From: Candidatus Poribacteria bacterium
GTDB lineage: Bacteria; Poribacteria; WGA-4E; WGA-3G
DNA: 64,000 nt
Assembly: GCA_965220325.1 (NCBI GenBank)
Contig: OZ244821.1
Span: 4,381,924-4,445,923 of the forward strand
Direction: 5' to 3'
The translations under genes and the position numbers were made by a program. The notes under the pieces were generated by a model, which was not told the origin of the DNA, did not search any database, and saw only the letters and a program-made list of their open reading frames with translations. Positions 1 through 64,000 of this stretch are shown here, piece by piece (the first letter of the stretch is position 1; every line of letters begins with the position of its first letter).

Positions 1-488
1 GTTGCCATCTTGAAAGCGATTCGGAAGATATCCGGGTTTGCTTCTTCGTTTGCTTTCACAAGTTGGCTATGAAATGAATCGTTTCGCTGTTTGTTCTCAT
101 ATTCGTTGAGATAGATAGCAGTCTCCACGGCTTCACGTTGACAGAAATAGAGGCGTGGTTCATTTTCTGGATTGTTCCAATGCTCAAGGAGCCGCCGTGT
201 CGTTGGTGTTACACCGGGATAACCGCTCTGCCGCCACGCCGCCACCTGTGTCCGAACGCTGTTGATAAACGTGTTCGCCTCTCGGAGATCGCTATCGGGA
301 AGCTCAAATTGTAGTTGTGCTTCTCCTGACTGCTTTTTCGGTTTCGGAAACGGCATGAAGTATTCACTTCTGCGTCTACCGTCAGCAATCTCTTCGGTGA
401 TACCGCGGGCATTGAATTTGAAATGTCGTTTCGGTTCTTCAAACGGACTATTGATAACTGGGTTGTCTATGTTAACTTTTGCCATGTG
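1..488 (-). CDS. ResIII-type SF2 helicase / Type III restriction Res-subunit-like protein, N-terminal fragment (gene runs off window start)
   Basis: Minus-strand ATG at 486-488, only 9 nt after the stop of the PIN-like gene (497). Translation MAKVNIDNPVINSPFEEPKRHFKFNARGITEEIADGRRRSEYFMPFPKPKK...RLYFCQREAVETAIYLNEYENKQ...IAFKMAT stays open to position 1. It resembles N-termini of ResIII/Type III Res-like helicases (from memory). It is absent from the ORF track because there is no stop in the window. Confidence 0.4.
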
Positions 489-496
489 GATGCCTT

Positions 497-1048
497 TTAT
501 CTTCCTTTTGAATGCCGCCTTTTCTCGCGTCGTTCGTGTAAGTGACGGATGTTCTCCTCACAGATGAATTCAACTATCAAACCGTTCTCAACAAATAGTG
601 ATCGTAAAGGATACCATTGGCTATCTACTGATTGTAGGAGAGTCGCTTTTTGCTGATGGACATTCTCGTACACCACTGCTACGGCAATAAATTTTTGGTC
701 ATCTGAGTCGAAATCACTGAATACATCAGGGAGTTCTTCAAAACCCTTTTCACCCGTAGATGATGGTGTGATATGCACCTGCACACACTGCTCAGGATTT
801 TTATAATTGCGGATGAACCACTCCAAAAAGTGGCCACCTGCTCTATTATCTGTTGTTGAATTATTATCTTCAAGGTAGGTGTTATATTCATTGAGAATTA
901 TCCAATTATCGTCAATAACGACCTTTTCAGGCCCCTCAATAATTAAATCCAACCGCTCTTGGCACAATATTACACACTCGGGCCACGCTTGTTTGGACAT
1001 ACCCTTTGCAGCCAAAATAACATTTGTATCTACGACAACAGTGCTCAT
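497..1048 (-). CDS. PIN-like (possibly TOPRIM-like) Rossmann-fold nuclease candidate, paralog 1, 183 aa
   Basis: N-terminal MSTVVVDTNVILAA (hhhDTNhh is typical of PIN motif 1) and an acidic cluster DFDSDDQKFIAVAV. The start ATG overlaps the stop of the upstream ATPase (ATGA at 1045-1048). A diverged paralog lies at 2358-2885. Confidence 0.5.
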   Translation of the reverse strand: MSTVVVDTNVILAAKGMSKQAWPECVILCQERLDLIIEGPEKVVIDDNWIILNEYNTYLEDNNSTTDNRAGGHFLEWFIRNYKNPEQCVQVHITPSSTGEKGFEELPDVFSDFDSDDQKFIAVAVVYENVHQQKATLLQSVDSQWYPLRSLFVENGLIVEFICEENIRHLHERREKRRHSKGR

Positions 1049-2361
1049 TCACCCTCCGTTTCCTTCTGACGTTTCATCTGCTCACGTGTCATTTTAACAA
1101 GATCACCCCGGACATTACCAAAGAAGTCTGGTGGCCAATTTGTGATGTTGCCGAGCTCATCTACGCCTAATGATTTAATAGTAGAAACGCCGCTTTCGTT
1201 TTCACAAAAATAGAGTGCTGTATCACTTGCGGCAATCTTCTGTTCCGCGATGTGGAGTTGCAGACGCGTTAAGAGGTGTTCGCTGTGGCTCTCTATAAGA
1301 ATCTGGAGGTTCCGTTCGGTGATAGCTTCTATTAGCAGATCAGCAAAGTCGGCTTGCGCCTTCGGATGGAGGTGGATACCCGGCTGTTCTAAAATTAGCG
1401 TTGAACCTTCCGGGACATAGCAGCAATGCACCAACAAGGGAAACAGATCGGAGACTCCGTGCCCCATGTCTGCTAACGTGACCTCTGCACTGTTAGAAGT
1501 TGTTTGGAAGCGGACTTCGTAATTGTTATCGTCTAAGGAACCTTTGGGAACAAGTGAAAAGGAGTGAGCAAGTTCTAACTTTCGGAGCCATTTAGATATT
1601 CGCTCCTCAATTGAGACATTTTTTCCGTTGTGAGGGGTTGTTAATTGTCTGACGCGCGCGGAGAGTAACGCGTCAACGGCTTTATCGCCTTGCAGATCTA
1701 TCTCCTCCGGATGTGTCCTTTTCCAGTGATAGTGACGTTGTGGATGAACGCGAGTCGGACCGAGCGGATAGACGTTAGCAAATAGATTTTCAAACGCAGC
1801 GGAAAGCGGCGATAAAGATTGATCCGTTTCCCTTGCTCGGTGACCATAACAGTTTGTCCCGCCTATAATACCATGTGACTTCTTTCCATGGTAAAGTTTT
1901 CCATTTTGCCATCCTATCTTTTGAATAACCTCAGGGCCAACAGTGTAACAAAAACGCTCAATTGACAGCCCATGAGAGCCTCCTCGGATTGCAGTATCAA
2001 AAGTGAAACTATCAATATCCAACGGAGCCAGTTCATAATTTCCTATATGTTTGTTAATTTCTTGATAGGCTATGATATTTGACGGTTTCTTGAGTTTACA
2101 TCCAAACTCTAATTCGAGCAGTTCATTTTCTTTGTGTCCATGAATTACTTCACGGAAGCTGCCGAGATTGAGGAGTGATGTTTCGTCCCCAAAGAAGATA
2201 ACTTCTTCCCGCCCAATAGTCTGCTTTAGCAACAACAGCATTTGCAACAGGCTGCTCTTCCCAGAACTATTCGTCCCAAAGAAACCAGTCAGTGGAGCAA
2301 GTTTCACCTCACCGCTGTCTTTCCACGATTTGAAGTTTTTTACATGTATATGTGTAATCAT
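1045..2361 (-). CDS. ABC-type AAA_15/AAA_21-like ATPase with DUF3696-like C-terminus, copy 1, 438 aa
   Basis: Walker A GFFGTNSSGKSSLLQ at the N-terminus. Walker B / H-loop region near the C-terminus reads LILEQPGIHLHP...LQILIESHSEHLL, followed by the C-terminal NWPPDFFG motif. The start overlaps the stop of upstream PIN-like copy 2 (ATGA at 2358-2361). Confidence 0.7.
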   Translation of the reverse strand: MITHIHVKNFKSWKDSGEVKLAPLTGFFGTNSSGKSSLLQMLLLLKQTIGREEVIFFGDETSLLNLGSFREVIHGHKENELLELEFGCKLKKPSNIIAYQEINKHIGNYELAPLDIDSFTFDTAIRGGSHGLSIERFCYTVGPEVIQKIGWQNGKLYHGKKSHGIIGGTNCYGHRARETDQSLSPLSAAFENLFANVYPLGPTRVHPQRHYHWKRTHPEEIDLQGDKAVDALLSARVRQLTTPHNGKNVSIEERISKWLRKLELAHSFSLVPKGSLDDNNYEVRFQTTSNSAEVTLADMGHGVSDLFPLLVHCCYVPEGSTLILEQPGIHLHPKAQADFADLLIEAITERNLQILIESHSEHLLTRLQLHIAEQKIAASDTALYFCENESGVSTIKSLGVDELGNITNWPPDFFGNVRGDLVKMTREQMKRQKETEGE

Positions 2362-2885
2362 CTTTCTTTCCTTCCTTGGCGTGGACGTTGCATATCCTCC
2401 TTACAGATGAGGTTAACGCTAACTCCATGGTTTGCAAGCGCAGCCATAAATTGAAGCCATCCTCTATCTATCGCCAAGAGAATTGGCGGAGTTTGTCCAG
2501 TATCGCGTTTGTGTGCCAGAGCAACGGCAATGAATTTTCTGTCATCAGAATCAAAACTAATTAATACATTGTCATCGGGAAATTCTTCAAAATCAGTCCC
2601 ATTTCCAGCCAATGATGTAATATGTACCATTGTGCAGATCTCTGGGTTTCCAAGATTTTGTAGTAACCTTTTCACAAAGAGATCGCCAATGCCTTTTCGG
2701 GTGTTTGGACGCGTATTATCCTGGTACTCTCCCAAAATTCGCCTTTTGTTGTCAATAACCACCTTTTCATGTTGGTCAATAATTTGTTGAATTCGCTCTT
2801 GACAACGGTCTCTACAATCTTTACGTTTGTCATCTGTATCATTTGCGATCACAATAACGTTCGTATCTACAATAACAGCGTCCAT
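2358..2885 (-). CDS. PIN-like nuclease candidate, paralog 2, 175 aa
   Basis: MDAVIVDTNVIVIAND...ISFDSDDRKFIAVALA has the same motif architecture as the 497-1048 protein (about 40% identity by eye). The start ATG overlaps the TAA of the upstream ATPase by 1 nt (TAATG at 2883-2887). Confidence 0.5.
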   Translation of the reverse strand: MDAVIVDTNVIVIANDTDDKRKDCRDRCQERIQQIIDQHEKVVIDNKRRILGEYQDNTRPNTRKGIGDLFVKRLLQNLGNPEICTMVHITSLAGNGTDFEEFPDDNVLISFDSDDRKFIAVALAHKRDTGQTPPILLAIDRGWLQFMAALANHGVSVNLICKEDMQRPRQGRKER

Positions 2886-4234
2886 TAACCCTCCGCTCTC
2901 TTTTGACGTTCTCTTTGTGCTTCTGTCATAGCAAACAGATCTCCCATTTCGTCCCCAAAGAAATTTTCGGGCCAGTTCGCTATATTACCGAATTCATCCA
3001 TTTCTAACTTGTCAATTTCAGAAATACCTTCTTCATTACGGCAGAAATAGAGGGCAGTTTTATCAACGCTAATCTTTTCCTCAGCAATACGCCGCTGCAA
3101 CCGGTTTAAGAGGTGTTCGCTGTGGCTCTCCACCAAAATCTGAAGGTTGCGTTCCGTAATAACTTCTATCAGTAGGTCTGCAAGTTGGGATTGAACCTTC
3201 GGATGGAGATGCATGCCCGGTTGTTCCAAGATTAGTGTAGAACCCTCTGGAGCATAATAGCAATGCACTAACACTGGCAGAAATTGTGCTAACCCGTAAC
3301 CCATGTCAGCTAGCGTGACCTTCGCGCTATCAGGTGTCTTTTGAATAAGGACATCATAATCCCGATCTGTGCCTACACTACTCCGTTTAATAGAAAAGGC
3401 ATAACCAAGATCCATTTCTCGGAGCCACCAAGAGATTCGCTTCTCAATAGAGACATTTTTTCCTTCATAAGGCGTTGTTCGCTGATCCACGCGAGCGTTG
3501 AGTAGAGAGTCAATCATATTTTCGCCGCTTTGCCCGATGCTTTCAGGATGTGTTCCTTCCCAATGGTAGATACGTTTCGGTTGGACGCGAGTCGGACCGA
3601 GCGGATAGACGTGAGCAAATAGTCTCCTAAATTCAAATGCAAATCGGGTTATTGGATCGCGGCTTGGGTCAGGATGGTGGGATTGACCATAGATTTTTCC
3701 TGAGAAATTTCCCGTTATGACCTGCCCCTTATTTCCCGATTTAGTACGGGGACCAAAGACTATAGAAGGAGTGCTGAAATCACCGTTTACAACTTGCTCT
3801 TCATTTTCAGATTTAACGTGGTAATGACCTTTTTCAACAGAGACTCTGTTCTTTCTGCAAAAAATAGTAGCATTAAAGGTAAAACTCTCAACATTTAACG
3901 AAGCATCAATATAACCATTGAACTGATCACGGAGAGGGATAGTAAACGGCTCCTGGACCTTACATCCAAATTCCAACTCAAGCAAGGCATCTTCTTTATG
4001 CCCATGAATCACTTCACGGAAATTGCCGAGATTAACGAGAGATCCTTCATCACCGAAGAAGATAATTTCATTTAAATCTGGACGCTCTGCGGTCTGTTTA
4101 AGCAGCAGGAGCATCTGCAACAGGCTGCTCTTCCCAGAACTATTAGTCCCGAAAAAGCCTGTCAACGGTGCAAGTTTCACCTCGCCACTATCTTTCCACG
4201 ATTTGAAATTTTTCATCCGTATATGTGTAATCAT
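2885..4234 (-). CDS. ABC-type AAA_15/AAA_21-like ATPase with DUF3696-like C-terminus, copy 2, about 449 aa
   Basis: Start re-assigned to the ATG at 4232-4234 (MITHIRMKNFKSW, matching the paralog MITHIHVKNFKSW). It has a GGAGG Shine-Dalgarno 8 nt upstream; the ORF-track start at 4321 lacks an RBS. Walker A GTNSSGKSS; C-terminus LILEQPGMHLHP...ESHSEHLL...NWPENFFG. Confidence 0.7.
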   Translation of the reverse strand: MITHIRMKNFKSWKDSGEVKLAPLTGFFGTNSSGKSSLLQMLLLLKQTAERPDLNEIIFFGDEGSLVNLGNFREVIHGHKEDALLELEFGCKVQEPFTIPLRDQFNGYIDASLNVESFTFNATIFCRKNRVSVEKGHYHVKSENEEQVVNGDFSTPSIVFGPRTKSGNKGQVITGNFSGKIYGQSHHPDPSRDPITRFAFEFRRLFAHVYPLGPTRVQPKRIYHWEGTHPESIGQSGENMIDSLLNARVDQRTTPYEGKNVSIEKRISWWLREMDLGYAFSIKRSSVGTDRDYDVLIQKTPDSAKVTLADMGYGLAQFLPVLVHCYYAPEGSTLILEQPGMHLHPKVQSQLADLLIEVITERNLQILVESHSEHLLNRLQRRIAEEKISVDKTALYFCRNEEGISEIDKLEMDEFGNIANWPENFFGDEMGDLFAMTEAQRERQKRAEG

Positions 4235-4351
4235 TTTTTCTGCCTCCGTATTAACTCTATTATACGCAATTTCACGAGAAAATTCAAGCGGATCAATATA
4301 AAGTAGAACCAAGATCCACATCGAAAATTGAATGATCCTGAAATGAGATTT

Positions 4352-4381
4352 GACTTGTGTTGCAAATATATGCTATAATTT
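4352..4381 (+). promoter_or_regulatory. sigma-70-like promoter (TTGACT - 18 nt - TATAAT) for the Rpn-family gene, in the divergent intergenic region
   Basis: ttgacttgtgttgcaaatatatgctataat lies 24 nt upstream of the AAGGAAA RBS and the ATG at 4405. Confidence 0.4.
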
Positions 4382-4404
4382 GCTAAAATAGAAAAGGAAA
4401 TAGA

Positions 4405-5325
4405 ATGGCGATTTTTGATACCCTTACCAAAACGCAAGCACAAACACACCCCATGGACTTCGTCAATTACTGCCTAAACTTTGAGCAAGACGAGGCTACT
4501 TTCGTTGAATTGATCGTACCGGAGCAACCTACGGTTGAAATGCACCAGGCAGATATCGTCATCAAAGTAGAACGCAACGGTCAAGAGATTCTGGTCCATT
4601 TCGAGTTTCAAACCACCGACAGTTATGATCCTGAGATGTCTCTGAGGATGGCAGGTTATATCATTCGGTTGGTTGAAACGTATCGGTTGCCGGTGTATTC
4701 AAGTGTTATCTACCTTCGACCGGATGCGGGTCGAAGGGACCGTGGCGTTTATGTGCAGAACATAGCGGAACATCAGATTTTCATTGAATATAAGGTTTTT
4801 CGGCTCATTGAGATGGACGGGCAGCGGATCCTTGATGCCAAACCTACAGGATTGCTCCCTTTCACGCCGCTGATGAAACGTCCGGCGGGTGTAGATGCTG
4901 AGCAATGGCTGCGCCGGTGTATCCAAACCGCCGATAGCGTTGATGTCTCGAACAAACCAGCGTACCTCGGCACCTTGGCGGTTTTGGGAAATTTAGTCTA
5001 TGAATCGGAAGTAATTTCACGTATCATTTCGGAGGAAACCATGCAGCAACGTAATATTATTGAATACTGGACAGAGAAAGCCACAGCAGAAGCACACCAA
5101 CAAGGCCTCAAGCAAGGCCTCGAGCAAGGTATGAGAGAACGGGCCCTTGAAGACATTCTTGAAGCATTGGAACTCCGATTACAGCCCGATGCTGCGAGCA
5201 CCTTCAAGCCCATATTAGAAACGATTGAGGATTCCCAACGTCTCAAGCAGCTGTTTCGCGCCGCACTCTTAGCTGAAAGCACAGAAGACTTCGCACAGGT
5301 TTTAGCGGCAGACAGAGGTGTATAA
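4405..5325 (+). CDS. Rpn-family recombination-promoting nuclease / putative transposase (PD-(D/E)XK, Transposase_31/DUF4351-like)
   Basis: ADIVIKVE...ILVHFEFQTT gives the D...E-x-Q catalytic motif of the Rpn/YhgA family. The C-terminal QQGLKQGLEQGMRE repeat region is typical of DUF4351 tails. A good RBS (aaaaggaaataga) precedes the ATG. Confidence 0.65.
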   Translation: MAIFDTLTKTQAQTHPMDFVNYCLNFEQDEATFVELIVPEQPTVEMHQADIVIKVERNGQEILVHFEFQTTDSYDPEMSLRMAGYIIRLVETYRLPVYSSVIYLRPDAGRRDRGVYVQNIAEHQIFIEYKVFRLIEMDGQRILDAKPTGLLPFTPLMKRPAGVDAEQWLRRCIQTADSVDVSNKPAYLGTLAVLGNLVYESEVISRIISEETMQQRNIIEYWTEKATAEAHQQGLKQGLEQGMRERALEDILEALELRLQPDAASTFKPILETIEDSQRLKQLFRAALLAESTEDFAQVLAADRGV

Positions 5326-5378
5326 CTAATTATCCGTGTAATCCGAGCTTCAGACATTGCATAACCTGACAGGTTAGG

Positions 5379-8063
5379 CTACAAAATCTTATACTCTTTC
5401 ATCACCTCATCGCCGTAGTGATTGATGACTTTTACTGCGATTTTGCCGGTTTCAGGTTTTGCAAACGGTAGACTCTCTGTCCGATAAAGTGCTTCCCACG
5501 CCTCCGCGTCAATTTCCGAATTCAGGGCGCGCTTCAGCTGCTTATAAGGCTCATCCTCACCCGTGAAATAGGCATGTCGCACAAAAAACGCTTCACCGTT
5601 ATAAGCAGTATCAATGAACCAGCAAGCGATGTCTTCCGGTGTGTCGGAGCGGGTTAACCCCTGCTTTGGATCGTATACATCCACGCCCAAAAGTTTCACA
5701 GAGTGTGTCCCATCTTCATGATTCACAATCTCGACATCCGGTTCTCCAAACACCATGAACAGATTGCCTTGACCTGTGTTTTTAAGTTCGCGCACCATTA
5801 ACTCAGGACTCATCTTAACCGGTAGGATGGTAAGCCGTCCCATGCGTGTGTCCTCACCGGCGGTATAGCCTTCAAACGCAAAACCGGCAATAATGAGTAA
5901 ATCAAATCGCGGGGTTCGGCGCGCTGCTTCCTTCGCAGCCTCGTTTATCCACTGGCTACCCACAGTAATGGATTGGGGAGCGATACTAATAGCGACATTG
6001 GGCATATTGTTATCTGCATCGGTATACGCACCTTCTGCATGTAACCACTCACCGGGCAGTTCCTCCAACCAATCAAAGGTAATGCGCTGCCCCTGAAGGC
6101 GGTTTTGCACACCTCCTGTTTTCAGATGTTCAAGGATATGCTGGTGATAATCTTGTGAAACATCTGGGGCAGCAGGCGTTGGCGCAGCAGTCTCTGCATC
6201 AATAGAATCAAGCACGAAATGTGGCGATAAACTTTCTACAGTGAACGGACCTGTGACGCGAACCCGTTTTTTGTCTTCATGCGGTTGATCGTAGAGTATC
6301 TCTTTTTTTGCACGCCGTGCAGTTGAGGCATCCATGGCAAGTTGTCGTTCACGTTTGAGGTTGAGCCATTGACGATGTAAATTCTGGAATTCGGAGTCCC
6401 ATTCACTATCAGTCTCTGCTGGCACTTCCCACTCTTCCCAGTTTTGCCCCATGAGACGGTTCATTTCAGCACGCAGCGGATCCAGCTTTGCTGCATATTC
6501 GATATAGATGTCGTCAACCTCTGTGTTATTTGCCATGTCTGAGAGACTGATATCCGGGGCTGTTTTGTAAATAAAACCCTCCTTGATGTCGTCTGTATTT
6601 TCAAGACGATAGTAGGGATATTTGGCAGATATGAGGCGCGTACGTGCCAGTGCAAGTGCGACGCGTGAGGTATCTACTGTTATCCATCGTCTGCCCCACT
6701 GCTCTGCAACATAAGCAGTTGTGCCGCTACCACACGTCGGATCAAGCACGAGATCTCCAGGGTCCGTTGCCATGAGTACGCACCGTTGAATTACCTTAGG
6801 GTGAGTCTCTACAACGTACTTTCTTCCAGAACGACCTCCTGCTGTATCTATCCATAGGTTAGTAATCGGGTTCCCTGGTGAATCAACTGCATATCGGATA
6901 TAACGCAAGGCACTTCTTTTTCCAGTAAGTCTTTCCTGCTTTGCAAGTCGATTTAAACCTTCATTGCTCGCACTCCACGTTCTGGAACCAGGTGGAGTAA
7001 AAGTTTTTCCTTGAAATTCATATTCATCAGCATAACCTTGAGAACTCTGTGACGATACTGAAAGGTTTATAAATCTTCTGCTTCCTGGTGGCAAAAGCCC
7101 TGGATTTTCTTGCTCATCCCTTGTCATTCCACGCCTCGTTCCGTTTTCTAACTCAACCTGGGTGTAAGATTTAAGCAGAGGATCAGCTATGCGTTCATCC
7201 CATTCCATCCAAAGTTGTCGATACTTCACCATTTCCTTGTCTTTCGCATACCATAGGATATAATCTGATACTGACGCTAAGGAGGTAGATGAAGTCATAT
7301 TCGTACGAGTCCATGTAATTGTAGAGATAAAATTATTATCTCCGAAGATTTCATCTAATAAGCATCTAACACGGTGAACGTTCTCATCGCTAATCTGAAT
7401 AAAGATACTGCCGCTATCCGTTAGCAATTCACGGGCAACAGTAAGGCGATCGCGTAAATAAGCAAGGTAAGAATGGATGCCGAGTTCCCATGTATCTCGA
7501 AATGCTTTAACCTGTTCTGGTTGTGGTGTAACATCTTCTGCACCAGTATCACCAACTTCATTTTTGCGAGTGCTGACCTGCCAATTGCTGCTGAATTTAA
7601 TCCCGTACGGCGGATCAAAATAGATTATCTGCACCGCACCTTTGAGATGTTCTTTTTCGGCAAGCGAGTTCATCGCCGTAAGTGAATCACCTAAGATAAA
7701 ACGGTTGTGCCAGTTTTGTTCGTGTTCGTAGAATTCGATTTTTTGGTTGAAATCAAGACCGTCGAAACCTTCAAAGAGCAACTCTATCTGCTCTGATTCT
7801 CGCCGCTTTTGTGCGCGAAGGTTTTCAATAATCGCTTGGGGTTGGATATGTTCTTGCGTGTAGATAGGTACGGCTGGCACTTCAAGATCGCTATCGTTCT
7901 GTTGGTCCTTGCCTTTCCAGACGAGTTGCGGGTCAAGTGCTACGTCGCGCGGGTAACGGGTGGGTGCGTTTTCTTCATCTTCAGCGAATCCGCTTAATTC
8001 TTGGGTCGGGTTGTTCGGAAGTGTGTCAGGGTGTTCGTAATGGTCAATCGGTTTTTTCGGCAT
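5379..8063 (-). CDS. Beta-class N6-adenine/N4-cytosine DNA methyltransferase (Type III Mod-like), ~894 aa, with a C-terminal domain of unknown function
   Basis: Motif IV IIYFDPPYG lies about 290 aa before motif I TCGSGTTAYVAEQWGRRWITVD, the beta-class order with an intervening target-recognition domain as in Type III Mod. Start re-assigned to the ATG at 8061-8063 (MPKKPIDHY), which has an AAGGAG RBS; the ORF-track start at 8213 has none. Confidence 0.75.
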   Translation of the reverse strand: MPKKPIDHYEHPDTLPNNPTQELSGFAEDEENAPTRYPRDVALDPQLVWKGKDQQNDSDLEVPAVPIYTQEHIQPQAIIENLRAQKRRESEQIELLFEGFDGLDFNQKIEFYEHEQNWHNRFILGDSLTAMNSLAEKEHLKGAVQIIYFDPPYGIKFSSNWQVSTRKNEVGDTGAEDVTPQPEQVKAFRDTWELGIHSYLAYLRDRLTVARELLTDSGSIFIQISDENVHRVRCLLDEIFGDNNFISTITWTRTNMTSSTSLASVSDYILWYAKDKEMVKYRQLWMEWDERIADPLLKSYTQVELENGTRRGMTRDEQENPGLLPPGSRRFINLSVSSQSSQGYADEYEFQGKTFTPPGSRTWSASNEGLNRLAKQERLTGKRSALRYIRYAVDSPGNPITNLWIDTAGGRSGRKYVVETHPKVIQRCVLMATDPGDLVLDPTCGSGTTAYVAEQWGRRWITVDTSRVALALARTRLISAKYPYYRLENTDDIKEGFIYKTAPDISLSDMANNTEVDDIYIEYAAKLDPLRAEMNRLMGQNWEEWEVPAETDSEWDSEFQNLHRQWLNLKRERQLAMDASTARRAKKEILYDQPHEDKKRVRVTGPFTVESLSPHFVLDSIDAETAAPTPAAPDVSQDYHQHILEHLKTGGVQNRLQGQRITFDWLEELPGEWLHAEGAYTDADNNMPNVAISIAPQSITVGSQWINEAAKEAARRTPRFDLLIIAGFAFEGYTAGEDTRMGRLTILPVKMSPELMVRELKNTGQGNLFMVFGEPDVEIVNHEDGTHSVKLLGVDVYDPKQGLTRSDTPEDIACWFIDTAYNGEAFFVRHAYFTGEDEPYKQLKRALNSEIDAEAWEALYRTESLPFAKPETGKIAVKVINHYGDEVMKEYKIL

Positions 8064-8142
8064 AGAATCTCCTTTGCTGTTGGCTAAAGATGATGCCTCA
8101 TTTTTTTCGTGAATGCTTGCGAATCTAAATACGTTGGTAGAT

Positions 8143-8520
8143 TCATGGGCGGACGATCTGTTGTTGTTTGAGTGCTTCGATTTCTTGTGTGAGTGTCTCA
8201 ATCTGTTTTTCAAGAGTCTGATCTTTTCTGCTACGCCTGCTTGCTAAGATGCCCCACACTGTTGCACCGATGGCAAGAATCGCTAAAGGGATACCAATGC
8301 AAGCGATAATGATGTTATTGAGTCTGTCGAAATTCTTTTCAAGGCTCGCAAATTTGTCGTCAACTCCCTGAAATTTGTCGTCAATCTTTTCATTTAGATT
8401 CTTAATTTCGGTTTTTATCACCGCGATTTCGGTCTCTACATCCATCTGTGGTGTTTGACAGAGTGCTGGAAACCCAGCGATAGCACCTAAAAGTAGTGAA
8501 AGTGCAAGAACATATTTCAT
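8143..8520 (-). CDS. Hypothetical secreted/membrane-anchored coiled-coil protein
   Basis: Start at the ATG at 8518-8520 (MKYVLALSLLLGAIAGFPALC signal peptide) with an AAGGAG RBS. Central coiled coil; C-terminal TM helix IIIACIGIPLAILAIGATVWGILA. Confidence 0.4.
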   Translation of the reverse strand: MKYVLALSLLLGAIAGFPALCQTPQMDVETEIAVIKTEIKNLNEKIDDKFQGVDDKFASLEKNFDRLNNIIIACIGIPLAILAIGATVWGILASRRSRKDQTLEKQIETLTQEIEALKQQQIVRP

Positions 8521-8576
8521 CAAATGTCTCCTTTTAGAAAGAGTCAATCACATTTGCTTTTGTGTGGCAAAAAATG

Positions 8577-8858
8577 CTAGCGTGTAATGCACACCCTACG
8601 GGGGTTGAAGAAACGGGAAAATTGCTGCGTCTCCCACACAATAGATCCGATGTCGCTGCCTTTGTTACGATTACAATATGAACACGCGTAAGCGAGATTA
8701 CTTTCTTGGGTAGAGCCTCCATGTTTCTCGCTAAGAATGTGATCTATCTGACAACCAAAGTAAGTATCCTCTTCACGAATCAGACAGTATTCACAAAGGC
8801 TTTTGGCGCGGGCCCTAACCAACTCTCGTAAGGCAACGGGGATATAAGTCTTACTCAT
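8577..8858 (-). CDS. HNH endonuclease (small, 93 aa)
   Basis: CEYC...CQIDHILSEKHGG...NLAYACSYCNRNK carries the HNH and zinc-ligand motifs. Confidence 0.7.
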   Translation of the reverse strand: MSKTYIPVALRELVRARAKSLCEYCLIREEDTYFGCQIDHILSEKHGGSTQESNLAYACSYCNRNKGSDIGSIVWETQQFSRFFNPRRVCITR

Positions 8859-9093
8859 TTTTTAAATAGTATCGAGCGCGAGATTTAGCGAGCCGCATCA
8901 GATGTTCAAGTTGCAAACAGTGATTGAGTTCTGCTGTTTCTTCAGAGGTTAGTCCTGTCGTCTTTTCGCGGTGGATGAGATCTGAAAGACGCTCTTTTGC
9001 CGCCTCGGATGGACAAAAGTCTATTAAATTTTGCGGGGTTGTCCCTGCTGCAATAAAATCAACGATTTCTTGATATGCAGGTGATATGTACAT
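8851..9093 (-). CDS. Small conserved hypothetical protein, likely partner of the HNH endonuclease (overlaps its start by 8 nt)
   Basis: 80-aa helical protein (MYISPAYQEIVDFIAAG...LEHLMRLAKSRA). The 8-nt overlap with the HNH gene suggests a two-gene module. Confidence 0.4.
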   Translation of the reverse strand: MYISPAYQEIVDFIAAGTTPQNLIDFCPSEAAKERLSDLIHREKTTGLTSEETAELNHCLQLEHLMRLAKSRARYYLKNE

Positions 9094-9110
9094 TGAATTC
9101 TCCTTATATG

Positions 9111-9524
9111 TTACAGCTGATCTTCAATCCATTCATCGTCGTGGGCAGGATTATAGATGAGCCCCTTTTTAATATCGAGACAGAGATCCAGGTATTCCAG
9201 GACCATGTGTCCGACAAGGACAGGCAGCCCGGCCGGTAGATCCGCCACTTCCATCGTCCCCTCCCGTTCTAAGACGGTATATCGGACATCTGAATAAACT
9301 GTCCGCGTAACGATACCGTTTGTGGTCTGTGCCCTTCTACTTCTAACGGGAGTCAAGCCGAGTTGTTCGATAAGCGGCTTCGGTAAGGATAATCCAGTCG
9401 CACCGGTATCAACAATCGCGTCTTCAACGGTCACTTGCCGGATATCCTCAGGTTTAATAACACCAGCTTCAGCTAAAAACTGATCTTTTCGATTTGCGAG
9501 TTCTATTTTTGTTGTGTGTTTCAT
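9111..9524 (-). CDS. Retropepsin-like (clan AA) aspartic protease
   Basis: AIVDTGATGLSLP is the classic D-T/S-G-A active-site motif; about 137 aa. Confidence 0.6.
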   Translation of the reverse strand: MKHTTKIELANRKDQFLAEAGVIKPEDIRQVTVEDAIVDTGATGLSLPKPLIEQLGLTPVRSRRAQTTNGIVTRTVYSDVRYTVLEREGTMEVADLPAGLPVLVGHMVLEYLDLCLDIKKGLIYNPAHDDEWIEDQL

Positions 9525-9592
9525 TTTTTTTCCCTCAGTTTACGATAAAATTCTTTGTGACATAGCATATGCTGCTGGCTAAAGATGATACC

Positions 9593-9775
9593 TCATTCTT
9601 TCAAGCGTTCAAGTTCCGCTTGGAGTCGCGCGACTTCTGCTTCTGCGCTCTCCGCGCGTGCTTTCGCGATCTCCATCGGCGTTTGGAGCCACTGCTCCCT
9701 AACCGGATCGTAAACCTCTAAACGCCTTTCACGGATATGGAAATCTAAACCGAAATATACACAATAGTGTAGCAA
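9593..9775 (-). pseudogene. Possible remnant of an Uma2-family (DUF820) endonuclease C-terminus
   Basis: The 60-aa ORF ends LEVYDPVREQWLQTPMEIAKARAESAEAEVARLQAELERLKE, which resembles the conserved C-terminal tail of cyanobacterial Uma2 proteins. No upstream domain is present. Confidence 0.2.
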
Positions 9776-9835
9776 AAAAAAACGCCGCTGTCAAATTTAA
9801 TTTTTAAGGAACCTTCCTTATTTTTACTTTACTAA

Positions 9836-10060
9836 AGTTTAGACAATTTTAAGAGGTCCAAGGTTTTTGATCGGATACGCTCTTTTGTACCATAGGAGAC
9901 CGTTGGTTTCCTGTGGTCTCTTTGTACCATAGGCTGTATGAAGATTAAATAAATATTTCGGTAATCGTTGAAGATCGCGAGCGCAGCTCGCTCCTACCAA
10001 GAGGCTATTGATACATTACCGAATTAAATTCTGAAACTTCATTTAGCCTGTGGCAGTGAT
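9836..10060. repeat. Dispersed intergenic repeat, copy A (shares blocks with 58005-58090), with an internal duplication
   Basis: Shared blocks actaaagttt(a/g)gacaattttaa, ctcttttgta(c/g)cataggctgt and tagcctgtggca. ctcttttgtaccatagg occurs twice in copy A, and gatcggatacgctc recurs at 9871 and 10059. Confidence 0.5.
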
Positions 10061-10300
10061 CGGATACGCTCTAACGCTGCCAAAATATTTACACACTCAA
10101 AATAAAAAATAAATTTGCATCTCTACATTATATATGTTATCATATACATACTAATTGAATTATATTAATCTCAAGAAAAAAAGATAAAAACAACCCTTCA
10201 CCCACACAAAGGAGCACAAAACGTAGACTCGGTTAAAACGAAACTATGACTTCTGGTAGGAGCGAGTGTTTTTGCTGGGGTGTTTCTTGTCGCTCGCGAT
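9971..10300. repeat. Imperfect terminal inverted repeats bounding a ~330-bp AT-rich non-coding element (MITE-like)
   Basis: The left arm gatcgcgagcgcagctcgctcctaccaaga (9971-10000) is the reverse complement, with a few mismatches, of the right arm tctggtaggagcgagtg...cgctcgcgatc (10251-10300). Confidence 0.4.
10115..10143 (+). promoter_or_regulatory. Orphan sigma-70-like promoter (TTGCAT - 17 nt - TATCAT) inside the non-coding island
   Basis: ttgcatctctacattatatatgttatcat; no annotated ORF lies downstream before the terminator at 10358-10387. Confidence 0.3.
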
Positions 10301-10357
10301 CTGTACTTTTGCCTAACGACTCAGAGTCACCCCAAACGCAAATCGAAAATCGCAAAT

Positions 10358-10387
10358 CGAAAATGTTACACTTTTCGCCTTTTTTTT
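10358..10387 (+). terminator. Rho-independent terminator-like hairpin (weak AU-rich stem) plus T8 tract
   Basis: cgaaaa tgttacac ttttcg cc tttttttt; together with the promoter at 10115 it would delimit a ~230-nt transcript. Confidence 0.3.
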
Positions 10388-10463
10388 CAAATACGAAACC
10401 ATAACACAATTACCTCTGAACCCTTACAATGACTAAGTTTATCGCAATATTCTATCCATACCC

Positions 10464-10487
10464 AATGTTACACTGGTGTAACATTTT
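10464..10487. promoter_or_regulatory. Perfect palindrome AATGTTACAC-TG-GTGTAACATT (candidate operator; the half-site also occurs in the terminator loop at 10362)
   Basis: The 10-bp arms are exact reverse complements. The motif AATGTTACAC occurs three times within 130 bp. Confidence 0.35.
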
Positions 10488-10883
10488 AAGCACAGATGCA
10501 CTGCCTCTTAAAGTCCCTGATAACCTGACACCTGCGATCACAACCGGAACCTGAAACGCCCGAACTTGAACCAATAGACCCTAATCCATCGCAGAAAAAA
10601 ATATAACGCAAATTTTTGCGTACAAAAAAAATTAAAGTGCCTTTAGGACAAAAATCACAGCAGCCGAACGCATCCATGTTGAAATTGTTATACTTGAACA
10701 GGAGGCTAAATTCTGATAGAATATCTCCTAAGCAGGAAAGAAGAGGCATTTTTACATTCCTTTCAAAACACTTCTACGTTTTTATGAAAGGATGCCTCTT
10801 TTCTGCTTGTTGTCATCTTAATTCGTAAAATTGTCCAAACTATAGTACCAATTGCGAAAACACAACTGAAAAGGAGACACACA

Positions 10884-11147
10884 TTGGAAAAAATACGCGG
10901 ATTGATTTCTCTATTGGAATCTGGCGTTGAAGACTATGACGCGCAGGTAAAGGTTCTCCAGTCAGAACGCCTGAAATATATCCGGCTCTCTATAACGGAC
11001 GGGTTCGGCACGGAAGAAGGCGACTCTAAACAGTCGTGGCTACTTCACCTCAAGCAACTCGAAGATTCACTCGCCCTGAGACGGAAAACCATACGACAGG
11101 CAGTTGTAGATACCGCAGAAGATATTCAGAAAGAGGAAAACGCATAA
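10884..11147 (+). CDS. Small hypothetical helical protein (87 aa, TTG start) translationally coupled to the downstream CRTAC1-like gene
   Basis: AAGGAG (10871-10876) lies 7 nt before the TTG at 10884. The stop TAA overlaps the ATG of the next gene (TAATG at 11145-11149). Confidence 0.45.
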   Translation: MEKIRGLISLLESGVEDYDAQVKVLQSERLKYIRLSITDGFGTEEGDSKQSWLLHLKQLEDSLALRRKTIRQAVVDTAEDIQKEENA

Positions 11148-14100
11148 TGTTGAAATTTCTGTCTCCAAGTATAGAAAAGTGTTTGAAGTATATCCTGCTG
11201 TTGGTATCGTGTTTTGCTGCCCCAATAGGATGGACGCAAGAGACAGATAACAGCAGAATTATTGAAGAAGCGATCCGGCACCAGAATTTAGGGTTGGCAT
11301 ACCTGGAGGAGTCACAGCCCTCAAAAGCAGTCGAGGAATTTACGACGCTTATTGAACTGCTCCCCAACGAAGCGATCGGTTATGGAAACCTTGCTGTCGC
11401 GCACTTACGTCTACAACAGGCAGACACCGCTGAAGAATGGGTGAAACGCGGCATCGCTGTCGCGCCGATGGATAGCCGGTTACATTTCATCTTGTCCGAA
11501 GTCTACCAACTGCAAGACGGAAAAACGAATTTAGCCGTAGAAGCGATGAAGGAAGCTGTTCGGTTGGACGCCGATGAATTAGAATTTCGCTACAAACTGG
11601 TGCGTCACTACCTTGGACGCCGAAACGACCCGGAAGCACAGCGGGAGGCTGTCCGGCATCTTCAAGAACTGCATGCCCGATCACCGGTGAATATCGTTGT
11701 GCTGATGAAGTTGACACTCGGATTGTTAGCGCAGGAGGACCTCGAAGCTGCTGGAGACCTCTGTCAAGACCTAATGCTCCTTTTAGGCGATACCGACCCA
11801 GACAAACTCAAATATCTTACACAAGGAATAGAAGCAATAGCACAAGGTGACCTAAAACTCGCTACACGAAATATAAAAATTTTCGAGAACGTAAATCGGG
11901 CAAGTCCCCGTTATCAGCAGGGTATCGGCGAATTGGTGACCGACATCCTTGGGCATCCGATAGAGACATTCAGTCCAGGGTTTCGCGCGCGAATCATCGC
12001 TAAAGAGAGCCTACCGATTGAAGTGGAATTTGTGGATGTTACTGAACAACTTGGACTTGCCGATGTGAATCCGCCTTTAGATTTCAAGACACCCGTTGCT
12101 GTCATTCTTATGGACCACGATAATGACGGGGATCTGGATCTGCATATAGTCGCGGCGAACGGTTTTGAGTTGTATCGAAATATAGGAAACCAGTTTGAGC
12201 CTATTAACACATACGTAGCGGACGAAGACACCCATATCATTGTTGCGGATTTAAATAAGGATGGCATACAGGATTATTTATTCCAAAGTGTTAAGGGAAT
12301 CGGGCATATATGGAGGGATACGGAAGGGAATGAAGGGGCATCTGACCTCATCATATATAAAAATCCCAGAACTGAGATAGGGATCCTTCATCCTGTCGAT
12401 TATGATCACGATGGCGATCTGGACCTCTTTACAACCGGTACCACGATGTATCGGAATAATAGCGATGATAAAAATAAAGGGGACGAAAGGTTTACCGATG
12501 TTAGTGAACAGGCTTTTGTAAAAACAGCCGCGCCACAATCCGTACCTGCCGAAGCATTCTCCGCTGATTTTGATGACGATGGCGATATAGATATTTTTAC
12601 GATACACCGCGAAACCGGATGTACCCTTTACGATAACCTCCGTCAAGGGAAACTTCGCGCGATTTCCGATGAGACAGGAATTCACCAGGATATGCATTAC
12701 ACGGCAGCTGCTATCGGTGATTATGACAACGATGGCGACATTGATATCTTCTTAGCAACAGCAGCTCGTATGCACCTCTACCTTAATAGAGGCGACGGAA
12801 GTTTTGTAGACGACCCACGCTTAGAGGCGGATGTACAAGGTATATCCCCTACACTCTTAAAAAACATAGATTACGATAACGACGGATTTGTTGACCTCTG
12901 GGTGAGTGGTGAAGATGGGATGTTTCTGTTCCGAAACGACGGAACCGGGCAGTTCATGGAACCGTATCCGCTAATAGAAACTGGCACACCAACGGAGGGA
13001 GCGATCCTCCACAAGGCAACCGCTGGAGCCGTAGGCGATTATGACAATGACGGCGACCTTGACCTCTTTTTTATCAACCTCAAAGGAGAACTTCGAGCAT
13101 TACAAAACAATGGTGGCAATCGAAATAAATGGATACAGGTGCGATTGGAAGGTATCACTACTGGAAACAATAAAGTCAATAGGGACGGCATCGGCTCGAA
13201 ACTGGAGGTGAAAGTCGGTGATCTGTATCAACTACAATATGTATCCGAACAGGTCTCCCATTTCGGGTTAGGCGCGTTTGACAAGGCGGATATTGTTCGT
13301 GTTGTCTGGACGAACGGCGTGCCGCAGAACGTCATCGAACCGCAAGCGAAACAACGGATTCTGGAGAAACAGATACTCAAAGGTTCCTGTCCGTTCTTAT
13401 ACGTCTACGATGGAGAGAAATACGAATTCGTTACTGACTTGCTCTGGCGCGCACCTTTGGGGCTTGTCACTTCAATGGGGTTCGTTGCTCCTGATGAAAC
13501 GCGGGACTTCGTGAAGATTTCCGGGACACAGATACAACCGAAAGATGGTAAGTATTCCATTCAGATTACCGAGGAGTTATGGGAAACCGCCTATTTTGAC
13601 GAGGTGAAACTGATCGCGGTGGACCACCCAGTAGGTACTGACATCTTCGTAAATGAGCAGTATGTTCCGCCGCCGTTTGCCGAATTCAAGGTTTACGGGG
13701 TCAAGGAGAAGCTGCACCCGAAATCCGCACGCAACCATCGGGGTGAAGATGTATCCGATGCTTTAAGAACGTCTGATTACCACTACGCCGTTGAACACGC
13801 ACCCGGTCCCTATCAAGGGGTCGTTGAACCGCATGCAATAGTTCTTGATCTCGGTGATGTACCGAATGATACGCCTGTGACGCTGTTCCTCACCGGCTGG
13901 ATTTTCCCGACGGATACGAGTATCAATGTTGCCCTGTTCCAAAACAGCGAAATTAATCCGAGTTTTCCGTCGGTTGCTGTAAAAGATAAAACAGGAGCGT
14001 GGGAAACCGTGATTGATATGATTGGGCTGCCGGCGGGGAAAAACAAGACGATTACCGTCGATCTAACGGGCAAATTTCTGTCGGATGACCGACACGTCCG

Positions 14101-14671
14101 AATTGAAACCGATATGCAGATTTACTGGGACGCAGCGTTTTTCACTGTCGGCAGGCAAGACGTACCGATAGAGATGACGACGTTGAACCCAGATAGCGCG
14201 GATCTGCACTACCGCGGCTTTTCGGAGATGTATCGTCCAAACGCACACGCGCCGCACCTGTTCAACTACCAAAAAGTGACGACCGATGCCCAATGGCGCG
14301 ATCTGGCAGGTTATTATACGCGCTACGGAGATGTCAATCCGCTGTTACAAGAGGTTGATGATATGTATGTAATCCTTAATGCTGGCGATGAAATCACGGT
14401 TGAGTTTGATGCCTCACGCTTGCCGGTACTAAAACCTGGATGGGCTCGCGATTTTATTCTCTATAGCGACGGATGGGACAAAGATGGCGACATCAATACG
14501 CTCACCTCGCAGACAGTTGAACCGCTGCCGTTTCACGGGATGTCTGCCTATCCGTATCCAGACACTGAGCATTATCCAGATAGCGAAGCGCATCGCCGGT
14601 ATCGGCTTGAATATAATACCCGACGCGTGGAGCACCGTTTACCGCTATTATCGACAGAAGTAAAACCATGA
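11147..14671 (+). CDS. Secreted TPR + FG-GAP/VCBS repeat + ASPIC/UnbV domain protein (CRTAC1 family), ~1174 aa
   Basis: Start at 11147 (MLKFLSPSIEKCLKYILLLVSCFAAPIGWTQE signal peptide), in frame with the ORF-track 11036 start. TPR helices precede six FG-GAP/VCBS calcium loops (DHDNDGDLDL, DYDHDGDLDL, DFDDDGDIDI, DYDNDGDIDI, DYDNDGFVDL, DYDNDGDLDL). The UnbV/ASPIC core follows (GSKLEVKVGDLYQ...HFGLGAFDKADIVRVVWTNG). Confidence 0.8.
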   Translation: MLKFLSPSIEKCLKYILLLVSCFAAPIGWTQETDNSRIIEEAIRHQNLGLAYLEESQPSKAVEEFTTLIELLPNEAIGYGNLAVAHLRLQQADTAEEWVKRGIAVAPMDSRLHFILSEVYQLQDGKTNLAVEAMKEAVRLDADELEFRYKLVRHYLGRRNDPEAQREAVRHLQELHARSPVNIVVLMKLTLGLLAQEDLEAAGDLCQDLMLLLGDTDPDKLKYLTQGIEAIAQGDLKLATRNIKIFENVNRASPRYQQGIGELVTDILGHPIETFSPGFRARIIAKESLPIEVEFVDVTEQLGLADVNPPLDFKTPVAVILMDHDNDGDLDLHIVAANGFELYRNIGNQFEPINTYVADEDTHIIVADLNKDGIQDYLFQSVKGIGHIWRDTEGNEGASDLIIYKNPRTEIGILHPVDYDHDGDLDLFTTGTTMYRNNSDDKNKGDERFTDVSEQAFVKTAAPQSVPAEAFSADFDDDGDIDIFTIHRETGCTLYDNLRQGKLRAISDETGIHQDMHYTAAAIGDYDNDGDIDIFLATAARMHLYLNRGDGSFVDDPRLEADVQGISPTLLKNIDYDNDGFVDLWVSGEDGMFLFRNDGTGQFMEPYPLIETGTPTEGAILHKATAGAVGDYDNDGDLDLFFINLKGELRALQNNGGNRNKWIQVRLEGITTGNNKVNRDGIGSKLEVKVGDLYQLQYVSEQVSHFGLGAFDKADIVRVVWTNGVPQNVIEPQAKQRILEKQILKGSCPFLYVYDGEKYEFVTDLLWRAPLGLVTSMGFVAPDETRDFVKISGTQIQPKDGKYSIQITEELWETAYFDEVKLIAVDHPVGTDIFVNEQYVPPPFAEFKVYGVKEKLHPKSARNHRGEDVSDALRTSDYHYAVEHAPGPYQGVVEPHAIVLDLGDVPNDTPVTLFLTGWIFPTDTSINVALFQNSEINPSFPSVAVKDKTGAWETVIDMIGLPAGKNKTITVDLTGKFLSDDRHVRIETDMQIYWDAAFFTVGRQDVPIEMTTLNPDSADLHYRGFSEMYRPNAHAPHLFNYQKVTTDAQWRDLAGYYTRYGDVNPLLQEVDDMYVILNAGDEITVEFDASRLPVLKPGWARDFILYSDGWDKDGDINTLTSQTVEPLPFHGMSAYPYPDTEHYPDSEAHRRYRLEYNTRRVEHRLPLLSTEVKP

Positions 14672-16710
14672 AAACGAAACGCGTATTTATCACAGCTATT
14701 CTGTTGTTCATCTGCCCCGTATTCCCCCGCAATGGAATTACGCAAGACTCTACGCAATGGAAATTACCGGAGGGCGCAAAAGCACGCCTCTGTAAAGGAG
14801 AAATTCGTGGCATAAGTTTTTCGCCCGATGGCACCCAAATTGCTGTAGGCAGTGCTACCGGCGTTTGGCTCTACGATGCGCGCACCGGTGTTGAACGCAA
14901 ATTGCTTACCGATCATCTCTCAAGAACGGGTCTCGTGACGTTCTCACCCGACGGTAAAACCTTGGCGACTGGAGAGTATGACACAATCCTGATCTGGGAT
15001 GTTGCCACTGGCAATCTTTTGAAATCCATCAAAAGACAAAGGGCTCGGATACAGGCACTTAGAATCCTTGAAGATAATAAAACGCTTCTTTGTGAAAATT
15101 ACAACGGTTCGGTTCGATTGTGGGATGTTAGCACTGGACTTGAAATAAAGAACTTCGATCTGAAATCTTCAGATAGGTTTGGTGGTGTACTGAGTTCTGC
15201 GTTCGGGTACGAGGTTACCACTGCTGGCTTATATCTGAATAAAATTCAGGACAACGGTCTTTATGCGGTTGGCTACAAAAATGGCAAAATTCGGTTGAAG
15301 GATGCTACAACTGGCAAGCACCTGAAAACGTTTCAAGGTCCCAAAGGTTATATCAACCAATTGGTATTTTCCCCAGACGGCAACACCCTTGCTGTTAATA
15401 ACAGTAACGCTCCGATCCGTCTCTGGGACGTTAACACGGGGAAATTAATAAAAGACTTAACAAAAAAGGCAAAAATGTGGGGAATGCTCACTTTCTCTAA
15501 AGATGGTAAAACCTTGGCTTATCAGGGGCAGTTTGGTGACCTTGAGTCGATTGAGTTGTGGGATGTTGCTACGCAAACACTTCGTACGACGCTTGGTGAG
15601 GATATAGGCACCAACATACATATTTTCGCAGTCTCGCCGGATGCTAAAACGGTTGCCAGAGCGAATCGAAATGGTGAGATCCGAGTATGGGATGTGAACA
15701 CCGGTGACGAGTTGTCTGCCTTTTCAACAGGACATACAAAGCGGCTGACCGCGTTGGCGTTTTCACCGGACAACAGTACGATTGTAAGTGGACATATTAA
15801 CACGATTGCACTGTGGGATGCACGCAATTTTACGCAACTATCTAACGCCGTAGACCCCAAGGGATGGATTAATGCCTTGGTATTTTCACCTGATGGCAGC
15901 ACTGTAAGCGGCATAAAAAGTTTCGCATATAAGAAAAATACCCGCGGTCAACTCGTCAAGGAGGGTGTAAAAAGCACGTTGAGTACATGGGATACACGTA
16001 CAGCAGATAAATTGTCTGATTTGACCGTTGAATCATACCAAGGCGAGGCACCGAAGATTCCAGGCGTGGGAGGAACGGCATCATCTTTCGTTGGAGGTGC
16101 TGCTGTCGTTGTGTTTTCTCAGAATGGTAACATGCTTGCTGCAGCCCTAAATGCAGAACAGGCGACTGAGGATTACCGATTTACTGTACATGTATGGGAT
16201 ATTCCTGATAGGAAGTTGAATTTTACGCTCAAAGGACATACGGACAAGGTTAATGCATTGGCACTCACCGGTGATGGTAAAATGCTTGCCAGTGGGAGTG
16301 ACGATGGCACAATTCAACTCTGGGATATAAGAATCGGGCTCCCGACGTTAAGCCTCCGCGCTGGCAAAACTGGTGCGTTAGCATTTTCCAACGATGGCAA
16401 AATTCTTGCAAGTGCAAACAATTCTGATAGCATCCAACTTTGGGATGTTACGACCGGTAGGCAATGGACATCTCTTAAAAGCGAAAACGGTTACATCACC
16501 GTTTTCGCATTCTCTACGGATGGAAAAATTCTTGCAAGTGGAGACCAGTATGGGGCAATTCAGTTGTGGGATATTCCCACTGGTAACATGTTGTCTACGC
16601 ACAAAGGCCATGTGAGTTGGATTAACTCGCTAGCGTTTTCATCTGACGGCAAAACACTCGTAAGTGGTGGCCAAGATGGTGCAATCTTTCTCTGGAACAT
16701 TCCACATTAA
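14668..16710 (+). CDS. Secreted WD40 beta-propeller repeat protein (680 aa)
   Basis: The start overlaps the upstream stop (ATGA). Signal peptide MKTKRVFITAILLFICPVFP. Many repeats of the FSPDG(K/N)TLA...D.T(I/V)RLWDV type. Confidence 0.8.
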   Translation: MKTKRVFITAILLFICPVFPRNGITQDSTQWKLPEGAKARLCKGEIRGISFSPDGTQIAVGSATGVWLYDARTGVERKLLTDHLSRTGLVTFSPDGKTLATGEYDTILIWDVATGNLLKSIKRQRARIQALRILEDNKTLLCENYNGSVRLWDVSTGLEIKNFDLKSSDRFGGVLSSAFGYEVTTAGLYLNKIQDNGLYAVGYKNGKIRLKDATTGKHLKTFQGPKGYINQLVFSPDGNTLAVNNSNAPIRLWDVNTGKLIKDLTKKAKMWGMLTFSKDGKTLAYQGQFGDLESIELWDVATQTLRTTLGEDIGTNIHIFAVSPDAKTVARANRNGEIRVWDVNTGDELSAFSTGHTKRLTALAFSPDNSTIVSGHINTIALWDARNFTQLSNAVDPKGWINALVFSPDGSTVSGIKSFAYKKNTRGQLVKEGVKSTLSTWDTRTADKLSDLTVESYQGEAPKIPGVGGTASSFVGGAAVVVFSQNGNMLAAALNAEQATEDYRFTVHVWDIPDRKLNFTLKGHTDKVNALALTGDGKMLASGSDDGTIQLWDIRIGLPTLSLRAGKTGALAFSNDGKILASANNSDSIQLWDVTTGRQWTSLKSENGYITVFAFSTDGKILASGDQYGAIQLWDIPTGNMLSTHKGHVSWINSLAFSSDGKTLVSGGQDGAIFLWNIPH

Positions 16711-16714
16711 GGAT

Positions 16715-17935
16715 TTATTTCCATTTATCAGTAGTGTCAGGACTCTGACTCTTGTGAAATGGGGTGACTTCATCTCTAACGCGTTTCAAAGGAACATACA
16801 GACAGAGCGTCGCGATGACCAAGATACCTGCCAGCACTGCGTAAGGATAAGCCTCGTTTGCGTAAAGCCAGCCGCCGAGCAGCGGGCCCAAAATGCGTCC
16901 TAAACTTAGAAAGGCATCCATAATACCGATAGCGGCACCTTGACCAATCTCCGTCTGCTTGGAAATCCACGATGTATTCGTCGGACGGATCAACTGATTA
17001 CCGATACCGGCAATGGTGAGGTACACTGTGAGTGTCGCAAAAGAGTAGGCTTTGAGCAGTAACGCCATACCGATAGCGTTGAGCAGCAAACCGGTGAGAA
17101 CAATGCGCCGTTCCCCGAACTTATTGATTAATCTACCGAGCAGCCCGCCTTGTAATGGCACGACAATCGCTCCCATAACCATGAACATCCACCCCATCTC
17201 TTTCTCTCCGTAGTTCCACTTATCTTCGATGAACAGTGGAAAGGTCATCTCCAAACCTGCAAAACTGAAGGTTGTGAAAAAAGCGACAAGAAAGAGAGGC
17301 GTAAGCGGCGATTTTAAAGTCGTCTGACGAAAAATTTCGCGTGGTGAAACCCATTCATGTCGGTCTTCGAGTTCCGCGCTTTTGAGACCTTTCTGGAGCG
17401 ATTCTGGTAATAAAATAAATGCGAAGAGAAAGGTAAGTAGCGACAACCCGCCTGCGACAAAGAACGGCATATCGTGGCTGCCCATGACACCACCGATCGC
17501 TGGTCCGAGGATGAAACCGAGTCCCATCGCTGCCCCCATTAATCCCATACCTCTGCCGCGTTCTTCCGATGTCGTTATATCGGCAACATAAGCCATGACA
17601 CTCGGTAAAACTGCAGCGGAAGCGATACCTGCAGCACTGCGTGCGGTAAAAAGCCACACATAATCCGTTGCGAGTCCGAAACCGATTAAAGCAGCAGCAT
17701 TACCGAGCAATCCGAGTAGAATCGCAGGTTTCCTGCCGTGTTTGTCTGATAACCTACCCCAGATCGGTGCAAACAGCAGTTGCATCCCGGAATAGATAGA
17801 CATCAATATCGCGATTTCAGTGGTGGTTGCCCCAGTTTCTTTGGCGTAATAGGCGAGGTTCGGAATGATGATGCCAAACCCAAGCATCACGAAAAATAGG
17901 GTTAAGAACAGCAGGAGAAGTCTTGATTTTTCCAT
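16715..17935 (-). CDS. MFS transporter (drug/H+ antiporter-like, 12 TM)
   Basis: The hydrophobic profile and GRLSDKHGRKP (MFS motif A-like loop) support the call. Confidence 0.8.
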   Translation of the reverse strand: MEKSRLLLLFLTLFFVMLGFGIIIPNLAYYAKETGATTTEIAILMSIYSGMQLLFAPIWGRLSDKHGRKPAILLGLLGNAAALIGFGLATDYVWLFTARSAAGIASAAVLPSVMAYVADITTSEERGRGMGLMGAAMGLGFILGPAIGGVMGSHDMPFFVAGGLSLLTFLFAFILLPESLQKGLKSAELEDRHEWVSPREIFRQTTLKSPLTPLFLVAFFTTFSFAGLEMTFPLFIEDKWNYGEKEMGWMFMVMGAIVVPLQGGLLGRLINKFGERRIVLTGLLLNAIGMALLLKAYSFATLTVYLTIAGIGNQLIRPTNTSWISKQTEIGQGAAIGIMDAFLSLGRILGPLLGGWLYANEAYPYAVLAGILVIATLCLYVPLKRVRDEVTPFHKSQSPDTTDKWK

Positions 17936-18282
17936 CTAAAATAGACGCGGAAACCCGCGATGATGAGTCCATACCTTTTCCGCTCCGAGTGGATTGTCCG
18001 TTATTGGTGAGACCTCGGAGCGATGCTAAAAATATAATATCGTTTATTATATCAGATTTGAAGAAAGTGTATCAACTAAAAACGGAATTCACGTCGGTAC
18101 TTTTCGTTGATAGGATTTGTAACTTTATTGTTTTGGCAACGAAATTGTGACATGAAAAGAGTGATTGGAAAGATGTTAATTGGAAAATTTATTATGGAAA
18201 TTTTCGTGGATTTTTGGTATTATAAAGATGGTTTTATAATTCTTAATACATTTAATGATTGAACTTATATATCGGAGGAAAA

Positions 18283-21200
18283 ATGGCAACCGGATTTGTG
18301 CATCTACACAATCACAGTGAGTACAGCCTGCTTGACGGGGCGTGCCGTATTGAAGATATGGTGAATTGGGCTGTTGAGAACAGTGTTCCTGCTGTCGCCC
18401 TCACCGACCACGGCAATATGTTCGGGGCGTGGGAACTCTACGATAAAGCGAAGAAGGCGGGTGTCAACCCTATTGTCGGTTGTGAAGTGTATGTTGCGCC
18501 CGGTGATCGGAGAAAGCGCGGCAAAGAGCAGGGAGGTCCCTATCACCTGACGCTGCTTGCAGAGGATGCAACCGGTTACCAGAATCTCCTCAAACTGGTA
18601 TCACTCGGATATACAGAGGGTTTCTACAGCAAACCGCGTATCGACATGGAAATCCTACGCGAGTACCACCACGGAATTATCGCGCTAACGGGATGTATCC
18701 AAGGACAGGTGCCACAACTCATCTGCTCAAGTCAACGAGACGAAGGTATCGAAAACTTCAAAATGCTCATGGAGATTATGGGTGAACGGAACCTCTACGT
18801 TGAAGTCCAGAACCATTATATTGACAAGGAACTTCAGGCATATCCGATAATGGTGGAACTGGCGAAAGAGTTCAACCTGCCGATCGTGGGTACCAACGAC
18901 TGTCACTACCTCCGAAAATCTGATCACGAAATGCACGATGTTCTGTTATGTATCCAGATGAGGAGAACCGTCAACGATCAACAGCGGATGCGGTTTGACA
19001 ATCATTTCTACTTTAAAAACGTTGACGAGATGCGTGAGGCACTCAAGGACTTTCCACCCGAAGCCATCAGCAACACGCTTGAAATCGCGAATCGGTGTAA
19101 CCTTGAACTCGGTTACGGCGAGAGTGTGATGCCGAAATATGAGGTGCCGGAGGGATACACAAACGACAGTTATCTCAAAGAGTTGTGTTATCAAGGTTTG
19201 CGCGAAAAGTACGGCGATTTGTCGGATGAAATTCGGAAACGTCTCGACTACGAGCTCGATATTATTAGCCAGACCGGCTATTCCGGCTACTTCCTCATTG
19301 TATGGGACTACGTTAAATATGCGCACCAGCAAGGTTACCCGCTCTGCGCACGCGGCTCCGCCGCAAGTAGTCTCGTGTTGTACGCACTTGACGTAATTAC
19401 CTTCAACCCAATGGACTACGATTGTCTCTTTGAACGTTTTTTGAACCTTGAACGTATCAGTCCACCCGATATTGATATTGATTTCGCCGATCGCGCCCGT
19501 GAACATGTCATTGATTACCTCGTGAAAAAATATGGTGAAGCCTCTGTCGGTAAAGTCGCCACCTTTGCCACATTGGGTGCGAAAGCCGCTATCAAGGATG
19601 TCGGACGCGCACTTGAAACGCCGCTCGAAGATGTTGTTCGGTTAACAGAACTCATTCCAGTGACACCAGGGATAACGATTGATGAAGCCTTGGAGGAGGT
19701 TCCCGATTTCCAAAAACTCGCTGATAGTCCTGAGTACCGCGAACTCATGGATCTCAGCAAAGCCGTTGAGGGCATGAAACGCCATGTCTCCTGTCATGCT
19801 TCTGCGATTGTCGTTTCAAACGGGCCTCTCACCAATTACGTCCCGTTATTTAAGGATAAACATGGCCAGGTCGCCTCGCAATTTGAAGGTAAAACTGTTG
19901 AAGATGTCGGTATCGTTAAATTGGATTCCCTCGGCTTACGAAGCCTCACTGAGACATATGACTGTCTACAGATGATTAAGACAAATCACGGTAAGGATAT
20001 TAAACTTGAAGATATCCCTTTTGACGACGAAAAAACCTACTCGCTCATCAGTGAAGGACTCATCCCTGGCTTGTTCCAGCTGGAAAAATCTGGTGGTATG
20101 TATCGCGTTGTTACGCAACTCAAACCGGATAACTTTGAGGAGTTCTCTGCGATCCCTGCCCTCTATCGTCCCGGACCGATAGAAAGCGGCACCATGCAGG
20201 ATTTCATAGACCGAAAGAACGGGTTGCAAAAGGTGACATATATGCACCCATCACTTGAAAATGCCCTCAAAAACACCTATGGCGTGTGTATCTATCAGGA
20301 GCAGGTCATGCAAATCGCTCGTGATATGGCAGGCTTTACGCTCGGTGAGGCAGACGTCCTCCGCTCCGCTATGGGAAAGAAGAATCCTGAATTGCTTAAA
20401 GCACAGCGTGAGAAATTCGTTGAAGGGGCAGTCAAAAAAGGTATCGCCCAACAAGAAGCGGAAGATGTGTTTACGCAGTTGGAACCTTTCGCTGGCTATG
20501 CCTTCAACAAGTCGCACACCGTCGCCTACTCTATGTTAGCATACCGTATGGCGTACCTGAAAACCCACTACCCACACGAATTCATGGCAGCAATGATGAC
20601 TGGTGAGGCTAGTTATTCAGAAAAAATCACCCGTTACCGCGCTGAATGTAAGAAACTCGCCGACTTTTTGGCTGTAGAAATCAATCTACTCCCGCCGGAT
20701 GTCAACAGCAGCAAAAGAGAATTTACAGTAGATAACAATAATATTTGCTTCGGGCTTGTCGCGGTAAAAAGTGTCGGCGACAGTGCAATAGAGGCAATCG
20801 TAGAAGCACGGGAGCAAGGCGGTTCGTTCACATCTTTACAAGATTTCTGTGAACGCGTGGATATCAAACAGGTTAATAAACGGGCTATTGAGAGTCTAAT
20901 TATGAGTGGTGCTTTCGATTCACTTGAGGGTCACCGGGCGCAGCACCTTGAGAGTGTAGATAGTGTCATGAAAGTGGCACAAAGTGCGCAGGCGGATCGA
21001 GATCGCGGACAGATGAGTCTCTTTGGAGATGTGGAAGAAGCACCGGCGATGACGATAACGCTTCCAGAAGTGCCAGAATACGGCGTGTTAGAACGGCTTA
21101 TGCAAGAAAAGGAGCACCTCGGTTTCTATGTTTCTGGGCATCCACTTGAAGAATACAACGACATCATCGAAAACTATACAACCGCAAGTACCCGAACTTT

Positions 21201-21813
21201 GGAGGCACACCGTATCGATTCCGAGGTTTTTGTGGCGGGTATGATAACAGAGGTGACTAATATTATCACGAAAAAAGGAGACGCGATGGCGGTCCTTAGT
21301 TTCGAGGATTTGGAGGACACAGTGGAGGTCGTCGTTTTCCCGGACACATACAAAAAGGCGGGTGAACTCGTCGAAGGTAGAGCGGTCTGGATTCGTGGCA
21401 AGGTGAATATTAAACAGAACGGCAAAAGTCGGCGGGCTGATTCTGATGACGAACCTCAGCAAGAGGAACGCCAAATTCAAGCGGAACAGATCGTAGATAT
21501 CGCGTCTGTTAGCAGGGATCAGACGACGGCACTTGAAGTGATAATCCCGGAATCCGATCTCGAAAACACCGAAAAATTAGAGGCACTCCAGAAAATAGCG
21601 CAGGCTAACAAGGGTAAATTGGATCTGATTTTACGTCTCATGAGTCCTCGTTACGGCGAAGTCATCGCGCGGTGTGCTAAGAAATACAGTATCACAGACG
21701 AACCACAGGTTATTGAACAGGTTGAGAAATTGTTTGGTGAAAATTCTGTTAAACCGAGCAACCGCACCATACGGTCAAATAAGAGAAACGTCTCACAGAT
21801 AGGTTTCGTGTAA
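18283..21813 (+). CDS. dnaE: DNA polymerase III alpha subunit
   Basis: Start at the ATG at 18283 (GGAGG RBS): MATGFVHLHNHSEYSLLDGA (PHP domain), polymerase core and OB-fold; about 1176 aa. Confidence 0.95.
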   Translation: MATGFVHLHNHSEYSLLDGACRIEDMVNWAVENSVPAVALTDHGNMFGAWELYDKAKKAGVNPIVGCEVYVAPGDRRKRGKEQGGPYHLTLLAEDATGYQNLLKLVSLGYTEGFYSKPRIDMEILREYHHGIIALTGCIQGQVPQLICSSQRDEGIENFKMLMEIMGERNLYVEVQNHYIDKELQAYPIMVELAKEFNLPIVGTNDCHYLRKSDHEMHDVLLCIQMRRTVNDQQRMRFDNHFYFKNVDEMREALKDFPPEAISNTLEIANRCNLELGYGESVMPKYEVPEGYTNDSYLKELCYQGLREKYGDLSDEIRKRLDYELDIISQTGYSGYFLIVWDYVKYAHQQGYPLCARGSAASSLVLYALDVITFNPMDYDCLFERFLNLERISPPDIDIDFADRAREHVIDYLVKKYGEASVGKVATFATLGAKAAIKDVGRALETPLEDVVRLTELIPVTPGITIDEALEEVPDFQKLADSPEYRELMDLSKAVEGMKRHVSCHASAIVVSNGPLTNYVPLFKDKHGQVASQFEGKTVEDVGIVKLDSLGLRSLTETYDCLQMIKTNHGKDIKLEDIPFDDEKTYSLISEGLIPGLFQLEKSGGMYRVVTQLKPDNFEEFSAIPALYRPGPIESGTMQDFIDRKNGLQKVTYMHPSLENALKNTYGVCIYQEQVMQIARDMAGFTLGEADVLRSAMGKKNPELLKAQREKFVEGAVKKGIAQQEAEDVFTQLEPFAGYAFNKSHTVAYSMLAYRMAYLKTHYPHEFMAAMMTGEASYSEKITRYRAECKKLADFLAVEINLLPPDVNSSKREFTVDNNNICFGLVAVKSVGDSAIEAIVEAREQGGSFTSLQDFCERVDIKQVNKRAIESLIMSGAFDSLEGHRAQHLESVDSVMKVAQSAQADRDRGQMSLFGDVEEAPAMTITLPEVPEYGVLERLMQEKEHLGFYVSGHPLEEYNDIIENYTTASTRTLEAHRIDSEVFVAGMITEVTNIITKKGDAMAVLSFEDLEDTVEVVVFPDTYKKAGELVEGRAVWIRGKVNIKQNGKSRRADSDDEPQQEERQIQAEQIVDIASVSRDQTTALEVIIPESDLENTEKLEALQKIAQANKGKLDLILRLMSPRYGEVIARCAKKYSITDEPQVIEQVEKLFGENSVKPSNRTIRSNKRNVSQIGFV

Positions 21814-21875
21814 GACTCGGTACGGACGTTTCGTAAACATACTTACCACATTGTACAAAAGGAGTTTCACCTATT

Positions 21876-22700
21876 ATGCGGTACCGGACACTTGGTAAAA
21901 CAGGGCTCAGCGTGTCAGAAGTCGGTTATGGCGGCGGTAGGGTCCGTCCAGAACACGACGCAGCATCGCTTGTCAAGATGCTTCACTACGCCATGGACTG
22001 CGGACTCAACTTTCTTGATACGGCTCCGGATTACGGGGGCGGTTATAGCGAAACCGTTATCGGTAAAGCAATCGCTGGACGGAGAGCGTCGTGCATCGTC
22101 GCTACGAAGACGGAGGCGTACGATCCAGATGGTATCCGGGCGGATGTGGCGGGCAGCCTACAGCGACTCGGCACCGACTACATTGACGTTCTACAGTTCC
22201 ACGGTGGATGGTTCTACGCCGAAGAAACAGATCAGATATTGAATCAGGGTGGATTAGAGACGTATCTGAAACTAAAAGCGGATGGCACGGTTCGGTTCAT
22301 CGGATTTTCTGCCGACGGTCCCTCTGGTGGTACCGAACAGCTGATTGCTACAGGCGAATTTGATATGATACAGACCCACTATAACCTGATGTATCAGAGT
22401 ACGTGTGATGCGTTCGGTAGACGCGGCATCATCCCGGACGCTGTTGCGCAAGAGATGGGTATCGTGCTGATGCGCTCTACCACCAGCAACGCCTTCCAGA
22501 ACCTCATGAAGCACTGCTTTCCGAATGAAATGGCGGACGTTGATGTAGACAGTTTTCTGCTGAACTACTCGCTCTCAAATCCGATGGTAAACGTTGCACT
22601 GATGAGTCTGCAAAGTATTGACGATGTAGATTGGACAAACGCCGTTTCGGACGCTGTTGAGTCAAGGTTGGACCTACGAGCCATTCACGGTAGGTCCTGA
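21876..22700 (+). CDS. Aldo/keto reductase family oxidoreductase
   Basis: MRYRTLGKTGLSVSEVGYGGG...LDTAPDYGGGYSETVIGKA. Confidence 0.8.
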   Translation: MRYRTLGKTGLSVSEVGYGGGRVRPEHDAASLVKMLHYAMDCGLNFLDTAPDYGGGYSETVIGKAIAGRRASCIVATKTEAYDPDGIRADVAGSLQRLGTDYIDVLQFHGGWFYAEETDQILNQGGLETYLKLKADGTVRFIGFSADGPSGGTEQLIATGEFDMIQTHYNLMYQSTCDAFGRRGIIPDAVAQEMGIVLMRSTTSNAFQNLMKHCFPNEMADVDVDSFLLNYSLSNPMVNVALMSLQSIDDVDWTNAVSDAVESRLDLRAIHGRS

Positions 22701-22716
22701 TATCGAAATATACACT

Positions 22717-23799
22717 TTACCCGCATGCTGCCTCAAAGACACGTAGATGGTTCTCACCGAGTACCTTTCGTATATCGTCATCGGAATAGCCGCGTTCGCT
22801 TAACCCTTCCGCGATTTTGATGAACTCACTGGCATCTTTAAGTAAATCTCCGCCGCCATCAAAGTCTGAACCGATACCGACATGGTCAATACCAGCGATG
22901 TCAATGGCGTAAGCGATGTGGTTCAGGAGCTGCGCCAACGGCGGCATTTTCTGCCAACCGTCTATCGTGAGGAATCCTGGGACGAAAGTGATACCGACAA
23001 CACCGCCGTTAACCGATAAGGCTTTCAGTTGTTCATTACTCAGGTTCCGGGGATGTCGGCACAAAGTCTTGCAATTGCTATGGGATGCGATGACTGGAGC
23101 GTCCGATATCTCCAAAACATCCCAAAACCCACGCTCGCTGATATGTGAAACGTCGACTAACATTCCGAGCCGGTTCATCTCTTTGACTAATGCCATACCG
23201 AACCGAGTCAAGCCGCCGCCCATATCCTCTTCGTCGTTCCCTGTTGATGCCCATGTGTTCAGGTTATGTGTCAAACCGATGGATCGGACACCGAGTAGAT
23301 AGAGCGAACGTAGAATATTCAGGCTCCGTTCAACTGCCTCGCTGTTTTCGATAACAAGGACCGCCGCGAGTTTGCCGGCTGCTTTCGCTTCACGAATATC
23401 ACTCGCTTTGCGGGCGATGCGAATGTCGTCAGCGTTTGCTGCTACCTCTTCGTTAAACCAACCAAAAGCGTCCAATGCATAAGCGAGATGGTTCTTCCAG
23501 GCGCGCGTCACATCGACGGCGAAGAAAGCGGCATCAATTCCGCCTTGTCGCATTTTTGGGATGTTGAGTTGAATACCAATGGCTTCTTCTTCAGGTGGCA
23601 CGCGCCCGCGGAGATAAGCAATAGTGCCGACGGGGTCCATCGGATTTTGGACGTTTTCATCTGCGAGACTCACGTTCCCGCGACGAATGTGTGCCACAAT
23701 AGCATCGTTGTGCGAATCGATCACGAGTGCCTGTTTATGCAGTTCCAAGCCCCGCTTATCTGGCTGTGTGCCTCTGTTTTTCTGTTCCATAGTCCTCAA
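22717..23799 (-). CDS. Membrane dipeptidase (peptidase family M19)
   Basis: VIDSHNDA...GLTHNLNTWA...HSNCKTLCRHPRNLSNEQLKAL...VGIGSDFDGG. Confidence 0.8.
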   Translation of the reverse strand: MRTMEQKNRGTQPDKRGLELHKQALVIDSHNDAIVAHIRRGNVSLADENVQNPMDPVGTIAYLRGRVPPEEEAIGIQLNIPKMRQGGIDAAFFAVDVTRAWKNHLAYALDAFGWFNEEVAANADDIRIARKASDIREAKAAGKLAAVLVIENSEAVERSLNILRSLYLLGVRSIGLTHNLNTWASTGNDEEDMGGGLTRFGMALVKEMNRLGMLVDVSHISERGFWDVLEISDAPVIASHSNCKTLCRHPRNLSNEQLKALSVNGGVVGITFVPGFLTIDGWQKMPPLAQLLNHIAYAIDIAGIDHVGIGSDFDGGGDLLKDASEFIKIAEGLSERGYSDDDIRKVLGENHLRVFEAACG

Positions 23800-23802
23800 G
23801 TT

Positions 23803-24846
23803 TTAATTCATTATAGTTTGTATCGTTCGTTCAGCCATATCGGGTGTAACCCGCAGCGTCATTGCAACAGTGTACGGCAGCTTATGTTGCGCGACGTAAT
23901 CGGATAAATTGACCAGCGTTTCAGCAATTGTCTCGTGGTCAACAGCCGTCGGACGATAGTTAATCTGCAAACATTCCAACGCATGACGGTATTGCATCCA
24001 CGGCTGTGATTGCAGCTCAGCCATCAGTAAAATACCGAGTCCAACCAGTTCACCGTGTAAAATCTTTCCGATGTTTTCTTGTGGTAAATGATTTTCAATA
24101 GCATAGACAAAATGGTGTTCACTGCCTTCTTCAACGCGACTATGTCCGCATAAATTGCAGAGTTGTACCTCCATGCAGAGTAAGTCGAGTAGAATCTTCA
24201 ATCCTGTAGGTGTACCGCTGCCAATCTCCGTTGCGTTTTCCAGAAGCGTTTGGAGAATGGTCTGCCCTATGGCAATTGTCTGCGGTGTAATCTGTTGACC
24301 AGACGGGTTCGCGCCCATCTCCTCTGCTTTTTGCCAATCCCAAAGTGCAGTTGCAATTGAGAGAACATCCGCTGCGCCACTCGCTCGCATCGCAGCTGGA
24401 GCACTGCCCAACATATCCATATCTATGATAACAGTGTCTGGTGTTTTCGTAGGAAGATAGTGGACACATCCATTTTTTCTAACGCCTGTTGCATCTGTGA
24501 GAAAAGCGTCCGTTGACAAGATGGTCGGCACCGCGATTAACGGCAATCCATTTGCCGATGCGACGTACTTAGCGGTATCAATTGCCAGGCCTCCGCCAAT
24601 TCCGTAAACCACCTCACCTTTACATATTTCGGCAAGCGTAGCCATAGCCGCCTCTGTGTTACCTTCAACATAGATAAGTTGATATGGATTTATACCAATA
24701 CCTTTAACTACCCGCCACGCAGGTTCTGTCGTCAAAACGATTGCCTCGTGCGATGCTTTGATGTCGGTAACGGCACATCTTAGAATACACGGCAACCGTC
24801 CAATTTCTTTGTCATAGCAGCCATCTAACAACATCAGAATCCTCAT
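23803..24846 (-). CDS. Iron-containing alcohol dehydrogenase-fold protein (glycerol-1-phosphate dehydrogenase/AraM-like)
   Basis: GGGLAIDTAKYVA glycine-rich NAD motif and the family fold; the exact substrate was not determined. Confidence 0.55.
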   Translation of the reverse strand: MRILMLLDGCYDKEIGRLPCILRCAVTDIKASHEAIVLTTEPAWRVVKGIGINPYQLIYVEGNTEAAMATLAEICKGEVVYGIGGGLAIDTAKYVASANGLPLIAVPTILSTDAFLTDATGVRKNGCVHYLPTKTPDTVIIDMDMLGSAPAAMRASGAADVLSIATALWDWQKAEEMGANPSGQQITPQTIAIGQTILQTLLENATEIGSGTPTGLKILLDLLCMEVQLCNLCGHSRVEEGSEHHFVYAIENHLPQENIGKILHGELVGLGILLMAELQSQPWMQYRHALECLQINYRPTAVDHETIAETLVNLSDYVAQHKLPYTVAMTLRVTPDMAERTIQTIMN

Positions 24847-25135
24847 AGTCTTAATTTAACACAAGTTGACCCGTATTAATTTTGCTGTGTGTCGCGTAAC
24901 CGACAACAGCGCGACAGTGTGTCATGGGCCCATATATTACGAATCGGTGGTTTGCTACGATATTTTTTCAGGCGAATTTTGAAACCGAAACCTGGTTTAT
25001 ATCGTTTTTTGATGTAGTTAACATTCCAAGAAAAGTGAGTGGTTCTCCTGAATGAAATTTGGCACCTCCCAGAATATAGCGCGCGACAAATCTTCTTATT
25101 TTTTTAACGATAAGCCGCTCGGACGACATAAAAAA

Positions 25136-25870
25136 ATGCAATTTGCAGTAAAAACGGATACGGGTAAGATCCGCGATAGGAACGAAGACCTATACTATTT
25201 CGATACGCAGCTCCAGTTGTTTGCGATCGCTGATGGTATGGGCGGTCATGAACGCGGTGACATCGCCAGCCGTATCGCTCTTGAGGTAATTCAGGAGTGG
25301 GTAGAGACCCAAGCATCCCCCCAGATTGATTTAGGACCTATGAAAAGGCTCGGTGTTCTGCGCGATCTTGCAAAGACGGCGAATCAGCGCATCTATACCT
25401 CTACTGAGAGCCAAAATAAAGGTCGTGGCATGGGTACTACCCTCACTGCCGGTTTTATTACTTTTAGTTATCTCGCCTACGTTCATGTCGGTGATAGCAG
25501 GCTCTATGTCCTACGCGATGAGAAACTGACACAGATAACAACGGACGACTCCTTTGTTGAAAAGATGGTCAAAAACGGTGAAATAACGCCTGAAGAGGGA
25601 CGCGTCCATGAGAAACGGAACATTATCACGCAGGCGATCGGTTTGAAACCGACAGTCGCCGTCAGTGCGGACGCGTATCCCCTTGTTCCCGGAGACATTG
25701 TCCTCGCCTGTACCGACGGTTTGCACGACCTGATTATTGATGACAACGAGATTGCGGACATTATATTGGCGGCTTCAGACCTCGAAGAAGCGTCTGAGAG
25801 TCTCGTAAACAAAGCCCTCGATTATGGTGGTACCGATAACGTCACCGTTTTACTCGTTGCTGTCGATTAA
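25136..25870 (+). CDS. PP2C-family Ser/Thr protein phosphatase
   Basis: TDTGKIRDRNED...FAIADGMGGHERGDIAS...GTDNVTVLLVAV. The start is placed at the internal ATG at 25136; the ORF-track start is at 25052. Confidence 0.75.
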   Translation: MQFAVKTDTGKIRDRNEDLYYFDTQLQLFAIADGMGGHERGDIASRIALEVIQEWVETQASPQIDLGPMKRLGVLRDLAKTANQRIYTSTESQNKGRGMGTTLTAGFITFSYLAYVHVGDSRLYVLRDEKLTQITTDDSFVEKMVKNGEITPEEGRVHEKRNIITQAIGLKPTVAVSADAYPLVPGDIVLACTDGLHDLIIDDNEIADIILAASDLEEASESLVNKALDYGGTDNVTVLLVAVD

Positions 25871-25941
25871 TCTCCGCGTACCTATTCCTCAGCTGCAGCT
25901 TGCCGAATGTTCTCATCACACCTATAACCCGTCGAAACACA

Positions 25942-26397
25942 CTACATATCCGACTGATTCTCCGTATCTTCTCCAAAGACCAAGGTACTATCTGGGTCTA
26001 ATTCTTCTTTGAGTGCTTCTACATGTGCTGGTATTGTCAGCTCAGGCAGTTCAATCTGTTCGGCTTCAGCCCATAAGCGTTCAAGGTTATAATAGGTACG
26101 TCTTTCAGAAAGAAAGACATGAACAACAAAGTCGACGTAGTCTAATAGTATCCAATCCGCCTTACGTTCTCCTTCCTGATGCCACGGTTTCTGTGCCCAG
26201 TTGTTTTCGAGTTCTTCGAGTACGGCTTGCGAAATACCTTCTACCTGAATATCAGAAGTGCCGCTGAAGATGGCAAAAAAGTCTGTGAATCCGTCGAGTT
26301 GACGTAAATCAAGAATAACGCTGTCTTGTGCGCGTCGACTCATCGCTGCGGCGGCTGCCGCCTTCACCATATCTAACGTGTTCTTTTCAGTTTCCAT
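25942..26397 (-). CDS. rsfS: Ribosome silencing factor RsfS (Iojap)
   Basis: VILDLRQLDGFTDFFAIFSGTSDIQVEGISQAV...DWILLDYVDFVVHVF. Confidence 0.85.
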   Translation of the reverse strand: METEKNTLDMVKAAAAAAMSRRAQDSVILDLRQLDGFTDFFAIFSGTSDIQVEGISQAVLEELENNWAQKPWHQEGERKADWILLDYVDFVVHVFLSERRTYYNLERLWAEAEQIELPELTIPAHVEALKEELDPDSTLVFGEDTENQSDM

Positions 26398-26409
26398 TAT
26401 GAAATTCCT

Positions 26410-27012
26410 TTAATTCTCAACGTACGCGAGCGTACTGTTGTAGGTATGAAGTGTATTTGGATGGATCATTACACCTTTTTCGAGGAGATGCTCAATCTTT
26501 GCGCGAGCAACATGATGCACTGCACCCGCTAAGTCTGTGTATGCCAATTTCCGTACCACATCGGCTGTGCGATGTGTCCGCGCGGGTTCCGCAAAGTCTG
26601 CCACATATAAAATTTGTGAAATAATACCCATTGATGGGTTCCCGGTTGTATGGTTCCGAATCGCTTCGAGTACTTCCAAGTCAGTTACTGCGAATTTCTC
26701 AACAGCCAATTGGACGCCGATGAGTGGATGCAGGAGCGACGGATTCACCTTTTCAATAGGGTCCAAGCGAATTTCATAGCAGCGTGCTGCGCTATATAAC
26801 TCTTTAGCGTTCATCCATTTTGCGCTGTCGTGTAGAAGTGCGGCGAGACTTGCCTGCCAAGCATCGGCTTTGTGAACATAAGCCAAATCAACCGCCATCT
26901 CCTGGACAGCGAGTACATGCTGAAGCCGTTTTGTGCTCAGTTTGTCTGAAAGATAGTGCTGAATTTCAATTGACTTTGGGTGTGCCTGGAGTTCTGTGAG
27001 TGTAGTATCCAT
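26410..27012 (-). CDS. yqeK: HD-domain bis(5'-nucleosyl)-tetraphosphatase YqeK
   Basis: HD motif LLHDSAKW; position in the nadD-yqeK-rsfS operon. Confidence 0.75.
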   Translation of the reverse strand: MDTTLTELQAHPKSIEIQHYLSDKLSTKRLQHVLAVQEMAVDLAYVHKADAWQASLAALLHDSAKWMNAKELYSAARCYEIRLDPIEKVNPSLLHPLIGVQLAVEKFAVTDLEVLEAIRNHTTGNPSMGIISQILYVADFAEPARTHRTADVVRKLAYTDLAGAVHHVARAKIEHLLEKGVMIHPNTLHTYNSTLAYVEN

Positions 27013-27032
27013 CGAATTTTAGTCTATTCTCG

Positions 27033-27275
27033 TTAGTCTCTCTCATTGTCAATGTTAACCCCTAATTTCGCCAATTCTGCAAGGAGTTCCCGTTCGGTTT
27101 CAGACAAAATTGTGTCTGGTAACGCTGTACTAATAGCGTATTCTTCGTTAATCCATTTTGAAAGGTCTGTTGCTTTGCAGCGTGCGCTACAGAACGGGAA
27201 ATTCTTCGGTAGAGGGGTGCCTTCTTCCCATACGAAATCATAAGCTGTTCCGCACATACTACATGTGTGTTTCAC
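27033..27275 (-). CDS. yacG: YacG-like zinc-finger protein (DNA gyrase inhibitor family)
   Basis: CSMCGT...FPFCSARCKATDLSKWINEE matches the YacG C-x2-C...FCS-x-RC-x2-IDL-x2-W signature. Confidence 0.5.
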   Translation of the reverse strand: MKHTCSMCGTAYDFVWEEGTPLPKNFPFCSARCKATDLSKWINEEYAISTALPDTILSETERELLAELAKLGVNIDNERD

Positions 27276-27334
27276 AATTTTTATGTCCTTATTTTCGGAT
27301 TTCGGTATTTGAATTTTTAAACGATTTTGTCCAG

Positions 27335-27934
27335 TTATTGATACAACCGATGCCGATGAATATAATTTTCGACTTTTTCTGGAACGAGATATCGGATTGA
27401 GAGCCGGTTCCGAACGCGTTCACGAATCGCTGTTGCGGATATATCCACACCGGTTACTGGGAATGTTGTGACCCGCTTTCGAACTTCCAAAGGTACTCGG
27501 TTGAGATCATAATTCGGACGTGTCGTCGCGATCATAATACACCGCGCTAAGACCTCATCAAAGTCCCTCCAGACTTTATACTCAATGAGCGAATCCGCCC
27601 CGATGATCCATGCCAGTTCCGTCATTTCTCCATAAAGTCTCTGCAATGCTTTTAGAGTCTCCACGGTATAAGAGGGTCCGGCGCGCTCCAATTCTATCCG
27701 AGACACCTCAAAGTATGGATTCCCAATAATCGCCAAGAGTGCCATCTGATACCGCTGCTCCGGTTCGATAATATTGGCATCTGCGACTTTGTGTGGTGGT
27801 CTGGCGGAAGGGATAAACAATATTTTATCGTAACCTAATCCGACGCGGACCTGTTCGGCACTCAGTAGGTGTGCATAATGGATTGGGTTGAATGTTCCGC
27901 CCATCACAGCAATTCTTTGGTTTGTTTTCAGCAT
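27335..27934 (-). CDS. nadD: Nicotinate-nucleotide adenylyltransferase
   Basis: MGGTFNPIHYAHL ((H/T)xGH motif); 199 aa. Confidence 0.85.
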   Translation of the reverse strand: MLKTNQRIAVMGGTFNPIHYAHLLSAEQVRVGLGYDKILFIPSARPPHKVADANIIEPEQRYQMALLAIIGNPYFEVSRIELERAGPSYTVETLKALQRLYGEMTELAWIIGADSLIEYKVWRDFDEVLARCIMIATTRPNYDLNRVPLEVRKRVTTFPVTGVDISATAIRERVRNRLSIRYLVPEKVENYIHRHRLYQ

Positions 27935-28059
27935 CAGAATATCGGAATGTCTCGCGGCTGCGAATTCGATAGCGTATACCTTATATCCGTCATATCCGTC
28001 TGTGCAGTTTAAAGTATACCGGTTTAGACGCGAAAAGTCAATAGAAAAATTGGGGCGCG

Positions 28060-28827
28060 CTAACGTCCGTGGACGCGTGCCTTGTAGTCATCATAACTCC
28101 GCTCAATCTGCTGTGCCGATTCTTCGGTTCCGAGAAAATGCGAACCGGTCAACACAACAGGCGGCTTCCCGCGTTCTGTCAGGAGTTCGGCAACCTGGCA
28201 TTTAATCGCATTGACAATTGAGAGTGTCCCGATGCTGGATGTAGGTCCTACCGGGTTCGCCAGATTCGGGATATCTACGACTGCATCCCCCGGTGGATTA
28301 CAGTTGTCGATTGTTAGGTCGGCGATTTCAAAAAGCCGTTTGCCCGAATTATGTTTTGAGGTAGAAGAACGACTGTGTGCGATGGAACTTACTGCGATGA
28401 CGGGCAGCCCCTGCTTTTTCGCACCCATCGCTATCTCTATAGGTAGGACGTTGGTTCCAGAATTCGAGAATACGATCATAGCGTCGTGAGCGCGGAAGGT
28501 GAAGTTACGTAAAATAACTTCTGCGTACCCTGAGATGTTTTCCAAAAAGAGTGCTTGGCGTTGCCCATTACAACCGACGACCTGATTGTGATATGTGACC
28601 GCTAATTCCACGATCGGAAAGAATCCCGGAAAACTTCCATAACGGGGGAACATCTCTTCAACTGCCATTCGGGAATGCCCCGAGCCAAATAGATAAACGA
28701 GGCCGTCTTCTGCTATTGTCTCGGCGCATATATCGGAGGCTTGCGCAATCGCATCGGTTTGTGTTGCTTCAATCTGTCCCAGAATGTCTTGTGCTGTCCG
28801 TAGGTAACGTAAATAGGAAGTGCTCAT
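28060..28827 (-). CDS. SIS-domain sugar-phosphate isomerase-like protein (UPF0309-like)
   Basis: VYLFGSGHSRMAVEEM...VFSNSGTNVLPIEIA. The start is placed at the internal ATG at 28827 (MSTSYLRYL). Confidence 0.55.
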   Translation of the reverse strand: MSTSYLRYLRTAQDILGQIEATQTDAIAQASDICAETIAEDGLVYLFGSGHSRMAVEEMFPRYGSFPGFFPIVELAVTYHNQVVGCNGQRQALFLENISGYAEVILRNFTFRAHDAMIVFSNSGTNVLPIEIAMGAKKQGLPVIAVSSIAHSRSSTSKHNSGKRLFEIADLTIDNCNPPGDAVVDIPNLANPVGPTSSIGTLSIVNAIKCQVAELLTERGKPPVVLTGSHFLGTEESAQQIERSYDDYKARVHGR

Positions 28828-29140
28828 AATAATGTTGTTGTCTGTTCTCACCTCAGTTGCTTGATTGCTGAAATTATAAAGCGTAACTTGTTTAGTCCAT
28901 CTCGCCAAAATATCAATACCTATTCTATCACATTTTTGACATATTCGCAATGCATTTCAGATAGTAGTTGTCAGTTGTCAGTTAACAAGACTCAGTTAAC
29001 ACTTTTCGTATTAGCATATTTTCCTCTGGATTTTAAAGCTTGGAATCTGCTATAATTTCTTTGTGTTCTGTGGCGTACCTATATATTTCAAATGCAGCAA
29101 TTTGTCTGCCCGGTAAAAAGAAAAGGATATTTGTTTGTAA

Positions 29141-30091
29141 ATGAAGCACATAAAGATTCCAGGGGTTAGTAAAGACATCTCACAGTTGATTCTGGGAACC
29201 ATGGTATTTTCTCCTGCCAGATATGACTATAGCACTGAAATGCTTGACGCATTTTTTGAGGTGGGTGGAAATGCCCTTGACACTGCACACATCTATGGTG
29301 GCGGCGATAGTGAGATGTTAATCGGTCTCTGGATGCGACAACGCGGAAATCGGGACGAGGTGTACCTGATTGGTAAAGGCGGGCACCCGCAAGGGAGTGT
29401 ACCACGCCCGCGTCTCTCCCCCGAAGAACTCAAAGCCGATCTCGATGAAAGTATTACACGACTCCGGACTGGCTATATTGACCTCTACATGCTCCATCGG
29501 GACGACCCTGTAATTCCGGTTAGCACTATTATTGATTACCTGAACACGGAAATCGGTACCGGACGTATCAGAGCCATCGCAGCCTCTAACTGGCAACCCC
29601 AGCGTATTATTGAGGCGAACACGTATGCGCAGGAAAACGGACTGGCGGGGTTTGTCTCTTGTAGCAACAATATTAGTCTGGCAGTACCGATGGAACCGAT
29701 GTGGGGAGGTTGCGTCTGTGTGGACGCTGCTGCACGGGCATGGCATAAAGAGAGCCAATTTCCTTTGATGCCGTGGTCATCTCAAGCACGCGGTTTCTTT
29801 AGTGGTGCATTTACCCCCGAAAATCGTGAAAACCGGGACATGGTGCGTGTCTATTACAATGATGAGAACTTTGAAAGACTTGCACGCGCAAAGAAGTTAG
29901 GCGAGAAATACGGATATTCCGCGATTCAGGTCTCCCTGGCATACTGTTTGCACATTCCCTTTCCTGTTTTCCCAGTTATCGGACCCGTAACTTTAGCTGA
30001 ATTGGATTCCTCTCTCGGGGCAAGGACACTTGTACTCTCCGAGGCTGAAGTAGCGTGGCTCAACTTAGAAACGGATGATAATCCACTATGA
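29141..30091 (+). CDS. Aldo/keto reductase family oxidoreductase
   Basis: GTMVFS...DTAHIYGGGDSEMLIG...YIDLYMLHRDD. Confidence 0.8.
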   Translation: MKHIKIPGVSKDISQLILGTMVFSPARYDYSTEMLDAFFEVGGNALDTAHIYGGGDSEMLIGLWMRQRGNRDEVYLIGKGGHPQGSVPRPRLSPEELKADLDESITRLRTGYIDLYMLHRDDPVIPVSTIIDYLNTEIGTGRIRAIAASNWQPQRIIEANTYAQENGLAGFVSCSNNISLAVPMEPMWGGCVCVDAAARAWHKESQFPLMPWSSQARGFFSGAFTPENRENRDMVRVYYNDENFERLARAKKLGEKYGYSAIQVSLAYCLHIPFPVFPVIGPVTLAELDSSLGARTLVLSEAEVAWLNLETDDNPL

Positions 30092-30216
30092 TAGTTCGGA
30101 TTCTTTTTCTACTGTTCTGCTTTCAGTTTATTTTTTGGGCTCTCGGCTTTGCCCAAATGAGTTGAGGTGCCTGAAGCAATCCCGCGATTCCACGCAGCGG
30201 GATCGATGAAGTCAGT

Positions 30217-31167
30217 TTGACTTCAGGAGAAACGCGTAAATTTCAGAGTACTTTCAGCATGATGCGCTGGTTTGACGCACAAGGTGGACACTTAGAAACC
30301 AAAGGGGTTTCCCCAGACGGAAAAGTAATAGATGTCCCGTTGCACCGACACCACGTTAATCTGAACATCTTTCGGATTGATGTCGGATTGAAGTATCAGT
30401 TCGCTTCTCAGTGGGTCCTGGAAGCCAATATACCGTACGAGACCAAAGCACAAGAGGCGACACTTGAAAAGATTGATCCGGTCACGCCCGCGGATTGGGA
30501 AGCGATTATACGTAGTCGCGACAATCATCATCGCAATGAGACTTATATCGGATTTGCCGATGCGGATCTGTTCTTAGGCTATCAGATGCAAGGGTTGCTT
30601 GGAGAGAACGATTTTCTGATGGCGCGTGTCGGAACGACAATTCCGTTTGGTAAAACAGAAGAGGATCCATGGAAACTCGGCGATGCCGGACTTGAGCATC
30701 TCCATATTCAGTTTGGTAGCGGTACGTTTAATCCGATTGTCGATTTGTATTATAGGCTCCCGATCTACAAAGGACTCCACGCGAATGCCAACGTCCGTGG
30801 GAAATTGCCGTTCTATGAAAATAGCAAGACCTATCGCGGTTCGAGAGAGGTTACGTACACAGGCGGTTTAAGTTATCGTGTCAACGATTGGCTTTCGTTC
30901 CAATCTAGCTACCTCGGTTTTTATCAATCTTACGCGTATTGGGCAGATGAACGCGACATCAATACCGGACTCCAGTTCAGCATGGCATCATTTGGAGTAT
31001 CGGTTGTAACGCCTTATGATCTTCCTTTGTCTTTGGCAGTAATGCTCCCTTTGCACCAAGAGACACTCTATGACGATACGGGTGCCTTATTGGATGGTGT
31101 ATACGAGGAGAGCGATGCCTTTGAATTCGGTCCTTTGATATCGTTAACAGTTCTGTATGGATTTTAG
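30217..31167 (+). CDS. Hypothetical protein with outer-membrane beta-barrel-like C-terminus (ends ...LTVLYGF); TTG start; no signal peptide in the ORF as called
   Basis: A C-terminal aromatic residue and alternating hydrophobic strands. A signal-peptide-like mini-ORF (30088-30165) lies in the same frame upstream, separated by two stops. Confidence 0.35.
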   Translation: MTSGETRKFQSTFSMMRWFDAQGGHLETKGVSPDGKVIDVPLHRHHVNLNIFRIDVGLKYQFASQWVLEANIPYETKAQEATLEKIDPVTPADWEAIIRSRDNHHRNETYIGFADADLFLGYQMQGLLGENDFLMARVGTTIPFGKTEEDPWKLGDAGLEHLHIQFGSGTFNPIVDLYYRLPIYKGLHANANVRGKLPFYENSKTYRGSREVTYTGGLSYRVNDWLSFQSSYLGFYQSYAYWADERDINTGLQFSMASFGVSVVTPYDLPLSLAVMLPLHQETLYDDTGALLDGVYEESDAFEFGPLISLTVLYGF

Positions 31168-31191
31168 GACATCGCTTTGGTTAGGAAAAAA

Positions 31192-33363
31192 ATGATGAAA
31201 CTATTGAACTACACCTCCACAACACAAAGAATTAAGTTCATTACACCGTATGCGATCAGATGTTGCATAGTGATAGTGGCAGTCGCTTTTTTAGTGAGTT
31301 GCGGTGTGCCGAATAATCCGTATCCGAAGTCTGAACGGAGTGAGGAAATCTACTACAGCACGTTTGACGAAGAGCCGAAACACTTTGATCCAGCGGTCTC
31401 TTATAGTTCGGATGAATATAGGTTCATTCAACAGATTTATGAACCGCCTTTGCGCTACCACTACTTAAAGCGGCCTTATACATTGGTTCCATTGACAGCG
31501 GAGGCTATCCCGCAGCCGCGTTATTACAATGCTGGTGGCAGACAGTTGGCATCAGACGCCCCGGCAGCGTTTGTGGCGCGTGCTGTTTATGAAATTCGGA
31601 TACGTCCGGGTATCATGTACCAACCGCACCCGTGCTTTGCGAAGACTGAAAGTGGAGCGTTGCGATACCACAACTTAGAAGGATCGGATGTTTCAGGGTT
31701 TGACGAGATCAAGGATTTTCCGATGACGGGGACGCGTGAACTTATTGCCGAGGATTATGTCCACCAGATTAAACGGATGGCTGATCCGCGTCTCTCCTGT
31801 CCTATTCTCAGTACGTTGGCTGATTATATTCTGGGTATGGAGGCGTATTCAGCTGCCGTTGCTAATGGACAAGCCGATGCTCCGTTTCCGGGTGTAGAAG
31901 TCGTGGATCGGTATACCTATAGGGTTATTCTCAAAGCGAAGTATCCGCAATTTGTCTATTGGTTGGCGATGCCATTCTTTTCACCGATGCCCAAAGAGGC
32001 GATCGGTTTTTACAACCAACCAGCTATGAAGGAACGGAACATCACGATTGATCGGTTTCCAGTGGGAACGGGTGCCTATCGTATAGAGACGCTCCTTGCA
32101 CATAAGGAGATAGTTCTGGTAAAAAACGAGAATTTTCGGGTGGAACGCTATCCCTCAAGTGGTGAACCCGGAGATAGGGAAGCCGGACTTCTGGACGACG
32201 CGTGGGAGATCGTCCCGTTTATACCGAAAGTTGTCTACAAATTAGAAAAGGAATATATTCCGCGATGGAATAAGTTTTTGCAAGGGTATTACGATAATTC
32301 GACTATCTCTTCAGATACGTTTGATAGCGCAATTGCTTTCAACGAAACGGGTGATCCGAGGACAAGTGAGACGTTGAGAGAGAAACATATTGTTTTACGC
32401 ACCAGCGTGGAACCGACAACTATTTACCTCGCGTTCAATATGTTGGATGATACCGTCGGCGGGTATACACAGGAGAAACAGAAGCTCCGTCAGGCGATTT
32501 CGATTGCCTTAAATTACGAAGAGTATATTGAGATTTTCCGCAACGGACGCGGTGTTGTATCGCACAGTCCGTTGCCACCGGGTATCTTTGGTTATGAATC
32601 GGGTGAGGCGGGGATTAACGCTTATCTTTATGACTGGGACGCAAGCACGAACCGTCCGATTCGGAAATCCATTGAAGAAGCGCGCCGGTTGCTTGCAGAA
32701 GCCGGTTACCCGGGCGGCCAGGATCATAAGGGGAATCCGCTTATCGTCTCTTTTGACAACACATGGACTTCGGCGGGTGCTACGTCGCAATTGACATGGA
32801 TGCGAAATAAATTGGAGCAGCTCGGCATCACGATGGAGAGTCGAACCACAGATTACAATCGGTTTCGCGACAAAGTGAAAAACGGGAATTTTCAGGTCAT
32901 CTATTGGGGATGGCACGCCGACTACCCCGACGCGGAAAATTTCTTGTTCCTCCTCTACGGTCCGAACAGTAAAGTCTTACACGATGGCGAAAACGCTGCG
33001 AACTACGATAACCCTGAATACAATCGTCTCTTTGAAGAGATGAAAAATATGGAGAACTCACCGGAACGGTTAGCACGCATCCGTGAGATGAACCGTCTTT
33101 TACAGCGTGATGCGCCTTGGGTCTTCGTCTATCACCCTGTTACTTTCGGTCTATCGCACCAGTGGTTGAAGAACAATAAACCGAGTGCTTTGGGGCGTGG
33201 CAATTTGAAGTATCTTCGCATCGATGCCGGTCAGCGTACAGAAAGCCGTCAAGCGTGGAATAAGCCCATCGTCTGGCCTCTTTGGTTGTGTTTGGGACTG
33301 CTAATTTTAGGGACGATTCCGGCTGCTATCACAATTTGGAAACGAGAAAGAGGGGCGCAGTAG
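31192..33363 (+). CDS. ABC transporter substrate-binding protein, family 5 (peptide/nickel type), lipoprotein with an extra C-terminal TM
   Basis: The lipobox LVSCG and the SBP_bac_5-like length. The ATG at 31192 follows AGGAAAAAA; the ORF track starts at the TTG at 31177. Confidence 0.75.
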   Translation: MMKLLNYTSTTQRIKFITPYAIRCCIVIVAVAFLVSCGVPNNPYPKSERSEEIYYSTFDEEPKHFDPAVSYSSDEYRFIQQIYEPPLRYHYLKRPYTLVPLTAEAIPQPRYYNAGGRQLASDAPAAFVARAVYEIRIRPGIMYQPHPCFAKTESGALRYHNLEGSDVSGFDEIKDFPMTGTRELIAEDYVHQIKRMADPRLSCPILSTLADYILGMEAYSAAVANGQADAPFPGVEVVDRYTYRVILKAKYPQFVYWLAMPFFSPMPKEAIGFYNQPAMKERNITIDRFPVGTGAYRIETLLAHKEIVLVKNENFRVERYPSSGEPGDREAGLLDDAWEIVPFIPKVVYKLEKEYIPRWNKFLQGYYDNSTISSDTFDSAIAFNETGDPRTSETLREKHIVLRTSVEPTTIYLAFNMLDDTVGGYTQEKQKLRQAISIALNYEEYIEIFRNGRGVVSHSPLPPGIFGYESGEAGINAYLYDWDASTNRPIRKSIEEARRLLAEAGYPGGQDHKGNPLIVSFDNTWTSAGATSQLTWMRNKLEQLGITMESRTTDYNRFRDKVKNGNFQVIYWGWHADYPDAENFLFLLYGPNSKVLHDGENAANYDNPEYNRLFEEMKNMENSPERLARIREMNRLLQRDAPWVFVYHPVTFGLSHQWLKNNKPSALGRGNLKYLRIDAGQRTESRQAWNKPIVWPLWLCLGLLILGTIPAAITIWKRERGAQ

Positions 33364-33369
33364 AAAGTA

Positions 33370-34350
33370 ATGGTTACCTATATCATACGGCGTATTCTTT
33401 ATGCGATTCCAATCCTAATAGGTGTGAACCTCATTGTTTTTTTCCTCTTTTTTGTTGTTAACTCGCCGGATCAGATGGCACGCAAGATTCTCGGTGAGAA
33501 GAATATTACACAAGAAGATGTTGACAATTGGAAAAAACAGAACGGCTACCATCTACCGCTCTTTTTCAACGCTGAGGCATCCGGCAGTGCACATCTTACG
33601 GAGACTATCTTTTTTCAGAAAGCAGCGAAACTTTTTGTTTTTGATTTCGGAACGTCTGATACAAACAATATTGACATAACAGCACAGATTTCACAACGGA
33701 TGTGGGCAAGCCTCGCGATTGCTTTGCCGACGTTTATCCTTGGACTTCTGGTGAACATTACGATTTCAATGATTGTGGCTTACTATCGGGCAACTTACGT
33801 CGATTTCTGGGGCACAATTGTTGCTGTGACCGTTATGTCAGTCTCCTCTCTCTTTTATATTATAGGTGGGCAGTGGTTGTTTGGAAAAATGTTGCGTCTG
33901 TTTCCGATTTCGGGTTATGATTCAGGGGCAAACATGTTAAAATTTGTGATTCTACCTGTGGTTATCGGTATCATCAGTGGCATCGGTAGCGGTATCCGTT
34001 TCTACCGGACGATATTCCTTGAGGAGGTAAATCGCGATTATGTGCGGACGGCACGTGCGAAAGGCGTAAGCGAAACCGGGGTTCTCTTTAAACACGCACT
34101 CAAGAACGCGATGATCCCGATCCTAACGAATGTTGTGTTGGCAATCCCGTTACTCTTTCTGGGCAGCTTGGTGATGGAGGCGTTTTTTGCGATTCCGGGG
34201 TTAGGGAGTTTCACCATTGAAGCGATTCAGGCACAAGATTTCGCTATTGTGCGGAGCATGGTCTATCTCGGTTCTGTTCTATATATTGTCGGTTTGTTGC
34301 TAACCGATATCAGTTATACACTTGTCGATCCACGTATCCGGTTTGGCTAA
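33370..34350 (+). CDS. ABC transporter permease (OppB/DppB-like)
   Basis: Six TM segments; the EAA-like motif region ARAKGVSETGVLFKHALKNA. Confidence 0.85.
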   Translation: MVTYIIRRILYAIPILIGVNLIVFFLFFVVNSPDQMARKILGEKNITQEDVDNWKKQNGYHLPLFFNAEASGSAHLTETIFFQKAAKLFVFDFGTSDTNNIDITAQISQRMWASLAIALPTFILGLLVNITISMIVAYYRATYVDFWGTIVAVTVMSVSSLFYIIGGQWLFGKMLRLFPISGYDSGANMLKFVILPVVIGIISGIGSGIRFYRTIFLEEVNRDYVRTARAKGVSETGVLFKHALKNAMIPILTNVVLAIPLLFLGSLVMEAFFAIPGLGSFTIEAIQAQDFAIVRSMVYLGSVLYIVGLLLTDISYTLVDPRIRFG

Positions 34351-34362
34351 GAAAGAAAAAGA

Positions 34363-34800
34363 ATGATTTCAGAAAATAGAAGTTATCAAATTATGCAAGG
34401 CGTGATGAGCCTCCTATTGGGATGTATTAGTATCATCTTATTGGTAATGCTACGGCATTCAGGATATTCGAGTGTCATCCTGTTCTGCTTTCTAACTGTA
34501 GGAGTTACCTTAATTTTCTCTGGTGATTATCTGCTCAACCCGTTTAAGCTGCCGGTCACACCGCTGAAACAGGAATTCGCGAGCGATATTGGTCTCATCG
34601 CGTACGGTGTCCTCTATTTCAGTATCGCTATGTCGAACCTATTGCAGCCGCGGTGGTTCACAATGGGTCTGCCTGTCTTTTTACAACCGATTTGGGTGCG
34701 ACGTGGGTTGGCATGCATCGGGATCGTTCTGATAGCAGCAGGGATTTACGGCATTTATCACTTATGTGTTAGCCAATTATCGGATGATCCGTTGGAATAG
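34363..34800 (+). CDS. Hypothetical integral membrane protein (4 TM)
   Basis: Hydrophobic profile only. Confidence 0.35.
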   Translation: MISENRSYQIMQGVMSLLLGCISIILLVMLRHSGYSSVILFCFLTVGVTLIFSGDYLLNPFKLPVTPLKQEFASDIGLIAYGVLYFSIAMSNLLQPRWFTMGLPVFLQPIWVRRGLACIGIVLIAAGIYGIYHLCVSQLSDDPLE

Positions 34801-34841
34801 GAAACGCTTTTATATGCGAAGCCTGTCCTTTAAGGAACCAA

Positions 34842-35147
34842 TCATTTCGCGATAATCACGGCATAACGGAGCGGTGTCTCGCCGACGTTGCGTATCCCGT
34901 GCAACACTTGACAATCGACATGAACGGCTTCGTTATCACTGACAGGGTGTGTCTCTTCACCAAACAAGACCTCCGCTTCTCCAGAAAACACGTAAAAAAT
35001 CTCTTGTCCGTCGTGTGTATGCGGCGGGTGTGCGCGTTGCCCCGGTCCGACTTCTGAGATGTGGAGATGGAGTTGTTCCCGGTCTGCTCCTGTTTCAAAG
35101 ATAAAGCGGTTAATGCCTTTAACATCGGTGCTAATTTCTTTTTTCAT
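34842..35147 (-). CDS. Cupin-domain protein
   Basis: Two-His cupin motif GPGQRAHPPHTHDGQEIFYVFSGE...HGIRN. Confidence 0.65.
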   Translation of the reverse strand: MKKEISTDVKGINRFIFETGADREQLHLHISEVGPGQRAHPPHTHDGQEIFYVFSGEAEVLFGEETHPVSDNEAVHVDCQVLHGIRNVGETPLRYAVIIAK

Positions 35148-35420
35148 GAGGGGCCTCCGTTTTGAAGCTGCTTTCTATAACTATGCAGGCATTTCGGATG
35201 CGAAAATAGAGTTTCCTGAAACGCATCTGGAATGTTTAAATCAAACTGATGTTTTTTCGTCAAACTCACCTAAATTTAGCATATTCCTTGAAGGTTGTCA
35301 AGTGGTTGACGCAAAATTAAGATTTTGGTATACTGCTTTTCGTTAGGACTTTGAAATTATCGTTCTCACTAATGTAAAAAACCCACCTGATAGTTCAATT
35401 TTAAACGCAAGGGGGATTTC

Positions 35421-36068
35421 ATGAATACAAAGAACTTAGTCGTCGAATTTATCGGCACCTTCGCGCTGATTTTTATTGGTGCTGGTGCGTTGGCGATCGG
35501 TTCAGCGAATTTAGTAGGTGTTGCGCTCGCTCACGGCTTGGTGATTGTAGCGTTTATTTACGCTTATGGGCATATCTCCGGTACGCATATTAATCCGGCT
35601 GTGACATTGGGTTTACTGATAGCAGGCGAGATTGAATTCGTGGCAGCTATCGGATATTGGGTTGTGCAATTTCTTGGCGGGATTCTGGGTGCGGTTCTGC
35701 TTAATATTTTACTGCCGGATCCAGGCGATCTCGGTGTGACAATTTTAGCTGAAGGTGTTACGCCGGTTCAAGGACTTGTTATTGAAATCGTGCTCACTTT
35801 CTTTCTCGTCAATACTATTTTCAACACCGCTGTGAGTGGGAAAGCAGGGAACTTCGCTGGACTTGCCATTGGGCTCACGTTGGTCTTTGCCATCCTAATG
35901 GGCGGTCCTTTGACGCGGGCTTCACTCAATCCGGCACGGACTTTGGGACCTGCTATCGTCAGTGGGAATTATGCGGATATCTGGCTCTATTTCGTGGGAC
36001 CGTTCATTGGGGCAATCCTCGCTGCGCTTCTCTATATCGGTGTGTTGAAAGACAAAGAAGAAGCGTAG
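35421..36068 (+). CDS. aqpZ: Aquaporin / MIP-family channel
   Basis: Two NPA boxes (HINPAVTLG, SLNPARTLG); the AAGGGGGA RBS. Confidence 0.9.
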   Translation: MNTKNLVVEFIGTFALIFIGAGALAIGSANLVGVALAHGLVIVAFIYAYGHISGTHINPAVTLGLLIAGEIEFVAAIGYWVVQFLGGILGAVLLNILLPDPGDLGVTILAEGVTPVQGLVIEIVLTFFLVNTIFNTAVSGKAGNFAGLAIGLTLVFAILMGGPLTRASLNPARTLGPAIVSGNYADIWLYFVGPFIGAILAALLYIGVLKDKEEA

Positions 36069-36088
36069 GACATCTATTGATAAAAAGA

Positions 36089-36123
36089 AAAGGCTGGCAC
36101 TTTACGCGCCAGCCTTTTCTTTG
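36089..36123. terminator. Bidirectional stem-loop terminator between the convergent aquaporin and hsp20 genes
   Basis: aaaaggctggc actttacgc gccagcctttt: an 11-bp stem with A/T tracts on both sides. Confidence 0.5.
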
Positions 36124-36139
36124 GGTTAGATATTCTGTG

Positions 36140-36571
36140 TTAAGAGGCGGTTGTAATCGGGATTTCAGTCGGTTTCGCGGCTTCCGGTTTCGGAATGGAG
36201 AGCGTCAACACCCCGTCGGTATAATCTGCCTTGATGTCGTCTGTCGCCACATCCGGAGGGAGTGTAAATCTCCGTTGGAAACTTCCATACCGGCGCTCAA
36301 CTCGGCGGTAGTTTTGCGTGTCGTCCGCGTTTTCCTGCCGTTTTTCGCCGCTAAGCGTCAAAAGATTATCTTGGACAGAAATGTTGAGATCATCTTTTGC
36401 GACACCTGGCACCTCGGCGCGGACTTCAAATGTGTCATCTGTCTCCGAAACATCAACCGAGGGTGTCCAGTTGTATGTGTCTGCCTCGGTTCCCATACGC
36501 GTTGGCGCAAAGAACGGGTTGTAAAATCTGAAAGGGTTTCTCGCGGGTTTGCGAAGCGTCAAATAAGTCAT
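36140..36571 (-). CDS. Hsp20/alpha-crystallin family small heat-shock protein
   Basis: WTPSVDVSETDDTFEVRAEVPGV...GVLTLSIPK. Confidence 0.9.
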   Translation of the reverse strand: MTYLTLRKPARNPFRFYNPFFAPTRMGTEADTYNWTPSVDVSETDDTFEVRAEVPGVAKDDLNISVQDNLLTLSGEKRQENADDTQNYRRVERRYGSFQRRFTLPPDVATDDIKADYTDGVLTLSIPKPEAAKPTEIPITTAS

Positions 36572-36597
36572 TTCTTTTCTCCTTTTGTGTTATTGAT

Positions 36598-36638
36598 GAT
36601 ATGCCCCGTGTGTTGTTATCGAGTGGACGGGGCATATC
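36598..36638. promoter_or_regulatory. Perfect 12-bp inverted repeat GATATGCCCCGT-N17-ACGGGGCATATC between the two hsp20 genes
   Basis: The arms are exact reverse complements. There is no T-tract on the minus strand, so it is not a simple terminator; it is not CIRCE. Confidence 0.35.
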
Positions 36639-36650
36639 CGAATCGTTAGA

Positions 36651-37103
36651 TTACGAGTTTGCTGTGATCGGGATTTCGGTCGGTTTTGCGACTTCTGCCT
36701 TCGGAATTTCGAGTGTCAGAACGCCATCGGCGAACTTCGCTTTGATACCATTAGTTTCAACGTGCCTCGGTAGTGTGAAACTCCGCTGGAAGCTGCCATA
36801 CCTTCTTTCAACATGGTGGTAGTTCTTTCCTTCGGTCGCTTCTTCTTGGTGTTTGTCACCTTTGATGGTAAGCAGGTTATCGGTTACAGAGATGTTGACA
36901 TCGTTTTCTGAAACGCCGGGGAGTTCTGCCCGAATTTCAAACCCGTTTTCTGTTTCACAAATATCCGCCATAGGCATCCAAGCGGCATTCTCTGTATCCG
37001 TCCTATTTTCATCTGACCCCAACAGGTCCCCAAAGATGCGTCCCATTTCGTTGTGGAGTCCAAACAGATTTCTCATCGGTCTGCGTGTCGTTAGATAATT
37101 CAT
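36651..37103 (-). CDS. Hsp20/alpha-crystallin family small heat-shock protein (paralog)
   Basis: WMPMADICETENGFEIRAELPGV...GVLTLEIPK; AAAGGA RBS. Confidence 0.9.
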   Translation of the reverse strand: MNYLTTRRPMRNLFGLHNEMGRIFGDLLGSDENRTDTENAAWMPMADICETENGFEIRAELPGVSENDVNISVTDNLLTIKGDKHQEEATEGKNYHHVERRYGSFQRSFTLPRHVETNGIKAKFADGVLTLEIPKAEVAKPTEIPITANS

Positions 37104-37141
37104 TTTTTTTTCCTTTTGAATTTTGTTTATATGGTTGTTGG

Positions 37142-37158
37142 TGCAAGTTCCGTGCCAA
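37142..37158 (-). promoter_or_regulatory. Sigma-54 (-24/-12) promoter, proximal copy, upstream of hsp20
   Basis: The minus-strand sequence TTGGCACGGAACTTGCA matches YTGGCACGrNNNTTGCW at every position; about 40 nt upstream of the hsp20 ATG at 37103. Confidence 0.6.
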
Positions 37159-37205
37159 TCTTTTCTGAGGCGTTTTCAAGATGCTTGCCTCTCTATTCTG
37201 TAATG

Positions 37206-37222
37206 AGCAAGTTCCGTGCCAA
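37206..37222 (-). promoter_or_regulatory. Sigma-54 (-24/-12) promoter, second tandem copy
   Basis: Minus strand TTGGCACGGAACTTGCT; part of a ~64-bp tandem duplication with the proximal copy. Confidence 0.55.
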
Positions 37223-37272
37223 TCTTTTTCAAGCAACAGAAGCATATTCACTTCTGATTTGGATATAAGTAA

Positions 37273-37289
37273 GCAAATTGTGTGCCAAA
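37273..37289 (-). promoter_or_regulatory. Sigma-54-like promoter, third (diverged) copy
   Basis: Minus strand TTTGGCACACAATTTGCT (TGGCAC-N5-TTGC). Confidence 0.45.
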
Positions 37290-37455
37290 CGTTCTGTTAT
37301 CGACTGACGAACTAAGATTAGCATGTTTGTGGGAGTTGTGCTGAGGGTTTCTGTTGGTGTAATCTACTTATCGCCAAGACGGGGATAAAAACCGGTTGGA
37401 TCCATATTTGTATAGTCGGATTGGCGTGGATATAGGCAGAAAAAGAGATCGCCAA

Positions 37456-37471
37456 ATTGGCACACGCCTTG
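37456..37471 (+). promoter_or_regulatory. Sigma-54-like element on the plus strand (TTGGCAC-acgcc-TTGCC), 270 nt upstream of the TonB-dependent receptor gene
   Basis: TGGCAC-N5-TTGC spacing is exact; the -12 flank is weaker. Confidence 0.3.
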
Positions 37472-37746
37472 CCACTGTGGCACTTCGGTATGTCAATTTG
37501 GCTTTAGATCGTCAAGGATAATTTGAGTGTTCTCTTATGCAACAAATGGGCCGCTTATATCGCGCTTACCCTTTTCAAATATCCATCTTTTCTTGATATT
37601 TTTTTTAAAATATGTTATCATTTTTTATAATCAGCGCGGGTTTATAATCAGCGCGGGATAGAGTGTGAAGGATTTTCTACAGTCTCGTAGTTGACATCAT
37701 TTTAGATAAACCCTTATTAAGGATTAGTTGCAGTAAAGGAATGTTT

Positions 37747-39969
37747 ATGAAAAAAATCCCCCGATCGGCTCTTTATTTTTTAACAGTGTTTGTATCTGTT
37801 ATATGCTTCCTTCCTCTTTTTGAAACATCTGAAGCGATAGAAGAAACAACTCAAACAGAAGACATAGATAGCAAAAACGACTCTGAGTCTTCCACTGATG
37901 TAATTCAACTCGAAAAAATTTTGGTCAGAGGTGATCGTGCCTATTCCACGGCGTCTTCAAAGTCTATCCGAGAGTTTGATTTGAATATTCGTCCGATGAA
38001 AACTGCGCAAGATATGCTACAATTGGCACCGGGGCTTGTTGTCACACAACATGCTGGTGGTGGCAAAGCTGAACAGATTTTTCTACGTGGATTCGATGCG
38101 GATCACGGCACGGATGTGGCTATTTCGACCGATGGTATCCCGGTAAATATGGTTTCACACGGGCATGGTCAAGGATATGCCGACCTTCACTTTGTTATAC
38201 CTGAATTAGTGGAATCGATCGAACTTTTCAAGGGTCCCTATTTTGCCAGACACGGTAATTTATCGACTGCAGGTTCGGTACTGTTTCATACAAAAGATCA
38301 TATTGACGCGAACATGGTGAAAATCGAAGGTGGCGAGTTTAATACGCAAAAGGTCACTGGATTGTTTCAGGTGCCAGGTGGCAGTGAGCAGCAAAATATT
38401 TATTTTGGGTCACAGTTTTATAACACAGATGGTCCTGTTGAAAGCGATCAGAATTTCCAGAGGTCCAACCTTTTTGGTAAATTTCATACGCACCTGAATG
38501 AAAGAAACAAAATTGCGGTTTCGGTGAGTGCCTTTAGTTCGGCGTGGGATGCCTCCGGTCAGATTCCGAAACGCGCCGTTGACAATGGTCTGATTACCCG
38601 ATTCGGGTCACTTGACGACCTTGAGGGCGGCCAAACTGGTAGACAAAATATCAATGTAATCTACACCGCCGAAGGCGAAAATAATAGCCGATTTCTCATT
38701 CAACCTTATTTCACACGCTATAACTTTAAACTGTTCTCGAACTTTACCTTCTTCCTCGACAATCCAGAAAACGGGGACATGATTGAACAAACCGATGACC
38801 GCGCGATCCTTGGACTGAACACCGAATATGAATTCAATCAGTCCATCTATTCTATGGAGTCAACGATTACTTTCGGTGGCGGATTTCGTTCTGATGATAT
38901 TGCTGTCAGTCTCTGGCACAGTCCGAATCGCAGGCGTATAACCGAAAAGGTGAATTCAGGTATTATTGAGCGAAACCTGTTTCTCTGGGGGCAGAAAGAA
39001 TTAATTATTAATTCACAACTCCGATTGCAACTCGGTCTGCGTGGCGATTACTTCACCTTTAACGTTGAAGACCATCTTGATACATTATCTGATCCGTCAA
39101 TAACCTTGCCGCATGCTTCGGGATACGCTCAGAAAGCAGTGCTGAATCCCAAATTTAACCTTGTTTATAGTCCTGTTTATTCGACTGATCTTTTCTTGAA
39201 CTTCGGTACTGGGTTCCATTCTAATGATGCCCGTGATGTGGTGATTGAAAAAACTATTTCCGACTTAGAACGAACATTTAGGCATCAGGGATTAAGTAAC
39301 ACACAAATTAACGAACGACTTGTACAGTTGAATTTCGACCCAGAGCAGTCTGGTATTCACACGTTACCACGCGCGATCGGTGCAGAAATTGGCGTGCGGC
39401 ACCACTTCTGGAACCGAATCAATATCGGAATTGCTGGATGGCTGCTGGACTTAGACGAGGAACTGGTTTTTGTCGGTGATGCAGGTGAAACCGAAATCAG
39501 TGGTAAATCCCGTCGGATCGGCATTGACATTGAAGGGCGTGCGCGGATTTTATCGTGGTTGTGGGTAGATACAGATGTGAACCTTTCCAATGGGAAATTT
39601 ATCAACGAACCTTCTGATGCTAACGAAATTCCACTTGCCCCGCGTATGACTTCGACTGGCGGCTTGACAGCTATTCATCCGTCTGGATTTAGTGCTAATT
39701 TGCGTTATCGTTATATTGGTGACCGACCTGCCAATGAGGATAATAGCGTCACAGCGGAGGGGCACACACTCTTGAATCTTGGACTTTCCTACGCGTTTGG
39801 TCCGTTCAAGTATTTCGCAAGCGTTGAAAATCTCTTTGATGTTGATTGGAACGAAGCACAGTTTGACACCGAGTCTCGGTTATCCAGCGAAAAAGAACCG
39901 GTATCAGAGATTCACTTTACACCGGGTAATCCGAGAAACATACAAACCGGCATCAGTTATCAGTTCTAA
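37747..39969 (+). CDS. TonB-dependent outer-membrane receptor
   Basis: Signal peptide, plug domain, 22-strand-barrel-length sequence and a C-terminal ...GISYQF. Start at the second ATG (37747), 6 nt after AAAGGA. Confidence 0.85.
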   Translation: MKKIPRSALYFLTVFVSVICFLPLFETSEAIEETTQTEDIDSKNDSESSTDVIQLEKILVRGDRAYSTASSKSIREFDLNIRPMKTAQDMLQLAPGLVVTQHAGGGKAEQIFLRGFDADHGTDVAISTDGIPVNMVSHGHGQGYADLHFVIPELVESIELFKGPYFARHGNLSTAGSVLFHTKDHIDANMVKIEGGEFNTQKVTGLFQVPGGSEQQNIYFGSQFYNTDGPVESDQNFQRSNLFGKFHTHLNERNKIAVSVSAFSSAWDASGQIPKRAVDNGLITRFGSLDDLEGGQTGRQNINVIYTAEGENNSRFLIQPYFTRYNFKLFSNFTFFLDNPENGDMIEQTDDRAILGLNTEYEFNQSIYSMESTITFGGGFRSDDIAVSLWHSPNRRRITEKVNSGIIERNLFLWGQKELIINSQLRLQLGLRGDYFTFNVEDHLDTLSDPSITLPHASGYAQKAVLNPKFNLVYSPVYSTDLFLNFGTGFHSNDARDVVIEKTISDLERTFRHQGLSNTQINERLVQLNFDPEQSGIHTLPRAIGAEIGVRHHFWNRINIGIAGWLLDLDEELVFVGDAGETEISGKSRRIGIDIEGRARILSWLWVDTDVNLSNGKFINEPSDANEIPLAPRMTSTGGLTAIHPSGFSANLRYRYIGDRPANEDNSVTAEGHTLLNLGLSYAFGPFKYFASVENLFDVDWNEAQFDTESRLSSEKEPVSEIHFTPGNPRNIQTGISYQF

Positions 39970-40010
39970 TGTTCCTGTTTTCTATGAAGGGATAATCAAC
40001 TCGGGTTGTC

Positions 40011-40664
40011 TTACGGCAAAGAGGTGCCTTCTTGAATTCTTGCCCGAATTCCAGCGATAAGCGTCTGTAATGCAACCGGATTTTCGTCTTGAAATGGGAT
40101 AACGAGGTCTGCGTACTGTTTGCAAGGTTCCGTATAGACGGGGAAGTTGGGTAAGACATCACGCCGGTACCAGTTGATTGCCCACTCCAAGTCGCCGCCG
40201 CGTTGGGCGACATCCCGGAGCATCCGTCGTAGAACTCTCTCATGTGCATCGACATCAAGGAAAAGTTTAATGTCCATCAAATCGCGGAGGTCTTCACTCC
40301 AGAAGATGAGGTGTCCTTCCACAATGACGACATCACTCGGTTGAACGCTTGTCTTTTCGTCGCCGCGTTGGGCGCCACGGGTGCCTGGAGTAGGGACATC
40401 AATAGTATCTCGCGAGCGTAGTTTTTTGATGTCCGTAATGAGTGCCTCCCAAAGAACAGCGTTCGGATGATTCGCGGTAATCACACGTTCGCGTTCTGCC
40501 TCTGAGTATTCCGACCAGTCGCGGAAATAGGAATCTTGATTGAGTACAACAGGCGAAAAATCCGAGAGTTCTTCCGCCAACGCCCTGGCAAATGTCGTTT
40601 TCCCAGAGGCGGAACCGCCCATAATTCCGACAGTGATGGGCGTGAAATGTTTATTTTCTTGCAT
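40011..40664 (-). CDS. Uridine kinase / phosphoribulokinase-family P-loop kinase
   Basis: Walker A GIMGGSASGKTT and the family length (217 aa). Confidence 0.65.
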   Translation of the reverse strand: MQENKHFTPITVGIMGGSASGKTTFARALAEELSDFSPVVLNQDSYFRDWSEYSEAERERVITANHPNAVLWEALITDIKKLRSRDTIDVPTPGTRGAQRGDEKTSVQPSDVVIVEGHLIFWSEDLRDLMDIKLFLDVDAHERVLRRMLRDVAQRGGDLEWAINWYRRDVLPNFPVYTEPCKQYADLVIPFQDENPVALQTLIAGIRARIQEGTSLP

Positions 40665-40767
40665 AGGTTCTCCGTCTATATTCTGTTGTCGAATTTAGAT
40701 TTTGTATGTTAGCATATTTCGGGTTGCGTGTCAAACCTATTTTGCCGCTTCGGAAAAAGAAATTTGA

Positions 40768-40797
40768 CTTGCAAAAAAAAATGTGTTATCATATATT
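40768..40797 (+). promoter_or_regulatory. Sigma-70-like promoter (TTGACT - 17 nt - TATCAT) driving a ~540-nt leader of the DAHP synthase gene
   Basis: ttgacttgcaaaaaaaaatgtgttatcat. Confidence 0.45.
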
Positions 40798-41058
40798 AAA
40801 GTTAGCAACACTGACACAGTTTAACAACATATAAACGTTTTTTTGCAAATAACGTCTTAATAGCATAGGTTGCTTTCGAGACGTTGTGGGTAAGTTTCTT
40901 ACGGATCCAATTTTGAGAATTTGATGATGCAAACGCTTGAACGCAATACCATCACAACACAAATGACCGTTGTAGGGAGCGTCTATAACCTGCCTCTCTA
41001 CGTGTGGACTCTTTTTAGGCAGCTTGCAAGCAGCAGTTTGCTGTTAAAAGGTGTGTTT

Positions 41059-41109
41059 GTGTATTATCTTTATCTGTACTTATATTTGTACAGCAACGAT
41101 AGGTGGTGA
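41059..41109 (+). CDS. Candidate Tyr-rich leader peptide (minimal form fM/V-YYLYLYLYLY-SNDRW; the ORF-track version is 62 aa from 40921)
   Basis: Six Tyr codons alternate with four different Leu codons (gtg tat tat ctt tat ctg tac tta tat ttg tac). The SD-like AAAAGGTG lies 5 nt before the GTG at 41059; the stop TGA is at 41107-41109. Confidence 0.45.
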   Translation: MYYLYLYLYLYSNDRW

Positions 41110-41162
41110 GCATTCAAAGGCGATGCCTCAGATTGTATGACGAACCGACCTCATGATCACCA

Positions 41163-41203
41163 CCCAGCGTTGAAAATAGTTTCGATGTTGGGTTATTTTT
41201 TTT
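41163..41203 (+). terminator. Rho-independent terminator (attenuator candidate) between the leader ORF and the DAHP synthase gene
   Basis: RNA stem CCCAGCGUUG / CGAUGUUGGG (10 bp including 3 G-U pairs) followed by UUAUUUUUUUU. Confidence 0.5.
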
Positions 41204-41341
41204 AACCGAGTTTGATTTGGGACAGATAGAGTTACTTTTCGGTGCAGCTTGCAACAGTGGGTTCCCACCCATTACTGGGAAGCGGGGTCCCCACTCGCTA
41301 CCGGGAAGGGACTAAATTGGCTATTGAAAAGGCGGAGGTAA

Positions 41342-42367
41342 TTGAAAAGCATGGTAATCGTTACCAAGACCGATGCGACACAGGCAGATATTGATGCTGT
41401 TGTCAAACGGATCGAAGGTGTTGGACTCAAAGCAGAGGTCTCAACTGGTGAACGGCACACTGTCATCGGTGTCATAGGAGATAAAACATTGCTTGGTGAT
41501 ATTCCGATAGAGTCGATGTCCGGTGTTGAACGGACAATGCCGATTACAGCACCGTTTAAATTAGCGAGTCGCGAATTCCGGGATGAATCGACGGTTATTG
41601 CAGTTAACGGCACGAAAATTGGTGGAAAGGAGCTGCCGGTTATCGCGGGCCCGTGTGCGGTAGAGAGTACTGAGCAAATTGTAACCATTGCTCGCCTCGT
41701 TCAAAAAAGCGGCGCGAGTTTCATCAGAGGTGGTGCCTTTAAACCGAGAACGGGTCCCTATAGTTTCCAAGGGTATGGTGAGAGTGCTCTTAAAATGCTA
41801 AAAGCGGCGAAAGACGAAACTGGACTCGGCATTGTTACGGAAGTTATGACACCGGACGAAGTGGAACTTGTTGGTGAATATACAGATATGTTCCAACTCG
41901 GGACCCGTAACATGACGAATTTTTACCTACTACGCGAAGTGGGACGTGCACGGAAACCTGTAATCCTCAAACGTGGCATGTCTTCGACCATTGAAGAGTG
42001 GCTGCTCGCTGCGGAGTATATCCTCTCCGAAGGAAACCGTGATGTGATTCTCTGTGAACGCGGCATTCGTACTTTTGAACCGCACACACGTAACACGCTC
42101 GACTTGAACGCGGTCCCCGTTATACACGAATTAAGCCATCTTCCGATCATCGTAGATCCGAGCCACGGCACCGGTATCCGAAGCCTCGTGTGTGATATGG
42201 CAAAAGCATCTGTCGCTGCAGGTGCTGATGGGCTGCTACTCGAAGTACACCACGATCCCGATCATTCTATGACAGGAGATGGTGCTCAGTCGCTGTTCCC
42301 AGATCAATTTGAGACACTGATGCGGGAACTGAAACCGATTGCTATCGCTGTCGGTCGTGAAATCTAA
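41342..42367 (+). CDS. aroG: 3-deoxy-7-phosphoheptulonate (DAHP) synthase, type I-beta, with N-terminal regulatory domain
   Basis: KPRTGPYSFQGYGESALKMLKAAKDETGLGIVTEVM...ILCERGIRTFE...IVDPSHG. Confidence 0.9.
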   Translation: MKSMVIVTKTDATQADIDAVVKRIEGVGLKAEVSTGERHTVIGVIGDKTLLGDIPIESMSGVERTMPITAPFKLASREFRDESTVIAVNGTKIGGKELPVIAGPCAVESTEQIVTIARLVQKSGASFIRGGAFKPRTGPYSFQGYGESALKMLKAAKDETGLGIVTEVMTPDEVELVGEYTDMFQLGTRNMTNFYLLREVGRARKPVILKRGMSSTIEEWLLAAEYILSEGNRDVILCERGIRTFEPHTRNTLDLNAVPVIHELSHLPIIVDPSHGTGIRSLVCDMAKASVAAGADGLLLEVHHDPDHSMTGDGAQSLFPDQFETLMRELKPIAIAVGREI

Positions 42368-42373
42368 GGAATA

Positions 42374-42408
42374 GTTATAAGTTATAAGTTATAAGTTATA
42401 AGTTAATC
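42374..42408. repeat. Tandem heptamer (GTTATAA) x5
   Basis: gttataagttataagttataagttataagttaa. Confidence 0.7.
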
Positions 42409-42504
42409 TCTTGTGGTAGGCGATTGTGTTGTGGTATCCACAGCAGCCCTGAATACCACAACAAAGTATCTTATAACTGTTAACTGTTAACTAACAACTA
42501 TTCC

Positions 42505-42560
42505 CCTGACGACTGAAAGGTTTTTTGGCAGAAAAAACCGCACTGACAACTGATAACTAA
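42505..42560. repeat. Intergenic repeat, left copy, carrying the hairpin GGTTTTTT-ggcag-AAAAAACC; inverted partner at 44140-44195
   Basis: The reverse complement of aaaggttttttggcagaaaaaaccgcactgacaactgataact closely matches gttgtcagttatcagttcggtttttctgcgaaaaaccttt downstream of leuA. Confidence 0.5.
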
Positions 42561-42577
42561 TATTGGAGGAAAGAGCC

Positions 42578-44131
42578 TTGGACGATTTTGAAAAGAATCA
42601 ACAGAAAATCTATATTTTTGATACAACGCTCCGTGACGCTGAGCAGACCCCCGGTGCTGCCCTTGGTATCGGGGAGAAACTCGAAATTGCCAAGCACCTC
42701 GCCAGATTAAATGTTGATGTCATTGAAGCCGGGTTCCCGATTTCGTCACCGGGCGATTTTGAGGCTGTCAAACAGATAGCAAATGAAGTTGAAGGACCGG
42801 AAATTTGTGCCCTCTCTCGCGTCGTTGAGAAAGACATTACTGCCGCGTGGAAAGCCATTGAAGATGCACCGCGGGCACGTATCCACACGTTTGTCGGGAC
42901 TTCACCGATTCACATGGGACGCATCACTCGGACGACACCAGAGGATACGCTCCGGATGGCGACCGATGCTGTTGCTTATGCGAAGAGTCTCTGTGAAGGT
43001 CACCCGGATGCGAATGTAGAATTTTCACCGATGGATGCGGGGCGGACAGAATTGGCGTTTCTCTATGAAGTCGTTGAAGCGACAATTGCTGCAGGCGCGA
43101 CGGTTATTAATATTCCAGAGACCGTCGGGTGGACAGTCCCGACAGAATTCGGTAACCTCATTAGAAGCATTATGGAGAATGTCCCGAATGTCAATGATGC
43201 CATTATTAGTGTCCACTGTCATAACGATCTCGGCTTGGCAGTAGCGAATAGTCTCATCGCGGTTGAGCAAGGTGCGCGTCAGGTGGAATGCACGATCAAC
43301 GGACTCGGAGAACGGGCTGGAAATACCTCACTTGAAGAGGTCGTCATGGCGATTCGAACGCGACGTGACTATTTCAAAAGTTATTACACCGAGATTAACG
43401 CGAAGGAGATTGTCCCGATTAGTAGACGGGTTAGCCGTACGATGGGCATTTCTGTGCAACCGAACAAAGCGATTGTCGGTGCGAATGCCTTCGCTCATAG
43501 TTCCGGCATCCATCAGGACGGTATCATAAAATCGCGTGTAACGTTTGAAATCATTGATCCGCAAGAGATCGGTTGGAAAGAGAGTCAACTGGTCCTCAGT
43601 CCGCGTTCGGGACGCAATGCCCTCAGGCATCGGCTCAGTGAACTCGGTTATGAAGTAGAAGGGGAGCAGTTAGACAAGGTTTATGAACGGTTCCTGAAGG
43701 TCGCAGATAAGAAGAAGTCGATACAAGACGCTGATCTTGAGGCGATCATGAGCGACGAGATTCGGGCGATTCCTGCTGTCTTTGAACTCGACTATATCCA
43801 AGTCGTCAGCGGAACGAAAATTTCGCCAACAACGACAGTCGGCATTCGGACAGAAGAAGGGGTCGTTGAGAAAGCGTCCACTGGTGATGGGCCCGTTGAC
43901 GCGGCGTTTAAAGCGATCGGTCAAATTGTTGACATTCAGTTGAACCTTGTTGATTATCAAATCCGTTCCGTAACCGAAGGCGAAGACGCTATCGGTGAAG
44001 TCTCATTAAAGGTCCAGGACAACGGACATATTATCACGGGGCACGGTGCGAGTACAGACATCATTGAAGCGAGTGCACGCGCTTATATCCATGCTGTTAA
44101 TAAACTGATTCAGATCCGATCTGAAGGGTAA
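42578..44131 (+). CDS. leuA: 2-isopropylmalate synthase
   Basis: IFDTTLRDAEQTPGA, HCHNDLGLAVANS and the C-terminal LeuA dimerisation domain. Start set to the TTG at 42578, 7 nt after GGAGGA; the ORF-track start at 42563 overlaps the SD. Confidence 0.9.
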   Translation: MDDFEKNQQKIYIFDTTLRDAEQTPGAALGIGEKLEIAKHLARLNVDVIEAGFPISSPGDFEAVKQIANEVEGPEICALSRVVEKDITAAWKAIEDAPRARIHTFVGTSPIHMGRITRTTPEDTLRMATDAVAYAKSLCEGHPDANVEFSPMDAGRTELAFLYEVVEATIAAGATVINIPETVGWTVPTEFGNLIRSIMENVPNVNDAIISVHCHNDLGLAVANSLIAVEQGARQVECTINGLGERAGNTSLEEVVMAIRTRRDYFKSYYTEINAKEIVPISRRVSRTMGISVQPNKAIVGANAFAHSSGIHQDGIIKSRVTFEIIDPQEIGWKESQLVLSPRSGRNALRHRLSELGYEVEGEQLDKVYERFLKVADKKKSIQDADLEAIMSDEIRAIPAVFELDYIQVVSGTKISPTTTVGIRTEEGVVEKASTGDGPVDAAFKAIGQIVDIQLNLVDYQIRSVTEGEDAIGEVSLKVQDNGHIITGHGASTDIIEASARAYIHAVNKLIQIRSEG

Positions 44132-44139
44132 TAGTTGTC

Positions 44140-44195
44140 GGCGGAATGGTTGTCAGTTATCAGTTCGGTTTTTCTGCGAAAAACCTTTAGTTCTC
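44140..44195. repeat. Intergenic repeat, right copy (inverted orientation relative to 42505-42560)
   Basis: See the left copy; it contains GGTTTTTC-tgc-GAAAAACC. Confidence 0.5.
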
Positions 44196-44245
44196 AGTTA
44201 CAAGAGATCTATTAACCGATAACTGATAACTGGCAACCCTTAAAT

Positions 44246-45733
44246 CTACCAGTCCTCAACTAATTGCACTAACAACCGCACACCGTAGCCTGATGCGCCT
44301 TCAGGAATGTACGTAGAGCCTTTCATCCCCCAAGCCGTACCAGCGATGTCGAGATGTACCCACGGGTAGCCTTCAGCGAATTTCTTCAAAAAGGCAGCCC
44401 CTGCGATTGTGCCAGCCCCACCATCCCCGATGTTCTGGACATCCGCCACTTTACTTTTAACGCCTTCATCGTAGTCGTCCCAGAGCGGTAATTCCCAGAC
44501 CCGTTCGTGCGTCTTTACAGCTGCGGATTTCACTTTCGCCATGAGTTCGGGGTCTGTCCCCATCGCGCCGGCTGCAATGTGTCCTAAGCAGGTAATGACG
44601 GCACCGGTGAGCGTGGCTAAGTCGATAACGCCTTTCGGGTTATACTGTGCTGACCATCCGAGCGCATCTGCCAATACCAATCGTCCTTCAGCATCGGTGT
44701 TGAGAATTTCGATGGTTTTGCCACCGTAAGAGGTGACGACATCACCGGGTTTAATAGCAGTTCCACTCGGCATATTTTCGGTAGCGGCGACGACACCGAT
44801 GACTCGGACGTTCGGTTTAAGATGACCGATCACTTGCATCGCACCGATGACTGCGGCGGCACCGGACATATCGTGTTTCATTTCGTGCATACCGCTTCCA
44901 CCTTTGATCGAGATTCCGCCTGTATCGAAAGTGATCCCTTTTCCGACGAGTACAACCGTATCCTGCCCTTCGCCATCCGGGGTATACTCTAAGATGATGA
45001 ACCGCGGCTCTTCAGCGCTCCCTTGTGCGACGGCAAGAAGCGTCCGGAACCCTTTCTCCTCCAGTGTTACTTTATTGAAGATTTCACAACGGAGTCCTGC
45101 TACCTCTGCTACGGCTTCCGCTTTTTCAGCCAACTGTGTCGGTGTAAGGTGGTTACTCGGTTGGTTGCTCAAATCGCGAGCGAGGAGCGTGCCGTTGGCG
45201 ATCAGTTCTCCACGCTGTACTGCCTGTTCTACTGTCGCCTGACTGTGATCGTTTTCCGCTAAGAACGTCAAAGATTCAAGTTTTTTCTTTTCCTCGTCAT
45301 CATTGCTATCTGTTTTGTGTTCGTCGAACTGATAGAGTGCGAGAATACACGCTTCCGTTGCAGCTTGTATCATCTCAGGTGTCGCTTCGATCGGAATCGG
45401 GATCGCTGCGTTTCTTAACCCCATATCTCGGATTGTCCGTGCGGCGTGTCCGGCTGCTTGACGCACCTTTTCAGGTGTGAGGTCATGATATTCACCCAAA
45501 CCGACTAAGAGTACACGCGGAGCGGTGATAGTTCCATTTGTGTAGAGCCAAGCAGTGGTTTTCAACTTACCGGTGAAATCACCGAGGTTTATCAATTCAC
45601 GTATGCGCCCACCGAGTGCTTGGTCTATGGTTTGAAGGGGCGCGCTATAGAAATCTGGATTTTCCAACACACCGATGGCGACGACATCCGCTTGTTCTTG
45701 ATTGAACCCACCGGTTTTGACAGTAATATTCAT
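44246..45733 (-). CDS. pepA: Leucyl aminopeptidase (M17)
   Basis: NTDAEGRLVLADAL, VGKGITFDTGG. Confidence 0.9.
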   Translation of the reverse strand: MNITVKTGGFNQEQADVVAIGVLENPDFYSAPLQTIDQALGGRIRELINLGDFTGKLKTTAWLYTNGTITAPRVLLVGLGEYHDLTPEKVRQAAGHAARTIRDMGLRNAAIPIPIEATPEMIQAATEACILALYQFDEHKTDSNDDEEKKKLESLTFLAENDHSQATVEQAVQRGELIANGTLLARDLSNQPSNHLTPTQLAEKAEAVAEVAGLRCEIFNKVTLEEKGFRTLLAVAQGSAEEPRFIILEYTPDGEGQDTVVLVGKGITFDTGGISIKGGSGMHEMKHDMSGAAAVIGAMQVIGHLKPNVRVIGVVAATENMPSGTAIKPGDVVTSYGGKTIEILNTDAEGRLVLADALGWSAQYNPKGVIDLATLTGAVITCLGHIAAGAMGTDPELMAKVKSAAVKTHERVWELPLWDDYDEGVKSKVADVQNIGDGGAGTIAGAAFLKKFAEGYPWVHLDIAGTAWGMKGSTYIPEGASGYGVRLLVQLVEDW

Positions 45734-45744
45734 AAATTCTCCTT

Positions 45745-46050
45745 CTAAGTTGTTCTCATCCCTGTTAAGACGACTAACGGTTCTTTGCTCGTGACGGTAA
45801 TTGAATGATAGGTATTCGCAGGCACATCAATTCGGTCACCGCTCTCAACGGTTTCCTGCTCATCAGCGACCTTTACATCTGCTGTGCCAGATAGTACGCA
45901 TACGACCTCATCTTGCGCGTGGATATAGTCGAGATAGGCACCCCCCGGACGACCTGTCCATTCATAGGCATTGAAGCCTTCGGTTTCCAACTGTCGCTTT
46001 AAAGCGTCGGTATCTGCATGCTGATCTGACCAACGTGATTTCCAATTCAT
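45745..46050 (-). CDS. Cupin-domain protein
   Basis: A small beta-barrel with the DEVVCVLSG...YHSI pattern; overlaps the higA stop by 4 nt. Confidence 0.55.
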   Translation of the reverse strand: MNWKSRWSDQHADTDALKRQLETEGFNAYEWTGRPGGAYLDYIHAQDEVVCVLSGTADVKVADEQETVESGDRIDVPANTYHSITVTSKEPLVVLTGMRTT

Positions 46051-46388
46051 TTTCCAACTCCAAGGACATCTGTTGTATTTTGTCTGTCGTTATTTTCTGA
46101 TAGTGTACCCCGCTCTTTCACATAATGTCTTAACCGGTCTCGAAACTCGGAAAGGCATGCCAAGCTGAAATGATCGTCGTCTCCGTTCTTAATTTTTGAG
46201 ATGTCAGTTGGATCAACTGCCAGCAGGTTCGCTGCCTTTACACTTCTCAACCGAGACTGCTTGAGAAGTGTAAATACCTCAAAACTTAACTTCGTCCGAA
46301 ACGACAAGGCTTCGGCTTCTTCATCAGAAAAACCTATATCTTTAAACACGTTCCCACTACTTTTCTCAAACTTCACATCATCACACAT
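46047..46388 (-). CDS. higA: HigA-like XRE-family HTH antitoxin
   Basis: SGNVFKDIGFSDEEAE...SVKAANLLAVDPTDISKIKNG...FSLACL. Confidence 0.6.
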   Translation of the reverse strand: MCDDVKFEKSSGNVFKDIGFSDEEAEALSFRTKLSFEVFTLLKQSRLRSVKAANLLAVDPTDISKIKNGDDDHFSLACLSEFRDRLRHYVKERGTLSENNDRQNTTDVLGVGK

Positions 46389-46731
46389 ATTCTGCCTCCG
46401 TTTCTCTTGCTCGTTTTAAGCGTCGCTTGATAAGGTCTATATCTCTCTTGGGCGTTTTTATCCCTCGCGTTGATTTTTTCTCAAAACAATGCAATACATA
46501 CACTCGCTCTCGAATACTGACCGTGTAAACAGCCCGATAAGCATTGGTAGAGTGCCGGGCAACAATCTGCTGTACCCCCGTCCCGAGGCCCCGCATCGGT
46601 TTGGCAGCTGGATGTTTATCCCCGAGCTGTGCGTATTCTAACGCTTTACCGATTGTTCGTCTGGCCTCTTTCGGGAATTGCCGCAGGCGTTCACGGGAAT
46701 CCGCAACCCATATAACGTCTTTCATATACAC
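46381..46731 (-). CDS. higB: HigB / Gp49-like (RelE/ParE superfamily) toxin
   Basis: AYRAVYTVSIRERVYVLHCFEKKSTRGIKTPKRDIDLIKRRLK matches the Gp49/HigB family. The toxin gene is upstream and overlaps the antitoxin by 8 nt. Confidence 0.6.
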   Translation of the reverse strand: MYMKDVIWVADSRERLRQFPKEARRTIGKALEYAQLGDKHPAAKPMRGLGTGVQQIVARHSTNAYRAVYTVSIRERVYVLHCFEKKSTRGIKTPKRDIDLIKRRLKRARETEAEYV

Positions 46732-46743
46732 TTCTAAAAGGTC

Positions 46744-49443
46744 TTAAAGTGGTTCTAACCGGACAGGACACACTTTGAGTTCAGCCGTGTGCGTGACCGG
46801 ATCGTAACCCGAACCTGTCAATAGATTAACAGGGACATCCGCGAAACTAAAACTGGCGAAAACGGTGCCGCGCGGCGAGCGGTTCGTCGCTTTTACCTTG
46901 ATGTTAATACTGCCACGGGCGCTACTCATTTTGCACCATTCACCGTCTGTCAATTCCCACCTCTCAATGTCGGCAGGATTGACTTCCAGCGATTCTTCTG
47001 GCAAGAGGTAATCAATGCCTTGTGCTCTGCCTGTCTGCGTTCGTGTATGATAGGACGCTAAGCGTCTGCCTGTTGTGAGCCATACGGGGAACTCATCGCT
47101 GATTGTCTCCGCGGGGTCTCGGTAATGAACGTTTGAAAAGAGACCGCGCCCGTTGACGAATTCTTCTTCATGGAGCATTGGGGTCCCCGGATGCCCTTTA
47201 TAGGGTACGGGCCACTGGTACTCGCCTTTCTCAACGCGATCCCAATCTAAGCCTGCGTAAATCGGTGAAACCTGACAGAGTTCGTTGAAAATCGGTTTCG
47301 GTGCATCAAAATCAAAACCTTTAAAACCGAGCCGTTGTGCTATTTGGCAGATAATCCACCAGTCAGGTTTTGCGACACCTGGTGGCGGTACAGCGGCGCG
47401 GACCCGTTGGACGCGACGTTCTGTATTTGTGCATACGCCATCTGTTTCACCCCACGCAGTCGCTGGCAACACGACATCGGCAAGCTCAGCCGTCTCCGTG
47501 AGGAAGATGTCAATAACAACGAGGTGATCCAATGAACGGAGTGCATGCTCGCAATGCTCTCGATCTGGGTCGGAGAGCAACGTGTTTTCACCATCAATCA
47601 GCATCGCGCGGATGCTTTCTCCACAAAGTTCTAAAGCAGTTACTTTGGTAATCCCCTTCTCTAAATCGATTTCTCTGCCGTATTCTGCTTTGAATTTCTT
47701 TTGATACTTCGGCTCCGTAACAGATTGGAAGCCGGGATAGTTGTTCGGGAGTGCGCCGCTGTCTCCTGCGCCTTGAATATTATTTTGCCCACGCATCGGA
47801 TTGATGCCGGTTCCCTCGCGCCCGACGTTACCCGTCATCAAGGCGATGTTACATAGACTCCGTACGTTCTCAACACCACAGATATGCTCCGTGATTCCCA
47901 AAGTATAATAGATGGCACCTTTGTTCGCACTTCCGTACCATATCGCAGCGGTTTCAATGTCTTTTGCGGGGACACCTGTAATTGTTTCTGCCCATTCCGG
48001 TGTCCACTGACTGATGTGTTCAAAGAAGTCGTCAAATCCGGTTGTGCGATTTTCGATGAAATCCTCGTCAATCAAACCTTCACGTGCGATGACGTGTGCG
48101 ATTCCGAGGAGCAGTGCGGTATCCGAACCGACCCGGAGCGGTAAGTAGAGATGCGACATCTCTGCCAATCCGATGCGTCTCGGATCCGCTACGATGAGTT
48201 TCGCACCGCGGGCGATTGCTTTCTTAAGCCCTGTCGCTGCGACGGGGTGGCATTCGGTCATATTTGTGCCGATACAGAAGATCACATCCGGTTTCTGCAT
48301 ATCGACGAGCGGGTTAGACATGGCACCACGTCCGATTGTCGCTGCCAGACCGGCAACGGTTGGGGCGTGTCAGGCGCGGCTGCAGTTATCGATGTAGTTA
48401 GTGCCGAATCCAGCGCGGATAAACTTTTGCATGAGGTAGGCGGCTTCACTCGGTGCGCGCCCGGAGGCGATGCCGTAGATACTGTGTCTCCCGTGTTGGG
48501 TATTGACCTTCCGAAATCCGTCAGCGGCTTTATTCAGTGCGTCCTCCCATGTCGCTTCGTGGAGTTCGCCATCGGTGCCACGGATGAGTGGCGTTTTCAA
48601 GCGATCAGGATGCTGTACGAAGTCGTAAGCGAACTGCCCTTTAACGCAGAGTGCTCCCTGATTCGCAGGTCCGTCCATCGCGGGATGGATGCCGACAATC
48701 TTTTCATTTTTCGTGAGCACATCAACGGAACAACCGACACCACAATAGGGACAGATGGTGCGGGTTTTGTTAGGAACGGTATCGCCCACCTCATCAGTTG
48801 CGCGGAGTGCTTTTTTGTCCGCGAGAGCACCGGTCGGACAGGTCTGTATACATTGTCCACAGAAGGTGCAGGCAGAATCCTTGAGGTGTCCATCGAATTC
48901 GGTTGTAATCTGCGTATGGAAACCGCGGTTCATGATATTGATGGCATGGTCACCCTCTTGCTCAGCGCAGACGCGGACGCATCGGTAGCACGAAATGCAA
49001 AGTTCATAATCTCGGAGGATGAACGGATTGTCGTCATCAGCTTTACTGATGCCGGATTTCGCACCTATTATTTTTGAGGCATCAATATCGTACCTATCTC
49101 GGAGGTTCGAGAGTTCGTCTGACGCATAACCTCGTAATGGGGATACCTCAACTTCACGGTTCTCACTCACAACCATCTCCAGCAGCGTCTTCCGATACGC
49201 TTCTATCGTATCGGTTGTTGTCCGCACGACCATTCCGGGGGTCGCTTTCGTTGTACAGGATGCGACAGGATTCCGCGCCCCTTCTAATTCAACGATGCAG
49301 AGACGACAACCGCCGAAAGGTTCAAGCCTCGGATCGTAACAGAGCGTCGGAATCTCTTTTTCTTGTCGTTGCGCGACCTCAAGAATCGTTTCGCCTTCAC
49401 TAAAGGCGACTTCAATCCCATCAATTTCCATCTTATGCGTCAT
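46744..49443 (-). CDS. fdhA: Formate dehydrogenase alpha subunit (NuoG-like 2Fe-2S/4Fe-4S N-terminus + molybdopterin oxidoreductase), a selenoprotein with in-frame TGA (Sec) at 48370-48372
   Basis: The ORF-track pieces 48370-49443 and 46744-48321 are in the same frame and read ...YIDNCSRA-U-HAPTVAGLAATIGRGAMSNPLVD... across the TGA. This is the conserved CxR-U-H Sec motif of FDH catalytic subunits. An fdhF-like SECIS hairpin follows immediately. Confidence 0.8.
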
Positions 49444-49482
49444 GGTAGATACTCCAAAGCCAGAATTACATATTTACAGAGG

Positions 49483-50499
49483 CTACTCCTCTTCCTTTTC
49501 AGTGAAGTCGATTTGTGGCACTTTCAACTCACCAGCAAGGATTTTCGATTTCGCTTCTTCAACGGCTTTTTGAACATCTTCCGGCACCTTATCCTTTAGC
49601 GTAGGACTGTATGTGAGGGTGATCGCTTCGTCCGTCAGCATGTTGAAAGTATAGATTTTCGGTTTGAACTTACCTTCCTTAATAATCTTGGCAATTTGTA
49701 CAAAAGCGTTGGGTGTAATCACAGCATTCGCAATCACAGTTGGGGATATGTCGCTCTTGTCGCGATTTGCGCCGAAGGTGTATACGATTTTACCGTCTTT
49801 TTGCGCGAGTTCAGCTGCCTCATAAGCGCCGAGTCCGGCTGCGTCGGCATTCGGAAAGATAAAGTCAACACCTTCGTTAATCTGTGCAAGTGCGAGTTCT
49901 TTTCCTTTACCGATGTCTTCCCAGTTTCCGACGTATACATAGGACACGTCTACTTCAGAGTTGACACTTTTCGCGCCGCCCTCAAACGCCATAAATGTGC
50001 TATTGACAGACGGGATGTTCTGTCCGCCCATGACACCAATTTTATTCGTATTGGTCATCATGCCTGCGATCATCCCTAATAGATAGGCTGCCTGCTCGAC
50101 ACGGAAGTTCGCTGGCGAAATATTGTCGGTGATGGTGCCGCCGGAAGAGGTGATGAAAATCGTCTCAGGGAAGTCGACAGCGACGGCTTTGGCGGGGTCT
50201 TGAAACTCGTATCCGTGTCCAAACACTAAGTTATAACCGTCAAGTGCGTAAGAACGGAATTGTTCTTCTTGATCGGATGGGGTTCGTGTTTCGGCGTGGC
50301 TGATTTCTGCGCCGAGTTCCTTTTCGATGGCGACGAGACCTTCGTAGGCCAAAGCGTTCCATCCGGCATCACTAATTGAGCCGGGAAGCAACATAGCAAC
50401 CTTGAATTTCTCATGTCCTTTTGCGTCGAGGTCGATATCCGTAACGAGTATGAATCCGATTGCGAAAAGACATAAGACGGTCCAACAAAAGTTTTTCAT
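49483..50499 (-). CDS. BMP-family (PnrA/Med-like) ABC transporter substrate-binding lipoprotein
   Basis: Signal peptide; KFKVAMLLPGSISDAGWN...FGHGYEF. Confidence 0.8.
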   Translation of the reverse strand: MKNFCWTVLCLFAIGFILVTDIDLDAKGHEKFKVAMLLPGSISDAGWNALAYEGLVAIEKELGAEISHAETRTPSDQEEQFRSYALDGYNLVFGHGYEFQDPAKAVAVDFPETIFITSSGGTITDNISPANFRVEQAAYLLGMIAGMMTNTNKIGVMGGQNIPSVNSTFMAFEGGAKSVNSEVDVSYVYVGNWEDIGKGKELALAQINEGVDFIFPNADAAGLGAYEAAELAQKDGKIVYTFGANRDKSDISPTVIANAVITPNAFVQIAKIIKEGKFKPKIYTFNMLTDEAITLTYSPTLKDKVPEDVQKAVEEAKSKILAGELKVPQIDFTEKEEE

Positions 50500-50719
50500 G
50501 TGTGTATTTTTCCTCCATTACATTTTAAAATATGGGGATATTATAGCATGTTTGTCTCGGAAATGTAAAGCGGGAATTTCATCTTATATTTATTTTGACT
50601 GCTAAGCGATGATGTGATATACTTAACCGAGAGTCAATACCCTATCGCGTCGCACAATCAAACCATAATTTAACAGCAGAGAAAAGGGTAATCATACCTA
50701 CCGAAGAGGGTATAAGCTA

Positions 50720-51571
50720 ATGAGCAAGTTTGAAGTTAAAGTTAATGCGAAAACGCATCTGGTTGTTGACAGTCATACGGGCAGGTGTTTGGGTGGTGTG
50801 GGCGCGAATTTTTATCGTCCCTTCGTTTTTCCGTTCTACACGCCAGCCGGACTTACCGTCGTTCAGGAGTTCGCATTTGATCACCCGTTCCACAACGGTA
50901 TTTTCGTTGGGCAGGGGCCGGTTCAGGTCGGAGATAGAGCGGCAGGTTTTTGGGCATCGCCACCCCGCCGCTCTTGGACGGACAAAGTCTTTGAGAAGTT
51001 GGGACGGATGGACACACAGAAGGATATTGACATCACATCACACGCCGATGGTGTTCAATTCGTTCAAAACGTTGTCTGGCGCGATGAAAACGAGGAACCG
51101 TTGATTGACGAAATTCGGACGGTTAATCTCTACGCGTGTGCGAATGCCACAGTCTGCGATATGACGAGCGAGAAGATGGCAACTTACGGTGCTGCGACCT
51201 ATCCACAGACGAAGTTTGGTAGTATCGGTATCCGCGTTGAACCGAGACTTTTACCGGTCATGGGGGGTATTGTGCTGGCGGACAACGGACGTAGTGGCGG
51301 TGTTGATGTTGTTCACGAAGGTGAGTCCGATTTCGTCGCCTATCAGAACGCCTTAAACGGACATGGCGCGTTTGGTGTTTTTATGAGCATCCTTAATGAA
51401 GGTATTCGCGGTCCGTGGTTTATTCGGGATTACGGGATGGCGCTCTATAACCCGACTTGGACGGGATCTGTTTCAACACCCGAAGGTGAAAGTTGGAAAG
51501 TCTCGCTTCGGGTTATCGCTTACGACGGAGAACTCACATCGTCAAGATCGGAAAATTGGTGTCTGCTGTAG
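50720..51571 (+). CDS. Hypothetical protein (283 aa)
   Basis: ORF with an AAGAGGG RBS; no family recognised with confidence. Confidence 0.35.
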   Translation: MSKFEVKVNAKTHLVVDSHTGRCLGGVGANFYRPFVFPFYTPAGLTVVQEFAFDHPFHNGIFVGQGPVQVGDRAAGFWASPPRRSWTDKVFEKLGRMDTQKDIDITSHADGVQFVQNVVWRDENEEPLIDEIRTVNLYACANATVCDMTSEKMATYGAATYPQTKFGSIGIRVEPRLLPVMGGIVLADNGRSGGVDVVHEGESDFVAYQNALNGHGAFGVFMSILNEGIRGPWFIRDYGMALYNPTWTGSVSTPEGESWKVSLRVIAYDGELTSSRSENWCLL

Positions 51572-53215
51572 ATGGAAAAAGAAAACATCCTTGAACTTCG
51601 GAATGTTACAAAGACCTTCGGTGATTTCGTCGCTGTTGACGGTGTTGATTTTGCGCTGCGAGCGGGTGAGATTCACGCGATTTTAGGTGAGAACGGCGCG
51701 GGTAAGTCTACACTGATGAATCTTATTTATGGACTCTATCAACCGTCGGATGGACGCATCTATGTTACAGATCGTGAAGGTTGGCGGCGTAGACTGCATG
51801 CGAAATCACCACGTGACGCGATTGTTAACGGTATCGGCATGGTGCATCAGCACTTTATGCTAATTGAAAATCTGACTGTCGCTGAGAACATCGCGTTGAG
51901 TCTCGGGCAATTAAAAGGAGATCAGAAAGATCGGATGGAAGGATGGAAGGATGGAAGGATGGATGCCTCTCAGTCTTCCATCCTTCCACGCTTCCTGTCT
52001 TCTCTTCCGTTCCCTGATTTTTGGTTTAAGAAAGCGGAAGCGATTCGTATCACGCAAGCACTCTCTGAGCAGTTCGGTTTAACTGTCGATCCGACAGCCC
52101 TCGTACGCACCCTGTCGGTCGGGTTGAAACAGCGGGTTGAAATTTTAAAGGCATTGGCGGTTGATGCCCGGATTCTCATTCTTGATGAACCGACGGCTGT
52201 CCTGAGTCCGCAAGAGGTGGAAGGCTTCTTTAGAATTCTACGCAACCTCCAAGCCGACGGTCGCGCGATTATCTTCATTAGCCACAAAATGAAAGAGGTT
52301 CTAAGCATCAGCAATAGGATTACTGTGTTAAGGCGTGGCAAGAAAGTCTATCTCGGTCCGACAGGTGAACTAACGGCACGTGAACTCGCGCGCGAGATGA
52401 TCGGGGAAGAAATCAACGAGGTTCAACCTTCTGTAGGGGGCAGGTTACCCAACTCGGACGAAAACGATCCCGCAGATAGCGTGCTACAACTCGAAAATCT
52501 AACGGTACTCGGTAGCCGAAACGAAATCGCGGTCTCAGATGTCTCGATGGAAACCCGTCGCGGTGAAATTGTCGGCGTTGCTGGGGTTGATGGCAATGGA
52601 CAGCGCGAACTCGCCGAGGCGATCATGGGTTTACGGCACCGGACATCTGGAACGATAAGCATTTCAGGTGCCGATCCACGGGGGACAAAAGCGGTCCGGC
52701 AACGCGGGGTCGGTTACATCCCTGAAGATAGACAGACGACAGGTATCATCGCGTCGTTCTCGGTTACAGAGAACCTCTTGCTGAATGTGACGCATTTGGA
52801 GAGGACAGCGCGTTGGAATATCCTCAACGAAACCCGAAAACGGGGCATAGCAAAACACCTCATCGCTGATTACGACATCCGTCCGCCTGTCGCTGGCATT
52901 CCCGCCGCTGCACTCTCCGGCGGCAATCAACAGAAAGTTGTCCTCGCCCGCGAAATCTCGCTCCTACCCGATCTACTTATTGCCGTTAATCCGACACGCG
53001 GCTTAGATGTCAACGCGGCTCGTTACGTACACGAGAACTTGTTGGCACAACGCGACGCAGAAAAGTCTGTGCTCCTCATTTCAACAGAGTTAGATGAGGT
53101 CTTGCTCTTGAGTGATCGGCTTTTTGTGATGTCAAGGGGTAAGTTGATTGAGGCGACCGCACAACGCAACGACATTGAGGCACTCGGGTTGTTAATGACG
53201 GGGGAAGGGTTATAA
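51572..53215 (+). CDS. ABC transporter ATP-binding protein with two nucleotide-binding domains (BMP/sugar-type)
   Basis: Two Walker A motifs (GENGAGKST, GVDGNGQRE) and two signature regions (LSVGLKQRVEILKAL, LSGGNQQKVVLAREI). It contains an in-frame repeat insert at 51934-52000. Confidence 0.85.
   Translation: MEKENILELRNVTKTFGDFVAVDGVDFALRAGEIHAILGENGAGKSTLMNLIYGLYQPSDGRIYVTDREGWRRRLHAKSPRDAIVNGIGMVHQHFMLIENLTVAENIALSLGQLKGDQKDRMEGWKDGRMDASQSSILPRFLSSLPFPDFWFKKAEAIRITQALSEQFGLTVDPTALVRTLSVGLKQRVEILKALAVDARILILDEPTAVLSPQEVEGFFRILRNLQADGRAIIFISHKMKEVLSISNRITVLRRGKKVYLGPTGELTARELAREMIGEEINEVQPSVGGRLPNSDENDPADSVLQLENLTVLGSRNEIAVSDVSMETRRGEIVGVAGVDGNGQRELAEAIMGLRHRTSGTISISGADPRGTKAVRQRGVGYIPEDRQTTGIIASFSVTENLLLNVTHLERTARWNILNETRKRGIAKHLIADYDIRPPVAGIPAAALSGGNQQKVVLAREISLLPDLLIAVNPTRGLDVNAARYVHENLLAQRDAEKSVLLISTELDEVLLLSDRLFVMSRGKLIEATAQRNDIEALGLLMTGEGL
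51934..52000. repeat. Palindromic micro-repeat inserted in-frame in the ABC ATPase gene: (GGATGGAA)x3 plus the inverted copy TCCATCCTTCC
   Basis: ggatggaaggatggaaggatggaaggatgg atgcctctcagtc ttccatccttcc: an 11-bp stem and ~14-nt loop. It encodes ...MEGWKDGRMDASQSSILPRF... Confidence 0.55.
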
Positions 53216-53333
53216 GTTACAAGTAATGGGTTATGAGTTCTCTGTTTTCAGTTAAAGAGGTTCCTTGCAGTAATTCAACGCGTCTTGGAATATTCGAGAG
53301 CAATGTTAATTGTTACCAAACGTCTCTTAACCT

Positions 53334-53385
53334 TGACCAACAACTCGTGCCTTAAAAAAAGTATCGGAGTCGAGTTGTTGGTCAA
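53334..53385. repeat. 15-bp perfect inverted repeat TTGACCAACAACTCG-N22-CGAGTTGTTGGTCAA in a repeat-rich intergenic region (53216-53418)
   Basis: Exact reverse-complement arms. The neighbouring motifs ttataagttacaag and acttataactaacaaccgacaact recall the leuA-flanking repeats. Confidence 0.5.
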
Positions 53386-53418
53386 AACTTATAACTAACA
53401 ACCGACAACTCTTAAAAC

Positions 53419-54504
53419 ATGATATCGAAATTAGGCAACATATTCAACAGATTAAAAAGAATCAACATTATTCATTGGCTGGCGGCACCGGTTATAATTT
53501 TGGCGAGTGCGTTTATTGTCAACGCTATTATAATGCTGCTCTGTCACTATAACCCCTTGGATGCCTACTTAGCTGCCGTGGATGGTGCCTTCGGTGGTAA
53601 GCGGAAATTCGGGGAGACGTTGGTGAAAAGCACTCCGTTTCTGATGACTGGACTTTCCGTCGCGATGGCGTTTCGGTGCGGGATTTGGAACATCGGTGCT
53701 GAGGGGCAGTTTCTGATAGGAGCGCTAGCAGCGACATGGTTTGGAACGAAACTCGCGCCTCTTTTTCCCGAAAGTCCATGGATAGCGGTACCGATGTCGC
53801 TCGGTATCGCTATACTTGCGGGTGGAATGTGGGGGCTGATCCCCGCAGTGCTCAAGGTAGCACGCGGTGTCAACGAAGTTATCAGTACGATTATGCTGAA
53901 CTACGTCGCTATCCATCTCATGAATATGATGATAGATGGCGGTCCCTTGCAGGAGGCATCGCAGCGTGGTCCACAGAGTGACCGGATTGCGGAGTGGGTA
54001 TTCCTACCCCGGTTTTTCCCGCCGCATCGGATCCATCTCGGCATTGTTATCGCTGTGGTATTAGCTATTGTCCTTACATTCATCCTTTTTCGGACAGCGT
54101 TTGGCTACCAACTCCGGGCAGTTGGAGAGGGTGCGGCTGCAGCGGAGGCAGCAGGGATTTCGGTCGTGCATAACACGCTTCGTGTCTTTTTCATTAGTGG
54201 TGCACTCGCGGGCCTTGGCGGCGCGATTGAACTCACAGCACTGACACGTCGGTTATTTCTTAACTTCTCACCCGGATACGGTTATACAGCGATTGCGGTT
54301 GCATTGTTAGCAAAGTTGAATCCGTTGGTGACAGTTGCCGCGGCACTGTTGTTTGGCGCGCTATCGACCGGTTCATATAGTATGCAACGCAAGGTCGGTA
54401 TCTCTGACAGAGTAACGTTTGTAATACAAGCGACGATCCTCCTATTTGTTATCGGTTACGGTTCTATCCAGCTTTTCCGAAAACGTGCGTCTACACACTC
54501 TTAG
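53419..54504 (+). CDS. ABC transporter permease (BMP-family system, permease 1)
   Basis: Multi-TM with the family length; follows the ATPase. Confidence 0.8.
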   Translation: MISKLGNIFNRLKRINIIHWLAAPVIILASAFIVNAIIMLLCHYNPLDAYLAAVDGAFGGKRKFGETLVKSTPFLMTGLSVAMAFRCGIWNIGAEGQFLIGALAATWFGTKLAPLFPESPWIAVPMSLGIAILAGGMWGLIPAVLKVARGVNEVISTIMLNYVAIHLMNMMIDGGPLQEASQRGPQSDRIAEWVFLPRFFPPHRIHLGIVIAVVLAIVLTFILFRTAFGYQLRAVGEGAAAAEAAGISVVHNTLRVFFISGALAGLGGAIELTALTRRLFLNFSPGYGYTAIAVALLAKLNPLVTVAAALLFGALSTGSYSMQRKVGISDRVTFVIQATILLFVIGYGSIQLFRKRASTHS

Positions 54505-54526
54505 GACTATGTTCATCTGTAACTTG

Positions 54527-54550
54527 TAGTCGCGAGTTCTACTCGCGACT
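54527..54550. terminator. Stem-loop GTCGCGAGT-tct-ACTCGCGAC downstream of the permease (no T-tract)
   Basis: A 9-bp perfect stem. It is followed by the direct repeat gacagaaccatcaagga x2 at 54574-54607. Confidence 0.3.
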
Positions 54551-54859
54551 CTTAACATGGGGAAAAGGTTTGACAGAACCATCAAGGACAGAACCATCAA
54601 GGAACTGACGCCCAAGGTCCAGCGAAAATAGAGGGACCTTGACAGTGTTCTCGCCGATGCTCGCTACAGTTAGAAAAAAGGTGTTGCTTTTATTTTCCGT
54701 GTGAGGTATTATAGTCTTATCTGTTGGATAGGAAAGCAAGCACCTGCTCCCTCGCGGGTGTCCTATCCGCCCGCTTGCTTGGGGACAGCAGAGGCAGGCA
54801 GTGAGAACCAACAATCAGAGCAGACAATTCAGGGACTTATGTGCCAATCGTGAGATCCG

Positions 54860-56008
54860 ATGAACGAGATTAGAGATGGACACTACACGCTCGGTATCGC
54901 TTATCTGAATGCGGAACAGTATGCCGAAGCGATAACGCATTTTCAGCAGTCGGTGGAATTAGACGCGACTTTTATTGAGGGGTACCACGCGCTTGCGCTG
55001 GTACACTTTGGTGCGCATCGTTTGAAAGACGCTAAAGCAGCGGCTTTAGAGGCACTAAAGATTGATACGACGCACGCTCCGACGCTTTCCTTCCTACAAG
55101 CACTTGATCCGGGCGCGTCCGCACCGCGGGAAACTGTCGCGCCGAGTGAACCTCCCGATGTCGTCGCGACACAGGCTGAAACAGAAAATACCGCGAAGCC
55201 GACTGCGGCGGAAGTCCCGACGATCCCCGCCGATCCGCCTGAACAAGAAGCCGTGCCGCCGAAAGCCGATGCTGCCAATGATACCGATATAGACAAAACC
55301 CTCGAGCGGGGTATCACATTTTTGGCGAACAAACAATATCTGCAAGCCGAAGAAGCGTTGAAGAAGGTAATAAAAGCCTCCCCGAACCATGCCGTTGCGC
55401 ATTACCATCTCGCACAGAGTTACATGGAAACGGGTGCGTTGACAGATGCGAGTGTTGAAGCGGACACAGCGTTACGTCTGAATCCTTCCTACCAGCCCGC
55501 GCAACAACTCAAAGAGGGCATCCGTTATCTCGCGAACCGAGAAAGACACCGCCGACTTCAAAAGAAACTCATCAGATACTGCGTGCCGGTGGTGGTCGTC
55601 GTGCTTGCTGTTTTTCTCGGCTTCCGATATGGTGTTTTCAAAGGGATATTGCCAGCATCGACACCGCCGCAACTTTCGATTGACACGACGCTCGAAGAAC
55701 CACAGGAGAAGAACGGCTACATCGATGCCGGCGAGTCGGTAAAGCTGAAGTTGTCCGTCACGAATATGGGCGGTGCTGGTAAAAACCTGATTGTCCGTGT
55801 GGTGCCAAAAAGCATCAAGGGCTTACGGTATCATGCAGCTGATAGGACAGTGAACATCGCCAAAGAAGGTTTCGCAACGTTGCGTATCCCGATCGCTGCG
55901 GATAAAGATGTCGGTACGAAGCGGGTCTCACTGAAAATAGATGTCTTAGATGCGTATCAGAGCGTGCTTGCGACAAAGGTCGAGCATCTCTCTATTCAGT
56001 CTAAATAA
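54860..56008 (+). CDS. TPR-repeat protein with a central TM segment and C-terminal domain
   Basis: TPR-like helices at the N-terminus and middle; the TM segment YCVPVVVVVLAVFLGF. Confidence 0.55.
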   Translation: MNEIRDGHYTLGIAYLNAEQYAEAITHFQQSVELDATFIEGYHALALVHFGAHRLKDAKAAALEALKIDTTHAPTLSFLQALDPGASAPRETVAPSEPPDVVATQAETENTAKPTAAEVPTIPADPPEQEAVPPKADAANDTDIDKTLERGITFLANKQYLQAEEALKKVIKASPNHAVAHYHLAQSYMETGALTDASVEADTALRLNPSYQPAQQLKEGIRYLANRERHRRLQKKLIRYCVPVVVVVLAVFLGFRYGVFKGILPASTPPQLSIDTTLEEPQEKNGYIDAGESVKLKLSVTNMGGAGKNLIVRVVPKSIKGLRYHAADRTVNIAKEGFATLRIPIAADKDVGTKRVSLKIDVLDAYQSVLATKVEHLSIQSK

Positions 56009-56020
56009 GGGGGCATTGCT

Positions 56021-57832
56021 ATGAATACGAATCGGTGGCTATGGTATAAAGTTTTACGTGGAAAATATCGCAAATATGCGGTTCGGATTTCTGTGGTTGC
56101 TCATATCATCCTATTCATTAGTGTGCCGCTCTTTTTTATTCAGACGGAGCCGCAAGTGTTGGAAGATGAAATCCAAGTAGAACTGCTTACGGAGGTGCCG
56201 CGGCAGGTCGTCAAGAAGAAACCGCCCCCGGTGCCCAAGAAAGAGCCTGAACCTGAACCCGAACCTCCGAAGCCTGAGATGCCACAGATAGAGGCGAAGA
56301 AACCCGAACGGAGAAAGATGACATCAGAAAAAGAGGTCTCTGTTGTTCAACAGAAGCCGTCTGTAGACATTGCGAAGCTGTCTGTCAGCACAGAGACGGG
56401 GGTTGATATTCAACAACCGTCTGTCAAAAGATCAGATGTTGACGCGCCGGCGTTGTCAGAGACACCCGATTTAGCAACGGATGCGAATTTACCGACCTCC
56501 CCTGAAGCGGTGCTGTCTCCGATCGGCGCGCCAGAGGGGGTCTCTGAACACGGGAGCCAGACAAAACGCAACCGTACGGGGGCGAGAAGTCCGCAAAAAG
56601 GTGTCGGTGAAGGTATCCGAAAGGCGGTCCGTGAGACAGGCGCGTCTACAGGTGTTGGTAACGACACCGGTGGTAGCAAAACCGCGACGACTGGTGACGG
56701 TGCTGCGACCTTTAGCAGTATCATCGGTGACTTGACAGATGATATTATCGCCAGTAGTGGTGGCAGACCGATTGATGTTGTGTTCGTTGTGGACGCTTCT
56801 GGGAGTATGCAGGATAACATCAACGCCGTTGCGGAACATCTCGGGCAAATGGTGGACGCTTACAAAGCCTCTGAAATAGATTATCAACTCGGACTGTCGC
56901 ATTTCAACATGGGCGGTGGAAACCCTCAGCAGAATAATATCAAGGTCTTCCAGTTGCTGAGAGACTTGTCGATATACAAACGCAGGCTCTATGAGATTGT
57001 GCCGACCGGCGATGAAAACGCGTTAGATGCGATCTCTGAAACGGTCGGGCAGCTGCGGTTTAGAACCGATACGATCAAACACCTTATCCTCGTGACAGAT
57101 GAGCCTTTTACAAGCCTACAAGGACACACCGCGGATGCCATCATCAAACTCTGTCAAAGAAACGAACTCTTTGTGAATGTGCTCGGGCTGCCCGTGCCGG
57201 AACACAAACGCCTCGCATCCGAAACCGGGGGGAGTTGGCACGCCGTCCCGGAAAACCCGATAACACATCAGCCGACAGCTCGCGCCGTAAACGCACAGAC
57301 GATCGGTGACATCATCCTTGCCGACGGTGCGAATATCCCTGTAGATGTTATCTTGTTTATTGACTCCTCTAAAAGTATGGAAGATAAAGTTCCCTACATA
57401 ACAGAGCAGATAGACTTGTGGATCCGCAACTGGGAGAACGCGAACATTGACTACCGGATCGGCGTTGTCCGCTTCCGTGCGGAGCAGACGGTCAATATCG
57501 TCAATGTCTTCAAGCCCCCGCAAACCCAAGAACAGATACACAAGATTTTACAGCTGCCCTGTCAAGATAATGAGAACCTCCTTCACGCCGTTGTTGAGGG
57601 GGAGCGAAAGCTGAAGCGACGCCCGAATGTCAAAACCCATTTCATTCTCATCACCGATGAACCGGGCGATCCAAAGGCACCTATCGCAGGCACGATCGGA
57701 TTGCTCAAGGAGCTCCCCGTCGTCGTTTCTGTCATCGGTGCGACCGATCCCTTTCAACAACAAGTCGCGTCAGCGACCGGCGGTGTGTATGTCCGAATGC
57801 CGAATGCATCGTACAGCACGCCTTATGAGTGA
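56021..57832 (+). CDS. Membrane-anchored Pro/Glu-rich protein with two von Willebrand factor A domains
   Basis: N-terminal TM; the KKPPPVPKKEPEPEPEPPKPE linker; two vWA MIDAS-like motifs (VVDASGSM, FIDSSKSM). Confidence 0.65.
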   Translation: MNTNRWLWYKVLRGKYRKYAVRISVVAHIILFISVPLFFIQTEPQVLEDEIQVELLTEVPRQVVKKKPPPVPKKEPEPEPEPPKPEMPQIEAKKPERRKMTSEKEVSVVQQKPSVDIAKLSVSTETGVDIQQPSVKRSDVDAPALSETPDLATDANLPTSPEAVLSPIGAPEGVSEHGSQTKRNRTGARSPQKGVGEGIRKAVRETGASTGVGNDTGGSKTATTGDGAATFSSIIGDLTDDIIASSGGRPIDVVFVVDASGSMQDNINAVAEHLGQMVDAYKASEIDYQLGLSHFNMGGGNPQQNNIKVFQLLRDLSIYKRRLYEIVPTGDENALDAISETVGQLRFRTDTIKHLILVTDEPFTSLQGHTADAIIKLCQRNELFVNVLGLPVPEHKRLASETGGSWHAVPENPITHQPTARAVNAQTIGDIILADGANIPVDVILFIDSSKSMEDKVPYITEQIDLWIRNWENANIDYRIGVVRFRAEQTVNIVNVFKPPQTQEQIHKILQLPCQDNENLLHAVVEGERKLKRRPNVKTHFILITDEPGDPKAPIAGTIGLLKELPVVVSVIGATDPFQQQVASATGGVYVRMPNASYSTPYE

Positions 57833-58004
57833 TCGCATCCACACCCTAAGCAAAAAGAATGTTGACACGATTTTCAAAGTCTTGTATCCTAAAGTCAATG
57901 CTGGTGATGCGGGCTTGACTTTGGGTATCCGACCCAAAGCCGCATCCCCCCTTTCAAGCTGGGATCCGGCAGCGGCAGATTCCGAAAAGTTTCTGTATAA
58001 TTAC

Positions 58005-58090
58005 TAAAGTTTGGACAATTTTAAAATAGTCACGATTTCTGGGCGGACACCCTCTTTTGTAGCATAGGCTGTTAGCCTGTGGCACATTCA
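58005..58090. repeat. Dispersed intergenic repeat, copy B (see 9836-10060)
   Basis: actaaagtttggacaattttaa ... ctcttttgtagcataggctgttagcctgtggca. Confidence 0.5.
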
Positions 58091-58222
58091 TAGTTACCGT
58101 TATTTTTCCGCAAGTTCTGTGGTAGATGAAACACCAAAGGAAATCCTTTCAACCTTTCAGAACGCAACTGAAATGTAATATGAATCGTCCAAACTACTGT
58201 ATATTAAGCGACGGATCGGAAA

Positions 58223-59320
58223 ATGATCGATACAGAGTCCACTATGACTGAAGAAAAAATTCAAGAAAAAATCCTTAAATGCCTTGAATCAGAAGTCGTA
58301 AATATTTTACTGACAGATCATTTGATGACAGATCAGCAACGTTCCGTTTTCGATGATGTTCATCGGAATATGTTCTTGCCGAAAACGATCGCATCTTTAA
58401 AAAGAAAAACCGAGAAAACTCGCGACGAAGAGATGCAGTTATTTGCGTTGAAAAACACACCGCGCACCGAGCTTCAGCAAAAAATTTATGTGAATATGCT
58501 CAGGGCGTTCATCGATGGACAAGTAAACTGGTTACAAGGAAAAGCACAACGTTCGACGACCGAGAATCGTGTCCTCGATGCGTTGACCGCAGTAGAAAAA
58601 ACATCACATTTTCGGACGCCAATTCGGTGTAGGTGGTGTTTTAAGGCGCAATATCGAATTCGGTTTGGCAATGCTGGGATAGGATTCGCAGATATTGCTC
58701 TACTGCTCAATAGGAAGCCGTTCGTGATTGTAGAATGTAAAAAACCGAAGGTTAGCCGGGCGGTTATCAGGAAGGGTAAAGAACAATTGGAATCCTATCT
58801 CAACGCATCAAGGGCAAATTTAGGTATCTTTGCTAACAGCGATGATCCCCAAAAGTGGACGTATTACGATAATAGTATCGGATTTGATAAGATTGACCGC
58901 GCAACATTTTGGAAAAAAATAAAGGCAGCATTCACCACCGAACGCGATATTGAAAAAGAGGCACAACAACTAAAACAACAGCGTATCGAGGAACGCGCCA
59001 AAGCACTCGTAGCCCAAGCCTCAGAGGATATAAACGCACGTGCAAATAAAAAGATAGACGAAGAGGCGAAAAAGCGTGTGACTGAAAACGCTATACAAGG
59101 TACAGAAGCACGGCTACTACAAAAAATACGCAGGGCAGAATCAGGGCTGCGAGAAAAAGAAAAAAAGCAACTCGAATCCCAACTACAAGGAAAAATAAAG
59201 CAATTAGAACATAAAATAAAAAGCCAACAAATAGCATTAGATGAGAGTCGAAATCGGGTAATGTGGGGGTGGTTTTTGTTTGGTGTTGCTATTTTGATTT
59301 TGATTATAAGTCATCAATAG
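58223..59320 (+). CDS. HsdR_N-like PD-(D/E)XK nuclease-domain protein fused to a long Lys/Glu-rich coiled coil and a C-terminal TM anchor
   Basis: GIGFADIALLLNRKPFVIVECKKPK matches the D...(E-x-K) core of the Type I restriction HsdR N-terminal domain family. A ~130-aa coiled coil (EKEAQQLKQQRIEERAKA...) follows, then the C-terminal WGWFLFGVAILILIISHQ. Confidence 0.4.
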   Translation: MIDTESTMTEEKIQEKILKCLESEVVNILLTDHLMTDQQRSVFDDVHRNMFLPKTIASLKRKTEKTRDEEMQLFALKNTPRTELQQKIYVNMLRAFIDGQVNWLQGKAQRSTTENRVLDALTAVEKTSHFRTPIRCRWCFKAQYRIRFGNAGIGFADIALLLNRKPFVIVECKKPKVSRAVIRKGKEQLESYLNASRANLGIFANSDDPQKWTYYDNSIGFDKIDRATFWKKIKAAFTTERDIEKEAQQLKQQRIEERAKALVAQASEDINARANKKIDEEAKKRVTENAIQGTEARLLQKIRRAESGLREKEKKQLESQLQGKIKQLEHKIKSQQIALDESRNRVMWGWFLFGVAILILIISHQ

Positions 59321-59360
59321 CCTCTCGATTGCGAGATTGAAACAAAAAGGATAAAAGTAT

Positions 59361-59603
59361 ATGTCAACACACAACCAGCAACAATTTGAATTTGCCTGTG
59401 AACACCTTGAAAACTTCCTTGAAAGTGAAAATTCAAGAATTTCTCTGTCGCCCACGGCGGTTGGCATCGTGTTTCTTCTGCAGGGGTTTGATAAGGAGCG
59501 AGCGCAGGATTTACTGAAACAGGTCTATTTTAAGTGGAATCAACAAGCCGATAGTCCCGTGGAAGAATATATCCAGCGGACGGATAGTAATGAAAACAGA
59601 TAA
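59361..59603 (+). CDS. Small hypothetical protein (80 aa)
   Basis: ORF with a weak AAGGAT RBS; no recognisable family. Confidence 0.25.
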   Translation: MSTHNQQQFEFACEHLENFLESENSRISLSPTAVGIVFLLQGFDKERAQDLLKQVYFKWNQQADSPVEEYIQRTDSNENR

Positions 59604-59620
59604 GAAAAATCGGAAACATA

Positions 59621-61741
59621 ATGAAAGGAGTAACAGCGTTCATGAAAAATACATTTTTAGCAATGTTACTCATGTCGCTTGCGGGACTGACCGTGGCACG
59701 AAATGCCTTCGCTCAAGAGTCACCACAATGGCACTTACCGGAAGGGGCCACAGTCCGTCTCGGTAAAGGTAGCATAAACGAAATCGCGTATTCCCCAGAC
59801 GGCACGCGTTTGGCGGTCGCAAGTCGTATCGGTATCTGGATGTACGACACCGAGACGGGTGAAGCCCTCGCCCTACTCGCGCCGAATACTGGGGTTAATA
59901 GTATGTCGTTTAGTCCGGATGGACAGATATTGGCAACTGTAAATGGGAGCTTTCGCGTGCATCTATGGCACGCAACGACTGGTGAACGCTTGCAAACGAT
60001 CCGCGGGGTTGCGAGGAACAACTATCTGTTTATGCTGGATAACGTGGTGTTTAGTCCGGATGGAAACACACTCGCAGTCGGCAGTCGTAGCAACGCCTTG
60101 TTTCTGTCGGACGTAAACACAGGTAAGCAACTGCACACATTGATAGAATCCGGGTATGGTAACGGGATTAAGCCTCCTATATCGTTTAGTCCGGATGGAA
60201 AGATACTCGCAAGCCATATATGGACATACGTAGATGGAGAGGCGAAAAGATACTTATTCCTGTGGGATGTCAACACCGGGGAAAAACTGCTGCAAATACT
60301 TACAGAGGACAAGTTATCGTTTACGGTTAGTAGCATCTCATTTAGTCCAGATGGTTCCATGCTGGCAATAGGAAGTGGGGACGAGATCCGATTCTGGGAT
60401 GTCAACACGGGGGAAACACTGCAAACACTTACAGGACATACGAGTGTCAAAAGCATTTCATTTAGTCCCGATGGTTCTACGCTGGCAACAGCAAGTGGAG
60501 ACGAGATCCGATTCTGGGATGTCAACACAAGGGAAACATTGCAAACACTTACAGGACATACGAGTGTCAAAAGCATCTCATTTAGTCCCGATGGTTCTAC
60601 GCTGGCAACAGCAAGTGGAGACGAGATCCGATTCTGGGATGTCAACACAAGGGAAACATTGCAAACACTTACAGGACATACGAGTGTCAAAAGCATTTCA
60701 TTTAGTCCCGATGGTTCTACGCTGGCAACAGCAAGTGGAGACGAGATCCGATTCTGGGATGTCAACACAAGGGAAACATTGCAAACACTTACAGGACATA
60801 CGAGTGTCAAAAGCATCTCATTTAGTCCCGATGGTTCTACGCTGGCAGCGGTCCCCGAAGTTTTTGGGGACCGCACAGTGCTGCTCTGGGATGTCAACAC
60901 CGGCAAACTGCAAACCTTCCCAGTGTCGCGTTCGATCTATAGTGTGGCATTTAGCCCCGATGGAAATACACTCGCAATCGGTGGAAATTGGATAACCTAC
61001 CTATGGAATGCAAACACCGGGGGACCGATACACACCTTTTCAAAGATTGCGTGTCGGGTCTATAGCGTGGCATTTAGTCCGGATGGAAACACACTCGCAG
61101 GGGGCGGTAGTGATGGCATAGTCCGGTTATGGGATATAAAGACCGGCACGGAAAAGCAAATACCCACAGGGCAAATCGGTGACACGAGAGTGGTATTTAG
61201 TCCAGATGGAAACACACTCGCAACTGTTCCAGATATAGGCCACAGGCAGGGGCGTCTATGGGATGTGAATACAGGCAAGCAACTGCAAGAATTCACCGCG
61301 GATGGATCAGGACTCGTACGCATCTATAGCATGGCATTTAGTCCCGATGGAAATACACTCGCTACAGGTAGTGGCGATTATGATCATACTGAGGGATCGT
61401 TTGGAACCGTGTCGCTGTGGGATGTCAACACGGGGGAAACACTGCAAACACTTACAGGACATGCGGACAGGGTGAGTAGTATCTCATTTAGTCCCGATGG
61501 TGCTACGCTGGCAACTGGAAGTCGGGACGGCACAGTGCTGTTATGGGAACTTAAACCTTTTTCACCGGAACTCGAAAGAATCACAGCCGACCTCAATATC
61601 GACGGGACCGTGAATATTCAAGACCTCGTCTTAGTCGCTTCAAACTTAGGTAAAACAGGCGAAAATCCTGCGGATGTCAACGGAGATCGTATCGTGAATA
61701 TTTTGGATTTGGTTACTGTGGCAAATCAGTTCGGTCCGTAA
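59621..61741 (+). CDS. Secreted WD40 beta-propeller protein with C-terminal type-I dockerin-like domain
   Basis: Signal peptide (alternative start at 59642 after AAAGGAG). WD40 blades (SFSPDG.TLA...WDVNTG). C-terminal DLNIDGTVNIQDLVLV...DVNGDRIVNILDLVTV gives two calcium-loop dockerin repeats. Confidence 0.8.
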   Translation: MKGVTAFMKNTFLAMLLMSLAGLTVARNAFAQESPQWHLPEGATVRLGKGSINEIAYSPDGTRLAVASRIGIWMYDTETGEALALLAPNTGVNSMSFSPDGQILATVNGSFRVHLWHATTGERLQTIRGVARNNYLFMLDNVVFSPDGNTLAVGSRSNALFLSDVNTGKQLHTLIESGYGNGIKPPISFSPDGKILASHIWTYVDGEAKRYLFLWDVNTGEKLLQILTEDKLSFTVSSISFSPDGSMLAIGSGDEIRFWDVNTGETLQTLTGHTSVKSISFSPDGSTLATASGDEIRFWDVNTRETLQTLTGHTSVKSISFSPDGSTLATASGDEIRFWDVNTRETLQTLTGHTSVKSISFSPDGSTLATASGDEIRFWDVNTRETLQTLTGHTSVKSISFSPDGSTLAAVPEVFGDRTVLLWDVNTGKLQTFPVSRSIYSVAFSPDGNTLAIGGNWITYLWNANTGGPIHTFSKIACRVYSVAFSPDGNTLAGGGSDGIVRLWDIKTGTEKQIPTGQIGDTRVVFSPDGNTLATVPDIGHRQGRLWDVNTGKQLQEFTADGSGLVRIYSMAFSPDGNTLATGSGDYDHTEGSFGTVSLWDVNTGETLQTLTGHADRVSSISFSPDGATLATGSRDGTVLLWELKPFSPELERITADLNIDGTVNIQDLVLVASNLGKTGENPADVNGDRIVNILDLVTVANQFGP
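60361..60847. repeat. Four tandem 120-bp repeats (copies 2-4 differ by a single base) inside the WD40 gene, encoding 40-aa blade units SGDEIRFWDVNTRETLQTLTGHTSVKSISFSPDGSTLATA
   Basis: The period is exactly 120 bp (60361/60481/60601/60721). The only variation among copies 2-4 is catttca versus catctca. Confidence 0.8.
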
Positions 61742-61932
61742 GGCGTATGCTTGAAGAATCATTGACGTTTAGTTGACCTGTATTTTGGCATGGAGATGTC
61801 CCCGATGCAATATGATAAAAACCGATTCACATAGGTAAAAGATAGTGGGTAAAAACACTATATAGGAAATCCCATGGATTTACAAGTAGCAACTTGGGTT
61901 ATTATAATGTCTAATGTTCAATAGTTAAAATT

Positions 61933-62862
61933 ATGTTTGAAGAGATTCTTTCGGCAATGATTCGTGGGGCGACACCGCTCCTACTCGCAGCGCTCGGTGA
62001 GGTCATCTCCCAACGTGCCGGTGTACTGAACATCGGCATTGAAGGGATGATGCTCATCGGCACGTTTTTTGGGATGGTCGGATCCTTTTATATGGCGGAA
62101 TTCGCGATGTTCGCACCATGGTTTGGACTTTTAATCGCAGGACTTAGCGGACTTGCCGCTGCCGCGCTCTTTGCGTTATTCGCTATCCGACTGCGTGGCG
62201 ACCAAGTTATCGTTGGTACAGCGATGACACTTCTGGCATTGGGTTTGACTGAGGTTATCTATCAACGGCTCTTCGGTGTAACAGGCATTGCGAAAGGCGT
62301 TCCTGCGTTTCAACAGATTGACCTGCCACTCCTCTCTAAAATCCCGTTTTTCGGACGTGCACTGTTTTCACATAATATTTTGGTTTTCATGACCTTCCTG
62401 CTGCTGCCGTGTGTCTATTTTTTCCTCTACCATACTCAACTCGGGTTGCGGATACGCGCCTGTGGCGAGCATCCGAAAGCGATTGCGACTGTCGGTTCGA
62501 GTGTTCTCCGTTTACGGACGCTTTGCCTGCTATTCGCGGGGACGATGGCGGGTATGGCAGGCGGCTATCTTTCACTTGCGGATGTCCCCTATTTTACACC
62601 TGGTATGACCCAGGGACGTGGGTTCATCGCGTTGGCGATCGTTATTTTTGGGAAATGGCATCCTGTGAAGGCTTGTGGTGCTGCGCTCCTCTTTGGACTC
62701 GGTTTGGCACTCGATGCGCGGTTCCAAGCGTTGGGTTTGGGAATCCCGCATCAGTTGTGGTTGATGTTACCGTATCTGCTTTGCTTAGCAGTGTTGGCGG
62801 GATTTGTCGGACGTACTGAAGCACCGCTTGCTTTGGGGAAGCCTTACGCGGAATCGGAATAG
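61933..62862 (+). CDS. ABC transporter permease (BMP-family system, permease 2)
   Basis: Multi-TM, 309 aa, the usual partner of the 53419-54504 permease. Confidence 0.75.
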   Translation: MFEEILSAMIRGATPLLLAALGEVISQRAGVLNIGIEGMMLIGTFFGMVGSFYMAEFAMFAPWFGLLIAGLSGLAAAALFALFAIRLRGDQVIVGTAMTLLALGLTEVIYQRLFGVTGIAKGVPAFQQIDLPLLSKIPFFGRALFSHNILVFMTFLLLPCVYFFLYHTQLGLRIRACGEHPKAIATVGSSVLRLRTLCLLFAGTMAGMAGGYLSLADVPYFTPGMTQGRGFIALAIVIFGKWHPVKACGAALLFGLGLALDARFQALGLGIPHQLWLMLPYLLCLAVLAGFVGRTEAPLALGKPYAESE

Positions 62863-62887
62863 CCATTTAGTTGACAGCCGATTGCGA

Positions 62888-64000
62888 TTAAAAAGTGCTG
62901 CCGAGGCGCATGTGGAAACGGCTTGTATCTGGTGAGCTCGGGACGTGAACGAGGGGAACAGCATAGTCAACCCCAACGGTGAGGGGACCAAAGTCCAAAT
63001 AGAGTCCGGTGCCGACAGCGGCGGGTAGCTGCGTTATCGTCCCGATGTCTGCCAATGAATCCCAGACGTTGCCTGCATCGAAAAAGAGTGCGCCGCGGAG
63101 CAACCAGTAGATGGGGAAGCGTAGTTCAGTATTAAAAATGAATTGGACATCGCCGCGGTAGACACCAGCGATGTCTTCAGGTCCGAGGGATCGTTCGGCA
63201 TATCCGCGAACGGTTGTGCCGCCGCCAGCCCAGAACCGTTCAAAGGAGATAAGTTCGGCTCGGCGATTTGAACGCAATCCGGTGGTAACACCCAATCGTA
63301 GCACGGTCGCTAATACGAAATCTCTGACGAGTCTTTGGTAATATCGGGTATCGGTTGTCGTTTTAATAAAACTGGTTTCGCCTTGCAGAAAACCGCCAGC
63401 ATATTCGAGCGTAATCTTGTTCAACATTCCTCCTACGGGGTTGAGAAACTGCACGCGTGTATCATAAGTCCACGAGAGACGTAGGCTGCTCACCGTCGTG
63501 CTGAATGGGTTCTGGTCTTCAAAGACACCGGTTGCGGGTGAGAGGTCTGGCATCATCGGTAGTATTGGTTGGTTCAAGTCTCGGTAACTGTATCGGAAAT
63601 CTAAGTGGTTCGATTCCCCTAATCGCCTGCTGAGGATGAAGCTCCCTTCGAGTGCGCGGACATTGTCGTGGACCTCTAATTTTTTTGCGGATGCCTGCAA
63701 ACTGCTCTGTATCCGCCAGATTAACCAGGGTTGTGTAAGCCTCGCTTCGAGCAGGTATCCCAATTCATCTCGCCAGGCTAATCTACCGAGAATGCTCCCG
63801 CGAATATTCCGTTTAAATAGAAAATTGCTATCGGTTAGTTTCAAGGTACCGCGCCACCCCTCTGCGAAACTATATCCGAAACTTTCACTGTGTGTCCTCG
63901 GTTTCTGTTTTTCGAGCGTTATGACAACATCTTTGATTCTCAGAGCGGGATGTGGGTTGCCGGTACGTACCGCGTTTACATCGTTTTCAATTGGCTCGGC
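62888..64000 (-). CDS. Omp85/BamA-family outer-membrane protein, C-terminal beta-barrel part (gene continues beyond the window end)
   Basis: RFWAGGGTTVRGY...LFFDAGNVW...DYAVPL...FHMRLGSTF matches the D15 surface-antigen barrel. The frame is open upstream of the TTG at 63844 to position 64000 (...AEPIENDVNAVRTGNPHPALRIKDVVITLEKQ...). Confidence 0.7.
   Translation of the reverse strand, partial: AEPIENDVNAVRTGNPHPALRIKDVVITLEKQKPRTHSESFGYSFAEGWRGTLKLTDSNFLFKRNIRGSILGRLAWRDELGYLLEARLTQPWLIWRIQSSLQASAKKLEVHDNVRALEGSFILSRRLGESNHLDFRYSYRDLNQPILPMMPDLSPATGVFEDQNPFSTTVSSLRLSWTYDTRVQFLNPVGGMLNKITLEYAGGFLQGETSFIKTTTDTRYYQRLVRDFVLATVLRLGVTTGLRSNRRAELISFERFWAGGGTTVRGYAERSLGPEDIAGVYRGDVQFIFNTELRFPIYWLLRGALFFDAGNVWDSLADIGTITQLPAAVGTGLYLDFGPLTVGVDYAVPLVHVPSSPDTSRFHMRLGSTF

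Follow-up and report, generated by a model that had tools for sequence, protein, structure and literature searches.

Two diverged copies of the HEC-03 defence module nested in a type III-like Mod-Res operon of Candidatus Poribacteria

At one end of a 64,000-nt stretch of DNA from a Candidatus Poribacteria bacterium (GCA_965220325.1 OZ244821.1:4381924-4445923; hereafter, the window), five tightly packed minus-strand genes encode two ATPases, two small proteins and the start of a helicase-like protein, which raises the question of whether they form one machine, and a new one, or an assembly of known parts. The original prediction took them for an unnamed, uncharacterised defence system. We find that they are two diverged copies of a named and tested two-gene system, HEC-03 (Hma-embedded candidate 3; Payne, Hughes, Fineran and Jackson 2024, bioRxiv 10.1101/2024.01.29.577857), nested between mod and res, and not a new system.

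All five genes are present in the predicted layout, with small coordinate errors only. Read along the minus strand, the array begins with ATPase2 (449 aa; 2885–4234), an ABC ATPase with a C-terminal DUF3696 region, whose ATG at 4234 follows, as predicted, a GGAGG ribosome-binding site read from the sequence 8 nt upstream (4243–4247). It is followed by PIN2 (175 aa; 2358–2885), the VapC-like PIN effector of this Res-distal cassette (PIN clade p14), and then by the Res-proximal cassette, which comprises ATPase1 (438 aa; 1045–2361), likewise an ABC ATPase with C-terminal DUF3696 and the proposed sensor or regulator, and its VapC-like PIN effector PIN1 (183 aa, clade p8; 497–1048). The last gene is the N-terminus of Res (161 aa, cut by the window edge; 3–485), which starts at an ATG at 485 rather than 488, leaving 11 nt instead of 9 nt after the PIN1 stop codon. 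The junctions are as described (ATPase2/PIN2, TAATG, 1 nt; PIN2/ATPase1 and ATPase1/PIN1, ATGA, 4 nt each), and every motif reported was found (GTNSSGKSS, LILEQPG(I/M)HLHP, ESHSEHLL and NWP..FFG in the ATPases; VDTNVI and FDSDD in the small proteins). The ATPase gene overlaps its PIN gene by 1 or 4 nt in 87 of 95 cassettes (69 other loci), a recurrence by which the overlap exceeds chance.

Upstream of ATPase2, a consensus scan located a promoter-like TTGAAT–17 nt–TATAAT element on the minus strand (4259–4287; 10/12 matches). The window and the homologous loci L001, L005, L007 and L008 agree fully in both hexamers, in the GGAGG and in the ATG; across these five loci the element varies at three spacer positions only, and the sequence farther upstream diverges. 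We infer that the cassette array would be transcribed from this element, independently of mod, and the array, with its own conserved promoter-like element, probably also feeds transcription into res. ATPase2 is unlikely to start at 4321, which would give 478 aa, in view of the invariance of the element, GGAGG and ATG in the five loci and of homologues that begin with MITHI.

What, then, are the two ATPase–PIN pairs? The Pfam profiles AAA_15, AAA_21 and DUF3696 match both ATPases, as the original prediction had proposed for this ABC-type family. In PADLOC-DB, where HEC-03 is represented by the models PDLC04147 and PDLC04148, HEC-03B (PDLC04148) matches ATPase2 at E = 1.5e-109 (model positions 1–452 of 458) and ATPase1 at E = 2.6e-100. 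The full NsnB model (PDLC03878) follows at 1.9e-65 and 2.6e-64 for ATPase2 and ATPase1, respectively, and AriA, far below HEC-03, at about 1e-25 (ATPase2, 2e-25) in conserved ATPase stretches only. HEC-03A matches PIN2 (E = 3e-23) and PIN1 (E = 2.4e-25). Compared with the tested HEC-03 pair of Pseudomonas cichorii, ATPase2 is 36% identical to the ATPase WP_025259138.1 over 394 aa (E = 3e-74) and the window PINs are 28–30% identical to the PIN (E = 1e-20 and 2e-15; for PIN2, 28% and 2e-15). Each window pair is, like HEC-03, a two-gene operon in which the PIN gene directly follows the ATPase gene (1-nt and 4-nt overlaps). The P. cichorii system lowers plaquing in Escherichia coli MG1655 without restriction systems, its defence requires both genes and its induction is toxic (bioRxiv 10.1101/2024.01.29.577857). 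A match to a named system had been set in advance as the result that would tell against novelty, and with strong HEC-03A and HEC-03B matches and homology to validated HEC-03 the claim of an unnamed system falls; the same homology supports the predicted defence function.

The assignment of the small proteins as PIN-like is upheld by these HEC-03A matches and by further evidence. PIN2 has a weak match to Pfam PIN_3 (E = 0.006). A structure model of PIN1 reached a pLDDT of 92.3 from a 140-sequence alignment with distant homologues (20 close relatives gave 45), and in it D7, E54, D117 and D142, invariant among 95 homologues, occupy the canonical strand ends and helix starts; PIN2 keeps all of the conserved acidic residues. 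The PIN fold and the four conserved acidic residues (D-E-D-D) are those of a VapC-like PIN nuclease, and the TOPRIM-like fold, which had been left as an option, was not found. Searches of PDB sequences with profiles of the PIN family alignments returned no meaningful match.

The gene after the array belongs to a different system. The 161-aa Res fragment matches NCBIfam NF046055 (BPTD_3080 family restriction endonuclease) at E = 5e-48 over profile positions 1–160 of 970, and shares 98% identity with the beginning of the full-length orthologue (998 aa) in L001, a locus reached via a 90% relative of the window PIN1. This orthologue scores 1090 bits on NF046055 (cut-off 800), carries Pfam ResIII and has only a weak PADLOC match (REase_III, 28 bits). 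On the other side of the array, Mod (5379–8213, minus strand) is a type III-like N6/N4 DNA methyltransferase and the partner of Res, with a full-length match to a PADLOC type III Mod model (MTase_III PDLC03632, 847 bits) and to Pfam N6_N4_Mtase (E = 3e-35). Its orthologues have 893–907 aa, and translation probably begins at the ATG at 8063, which would yield 894 aa. The best 25 of its 54 PADLOC matches are all restriction–modification-type methyltransferases (MTase_III, MTase_II and one orphan MTase), with no Hma model among them, and the Res orthologue matches REase_III only; these matches do not support Hma as the host system. The predicted ResIII-type helicase is probably the Res subunit that pairs with this Mod, and not a cassette component.

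Between mod and the array, on the plus strand, lies a 306-aa Rpn-like gene (4405–5325) with a weak match to TIGR01784 (E = 0.005, below the family cut-off) and no Pfam match. L001, L007 and L008 lack it at the corresponding place, and L005 has a 97% identical copy; no terminal repeats were found around it. This gene is a passenger outside the system. The proposed defence island is correct for the Mod methyltransferase and a nearby HNH gene, but the island is small and its Rpn assignment weak, and the neighbours beyond the HNH gene are housekeeping genes such as those for DnaE, an MFS transporter, and WD40 and TPR proteins.

Do the cassettes and Res nevertheless act together? Of about 52 sampled Poribacteria loci, 25 (the window and 24 others) sit within Mod-Res operons of a single family, and always in one orientation. 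These Mod-Res loci hold one, two or three cassettes, mostly in one order of PIN clades (p11, p14, p8, then Res), and the lineage of Res tracks the adjacent PIN clade. Across 24 embedded loci, the distance between the last PIN gene and res is 11–53 nt in 16, and in the other 8 the two are separated by 178–1,538 nt of other DNA or genes. No Mod or Res gene is found within 10 kb of the cassettes in some 27 Poribacteria loci and in 17 of 17 loci from other phyla. Both PIN clades are represented by single cassettes in such a setting, which indicates that the cassette is autonomous. We searched the literature on BPTD_3080 and on Poribacteria defence arrays and found nothing specific.

The original prediction of a single novel five-gene machine, built of two ATPase–nuclease pairs and a helicase, could draw on the tight packing with its overlaps and 11-nt gap, and on a five-gene order that recurs in L001, L002, L005, L007 and L008. 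We regard it as highly improbable, as the supposed helicase is the Res of a Mod-Res pair, cassette number ranges from 1 to 3 within one Mod-Res family, cassettes are also found alone, and each matches a validated two-gene system. Hard-wired coupling to Res is likewise contradicted by the 8 loci with long gaps and by the roughly half of Poribacteria cassettes, and all 17 loci of other phyla, that are not beside Mod or Res. The cassettes are guests in the Mod-Res operon, that is, the restriction system is their host locus.

A guest may still serve its host. If the cassettes guarded restriction as PrrC does, they would remain silent while Mod-Res is intact and fire once a phage anti-restriction protein disables it, and embedding would be functionally required. 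The frequent embedding in one orientation, the short gaps to res and the parallel lineages of Res and PIN all speak for this reading, as does the triggering of related ABC ATPase systems by anti-restriction proteins (PrrC by Stp and PARIS by Ocr, as cited in the discussion of bioRxiv 10.1101/2024.01.29.577857). Against it stand the protection that HEC-03 alone gave to a strain without restriction systems, the occurrence of both clades far from Mod or Res, and the intervening DNA or genes in one-third of embedded loci, and we consider it unlikely. Some functional link to restriction is possible, given that roughly one in two of the Poribacteria cassettes sampled lies within this Mod-Res system, at a short distance from res.

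If the cassettes are autonomous guests, why are there two? As predicted, the cassette is duplicated and diverged: the ATPases are 56% identical and the PINs 35%. The ATPase divergence is uneven (N-terminal segment, about 87% amino acid identity; insert, 0–30%; C-terminal segment, 66%), and recent gene conversion was rejected as the source of the near-identical N-termini, in which third codon positions are merely 50–70% identical. The variable region, put at about 250 aa by the original prediction, spans about aa 91–295, with an unalignable core at aa 91–200. This hypervariable insert, V1, occurs in both copies (ATPase2, aa 91–200, 3635–3964; ATPase1, about aa 88–190, 1792–2100; both minus strand). 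In ATPase2, it sits between the N-terminal segment containing Walker A and an arginine found in place of the Q-loop; judged solely by motif order, it would correspond to Insert 1 of ABC ATPases. Median identity in V1 is 22% across 77 Poribacteria cassettes (N-terminal segment, 76%; C-terminal, 72%) and 25% across the 120 nearest database homologues (both flanking segments, 84–85%). Between orthologous loci, DNA identity falls from 0.89–0.97 to 0.42–0.65 in the ATPase centres only; relative to L001, it is 0.56–0.67 in V1 of ATPase1 (flanks, 0.89–0.97) and 0.42 in V1 of ATPase2.

The C-terminus behaves differently. Across the same 77 ATPase–PIN pairs, the identity of segment 296–449 co-varies with that of the partner PIN (Spearman 0.59, ignoring phylogenetic non-independence), and the correlation is about 0 for the other segments. 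The low identity of V1 relative to its flanks and the confinement of the DNA drop to the ATPase centres mark the insert as the candidate specificity determinant, and the exclusive co-variation of segment 296–449 marks the C-terminus as the likely PIN-binding part. From these comparisons of sequences, V1 is probably the phage-sensing part and the C-terminus the effector-binding part. One could go further and regard the Mod-Res operon in Poribacteria as a platform for ordered sets of one to three HEC-03 cassettes whose V1 inserts are exchanged wholesale by recombination while their C-termini stay matched to the PINs, which would make it a combinatorial, multi-specificity immune locus; we offer this as a tentative and rather doubtful extension. 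The exchange would resemble the shuffling of target-recognition domains in type I hsdS, here in an abortive-infection sensor, and, if it occurs, the natural insert variants in otherwise 90–97% identical loci would directly map the specificity determinant of an ABC ATPase sensor.

How might such a cassette work? Throughout the family, the ATPases have an intact Walker A, E-Q at Walker B, arginine in place of the Q-loop and a G-[YF]-G signature, and the E-Q in place of D-E suggests switching by nucleotide binding rather than fast hydrolysis. We envision that the ATPase oligomerises and keeps its cognate PIN inactive through the C-terminal DUF3696 region, that the hypervariable insert (aa ~91–200) recognises a phage-derived trigger, that nucleotide binding then switches the complex, and that the activated or released PIN RNase would cleave RNA and thereby abort the infection. 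Trigger, RNA target, oligomeric state and the hold-and-release principle are taken by analogy from PARIS, Septu and predictions for Menshen. With unrelated inserts and cognate PINs merely 35% identical, the two cassettes may be two independent sensors with separate effectors that widen the range of phages detected, and the restriction system would be a first line of defence rather than a cassette component.

The same parts could instead be read as an addiction module of PIN toxin and ATPase antitoxin that mainly stabilises the restriction locus against loss and does not sense phage. The VapC-like effector, the toxicity of induced HEC-03, a gene overlap as tight as in toxin–antitoxin pairs and the Pfam description of AAA_21 (putative AbiEii toxin, type IV TA system) fit this reading; yet the ATPase is not a relative of VapB antitoxins, the defence against phage measured by Payne et al. 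needed both genes, and a hypervariable insert in otherwise 90–97% identical loci suggests a changing external target, which would not be expected from addiction alone. We judge addiction to be quite unlikely. Two paralogous head-to-tail HEC-03 cassettes in a type III-like Mod-Res operon, acting as independent sensors with their own effectors, are, in our view, very probably the best overall explanation of the locus. Its main value lies in the correct annotation, that is, HEC-03 twice within a type III-like restriction operon, which extends the 'embedding' of defence systems to such operons of uncultured sponge symbionts. The comparative pattern also points to the effector-binding part and the probable phage-sensing part of an ABC ATPase family, and nearly identical loci with wholly different inserts provide natural chimeras for testing this split between sensor and effector.

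The predicted kinship with PARIS, Septu and OLD-type modules holds at a general level: in PARIS (AriA/AriB), Septu (PtuA/PtuB), Gabija and the OLD family, too, the nuclease effector is partnered by an ABC ATPase, and they share the proposed logic of an ATPase scaffold that controls a bound nuclease. The window differs in its effector (PIN, not TOPRIM or HNH), in the DUF3696 tail and other inserts of its ATPases, and in that HEC-03 and NsnB are the best PADLOC models by a very large margin; no protein resembling AriB (TOPRIM, DUF4435), the effector of PARIS, was found by PADLOC among the window proteins scanned. PrrC in the type I EcoprrI operon is, similarly, an RNase module linked to an ABC-type ATPase between restriction–modification genes, but it is a single-polypeptide anticodon nuclease that depends on the host restriction enzyme, whereas HEC-03 has two genes and functions without a restriction system. 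Closer is Menshen (NsnA-NsnB-NsnC; Millman 2022; Li et al. 2025, PMC12065111), in which NsnB has the same kinds of ATPase motif deviation and AlphaFold 3 models place a PIN-like domain between two DUF3696 domains (PMC12065111). The window ATPases are NsnB-like, with the DUF3696 tail, degenerate Walker B, arginine for the Q-loop glutamine and GxG signature; they are paired with a protein of PIN fold, and the co-variation of ATPase C-terminus and PIN fits the predicted DUF3696–PIN interface. Menshen differs in its ParB/DUF262 sensor NsnA, which is missing between Mod and Res in the window (DUF262 matches none of the seven proteins scanned), in NsnC, an inactive PIN with a separate C-terminal toxin domain (the window PINs, at 175–183 aa, are a PIN alone, with catalytic residues kept and no fused BECR or other nuclease domain), and in its polymorphic part (NsnA or NsnC rather than the ATPase insert). 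HEC-03 itself shares with the window an ABC ATPase with AAA_15, AAA_21 and DUF3696, a VapC-like PIN, the order and overlap of the genes, and nesting in another defence system. The window pair is merely 28–36% identical to the tested pair, and further differs in its two tandem paralogous cassettes (up to three in relatives, against one), its host system (a BPTD_3080-family, type III-like Mod-Res in place of Hma), the first acidic residue of the PIN (D in VDTN, against E in VETN) and its source, a sponge-symbiont lineage. What is new is the organisation, that is, ordered tandem arrays, swapped ATPase centres and the co-variation of C-terminus and PIN.

The two cassettes at the window edge, each pairing an ABC ATPase gene with a PIN gene, are new members of HEC-03. 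All five minus-strand genes of the original prediction are present in the sequence, that is, ATPase2 (2885-4234, ATG at 4234), a 175-aa protein (PIN2, 2358-2885), ATPase1 (1045-2361), a 183-aa protein (PIN1, 497-1048) and an ORF that continues past the edge, together with the claimed junctions (TAATG, ATGA and ATGA) and every quoted motif; the last ORF opens with an ATG at 485 rather than 488, 11 nt and not 9 nt from the PIN1 stop. Between the two cassettes, identity is 56% for the ATPases and 35% for the small proteins. ATPase2 is preceded on the minus strand by GGAGG (4243-4247) and a promoter-like TTGAAT-17-TATAAT (4287-4259), and the promoter-like element, GGAGG and ATG stay constant in five related loci, which diverge further upstream. 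A start of ATPase2 at 4321, giving 478 aa, is unlikely, given that the promoter-like sequence falls within that extension.

Both ATPases carry Pfam AAA_15, AAA_21 and DUF3696 and match PADLOC-DB HEC-03B over nearly the full model length (E 1.5e-109 for ATPase2 and 2.6e-100 for ATPase1), followed by Menshen NsnB (1e-65) and PDC-M55A, with AriA, GajA, AbiLi and Old much weaker; the sole PADLOC-DB match of the small proteins is HEC-03A (E 3e-23 for PIN2 and 2.4e-25 for PIN1). Component names are swapped between sources: Payne et al. 2024 call the ATPase HEC-03A and the PIN protein HEC-03B, and in PADLOC-DB v2.0.0 the 159-position small-protein model PDLC04147 is HEC-03A and the 458-position ATPase model PDLC04148 is HEC-03B. 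HEC-03 ("Hma-embedded candidate 3"; Payne, Hughes, Fineran and Jackson, bioRxiv 10.1101/2024.01.29.577857) comprises an ABC ATPase and a VapC-like PIN protein, lowered plaquing of several phages in Escherichia coli MG1655 without restriction systems, needed both genes for defence and was toxic when induced. Identity to the tested pair from Pseudomonas cichorii ATCC 10857 (WP_025259138.1 and WP_025259137.1, from the supplement of that study) is 36% over 394 aa for ATPase2 (E 3e-74), 30% for PIN1 (E 1e-20) and 28% for PIN2 (E 2e-15). Every feature of HEC-03 membership open to computational testing was found in the window cassettes. The original prediction, which saw an unnamed system, had taken a match to a named one as telling against it; with the PADLOC matches and the homology to the tested pair, that claim therefore falls.

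The fifth gene probably belongs to the host restriction system. The 161-aa fragment inside the window aligns with positions 1-160 of 970 in NCBIfam NF046055 (BPTD_3080 family restriction endonuclease), and a related locus whose PIN1 is 90% identical to that of the window (L001, GCA_022820105.1) holds a complete res gene, the 998-aa product of which matches Pfam ResIII, scores 1090 bits (cut-off 800) and is 98% identical to the fragment. What had been read as a helicase component is thus probably the Res subunit. A type III-type Mod is encoded at 5379-8213 (PADLOC MTase_III, full-length match at 847 bits), which makes the layout Mod, cassette 2, cassette 1, Res. Neither the best 25 of 54 PADLOC matches of Mod nor the scan of the Res orthologue included an Hma model as host. 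As listed, the Mod ORF (minus strand) has a TTG start at 8213 and 944 aa, with the PADLOC model alignment beginning at residue 88; orthologues have 893-907 aa, and the true start is probably the ATG at 8063 (894 aa), which would also abolish the overlap with the ORF at 8143-8547.

A 306-aa Rpn-like gene has inserted on the opposite strand, separating Mod from the array (4405-5325, plus strand; sole family match weak, TIGR01784, E 0.005), with a strong divergent promoter-like site at 4350-4379; terminal repeats around the gene were looked for and not found. L001, L007 and L008 are without a copy, L005 has one (5648-6553, 97% identical), and L004, L038 and L041 have weaker Rpn-like ORFs immediately upstream of Mod. 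Just upstream of Mod in the window, a 93-aa HNH endonuclease gene (8577-8858, minus strand; Pfam HNH, E 3e-12) and an 80-aa ORF that overlaps and precedes it (8851-9093, minus strand; weak DUF7667 match) form a small two-gene unit. The claimed island does not extend beyond this unit: window 9111-22700 is not a defence island, and holds an aspartyl-protease-like ORF, a 1211-aa TPR/FG-GAP protein, a 680-aa WD40 protein, an MFS transporter, DNA polymerase III alpha (18259-21813) and an aldo/keto reductase. In L001, CBASS-like genes (SMODS and a Cap17-like/TIR protein) and QueC lie at 1-3124, a few kb upstream of Mod, and therefore a broader defence island occupies this site in that genome.

For comparison, a script classified 67 loci taken from contigs of one genome per species and two from an exact-protein index; because two peptide patterns served to draw them, the counts are not unbiased frequencies. 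Close relatives come almost entirely from Candidatus Poribacteria, which is therefore the probable source of the window as well. Within one Mod-Res family the operon holds one cassette (L020, L043, L044, L045), two (the window, L001, L002, L004, L005, L007, L008, L030, L036-L038, L041, L048, L058) or three (L006, L013, L019, L021), and the PIN clades mostly follow the order p11, p14, p8, Res (exceptions L019, L021 and L048), with p14 and p8 in the window. In L011 (1332-13571) the order is Mod-cassette-Mod-cassette-Res, the duplicated unit taking in a second full-length Mod gene. Cassettes without Mod or Res within 10 kb occur in about 27 Poribacteria loci and in 17 of 17 loci from other phyla, single cassettes of p8 and of p14 among them, which makes the cassettes autonomous units that entered the Mod-Res operon repeatedly, or anciently. 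A PrrC-like guard of the restriction enzyme would fit the frequent embedding in Mod-Res, but is unlikely given these standalone cassettes and the activity of HEC-03 in a restriction-free host. The ATPase and PIN genes overlap by 1 or 4 nt in 87 of 95 cassettes. In the 24 embedded loci, the last PIN lies 11-53 nt from Res in 16 and 178-1538 nt in the other 8. Coupling to Res thus recurs often but is not hard-wired, contrary to the original proposal. A single five-gene machine seems to us barely credible. The long gaps include those of L003, L006, L007, L008, L043, L044 and L045; that of L008 contains a 147-aa ORF (10652-11095), which could be a further embedded gene.

Structure modelling of PIN1 gave a pLDDT of 45 from a shallow alignment, and 92.3 (pTM 0.89) with 140 diverse homologues. 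Residues D7, D46, E54, D117 and D142 (PIN1 numbering) are invariant in 95 of 95 homologues of the fetched loci and in the 140-sequence PIN alignment, and in the model the conserved acidic residues sit at strand ends and helix starts, the places of the canonical D-E-D-D. The small proteins are predicted PIN nucleases and, because PIN1 and PIN2 both keep the conserved acidic residues, both are probably active. Standalone p14-type PINs (P0107-P0120, L022-L028) look chimeric, with an N-terminal half like PIN2 and a C-terminal half like PIN1; conversely, the C-terminal half of the window-type PIN2 is unusually diverged, a trait common to the L001 orthologue.

The ATPases combine an intact Walker A with a Walker B of hhhhE-Q in place of D-E, an arginine at the Q-loop position, a G-[YF]-G signature motif and a conserved H-loop (ESHSEH), a pattern that is the same in Poribacteria and other phyla. 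Analogous changes occur in Menshen NsnB (EN for DE, R for Q, and GxG; Li et al., PMC12065111), and the E-Q dyad suggests that the ATPases bind nucleotide and hydrolyse it slowly. Across 77 Poribacteria cassettes, median identity is 76% for ATPase aa 1-90, 22% for the hypervariable insert V1 (aa 91-200), 53% for aa 201-270, 48% for aa 271-295 and 72% for aa 296-449. Co-variation with partner PIN identity is confined to the last segment (Spearman 0.59, others about 0; 77 cassettes, in a statistic that ignores shared ancestry), which fits, by analogy, the AlphaFold 3 prediction for Menshen in which two DUF3696 tails clamp the PIN-like domain (PMC12065111).

DNA identity between the window and L001 is 0.89-0.97 in PIN2, the 3' parts of both ATPases, PIN1 and Res, and drops to 0.42-0.67 in each ATPase centre. 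Likewise, median identity to ATPase2 among its 120 nearest database homologues is 84-85% in the N and C segments flanking V1 and 25% in V1, where 1 of 120 exceeds 80%. Point mutation would account less readily than recombinational replacement for near-random centres within 90-97% identical flanks. In their conserved N-termini, ATPase1 and ATPase2 agree at just 50-70% of third codon positions; the duplication is therefore old and N-terminal conservation selective, and recent conversion is ruled out as its cause.

The window itself supplies identity, predicted fold, motifs, gene organisation and the pattern of variation; phage defence requiring both genes is carried over from a homologue 28-36% identical to the window proteins, to which it would apply by analogy. 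A pure addiction module is a still less probable reading than a guard. For phage defence, we suggest that the ATPase, as an oligomer, retains its cognate PIN by way of the DUF3696 region, that the hypervariable insert may sense a phage product, and that a nucleotide-dependent switch could then release or activate the PIN RNase, such that RNA cleavage would abort the infection; two cassettes with unrelated inserts and separate PINs may widen the range of phages detected.

Beyond HEC-03, the nearest relative is Menshen. Like the window cassettes, it pairs an NsnB-type ATPase with a PIN-fold protein; unlike them, it includes NsnA, and its NsnC is an inactive PIN with a toxin domain. The literature surveyed describes neither tandem arrays of one to three cassettes in a set order, nor HEC-03 hosted by a type III-like BPTD_3080 Mod-Res, nor hypervariability confined to the ATPase insert when near-identical loci are compared; these are variants of organisation and do not make a new kind of system.

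Follow-up and report, generated by a model that had tools for sequence, protein, structure and literature searches.

At one end of a 64,000-nt stretch of Poribacteria DNA, probably that of a sponge symbiont (the window), a methyltransferase gene (mod) and the start of a helicase gene (res) resemble a Type III restriction-modification (R-M) pair, with two ATPase/PIN cassettes and an Rpn-like gene between them. Is this an R-M locus that was invaded, or a larger composite system in which all of these genes cooperate, as in DISARM or BREX? We compared the locus with 166 related loci (L-numbered) and consider it highly probable that a Type III-like R-M pair is present whose mod–res slot became a landing pad for independent defence genes and mobile genes.

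The original prediction had placed mod and res 4.9 kb apart on the same strand, with the cassettes and an opposite-strand Rpn gene between them. We found the genes at approximately those positions, the Mod stop codon (5379) and the Res start (485) lying 4,893 bp apart. Mod runs from 8063 to 5379, the two ATPase–PIN pairs from 4234 to 497 and the beginning of Res from 485 to 1, all on the minus strand. The features are as follows.

5379–8063, minus strand: mod, an 894-aa beta-class N6/N4 DNA methyltransferase
4295–5333, no strand assigned: Rpn-like mobile unit, ~1.04 kb, inserted in the mod–cassette intergenic region
4405–5325, plus strand: Rpn-like gene, 306 aa, PD-(D/E)xK, COG5464-like
4350–4379, plus strand: promoter-like site of the Rpn-like gene, TTGACT-18-TATAAT, TG extended, 11/12; a consensus match only
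4259–4287, minus strand: promoter-like site of ATPase1, TTGAAT-17-TATAAT, before the ATPase1–PIN1–ATPase2–PIN2–res string
2885–4234, minus strand: HEC-03 ATPase copy 1, ABC-type AAA_15/AAA_21 + DUF3696, 449 aa from MITHI
2358–2885, minus strand: HEC-03 PIN copy 1, 175 aa; PADLOC PDLC04147, E = 3e-23; Pfam PIN_3 weak
1045–2361, minus strand: HEC-03 ATPase copy 2, 438 aa; PADLOC PDLC04148, E = 2.6e-100
497–1048, minus strand: HEC-03 PIN copy 2, 183 aa; PADLOC PDLC04147, E = 2.4e-25
1–485, minus strand: res 5′ end, first 161 codons; the remainder lies beyond the window

Six genes (mod, both ATPase/PIN pairs and res) share one orientation. Stop and start codons overlap at the ATPase1/PIN1/ATPase2/PIN2 junctions (TAATG, ATGA and ATGA), and a gap of 11 nt separates PIN2 from Res. 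Every ORF of the locus is intact as far as it lies in the window, with conserved catalytic motifs.

By sequence, Mod belongs to the beta-class methyltransferases and has its closest relatives among Type III Mods. Homologues align from residue 1 of its start (MPKKPIDHY), and PF01555 covers residues 144–471 (E = 5e-35). Motif IV (DPPY, residues 150–153) precedes motif I (DPTCGSGTT, residues 441–449) as had been proposed, with ~288 aa between them where ~290 aa had been estimated; the C-terminal region was underestimated, extending ~415 aa past residue ~480 rather than ~370 aa. Mod matches PADLOC MTase_III (PDLC03632) over its full length (E = 3.8e-255), and its nearest solved structures are the Type III Mods 6k0w and 4zcf (EcoP15I). 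A homology search returned 8,000 candidates at E ≤ 1e-20, the best 120 sharing 68–91% identity. The most variable stretch of the conservation profile, residues ~331–390, is the putative TRD core.

The start of Res had been assigned to position 488, but its ATG is at 485 (Met at 485–483), the codon at 488–486 encoding His. The 161 residues in the window end in FKMA, directly before helicase motif I, and match profile positions 1–160 of NF046055, the BPTD_3080 family restriction endonuclease (E = 5e-48). Full-length counterparts from L001, L006 and L014 have 998–1003 aa and score 1052–1082 bits against this model (1052–1208 bits for orthologues overall; cut-off 800 bits). Invariant among them are GSGKT, DEAH, SAT, QxxGRxxR and a C-terminal PD…E…K region, in which the nuclease motif reads E-V-S…K compared to the textbook E-x-K. 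From these orthologues, we infer that the Res of the window is an intact member of the BPTD_3080 family; it is not a generic DEAD-box helicase. Helicase and C-terminal nuclease motifs are present in the orthologues, but against PRK15483, the model of classical Type III Res, the score is ~22 bits (cut-off 564). A canonical Type III host was rejected on this score and on membership in NF046055. No PDB relative of Res was found by sequence.

Both predicted ATPase/PIN cassettes match PADLOC HEC-03, and family membership identifies them as paralogous copies of this self-contained, two-gene anti-phage system. HEC-03 lowered plaquing by orders of magnitude for two or more phages, with both genes needed, and protected E. 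coli without a cognate R-M system (bioRxiv 10.1101/2024.01.29.577857). ATPase1 matches PDLC04148 (E = 2e-109), NsnB (2e-65) and Pfam AAA_15, AAA_21 and DUF3696, with conserved motifs GTNSSGKS (Walker A), LILEQPG-HLHP and ESHSEH. The start at 4321 in the ORF list probably lies too far upstream, because the paralogue and all orthologues start with MITHI, here at an ATG at 4234 preceded by a GGAGG ribosome-binding site. The PIN acidic residues D7, E53, D115 and D140 are kept in at least 93% of 28 homologues.

The two ATPases are 57% identical overall, ~85–93% in the first ~90 residues and 17–33% in an insert at residues ~90–215, while their first 48 codons differ at 19 synonymous and 2 non-synonymous positions; PIN2 and PIN1 are 36% identical. 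In a set of 28 ATPases, pairwise identity averages 0.26 within the insert (residues 89–215; 18 types), against 0.77 on its N-terminal side and 0.74 on its C-terminal side. This hypervariable insert appears to be undescribed so far.

The R-M pair and the cassettes are each found intact without the other. Among the 17 Poribacteria genome loci having both mod and res, zero (L011, L014 and L020), one, two or three cassettes (L007) lie between the orthologous genes, with at least one in 13 loci. The comparison of synteny proposed in the original prediction showed mod and res adjacent without a cassette in L014, separated by 52 bp. At least nine relatives repeat the six-gene layout, and a cassette lies upstream of mod in L019. 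The 13/17 persistence and the translational coupling to res would also fit a functional partnership. L090 retains one intact ATPase–PIN pair where mod and res are absent, both flanks being common to L003, L009 and L012. A further ~50 pairs occur on metagenome contigs on which Mod and Res were undetected; 12 have 9-kb flanks on both sides, and the neighbours, typed at six of these, are mostly housekeeping genes. Free-standing pairs are also carried by Aeromonas, Azotobacter and Rhodococcus plasmids. Fragments of cassettes, together with a DDE transposase, are present in L010 and L015. Within the Poribacteria clade, the cassettes have long occupied the slot, where they are conserved and diversifying; they are not a one-off invasion. 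As for an orphan methyltransferase, Mod is paired with Res in 17 of the clade's 21 Poribacteria genome loci and three of the four unpaired loci are contig ends too near Mod to judge, while in L018 an orphan Mod is followed by housekeeping genes.

We found the same slot occupied in other phyla, in most of which the gene order is res–mod. Of 53 such loci, 35 have an insert of 0.5–4.7 kb and 14 have adjacent genes (<100 bp). Typed inserts include GmrSD/HEC-05/06-like, OLD-like, PDC-M30/M41, PDC-S39, PDC-S01, PDC-S13, MNT/HepT and PIN_12 genes (PDC, PADLOC candidate families). The BPTD_3080-type R-M family is a frequent embedding host, a role that appears to be undescribed so far.

The Rpn-like unit alone looks recent at the locus, compared to the old cassettes, because it is 96.2% identical to L006 12788–13814, while the flanking genes are ~79–85% identical (96% versus ~82%). 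It is absent from L001, L002 and L005, where its flanks are ~64 bp apart, and its junctions in L006 are not those of the window; terminal repeats were looked for and none were found. The protein scores below cut-off against TIGR01784 (E = 0.005, 16.7 bits, cut-off 52), a model matched by 12 of 19 family members (best E = 1e-8). Family members share invariant D50, E67 and Q69, an AF2 model has an alpha-beta-beta-beta-alpha-beta core (pLDDT 63), and one homologue carries the JGI name 'predicted transposase YdaD'. Its predicted near-consensus promoter was found at 11/12 positions, but the region's four promoter-like sites do not exceed the shuffled expectation of 2.1 ± 1.8, for a sigma-70-type consensus that may not fit Poribacteria. 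The minus-strand 29-nt motif is exact and in the same place in L002, L004, L005 and L006.

The invasion reading is supported: cassette numbers from zero to three, L014, L090 and stand-alone HEC-03 agree with it. It needs correcting on two points: the host is not canonical Type III, and the cassettes did not arrive in a one-off event. The alternative, an obligate composite in which methyltransferase, ATPases, PINs and helicase form one DISARM/BREX/MANTIS-like machine, with the ATPases for example loading the methyltransferase or licensing Res, is very improbable. Six co-oriented genes, four or five of them translationally coupled, the recurrent layout and the MANTIS precedent, where ATPases can be required for methylation in BREX-related systems (bioRxiv 10.64898/2026.09.23.753747), would favour it. 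However, variable cassette numbers accompany orthologous mod and res, the pair is adjacent with nothing between in L014 and in the 14 loci of other phyla, and unrelated defence genes fill the slot elsewhere. The ATPases are ABC-type rather than AAA+ as in MANTIS, and no DISARM, BREX, Hma or Gao_RL components are among the PADLOC matches, which comprise every hit of Res and of the PINs and the top 25 hits of Mod and of the ATPases. L014 and L090 already largely refute this alternative.

A guard mechanism is unlikely, though better placed than the composite. As with PrrC in EcoprrI, the ATPase–PIN pair would stay silent as long as Mod and Res are intact and be set off once an anti-restriction protein of a phage disables or mimics the R-M system, the hypervariable inserts being adapted to different factors of this kind. 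The anti-restriction protein Ocr triggers PARIS, to whose AriA the ATPases are related (PADLOC, E ~ 1e-25). Two or three diversified copies would fit a sensor repertoire, the cassettes are tightly operonic with res, most Poribacteria relatives keep them between mod and res, and the HEC-03 authors point to PrrC as a precedent for embedded systems with ABC ATPases (bioRxiv 10.1101/2024.01.29.577857). Set against this are the defence of E. coli in the absence of a cognate R-M system, the intact L090 cassette after mod and res loss, and the many metagenome and plasmid family members, most of which do not adjoin this R-M family. We give equally little credence as to the composite to a decaying locus in which insertions break up the pair, orphaning mod and silencing res. 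The opposite-strand insertion that uncouples mod, the L018 orphan and the debris in L010 and L015 point that way, but the window ORFs are intact, DNA identity to L004 and L005 is 91–92% over the res 5′ end, the conserved promoter-like motif upstream of ATPase1 could drive res independently, and L006 has the same Rpn-bearing layout intact.

Under the preferred landing-pad reading, Mod, by homology, methylates a target sequence, and Res, a ~1000-aa SF2 helicase–nuclease recruited by Mod, would use ATP to cut unmethylated invading DNA. Each ABC ATPase may use its C-terminal DUF3696 helix to bind the PIN partner, by analogy to the NsnB/NsnC model of Menshen and to the HEC-03 paper. The hypervariable Insert-1 may sense an infection cue, because its identity is so much lower than elsewhere in the protein and its types so many. 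The ATPase would then release or activate the PIN nuclease, probably an RNase, whose activity could stop phage growth, possibly at the cell's expense. The four cassette genes and res form one translationally coupled string behind the conserved promoter-like motif; embedding would therefore give co-expression, and not mechanistic dependence. The Rpn-like gene would be a ~1-kb unit that moved into the slot recently and in opposite orientation, and it separates mod transcriptionally from the downstream genes.

The locus is a further case of known defence-gene embedding, and not a new composite machine. Payne, Hughes, Fineran & Jackson described defence systems, including HEC-03, embedded in DNA-modification-based systems (bioRxiv 10.1101/2024.01.29.577857). 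The protein families are the same here (PADLOC HEC-03 models, E 1e-100 and 1e-25), and their Hma occupancy of 62.7% is close to our 35/53. Their hosts are Hma, BREX, DISARM and Type I R-M rather than a Type III-like BPTD_3080 pair, 96.7% of their embedded genes are co-oriented with the host whereas one opposite-strand Rpn-like element occurs here, and the cassettes here form tandem arrays of zero to three diversified copies. The classical Type III systems EcoP1I and EcoP15I are likewise two-gene systems, with a beta-class Mod in which motif IV comes first, followed by the TRD and then motif I (EcoP15I Mod match, E = 1.7e-15), and a ~1000-aa SF2 DEAH Res with a C-terminal PD-(D/E)xK-like region. 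They differ from the present pair in the distinct Res family (22 bits), the additional Mod C-terminal region, the res–mod order of most phyla and the E-V-S…K motif. Menshen (NsnABC) shares an NsnB-like ATPase (AAA_15 with a DUF3696 C-terminal helix, E = 2e-65) and a PIN-fold partner, to which the helix is predicted to bind (PMC12065111). Unlike Menshen, the NsnA (ParB-DUF262) sensor is absent here, and the PIN is a stand-alone ~175-aa protein keeping its acidic D-E-D-D residues, whereas in NsnC the PIN is inactive and is joined to a toxin domain of its own. Finally, PrrC in the Type Ic R-M system EcoprrI is also an ABC-ATPase-based, RNase-type effector nested in an R-M operon, but it is a single polypeptide controlled by the R-M enzyme, while the cassette here survives without R-M genes, as in L090.

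The data supports a locus in which independent modules are embedded in a Type III-like restriction-modification (R-M) gene pair. ORF listing and translation place six genes in the same orientation on the minus strand and a seventh on the plus strand.

8063→5379, minus strand: mod, 894 aa
4405–5325, plus strand: Rpn-like ORF, 306 aa
4234→2885, minus strand: ATPase1, 449 aa
2885→2358, minus strand: PIN1, 175 aa
2361→1045, minus strand: ATPase2, 438 aa
1048→497, minus strand: PIN2, 183 aa
485→1, minus strand: res, 5′ part only, 161 codons up to the window edge

These coordinates agree overall with the original prediction, except that the res ATG is at 485 rather than 488 and the C-terminal extension of Mod is about 415 aa long rather than about 370 aa. 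The mod stop and the res start are separated by 4,893 bp and an opposite-strand gene intervenes, so that the pair lacks the adjacency and single operon of a classical Type III system.

The predicted Type III-like architecture of Mod, with motif IV before motif I and the target recognition domain (TRD) between them, was borne out by a DPPY motif (aa 150–153) that lies N-terminal of DPTCGSGTT (aa 441–449). Mod is a beta-class methyltransferase, like the N6-adenine Mod of classical Type III R-M; it matches PF01555 (aa 144–471, E=5e-35), and its nearest solved structures are the Type III Mods 6k0w and EcoP15I 4zcf. The PADLOC MTase_III model PDLC03632 covers the whole protein (E=3.8e-255), including the C-terminal extension (aa ~480-894), which is thus kept family-wide and in which no Pfam domain was found. 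An AlphaFold model of Mod from a 10-sequence alignment was unusable (pLDDT 35).

The Res fragment matches positions 1–160 of the 970-position NCBIfam profile NF046055 (E=5e-48), which is named “BPTD_3080 family restriction endonuclease”. It scores 163.7 bits against a cut-off of 800 because the window edge cuts res short, leaving only 161 aa, all of them before motif I; the helicase and nuclease motifs are therefore known here from orthologues. Full-length orthologues at the same position (994–1010 aa) score 1052–1208 bits against the same cut-off of 800. In an alignment of 16 orthologues, GSGKT, DEAH, SAT and QxxGRxxR are invariant, as are P918-D919…E941…K950/K953 at the C-terminus, where the motif is E-V-S and not E-x-K. 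By the motifs of its orthologues, Res is probably an SF2 helicase–nuclease, with a putative C-terminal PD-(D/E)xK region. Orthologous Res proteins score only 19–24 bits against PRK15483, the EcoP1/EcoP15 Res family (cut-off 564), and the PADLOC REase_III matches to Res are partial (E=8e-7); given this marginal likeness to classical Type III Res, we name the pair “Type III-like” rather than Type III. PDB relatives of Res were absent by single-sequence search and none was significant by profile search. Searching with the 161-aa fragment returned short partial proteins only, the exact window PIN2 protein, sought in public assemblies to extend res, had no record, and a literature search for “BPTD_3080” found nothing.

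The genes next to res form two copies of HEC-03, a known two-gene anti-phage system. Over its full length, PADLOC model PDLC04148 for the HEC-03 ATPase fits both ATPases (copy 1, E=2e-109, residues 30–473 of the long ORF on profile positions 1–452 of 458; copy 2, E=2.6e-100), which contain AAA_15, AAA_21 and DUF3696 domains. Each is followed by an adjacent, co-oriented PIN partner with overlapping stop and start codons, matching the HEC-03 PIN model PDLC04147 (E=3e-23 for PIN1 and 2.4e-25 for PIN2). The PADLOC A/B labels for HEC-03 are the opposite of those in the preprint text (bioRxiv 10.1101/2024.01.29.577857). The catalytic residues of HEC-03 (Walker A/B, H-loop and PIN acidic residues) are present: at least 93–97% of 28 homologues share the ATPase motifs GTNSSGKS, LILEQPG-HLHP and ESHSEH and the PIN acidic residues D7, E53, D115 and D140. 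Judged by these motifs, the ATPases are Walker-intact and of ABC type, and the PINs retain D-E-D-D. HEC-03 was discovered embedded in Hma systems, and one representative guarded E. coli against phages, with both genes needed (bioRxiv 10.1101/2024.01.29.577857).

The two ATPases are old paralogues that share 57% identity overall. Their similarity is uneven along the protein, with ~85–93% identity in the first ~90 aa, 17–33% at aa ~90–215 and 55–80% beyond. Gene conversion of the N-termini was considered and rejected because synonymous differences abound in these near-identical regions (19 synonymous versus 2 non-synonymous differences in the first 48 codons). Across the 28 ATPases of the clade, mean pairwise identity also varies from segment to segment.

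Mean pairwise identity among the 28 ATPases of the clade
N-terminal part: 0.77
Insert, aa 89–215: 0.26
C-terminal part: 0.74

Among these 28 proteins, 18 insert types can be told apart, in keeping with the published proposal that Insert-1/2 of such ABC ATPases set specificity (bioRxiv 10.1101/2024.01.29.577857). By identity the PINs group into six clusters, of which four recur; their positions are regular, and one PIN type is in every case the copy adjoining res.

Overlapping stop and start codons (TAATG at ATPase1/PIN1, ATGA at PIN1/ATPase2 and ATGA at ATPase2/PIN2), together with a gap of only 11 nt between PIN2 and res, indicate that ATPase1-PIN1-ATPase2-PIN2-res is one translationally coupled string. 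The most likely start of ATPase1 is 4234 (MITHI…), not the longest-ORF start at 4321, because the MITHI… start is common to its paralogue and all orthologues. A GGAGG ribosome-binding site precedes this ATG, and a promoter-like TTGAAT-17-TATAAT, a consensus match only, lies at 4287→4259 on the minus strand. Since its 29-nt core is exact in four related loci (L002, L004, L005 and L006) where background identity is ~82%, the cassettes and res probably have their own promoter. A separate promoter matters, as the opposite-strand Rpn-like insertion severs the cassettes and res from mod. Searches found no Rfam families in window 1–11000 and no tRNA in window 1–16000. On the 5′ side of mod lie three further minus-strand ORFs.

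8577-8858, minus strand: 93-aa HNH endonuclease
8851-9093, minus strand: overlapping 80-aa ORF
9111-9524, minus strand: 137-aa retropepsin-like aspartyl protease

In a related locus, the mod–res interval contains a comparable aspartyl-protease-like ORF (L011 12728–13186).

The opposite-strand gene had been assigned to the Rpn family; its orientation was confirmed, and it is a distant relative of that family, scoring below the TIGR01784 cut-off (16.7 bits, E=0.005, cut-off 52.1). We accordingly call it Rpn-like rather than a member. Among 19 homologues, 12 match TIGR01784 (best E=1e-8); D50, E67 and Q69 are invariant in the Rpn-like proteins, and an AF2 model has a PD-(D/E)xK-type alpha-beta-beta-beta-alpha-beta core. 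The same gene occupies the same place in one relative (L006), where the ~1.04-kb unit (window 4295–5333; L006 12788-13814) is 96% identical, against ~79–85% for the genes on either side. L001, L002 and L005 lack it, and their flanks are ~64 bp apart. Within the same intergenic slot, the junctions differ slightly between the window and L006. High identity and differing junctions indicate that the unit has been recently mobile and was inserted independently in both genomes; its ends showed no convincing terminal repeats, either inverted or direct. Next to the Rpn junction, a 55-bp stretch at the 3′ end of mod (window 5332-5386) has an 89% identical second copy at an unrelated place in L006 (5116-5170), and may be a short repeat or target sequence.

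We scanned genomes with a Mod alignment, keeping one genome per species, which yielded 80 loci whose ORFs were called and classified by phmmer. The close relatives (68–87% Mod identity) are nearly all Candidatus Poribacteria metagenome-assembled genomes, with the gene order mod→res; their taxonomy suggests a poribacterial source for the window. Cassettes were counted in the 17 loci carrying both mod and res.

Number of ATPase–PIN cassettes in Poribacteria loci carrying both mod and res
0 cassettes: L014 (52 bp between mod and res); L010 (ATPase remnant only); L011, L020 (slot occupied by other genes)
1 cassette: L004, L005, L012
2 cassettes: L001, L002, L003, L006, L009, L013, L015, L016, L082
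3 cassettes: L007

By the same count, the window has two cassettes and a metagenome locus (L087) has one. The expectation that mod and res would be adjacent where cassettes are absent held in L014. In L019 the cassette is placed upstream of mod, and L018 (9959-22485) carries an orphan Mod (71% identical) with no Res within 10 kb; the genes after it encode cold-shock-domain, RecJ, RelA/SpoT and glycosyltransferase proteins. Directly upstream of res, three Poribacteria loci share a family of 388–437-aa proteins (L004 15143-16309; L010 5785-6951; L011 13302-14615), a candidate for a new embedded defence gene; the L011 member has no significant Pfam or PADLOC match and the L004 member has no Pfam match. 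The slot also holds a ~310-aa WD40 beta-propeller protein in three relatives (L003 13084-14013; L009 15387-16325; L010 3906-4850), a minus-strand DDE transposase that splits a PIN gene in L015 (16259-17422) and an IS200/Y1-type transposase in L020 (13099-13647).

Another 53 loci (49–55% Mod identity) come from other phyla, with many bacterial phyla and two methanogens represented. In them res comes first (res→mod; within L021-L083), in contrast to mod→res in the Poribacteria clade (L001-L020), and one Poribacteria genome has the res→mod type (L036, 54% identity). In 14 of the 53, res and mod are adjacent (<100 bp), while 35 have 0.5–4.7 kb between them. Typed inserts include GmrSD/HEC-05/06-like genes, an OLD/Gabija-like ATPase, DUF5131 with GMT-wHTH (PDC-M30/M41), PDC-S39, PDC-S01, PDC-S13 (Bro-N), MNT/HepT and a PIN_12 protein.

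In the converse search, JGI metagenomes queried with the ATPase alignment returned ~50 ATPase–PIN pairs (36–49% identity) on contigs where neither Mod nor Res of the BPTD_3080-type family was detected. For twelve of the pairs the contig extended 9 kb on both sides, and the neighbours typed at six of the twelve were mostly housekeeping genes. Free-standing pairs also occur on Aeromonas, Azotobacter and Rhodococcus plasmids. One further locus (L090 7771-11695) carries a single intact cassette without mod and without res, flanked by the same genes (ThiF/rhodanese; ABC permease) as L003, L009 and L012 at 75–85% DNA identity; by this flanking identity, it is the same chromosomal slot.

Two readings had been proposed, an R-M locus invaded by the cassettes and the Rpn gene, or a DISARM/BREX-like composite machine. 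Loci with an intact R-M pair but no cassette, and others with an intact cassette but no R-M pair, argue against an obligate composite, as do the many unrelated defence genes that the slot accepts; the data thus favors the invaded locus. A third reading keeps a functional tie between the parts: tandem, diversified HEC-03 pairs would guard the Type III-like enzyme as an array, in a PrrC-like relationship, with each hypervariable insert recognizing its own anti-restriction factor from phage, or a Mod/Res complex that has been disabled, and unleashing its PIN. We consider this unlikely; if true, the res operon would carry a built-in multi-sensor back-up of the PrrC/PARIS kind.

In the favoured reading, Mod would mark self DNA and Res, together with Mod, would restrict unmarked DNA, while embedding would provide co-transcription and co-inheritance. 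The ATPases are also NsnB-like (E=2e-65), and in the Menshen system the NsnB DUF3696 helix is predicted to bind the NsnC PIN-like domain (PMC12065111). Each ATPase would hold its PIN via the DUF3696 helix, would sense infection by its variable insert and would then license the PIN, probably an RNase, aborting infection. On the plasmids, an “RNA ligase family protein” gene comes after the homologous DUF3696 ATPase and PIN (L084 7001-9629; L085 7001-9619; L086 6989-9551), and this neighbour hints at RNA as the PIN target; no RNA ligase neighbour was found in the window or the other fetched loci.

The locus differs from Menshen, a three-gene NsnABC set (NsnA ParB-DUF262; NsnB ABC ATPase with DUF3696; NsnC inactive PIN and toxin), in that only the NsnB-like ATPase is present, its PIN is stand-alone with acidic residues retained and no DUF262 gene was found in window 1–8100. 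Among all PADLOC matches of Res and the PINs and the best 25 of Mod and the ATPases, no signatures of Hma (HmaA-C), BREX (PglZ/BrxC/PglX), DISARM (DrmA-C) or MANTIS (MtsA-D) were detected, and no BREX, DISARM, Hma or Gao_RL models appeared. The best matches listed were MTase_III for Mod, HEC-03 for the ATPases and a weak REase_III only for Res. In annotation, such a split mod and res should be read as an R-M pair with two known anti-phage modules and a mobile gene, and not taken for a novel composite system or two orphans.

Both embedding and HEC-03 have already been described, with Hma, BREX, DISARM and Type I R-M as the hosts surveyed (bioRxiv 10.1101/2024.01.29.577857), and our core finding is a further instance of this known phenomenon. 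What appears to be undescribed so far is the Type III-like BPTD_3080 family as an embedding host, the presence of embedded genes in about two thirds of its loci and, in Poribacteria, the range of 0–3 tandem cassettes whose ATPases bear a hypervariable insert. Because PADLOC Type III Res models scarcely detect BPTD_3080 Res, embedded genes there have probably been overlooked, and the slot's several uncharacterised gene families are candidate defence genes. The Poribacteria series, with its 18 ATPase insert types, is a natural experiment for mapping the site of HEC-03 specificity. The BPTD_3080 R-M family is almost certainly a major embedding host, unsurveyed until now, and extends the phenomenon to a widespread Type III-like family with members in many bacterial phyla as well as methanogenic archaea.

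Follow-up and report, generated by a model that had tools for sequence, protein, structure and literature searches.

What are two tandem ABC-type ATPases whose heads are nearly identical, whose middles diverge strongly and whose Walker B motifs read EQ instead of DE? Both genes lie in a single four-gene operon, ATPase2-PIN2-ATPase1-PIN1, which occupies positions 497-4234 on the minus strand of the window, the whole 64,000-nt stretch of a Candidatus Poribacteria contig that was analysed here. The first gene encodes ATPase2 (2885..4234, 449 aa), an ABC-type ATPase with AAA_15/AAA_21 and DUF3696 domains, and is followed by its partner PIN2, a PIN-like nuclease (2358..2885, 175 aa); the paralogous ABC ATPase, ATPase1 (1045..2361, 438 aa, 56% identity to ATPase2), has as its own partner the PIN-like nuclease PIN1 (497..1048, 183 aa, 37% identity to PIN2). 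The ATPase2 stop overlaps the PIN2 start by 1 nt (TAATG), the PIN2 stop overlaps the ATPase1 start by 4 nt (ATGA) and the ATPase1 stop overlaps the PIN1 start by 4 nt, and these overlaps of 1-4 nt mark the genes as one predicted translationally coupled operon. The true start of ATPase2 is the ATG at 4234 and not the ORF start at 4321; homologs begin with MITHI, and a GGAGG motif and a promoter-like site lie directly 5′ of this ATG. The latter (TTGAAT-17-TATAAT, 4259..4287, minus strand), a consensus match only, falls within the spurious N-terminal extension of the ORF.

Profile searches identify the four genes as two tandem HEC-03 modules, each comprising an ABC ATPase and a PIN nuclease. HEC-03 (Hma-embedded candidate 03; PADLOC models PDLC04147/PDLC04148; Payne et al., bioRxiv 10.1101/2024.01.29.577857) defends E. 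coli experimentally and needs both genes to do so, the homolog tested there being from another organism than the window copies. Full-length and very strong matches to the HEC-03 models were obtained for both window proteins: ATPase2 matched the ATPase model at 1.5e-109 (residues 1-444) and ATPase1 at 2.6e-100, while PIN1 and PIN2 matched the PIN model at 2.4e-25 and 3e-23, respectively. In PADLOC the PIN protein is A and the ATPase B, whereas the preprint text has the reverse. Pfam domains in ATPase2 were AAA_15 (2e-23), AAA_21 (9e-21) and DUF3696 (8e-11), and PIN2 gave a weak match to PIN_3. The AF2 model of ATPase2 (pLDDT 91.9) had the heads of SMC, Rad50, PtuA, OLD and GajA as Foldseek neighbours, with probability 1.0 to ABC heads; HMMs for AriA, GajA and Old matched the ATPases only partially and far more weakly than the HEC-03 model did. 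As in HEC-03, each module pairs an ABC ATPase carrying a DUF3696 tail with a VapC-like PIN and sits in a helicase/methylase restriction-type operon, the context in which HEC-03 was discovered. Unlike in HEC-03, the window has two tandem modules in one operon, with up to three in relatives, and the exchange of Insert 1 cassettes and the tail-PIN co-variation that we describe below are absent from the Payne et al. preprint.

Upstream of the array lies Mod, a type III-like DNA methyltransferase gene (5379..8213, minus strand; PADLOC MTase_III 5e-255, Pfam N6_N4_Mtase 3e-35), and on the other side, 12 nt past PIN1, begins Res, the N-terminus of a ResIII-type restriction or helicase subunit (1..485, minus strand), whose translation matches the ResIII gene of locus L078 and whose gene continues beyond the left end of the window. 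Judged by gene content, the two modules sit inside a type III restriction-modification-like system, with Mod on one side and Res on the other, a context for the ATPase-PIN pairing that was missing from an earlier note on this DNA. The order Mod-[HEC-03]x1-3-Res recurs at at least 23 Poribacteria loci, and tandem HEC-03 arrays were found at 19 of 77 loci, every one in Poribacteria. The nearest relatives of the window proteins share 54-91% identity with them and point to a Candidatus Poribacteria sponge symbiont as the most likely source.

The earlier note had read LILEQPG in both copies as a Walker B strand with Gln in place of the catalytic Glu, and this reading holds. TLILEQPG lies at 3215..3238 in ATPase2, with E337 as the acidic residue and Q338 (codon 3221-3223) at the catalytic-Glu position, and at 1378..1401 in ATPase1 (Q326, codon 1384-1386), all on the minus strand. 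The motif aligns with the Walker B strands of OLD (6p74, IIEEPE), Rad50 (LILDEP), PtuA (LIDEIE) and FtsE, the family profile aligns both to wild-type PtuA and to deposited Q-bearing PtuA chains (LIDQIE), and the predicted strand 333-337 of the ATPase2 model ends at E337/Q338; alignments and model alike place Q at the catalytic position. The Asp-to-Glu half of the supposed replacement is present but ordinary in the OLD/AAA_15 clade, OLD itself having EE, and the E-to-Q half, although correctly located, is not unusual. Rather than carrying DE universally, all 120 of 120 close homologs have EQ, and in a family alignment of 146 sequences (A2), which includes both window ATPases, the position holds Q in 127, H in 17, K in 1 and E in 1, with which a regex count on 150 representatives concurs, plus one N. 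On these alignments, the DUF3696/HEC-03 ATPases as a whole have EQ as their consensus, and the motif is not peculiar to the window paralogs; the two-gene anti-phage system and its normally EQ-bearing ATPases were already known. What sets the window's clade apart is the additional loss of the Glu two residues past Q, with EQPG in 116 of 120 close homologs, whereas the wider family retains EQPE.

Other ATP-site motifs are affected as well. The family keeps the Walker A P-loop (GTNSSGKS, intact at 4127..4150 in ATPase2 and at 2254..2277 in ATPase1, both minus strand), the acidic residue of Walker B (E337) and the H-loop His, but lacks the catalytic Glu (Q, sometimes H), the Q-loop Gln (R) and the LSGGQ signature (GxG). 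Walker B E-to-Q mutants are a standard way to trap ABC and SMC ATPases in the ATP-engaged state, and loss of the catalytic Glu lowers ATPase activity in the ABC proteins studied, not always to zero. The window ATPases resemble such engineered proteins (PtuA LIDQIE chains, cohesin ‘EQ’ heads) in having Gln at exactly the catalytic-Glu site, but here the Gln is native, is conserved throughout the family and goes along with the absence of a Q-loop Gln and of the signature motif, so that mutant behaviour cannot simply be transferred to this family. Because the catalytic Glu, the Q-loop Gln and the signature are all missing, we infer that the ATPase would serve as a nucleotide-dependent switch and not as a motor, and the earlier suggestion of an ATP-dependent switch or sensor fits the presumed working of related defence ABC ATPases (PMC12065111; bioRxiv 10.1101/2024.01.29.577857).

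Among these, the sister family NsnB of Menshen likewise combines an OLD-ABC head with a DUF3696 tail (NsnB model match 2e-65 for ATPase2, 1e-64 in the system comparison) and shows the same motif changes, E followed by N or Q for DE (EN in NsnB), R for the Q-loop Gln and GxG for SGG (PMC12065111). Its partner NsnC also contains a PIN-like domain, predicted to be clamped by two DUF3696 tails (PMC12065111). Menshen differs in having an NsnA (ParB/DUF262) gene, which the window modules lack, and in its effector, NsnC carrying an inactive PIN plus a separate toxin domain whereas the window PIN stands alone and keeps its catalytic acidic residues; moreover, polymorphism was reported in NsnA and NsnC and not in the ATPase insert (PMC12065111). 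PARIS AriA/AriB, Septu and retron PtuA/PtuB, Gabija GajA and the OLD nucleases share the scheme of an OLD/AAA_15 ABC ATPase regulating a nuclease effector, as well as a hhhh[DE]E.E.hLHP Walker B block, a THS-type H-loop and the Foldseek neighbourhood, but they keep the catalytic Glu (EE in OLD, DE in PtuA), use Toprim or HNH nucleases instead of PIN and have no DUF3696 tail.

The variable middle forms a cassette covering residues 81-200 of ATPase2 (3635..3994, minus strand; part of Insert 1 of the ABC fold, from the AF2 model) and residues ~81-189 of ATPase1 (1795..2121, minus strand; from a blastn gap against the closest relative). In the ATPase2 model, long beta-strands (85-140), predicted with high confidence and keeping their fold across cassettes, are followed by a low-confidence loop (141-190). 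Paralog identity over residues ~88-200 is 15-35% per 30-residue window with gaps (31% globally), and tblastn among cassettes gives matches of 28-54% in which the strands are recognisably homologous, so that the description of the central region as unalignable applies to the loop at ~141-190 and to no other part of it. The middle is nevertheless far from equally conserved, its entropy being 2.2-3.0 bit where that of the head and core is 0.1-0.5. Among 74 proteins there are at least 40 types of middle, middle identity hardly follows C-terminal identity (rho 0.12, 2701 pairs), and some protein pairs share at least 85% of the C-terminal part but 18-36% of the middle. At locus L009, the tandem paralogs are 100% identical in nucleotides over codons ~64-215 with diverged flanks. 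Within the ATPase1 cassette, window positions 1797-2087 have no blastn hit at the syntenic position of the closest known relative, L078, to whose ortholog the cassette has 30% amino acid identity against 97% for the tail and PIN1; the nearest cassettes, at ~54% identity, sit on other backbones. These comparisons indicate that the ATPase1 cassette was replaced relative to L078 and that the middle is hypervariable and mosaic, family members swapping it as a cassette through recombination. The diversifying part of the proposed ‘diversifying recognition domain’ is borne out by this entropy and mosaicism, and recognition would be its putative function.

The C-terminal parts of the paralogs (residues 201-449) are 62% identical overall and 77-83% identical near Walker B and the H-loop, for which an estimate by eye of about 70% was fair for the blocks seen. 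They end in the DUF3696 tail, residues 381-449 of ATPase2 (2888..3094, minus strand; Pfam DUF3696, modelled as two strands and a C-terminal helix) and residues 370-438 of ATPase1 (1048..1254, minus strand; Pfam). Tail identity follows PIN identity with rho 0.73, vs 0.02-0.11 for other ATPase regions. This co-variation could reflect physical linkage, the tail DNA adjoining the PIN gene, and not protein contact; an AF3 model has the NsnB tail together with inPIN (PMC12065111), and we consider the ATPase2 tail a probable docking site for PIN2. All 85 partners share the PIN residues D7, D45, E53, D115 and D140.

Taken as a whole, the locus is probably best explained as two defence modules, each with an ATPase switch, an Insert 1 sensor and a tail-held PIN. 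ATP binding would engage the heads, in a state made long-lived by the crippling of canonical hydrolysis, and the DUF3696 tails of the ATPase dimer would restrain the cognate PIN nuclease. The hypervariable middle would be the surface that meets a phage-derived trigger, whose binding, or a change in nucleotide state, may release or activate the PIN, which would then cut RNA and halt infection. In evolution, tail and PIN travel together and Insert 1 is swapped separately. The two window modules carry different cassettes and different tail/PIN pairs, and if this picture is right they would widen the trigger range without cross-talk.

The ATPases might instead still be true hydrolases, with E369, E373, H371 or the Q/H itself acting as base or polariser, in which case turnover would be slow yet essential, as a timer or reset, and EQ would not be a pure binding switch. 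The H-loop block (ESHSEH, 3113..3130 in ATPase2, minus strand) lends this some weight, since none of the 146 diverse members deviates at E369, H371 or S372, E373 and H374 are at least 90% conserved among them, and the Glu at -2 from the H-loop His is absent from aligned OLD (STH) and PtuA (TTH); His replaces Q in ~12% of the family, and the Glu of EQPE persists in the wider family. Against it, the window's clade has dispensed with that +2 Glu, replacements also affect the Q-loop and signature motifs, which help canonical ABC dimers to hydrolyse ATP (PMC12065111), and the catalytic position takes Q, H, N or K and almost never E, which looks like selection against, or indifference to, a canonical base. 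We regard retained hydrolysis as unlikely, if far from negligible. Doubtful too is the notion that the middle, as a surface insert tolerant of change, drifts and is moved about by recombination with no recognition role, specificity lying elsewhere, for example in the PIN or the flanking restriction-modification system. The loop-like, low-confidence 141-190 stretch would suit such drift, and so would the per-domain dN/dS values suggested as a check in the earlier note, where omega of the middle is elevated, with a median of 0.37, but exceeds 1 in only 7% of the 15 usable pairs, values as compatible with relaxed constraint as with positive selection. However, the strands at 85-140 retain their fold, cassettes are swapped whole with breakpoints in conserved flanks, and between ATPase2 and its L078 ortholog the cassette (dN 0.044, dS 0.039) shows 12 nonsynonymous to 3 synonymous changes, whereas the core next to it in these two genes shows 3.5 to 21.5 (Fisher p 1.3e-4). 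The HEC authors, too, propose that variation in Insert 1 and Insert 2 sets trigger specificity (bioRxiv 10.1101/2024.01.29.577857).

Quite improbable is a reading of the pairs as toxin-antitoxin or addiction units in which the ATPase would regulate a PIN toxin much as an antitoxin does, and which would stabilise the restriction-modification island instead of sensing phage. The Pfam entry for AAA_21 bears the description ‘putative AbiEii toxin, type IV TA system’, the PIN is VapC-like, and HEC-03 proved toxic to E. coli when its expression was not under inducible control, but the same study found that HEC-03 cut phage plaquing by orders of magnitude, with both genes needed (bioRxiv 10.1101/2024.01.29.577857); abortive-infection defence and toxin-antitoxin behaviour are not mutually exclusive. 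Least credible of all is the proposal that the 5′ ends of the two paralogs were made alike by recent gene conversion. As the earlier note had seen, the heads are nearly identical, sharing 46 of 48 residues and, at the DNA level, 84% of their first 144 nt, and conversion between tandem paralogs is known in the family, at L009, where it covers the middle and not the head. The identity at codons 1-48 is nevertheless 92%, 98% and only 62.5% at the first, second and third positions, the longest identical run is 29 nt, and with dN at 0.03 the dS of 1.53 (pS 0.65) equals the 1.50 (pS 0.65) of the C-terminal part. Since dS there matches that of the remainder of the gene, the 5′ end is on codon-level evidence not gene-converted, and purifying selection on the P-loop region, under which the same residues are 89-98% conserved in 74 Poribacteria homologs from dozens of genomes, suffices to explain the conserved head. 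The antisense ORFs at 2168-2410 and 4023-4301 do exist and are the reverse-strand shadow of this conserved coding stretch.

The array occupies 497-4234 on the minus strand and consists of four genes, all on that strand, in which the start of each gene after the first overlaps the stop of its predecessor by 1-4 nt: ATPase2 (2885-4234, 449 aa), PIN2 (2358-2885, 175 aa), ATPase1 (1045-2361, 438 aa) and PIN1 (497-1048, 183 aa). The start of ATPase2 is the ATG at 4234 and not position 4321, where the ORF opens; homologs begin with MITHI, a GGAGG motif lies closely 5′ of this start, and a promoter-like TTGAAT-17-TATAAT element (4287-4259, minus strand) is found just upstream. The two ATPases are 56% identical overall, and both contain Pfam domains AAA_15, AAA_21 and a C-terminal DUF3696, whereas their small partners show weak Pfam matches to PIN_3 and PIN_4. 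The pair of ATPases described in the earlier note is real and lies where it was placed, and the note was right in its central structural claim, concerning Walker B.

Profile searches with PADLOC place both modules in HEC-03, an experimentally validated two-gene anti-phage system of an ABC ATPase and a VapC-like PIN protein, for one homolog of which protection from phage in E. coli was shown to need both genes (bioRxiv 10.1101/2024.01.29.577857). The HEC-03 ATPase profile PDLC04148 matches ATPase2 at 1.5e-109 over residues 1-444 of 449 and ATPase1 at 2.6e-100, and is the top match among about 100 PADLOC matches, with the runner-up for the ATPases, Menshen NsnB, well below it at ~1e-64. The HEC-03 PIN profile PDLC04147 matches PIN1 at 2.4e-25 and PIN2 at 3e-23, with ~155 of 159 profile positions covered. 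The naming of the two components is inverted between sources: PADLOC uses HEC-03A for the PIN model (159 positions) and HEC-03B for the ATPase model (458 positions), whereas in the preprint the ATPase is HEC-03A and the PIN protein HEC-03B. HEC-03 owes its discovery to its location within helicase/methylase systems (bioRxiv 10.1101/2024.01.29.577857), and the array here sits within an RM-type operon, with a type III-like methyltransferase gene (Mod, 5379-8213, minus strand, PADLOC 5e-255) upstream of it and, from 12 nt beyond PIN1, the N-terminus of a ResIII restriction/helicase gene (Res, 1-485, minus strand) that extends past the left end of the window.

The array does not represent a new kind of system, and the other known systems considered for it were rejected. 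Menshen (NsnABC) was ruled out by the lack of NsnA (ParB/DUF262), as the neighbors of the array are only Mod, an ORF with no DUF262 match, and Res, and by the PIN proteins, which are stand-alone proteins of 175-183 aa that keep their catalytic residues and are predicted to be active, whereas in Menshen NsnC the PIN is inactive and joined to an effector domain. PARIS, OLD and Gabija were ruled out by the absence of a Toprim (DUF4435) domain or partner, with no Toprim match to either ATPase or its partner among Pfam and PADLOC profiles, and the AriA, GajA and Old profiles of PADLOC match the ATPases only in part. NCBIfam holds no model matching the ATPases or PIN proteins apart from weak N-terminal matches to MADS3 and Rad50, and the only PDB sequences matching PIN2 were designed ankyrin repeats, chance matches that we disregarded.

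Both ATPases carry a Walker A motif, GTNSSGKS, that fits GxxxxGK[ST], and a Walker B motif, TLILEQPG, in which the acidic residue is kept (E337 in ATPase2, E325 in ATPase1) and a Gln follows where the catalytic Glu is expected (Q338 and Q326). That LILEQ is indeed the Walker B strand is borne out by sequence alignments and a structural model. With phmmer, stLILEQPGMHLHP aligns with gtvIIEEPEMYLHP of the Thermus OLD nuclease (6p74), and the LILEQ region also aligns with the Rad50 LILDEP and with the Walker B of FtsE. When 146 diverse family members are combined into a profile, its ILEQPEIHLHP aligns with wild-type retron PtuA VLIDEIELHLHP and with deposited PtuA chains in which Q occupies this position, VLIDQIELHLHP (9nnk, 9nnb). 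In an AF2 model computed from the diverse alignment (pLDDT 91.9, pTM 0.91), which supersedes a poor one whose alignment was shallow, with 121 close homologs (pLDDT 60.7, low Foldseek TM-scores), strand 333-337 ends at E337/Q338 and is followed by a helix, strand 365-369 and the H-loop His371. Foldseek matched this model to the heads of SMC, Rad50, retron PtuA, OLD, GajA and Septu PtuA with probability 1.0 and TM-scores of ~0.4-0.47; the protein is therefore an ABC head to which no solved structure is closely related.

The EQ pair is not peculiar to the two paralogs and proved to be a trait of the whole family. It is present in 120/120 close homologs of 59-91% identity (EQPG in 116, EQPD in 4); 150 representatives of 50%-identity clusters have EQPE in 120 cases, EHPE in 15 and EEPE in only 1; and the catalytic-Glu position of the 146-sequence alignment, which includes both window ATPases, is occupied by Q in 127, H in 17, K in 1 and E in 1. 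The change of Asp to Glu, also remarked on at first, is not unusual for this clade: OLD itself has EE. Other ABC motifs deviate as well: the Q-loop Gln is replaced by Arg (LGPTR in the window ATPases, YLGPLR in the family), and the LSGGQ signature is replaced family-wide by D-x-G-x-G, while the P-loop, the acidic residue of Walker B and an invariant E-S-H-S-E-H block with the H-loop His are all retained in the family. The pattern matches that of the Menshen sister ATPase NsnB, for which EN, R and GxG have been published in the corresponding motifs (PMC12065111). The Walker B oddity is a family trait of a known, validated defense system, already in print for the sister family. In addition to the catalytic Glu, the Poribacteria clade of the window lacks the Glu at +2 from the Q (EQPG, vs EQPE in the wider family), which is the one clade-specific feature.

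Residues 1-48 of the two ATPases are identical at 46/48 positions and the first 144 nt of their genes are 84% identical, confirming the near-identical head of ~48 residues that had been noticed; the antisense ORFs cited alongside it exist, but are merely the reverse shadow of conserved coding sequence. Homogenization of the 5′ end by gene conversion, which the earlier note had proposed, is rejected, as synonymous divergence over codons 1-48 (dN 0.027, dS 1.53, pS 0.65) is indistinguishable from that of the C-terminal part (dS 1.50, pS 0.65), third positions are 62.5% identical and no identical run exceeds 29 nt. Head residues are 89-98% conserved among 74 Poribacteria homologs, and it is purifying selection acting on the P-loop region that keeps the head conserved. 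An estimate by eye of about 70% for the C-terminal blocks was fair: residues 201-449 are 62% identical between the paralogs, rising to ~80% near Walker B and the H-loop.

The center of the proteins is strongly diverged, as claimed, with 15-35% identity and gaps over residues of about 88-200, although the cassettes are nonetheless distantly homologous (28-54% identity with one another by tblastn). Among the 74 Poribacteria ATPases mean entropy is 2.2-3.0 bit at residues 81-200 and 0.1-0.5 bit at residues 21-40 and 321-380; in the diverse family alignment this 120-residue stretch spreads across 424 columns, and many library matches skip it, aligning only to its flanks. In the AF2 model the middle is a part of Insert 1 that comes after the P-loop helix and before the S2/R-loop strand, with three long beta-strands at 85-103, 107-127 and 130-140 followed by a low-confidence loop at 141-190.

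Comparisons within Poribacteria indicate that this middle is a mosaic, exchanged between ATPases by recombination. Middle identity ranges from 10 to 99% and shows no correlation with identity in the C-terminal part (Spearman 0.12, 2701 pairs), with discordant pairs that share at least 85% in the C-terminal part and 18-36% in the middle, and the reverse also occurring; grouped at 50% identity, the middles of the 74 proteins fall into at least 40 types, and the largest backbone type bears 24 of them. At another locus with tandem HEC-03 ATPases (L009; 3099-4343 and 6001-7236), codons ~64-215 are 100% identical in nucleotides between the paralogs, while the flanks are 45-93% and the 3′ halves 45-80% identical, a tract of recent gene conversion that coincides exactly with the variable cassette. 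The closest relative of the window locus (L078) has a corresponding four-gene array in which PIN1 and the ATPase1 tail are each 97% identical to the window (dS 0.05 and 0.13), yet identity drops to 30% in the middle of ATPase1, and 1797-2087 of the window has no nucleotide match there. In ATPase2, the cassette differs from that of the same relative by 12 nonsynonymous and 3 synonymous changes, vs 3.5 and 21.5 in the adjoining core (Fisher p 1.3e-4), and dS varies from 0.04 to 1.6 within the single gene. Calculating dN/dS per domain, as had been suggested, gave median omega values over 15 usable pairs (most pairs being saturated or mosaic) of 0.13 for the head, 0.37 for the middle and 0.16 for the C-terminal part; constraint in the middle is clearly either relaxed or diversifying, and these values do not prove positive selection.

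In this relative, the ATPase2 ortholog (L078 5880-7221) is missing the initial ~43 codons from its reading frame, being annotated as a 52-aa gene (5880-6038) and a 406-aa gene after it, although the upstream DNA is still 88% identical to the window. A frameshift causes the break, which marks a pseudogene or else reflects misassembly of a 9x contig.

The DUF3696 tail (381-449) behaves differently from the other ATPase regions, in that its identity tracks that of the downstream PIN protein (rho 0.73, vs 0.02-0.11 elsewhere in the ATPase). This co-variation is compatible with an AF3 model of Menshen in which the PIN-like domain of NsnC is clamped by two DUF3696 tails (PMC12065111), but mere linkage of neighboring DNA would give the same signal. 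D7, D45, E53, D115 and D140 are invariant across 85 sequences of the PIN partners, which are probably active nucleases, in contrast to the inactive Menshen PIN.

From this anatomy and from the related systems, we infer as most likely a mechanism in which the ATPase would be a nucleotide-dependent switch, engaging on ATP and with slow turnover, if any; the DUF3696 tails would hold the cognate PIN nuclease, Insert 1 would meet a phage trigger, and the trigger would free or activate the PIN. Two modules with distinct cassettes and distinct tail/PIN pairs could then provide wider coverage without cross-talk. The authors of HEC-03 left open whether ATP binding or hydrolysis is decisive in ABC-ATPase defense (bioRxiv 10.1101/2024.01.29.577857), and the family-wide absence of the catalytic Glu (Q or H in 144/146, E in 1) is a natural experiment that points to binding; the main rival is that hydrolysis persists via another residue, E369, E373 or H371. 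A combined picture, of hydrolysis-crippled ATP switches in which Insert 1 is a swappable trigger cassette, one to three modules are kept at a fixed site of a Poribacteria type III RM operon, cassettes are re-assorted among modules and genomes by recombination, and each tail is matched to its own PIN, is one that we offer tentatively, as possible rather than probable. If true, it would amount to a modular, cassette-shuffling repertoire of innate immune receptors based on an ABC head for which ATP hydrolysis is never required. Cassette mosaicism and tail-PIN co-variation indicate the likely sensing part and the likely effector-holding part, respectively, an assignment useful for the mechanism of HEC-03, Menshen and other DUF3696 ATPases.

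What this analysis adds to the known system is the exchange of Insert 1 cassettes, the co-variation of tail and PIN, and the conserved embedding of 1-3 modules in a Poribacteria type III RM operon. The nearest relatives are all Candidatus Poribacteria MAGs, and at least 23 Poribacteria loci (the closest relative and at least 22 others) carry 1-3 HEC-03 modules between orthologous Mod and Res genes; loci outside Poribacteria have single modules.

Between Mod and the array, on the opposite strand, lies a 306-aa ORF (4405-5325, plus strand) with no Pfam match and a sub-threshold match to an Rpn family recombination-promoting nuclease/putative transposase (E 0.005). The same slot in the closest relative holds a HEPN_AbiU2 gene instead, and the cargo of this embedded slot is therefore variable. 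Farther away, the C-terminus of a 680-aa ORF (14668-16710, plus strand) matches PADLOC HEAT-ARM_XIII (2e-23), and the large ORFs near it at 11036-14671 and 18259-21813 have no PADLOC match. Just upstream of Mod is a small HNH endonuclease gene (8577-8858, minus strand, Pfam HNH 3e-12), overlapped and preceded by an 80-aa ORF (8851-9093, minus strand) with a weak DUF7667 match, and these two genes may form a further small defense or toxin pair.
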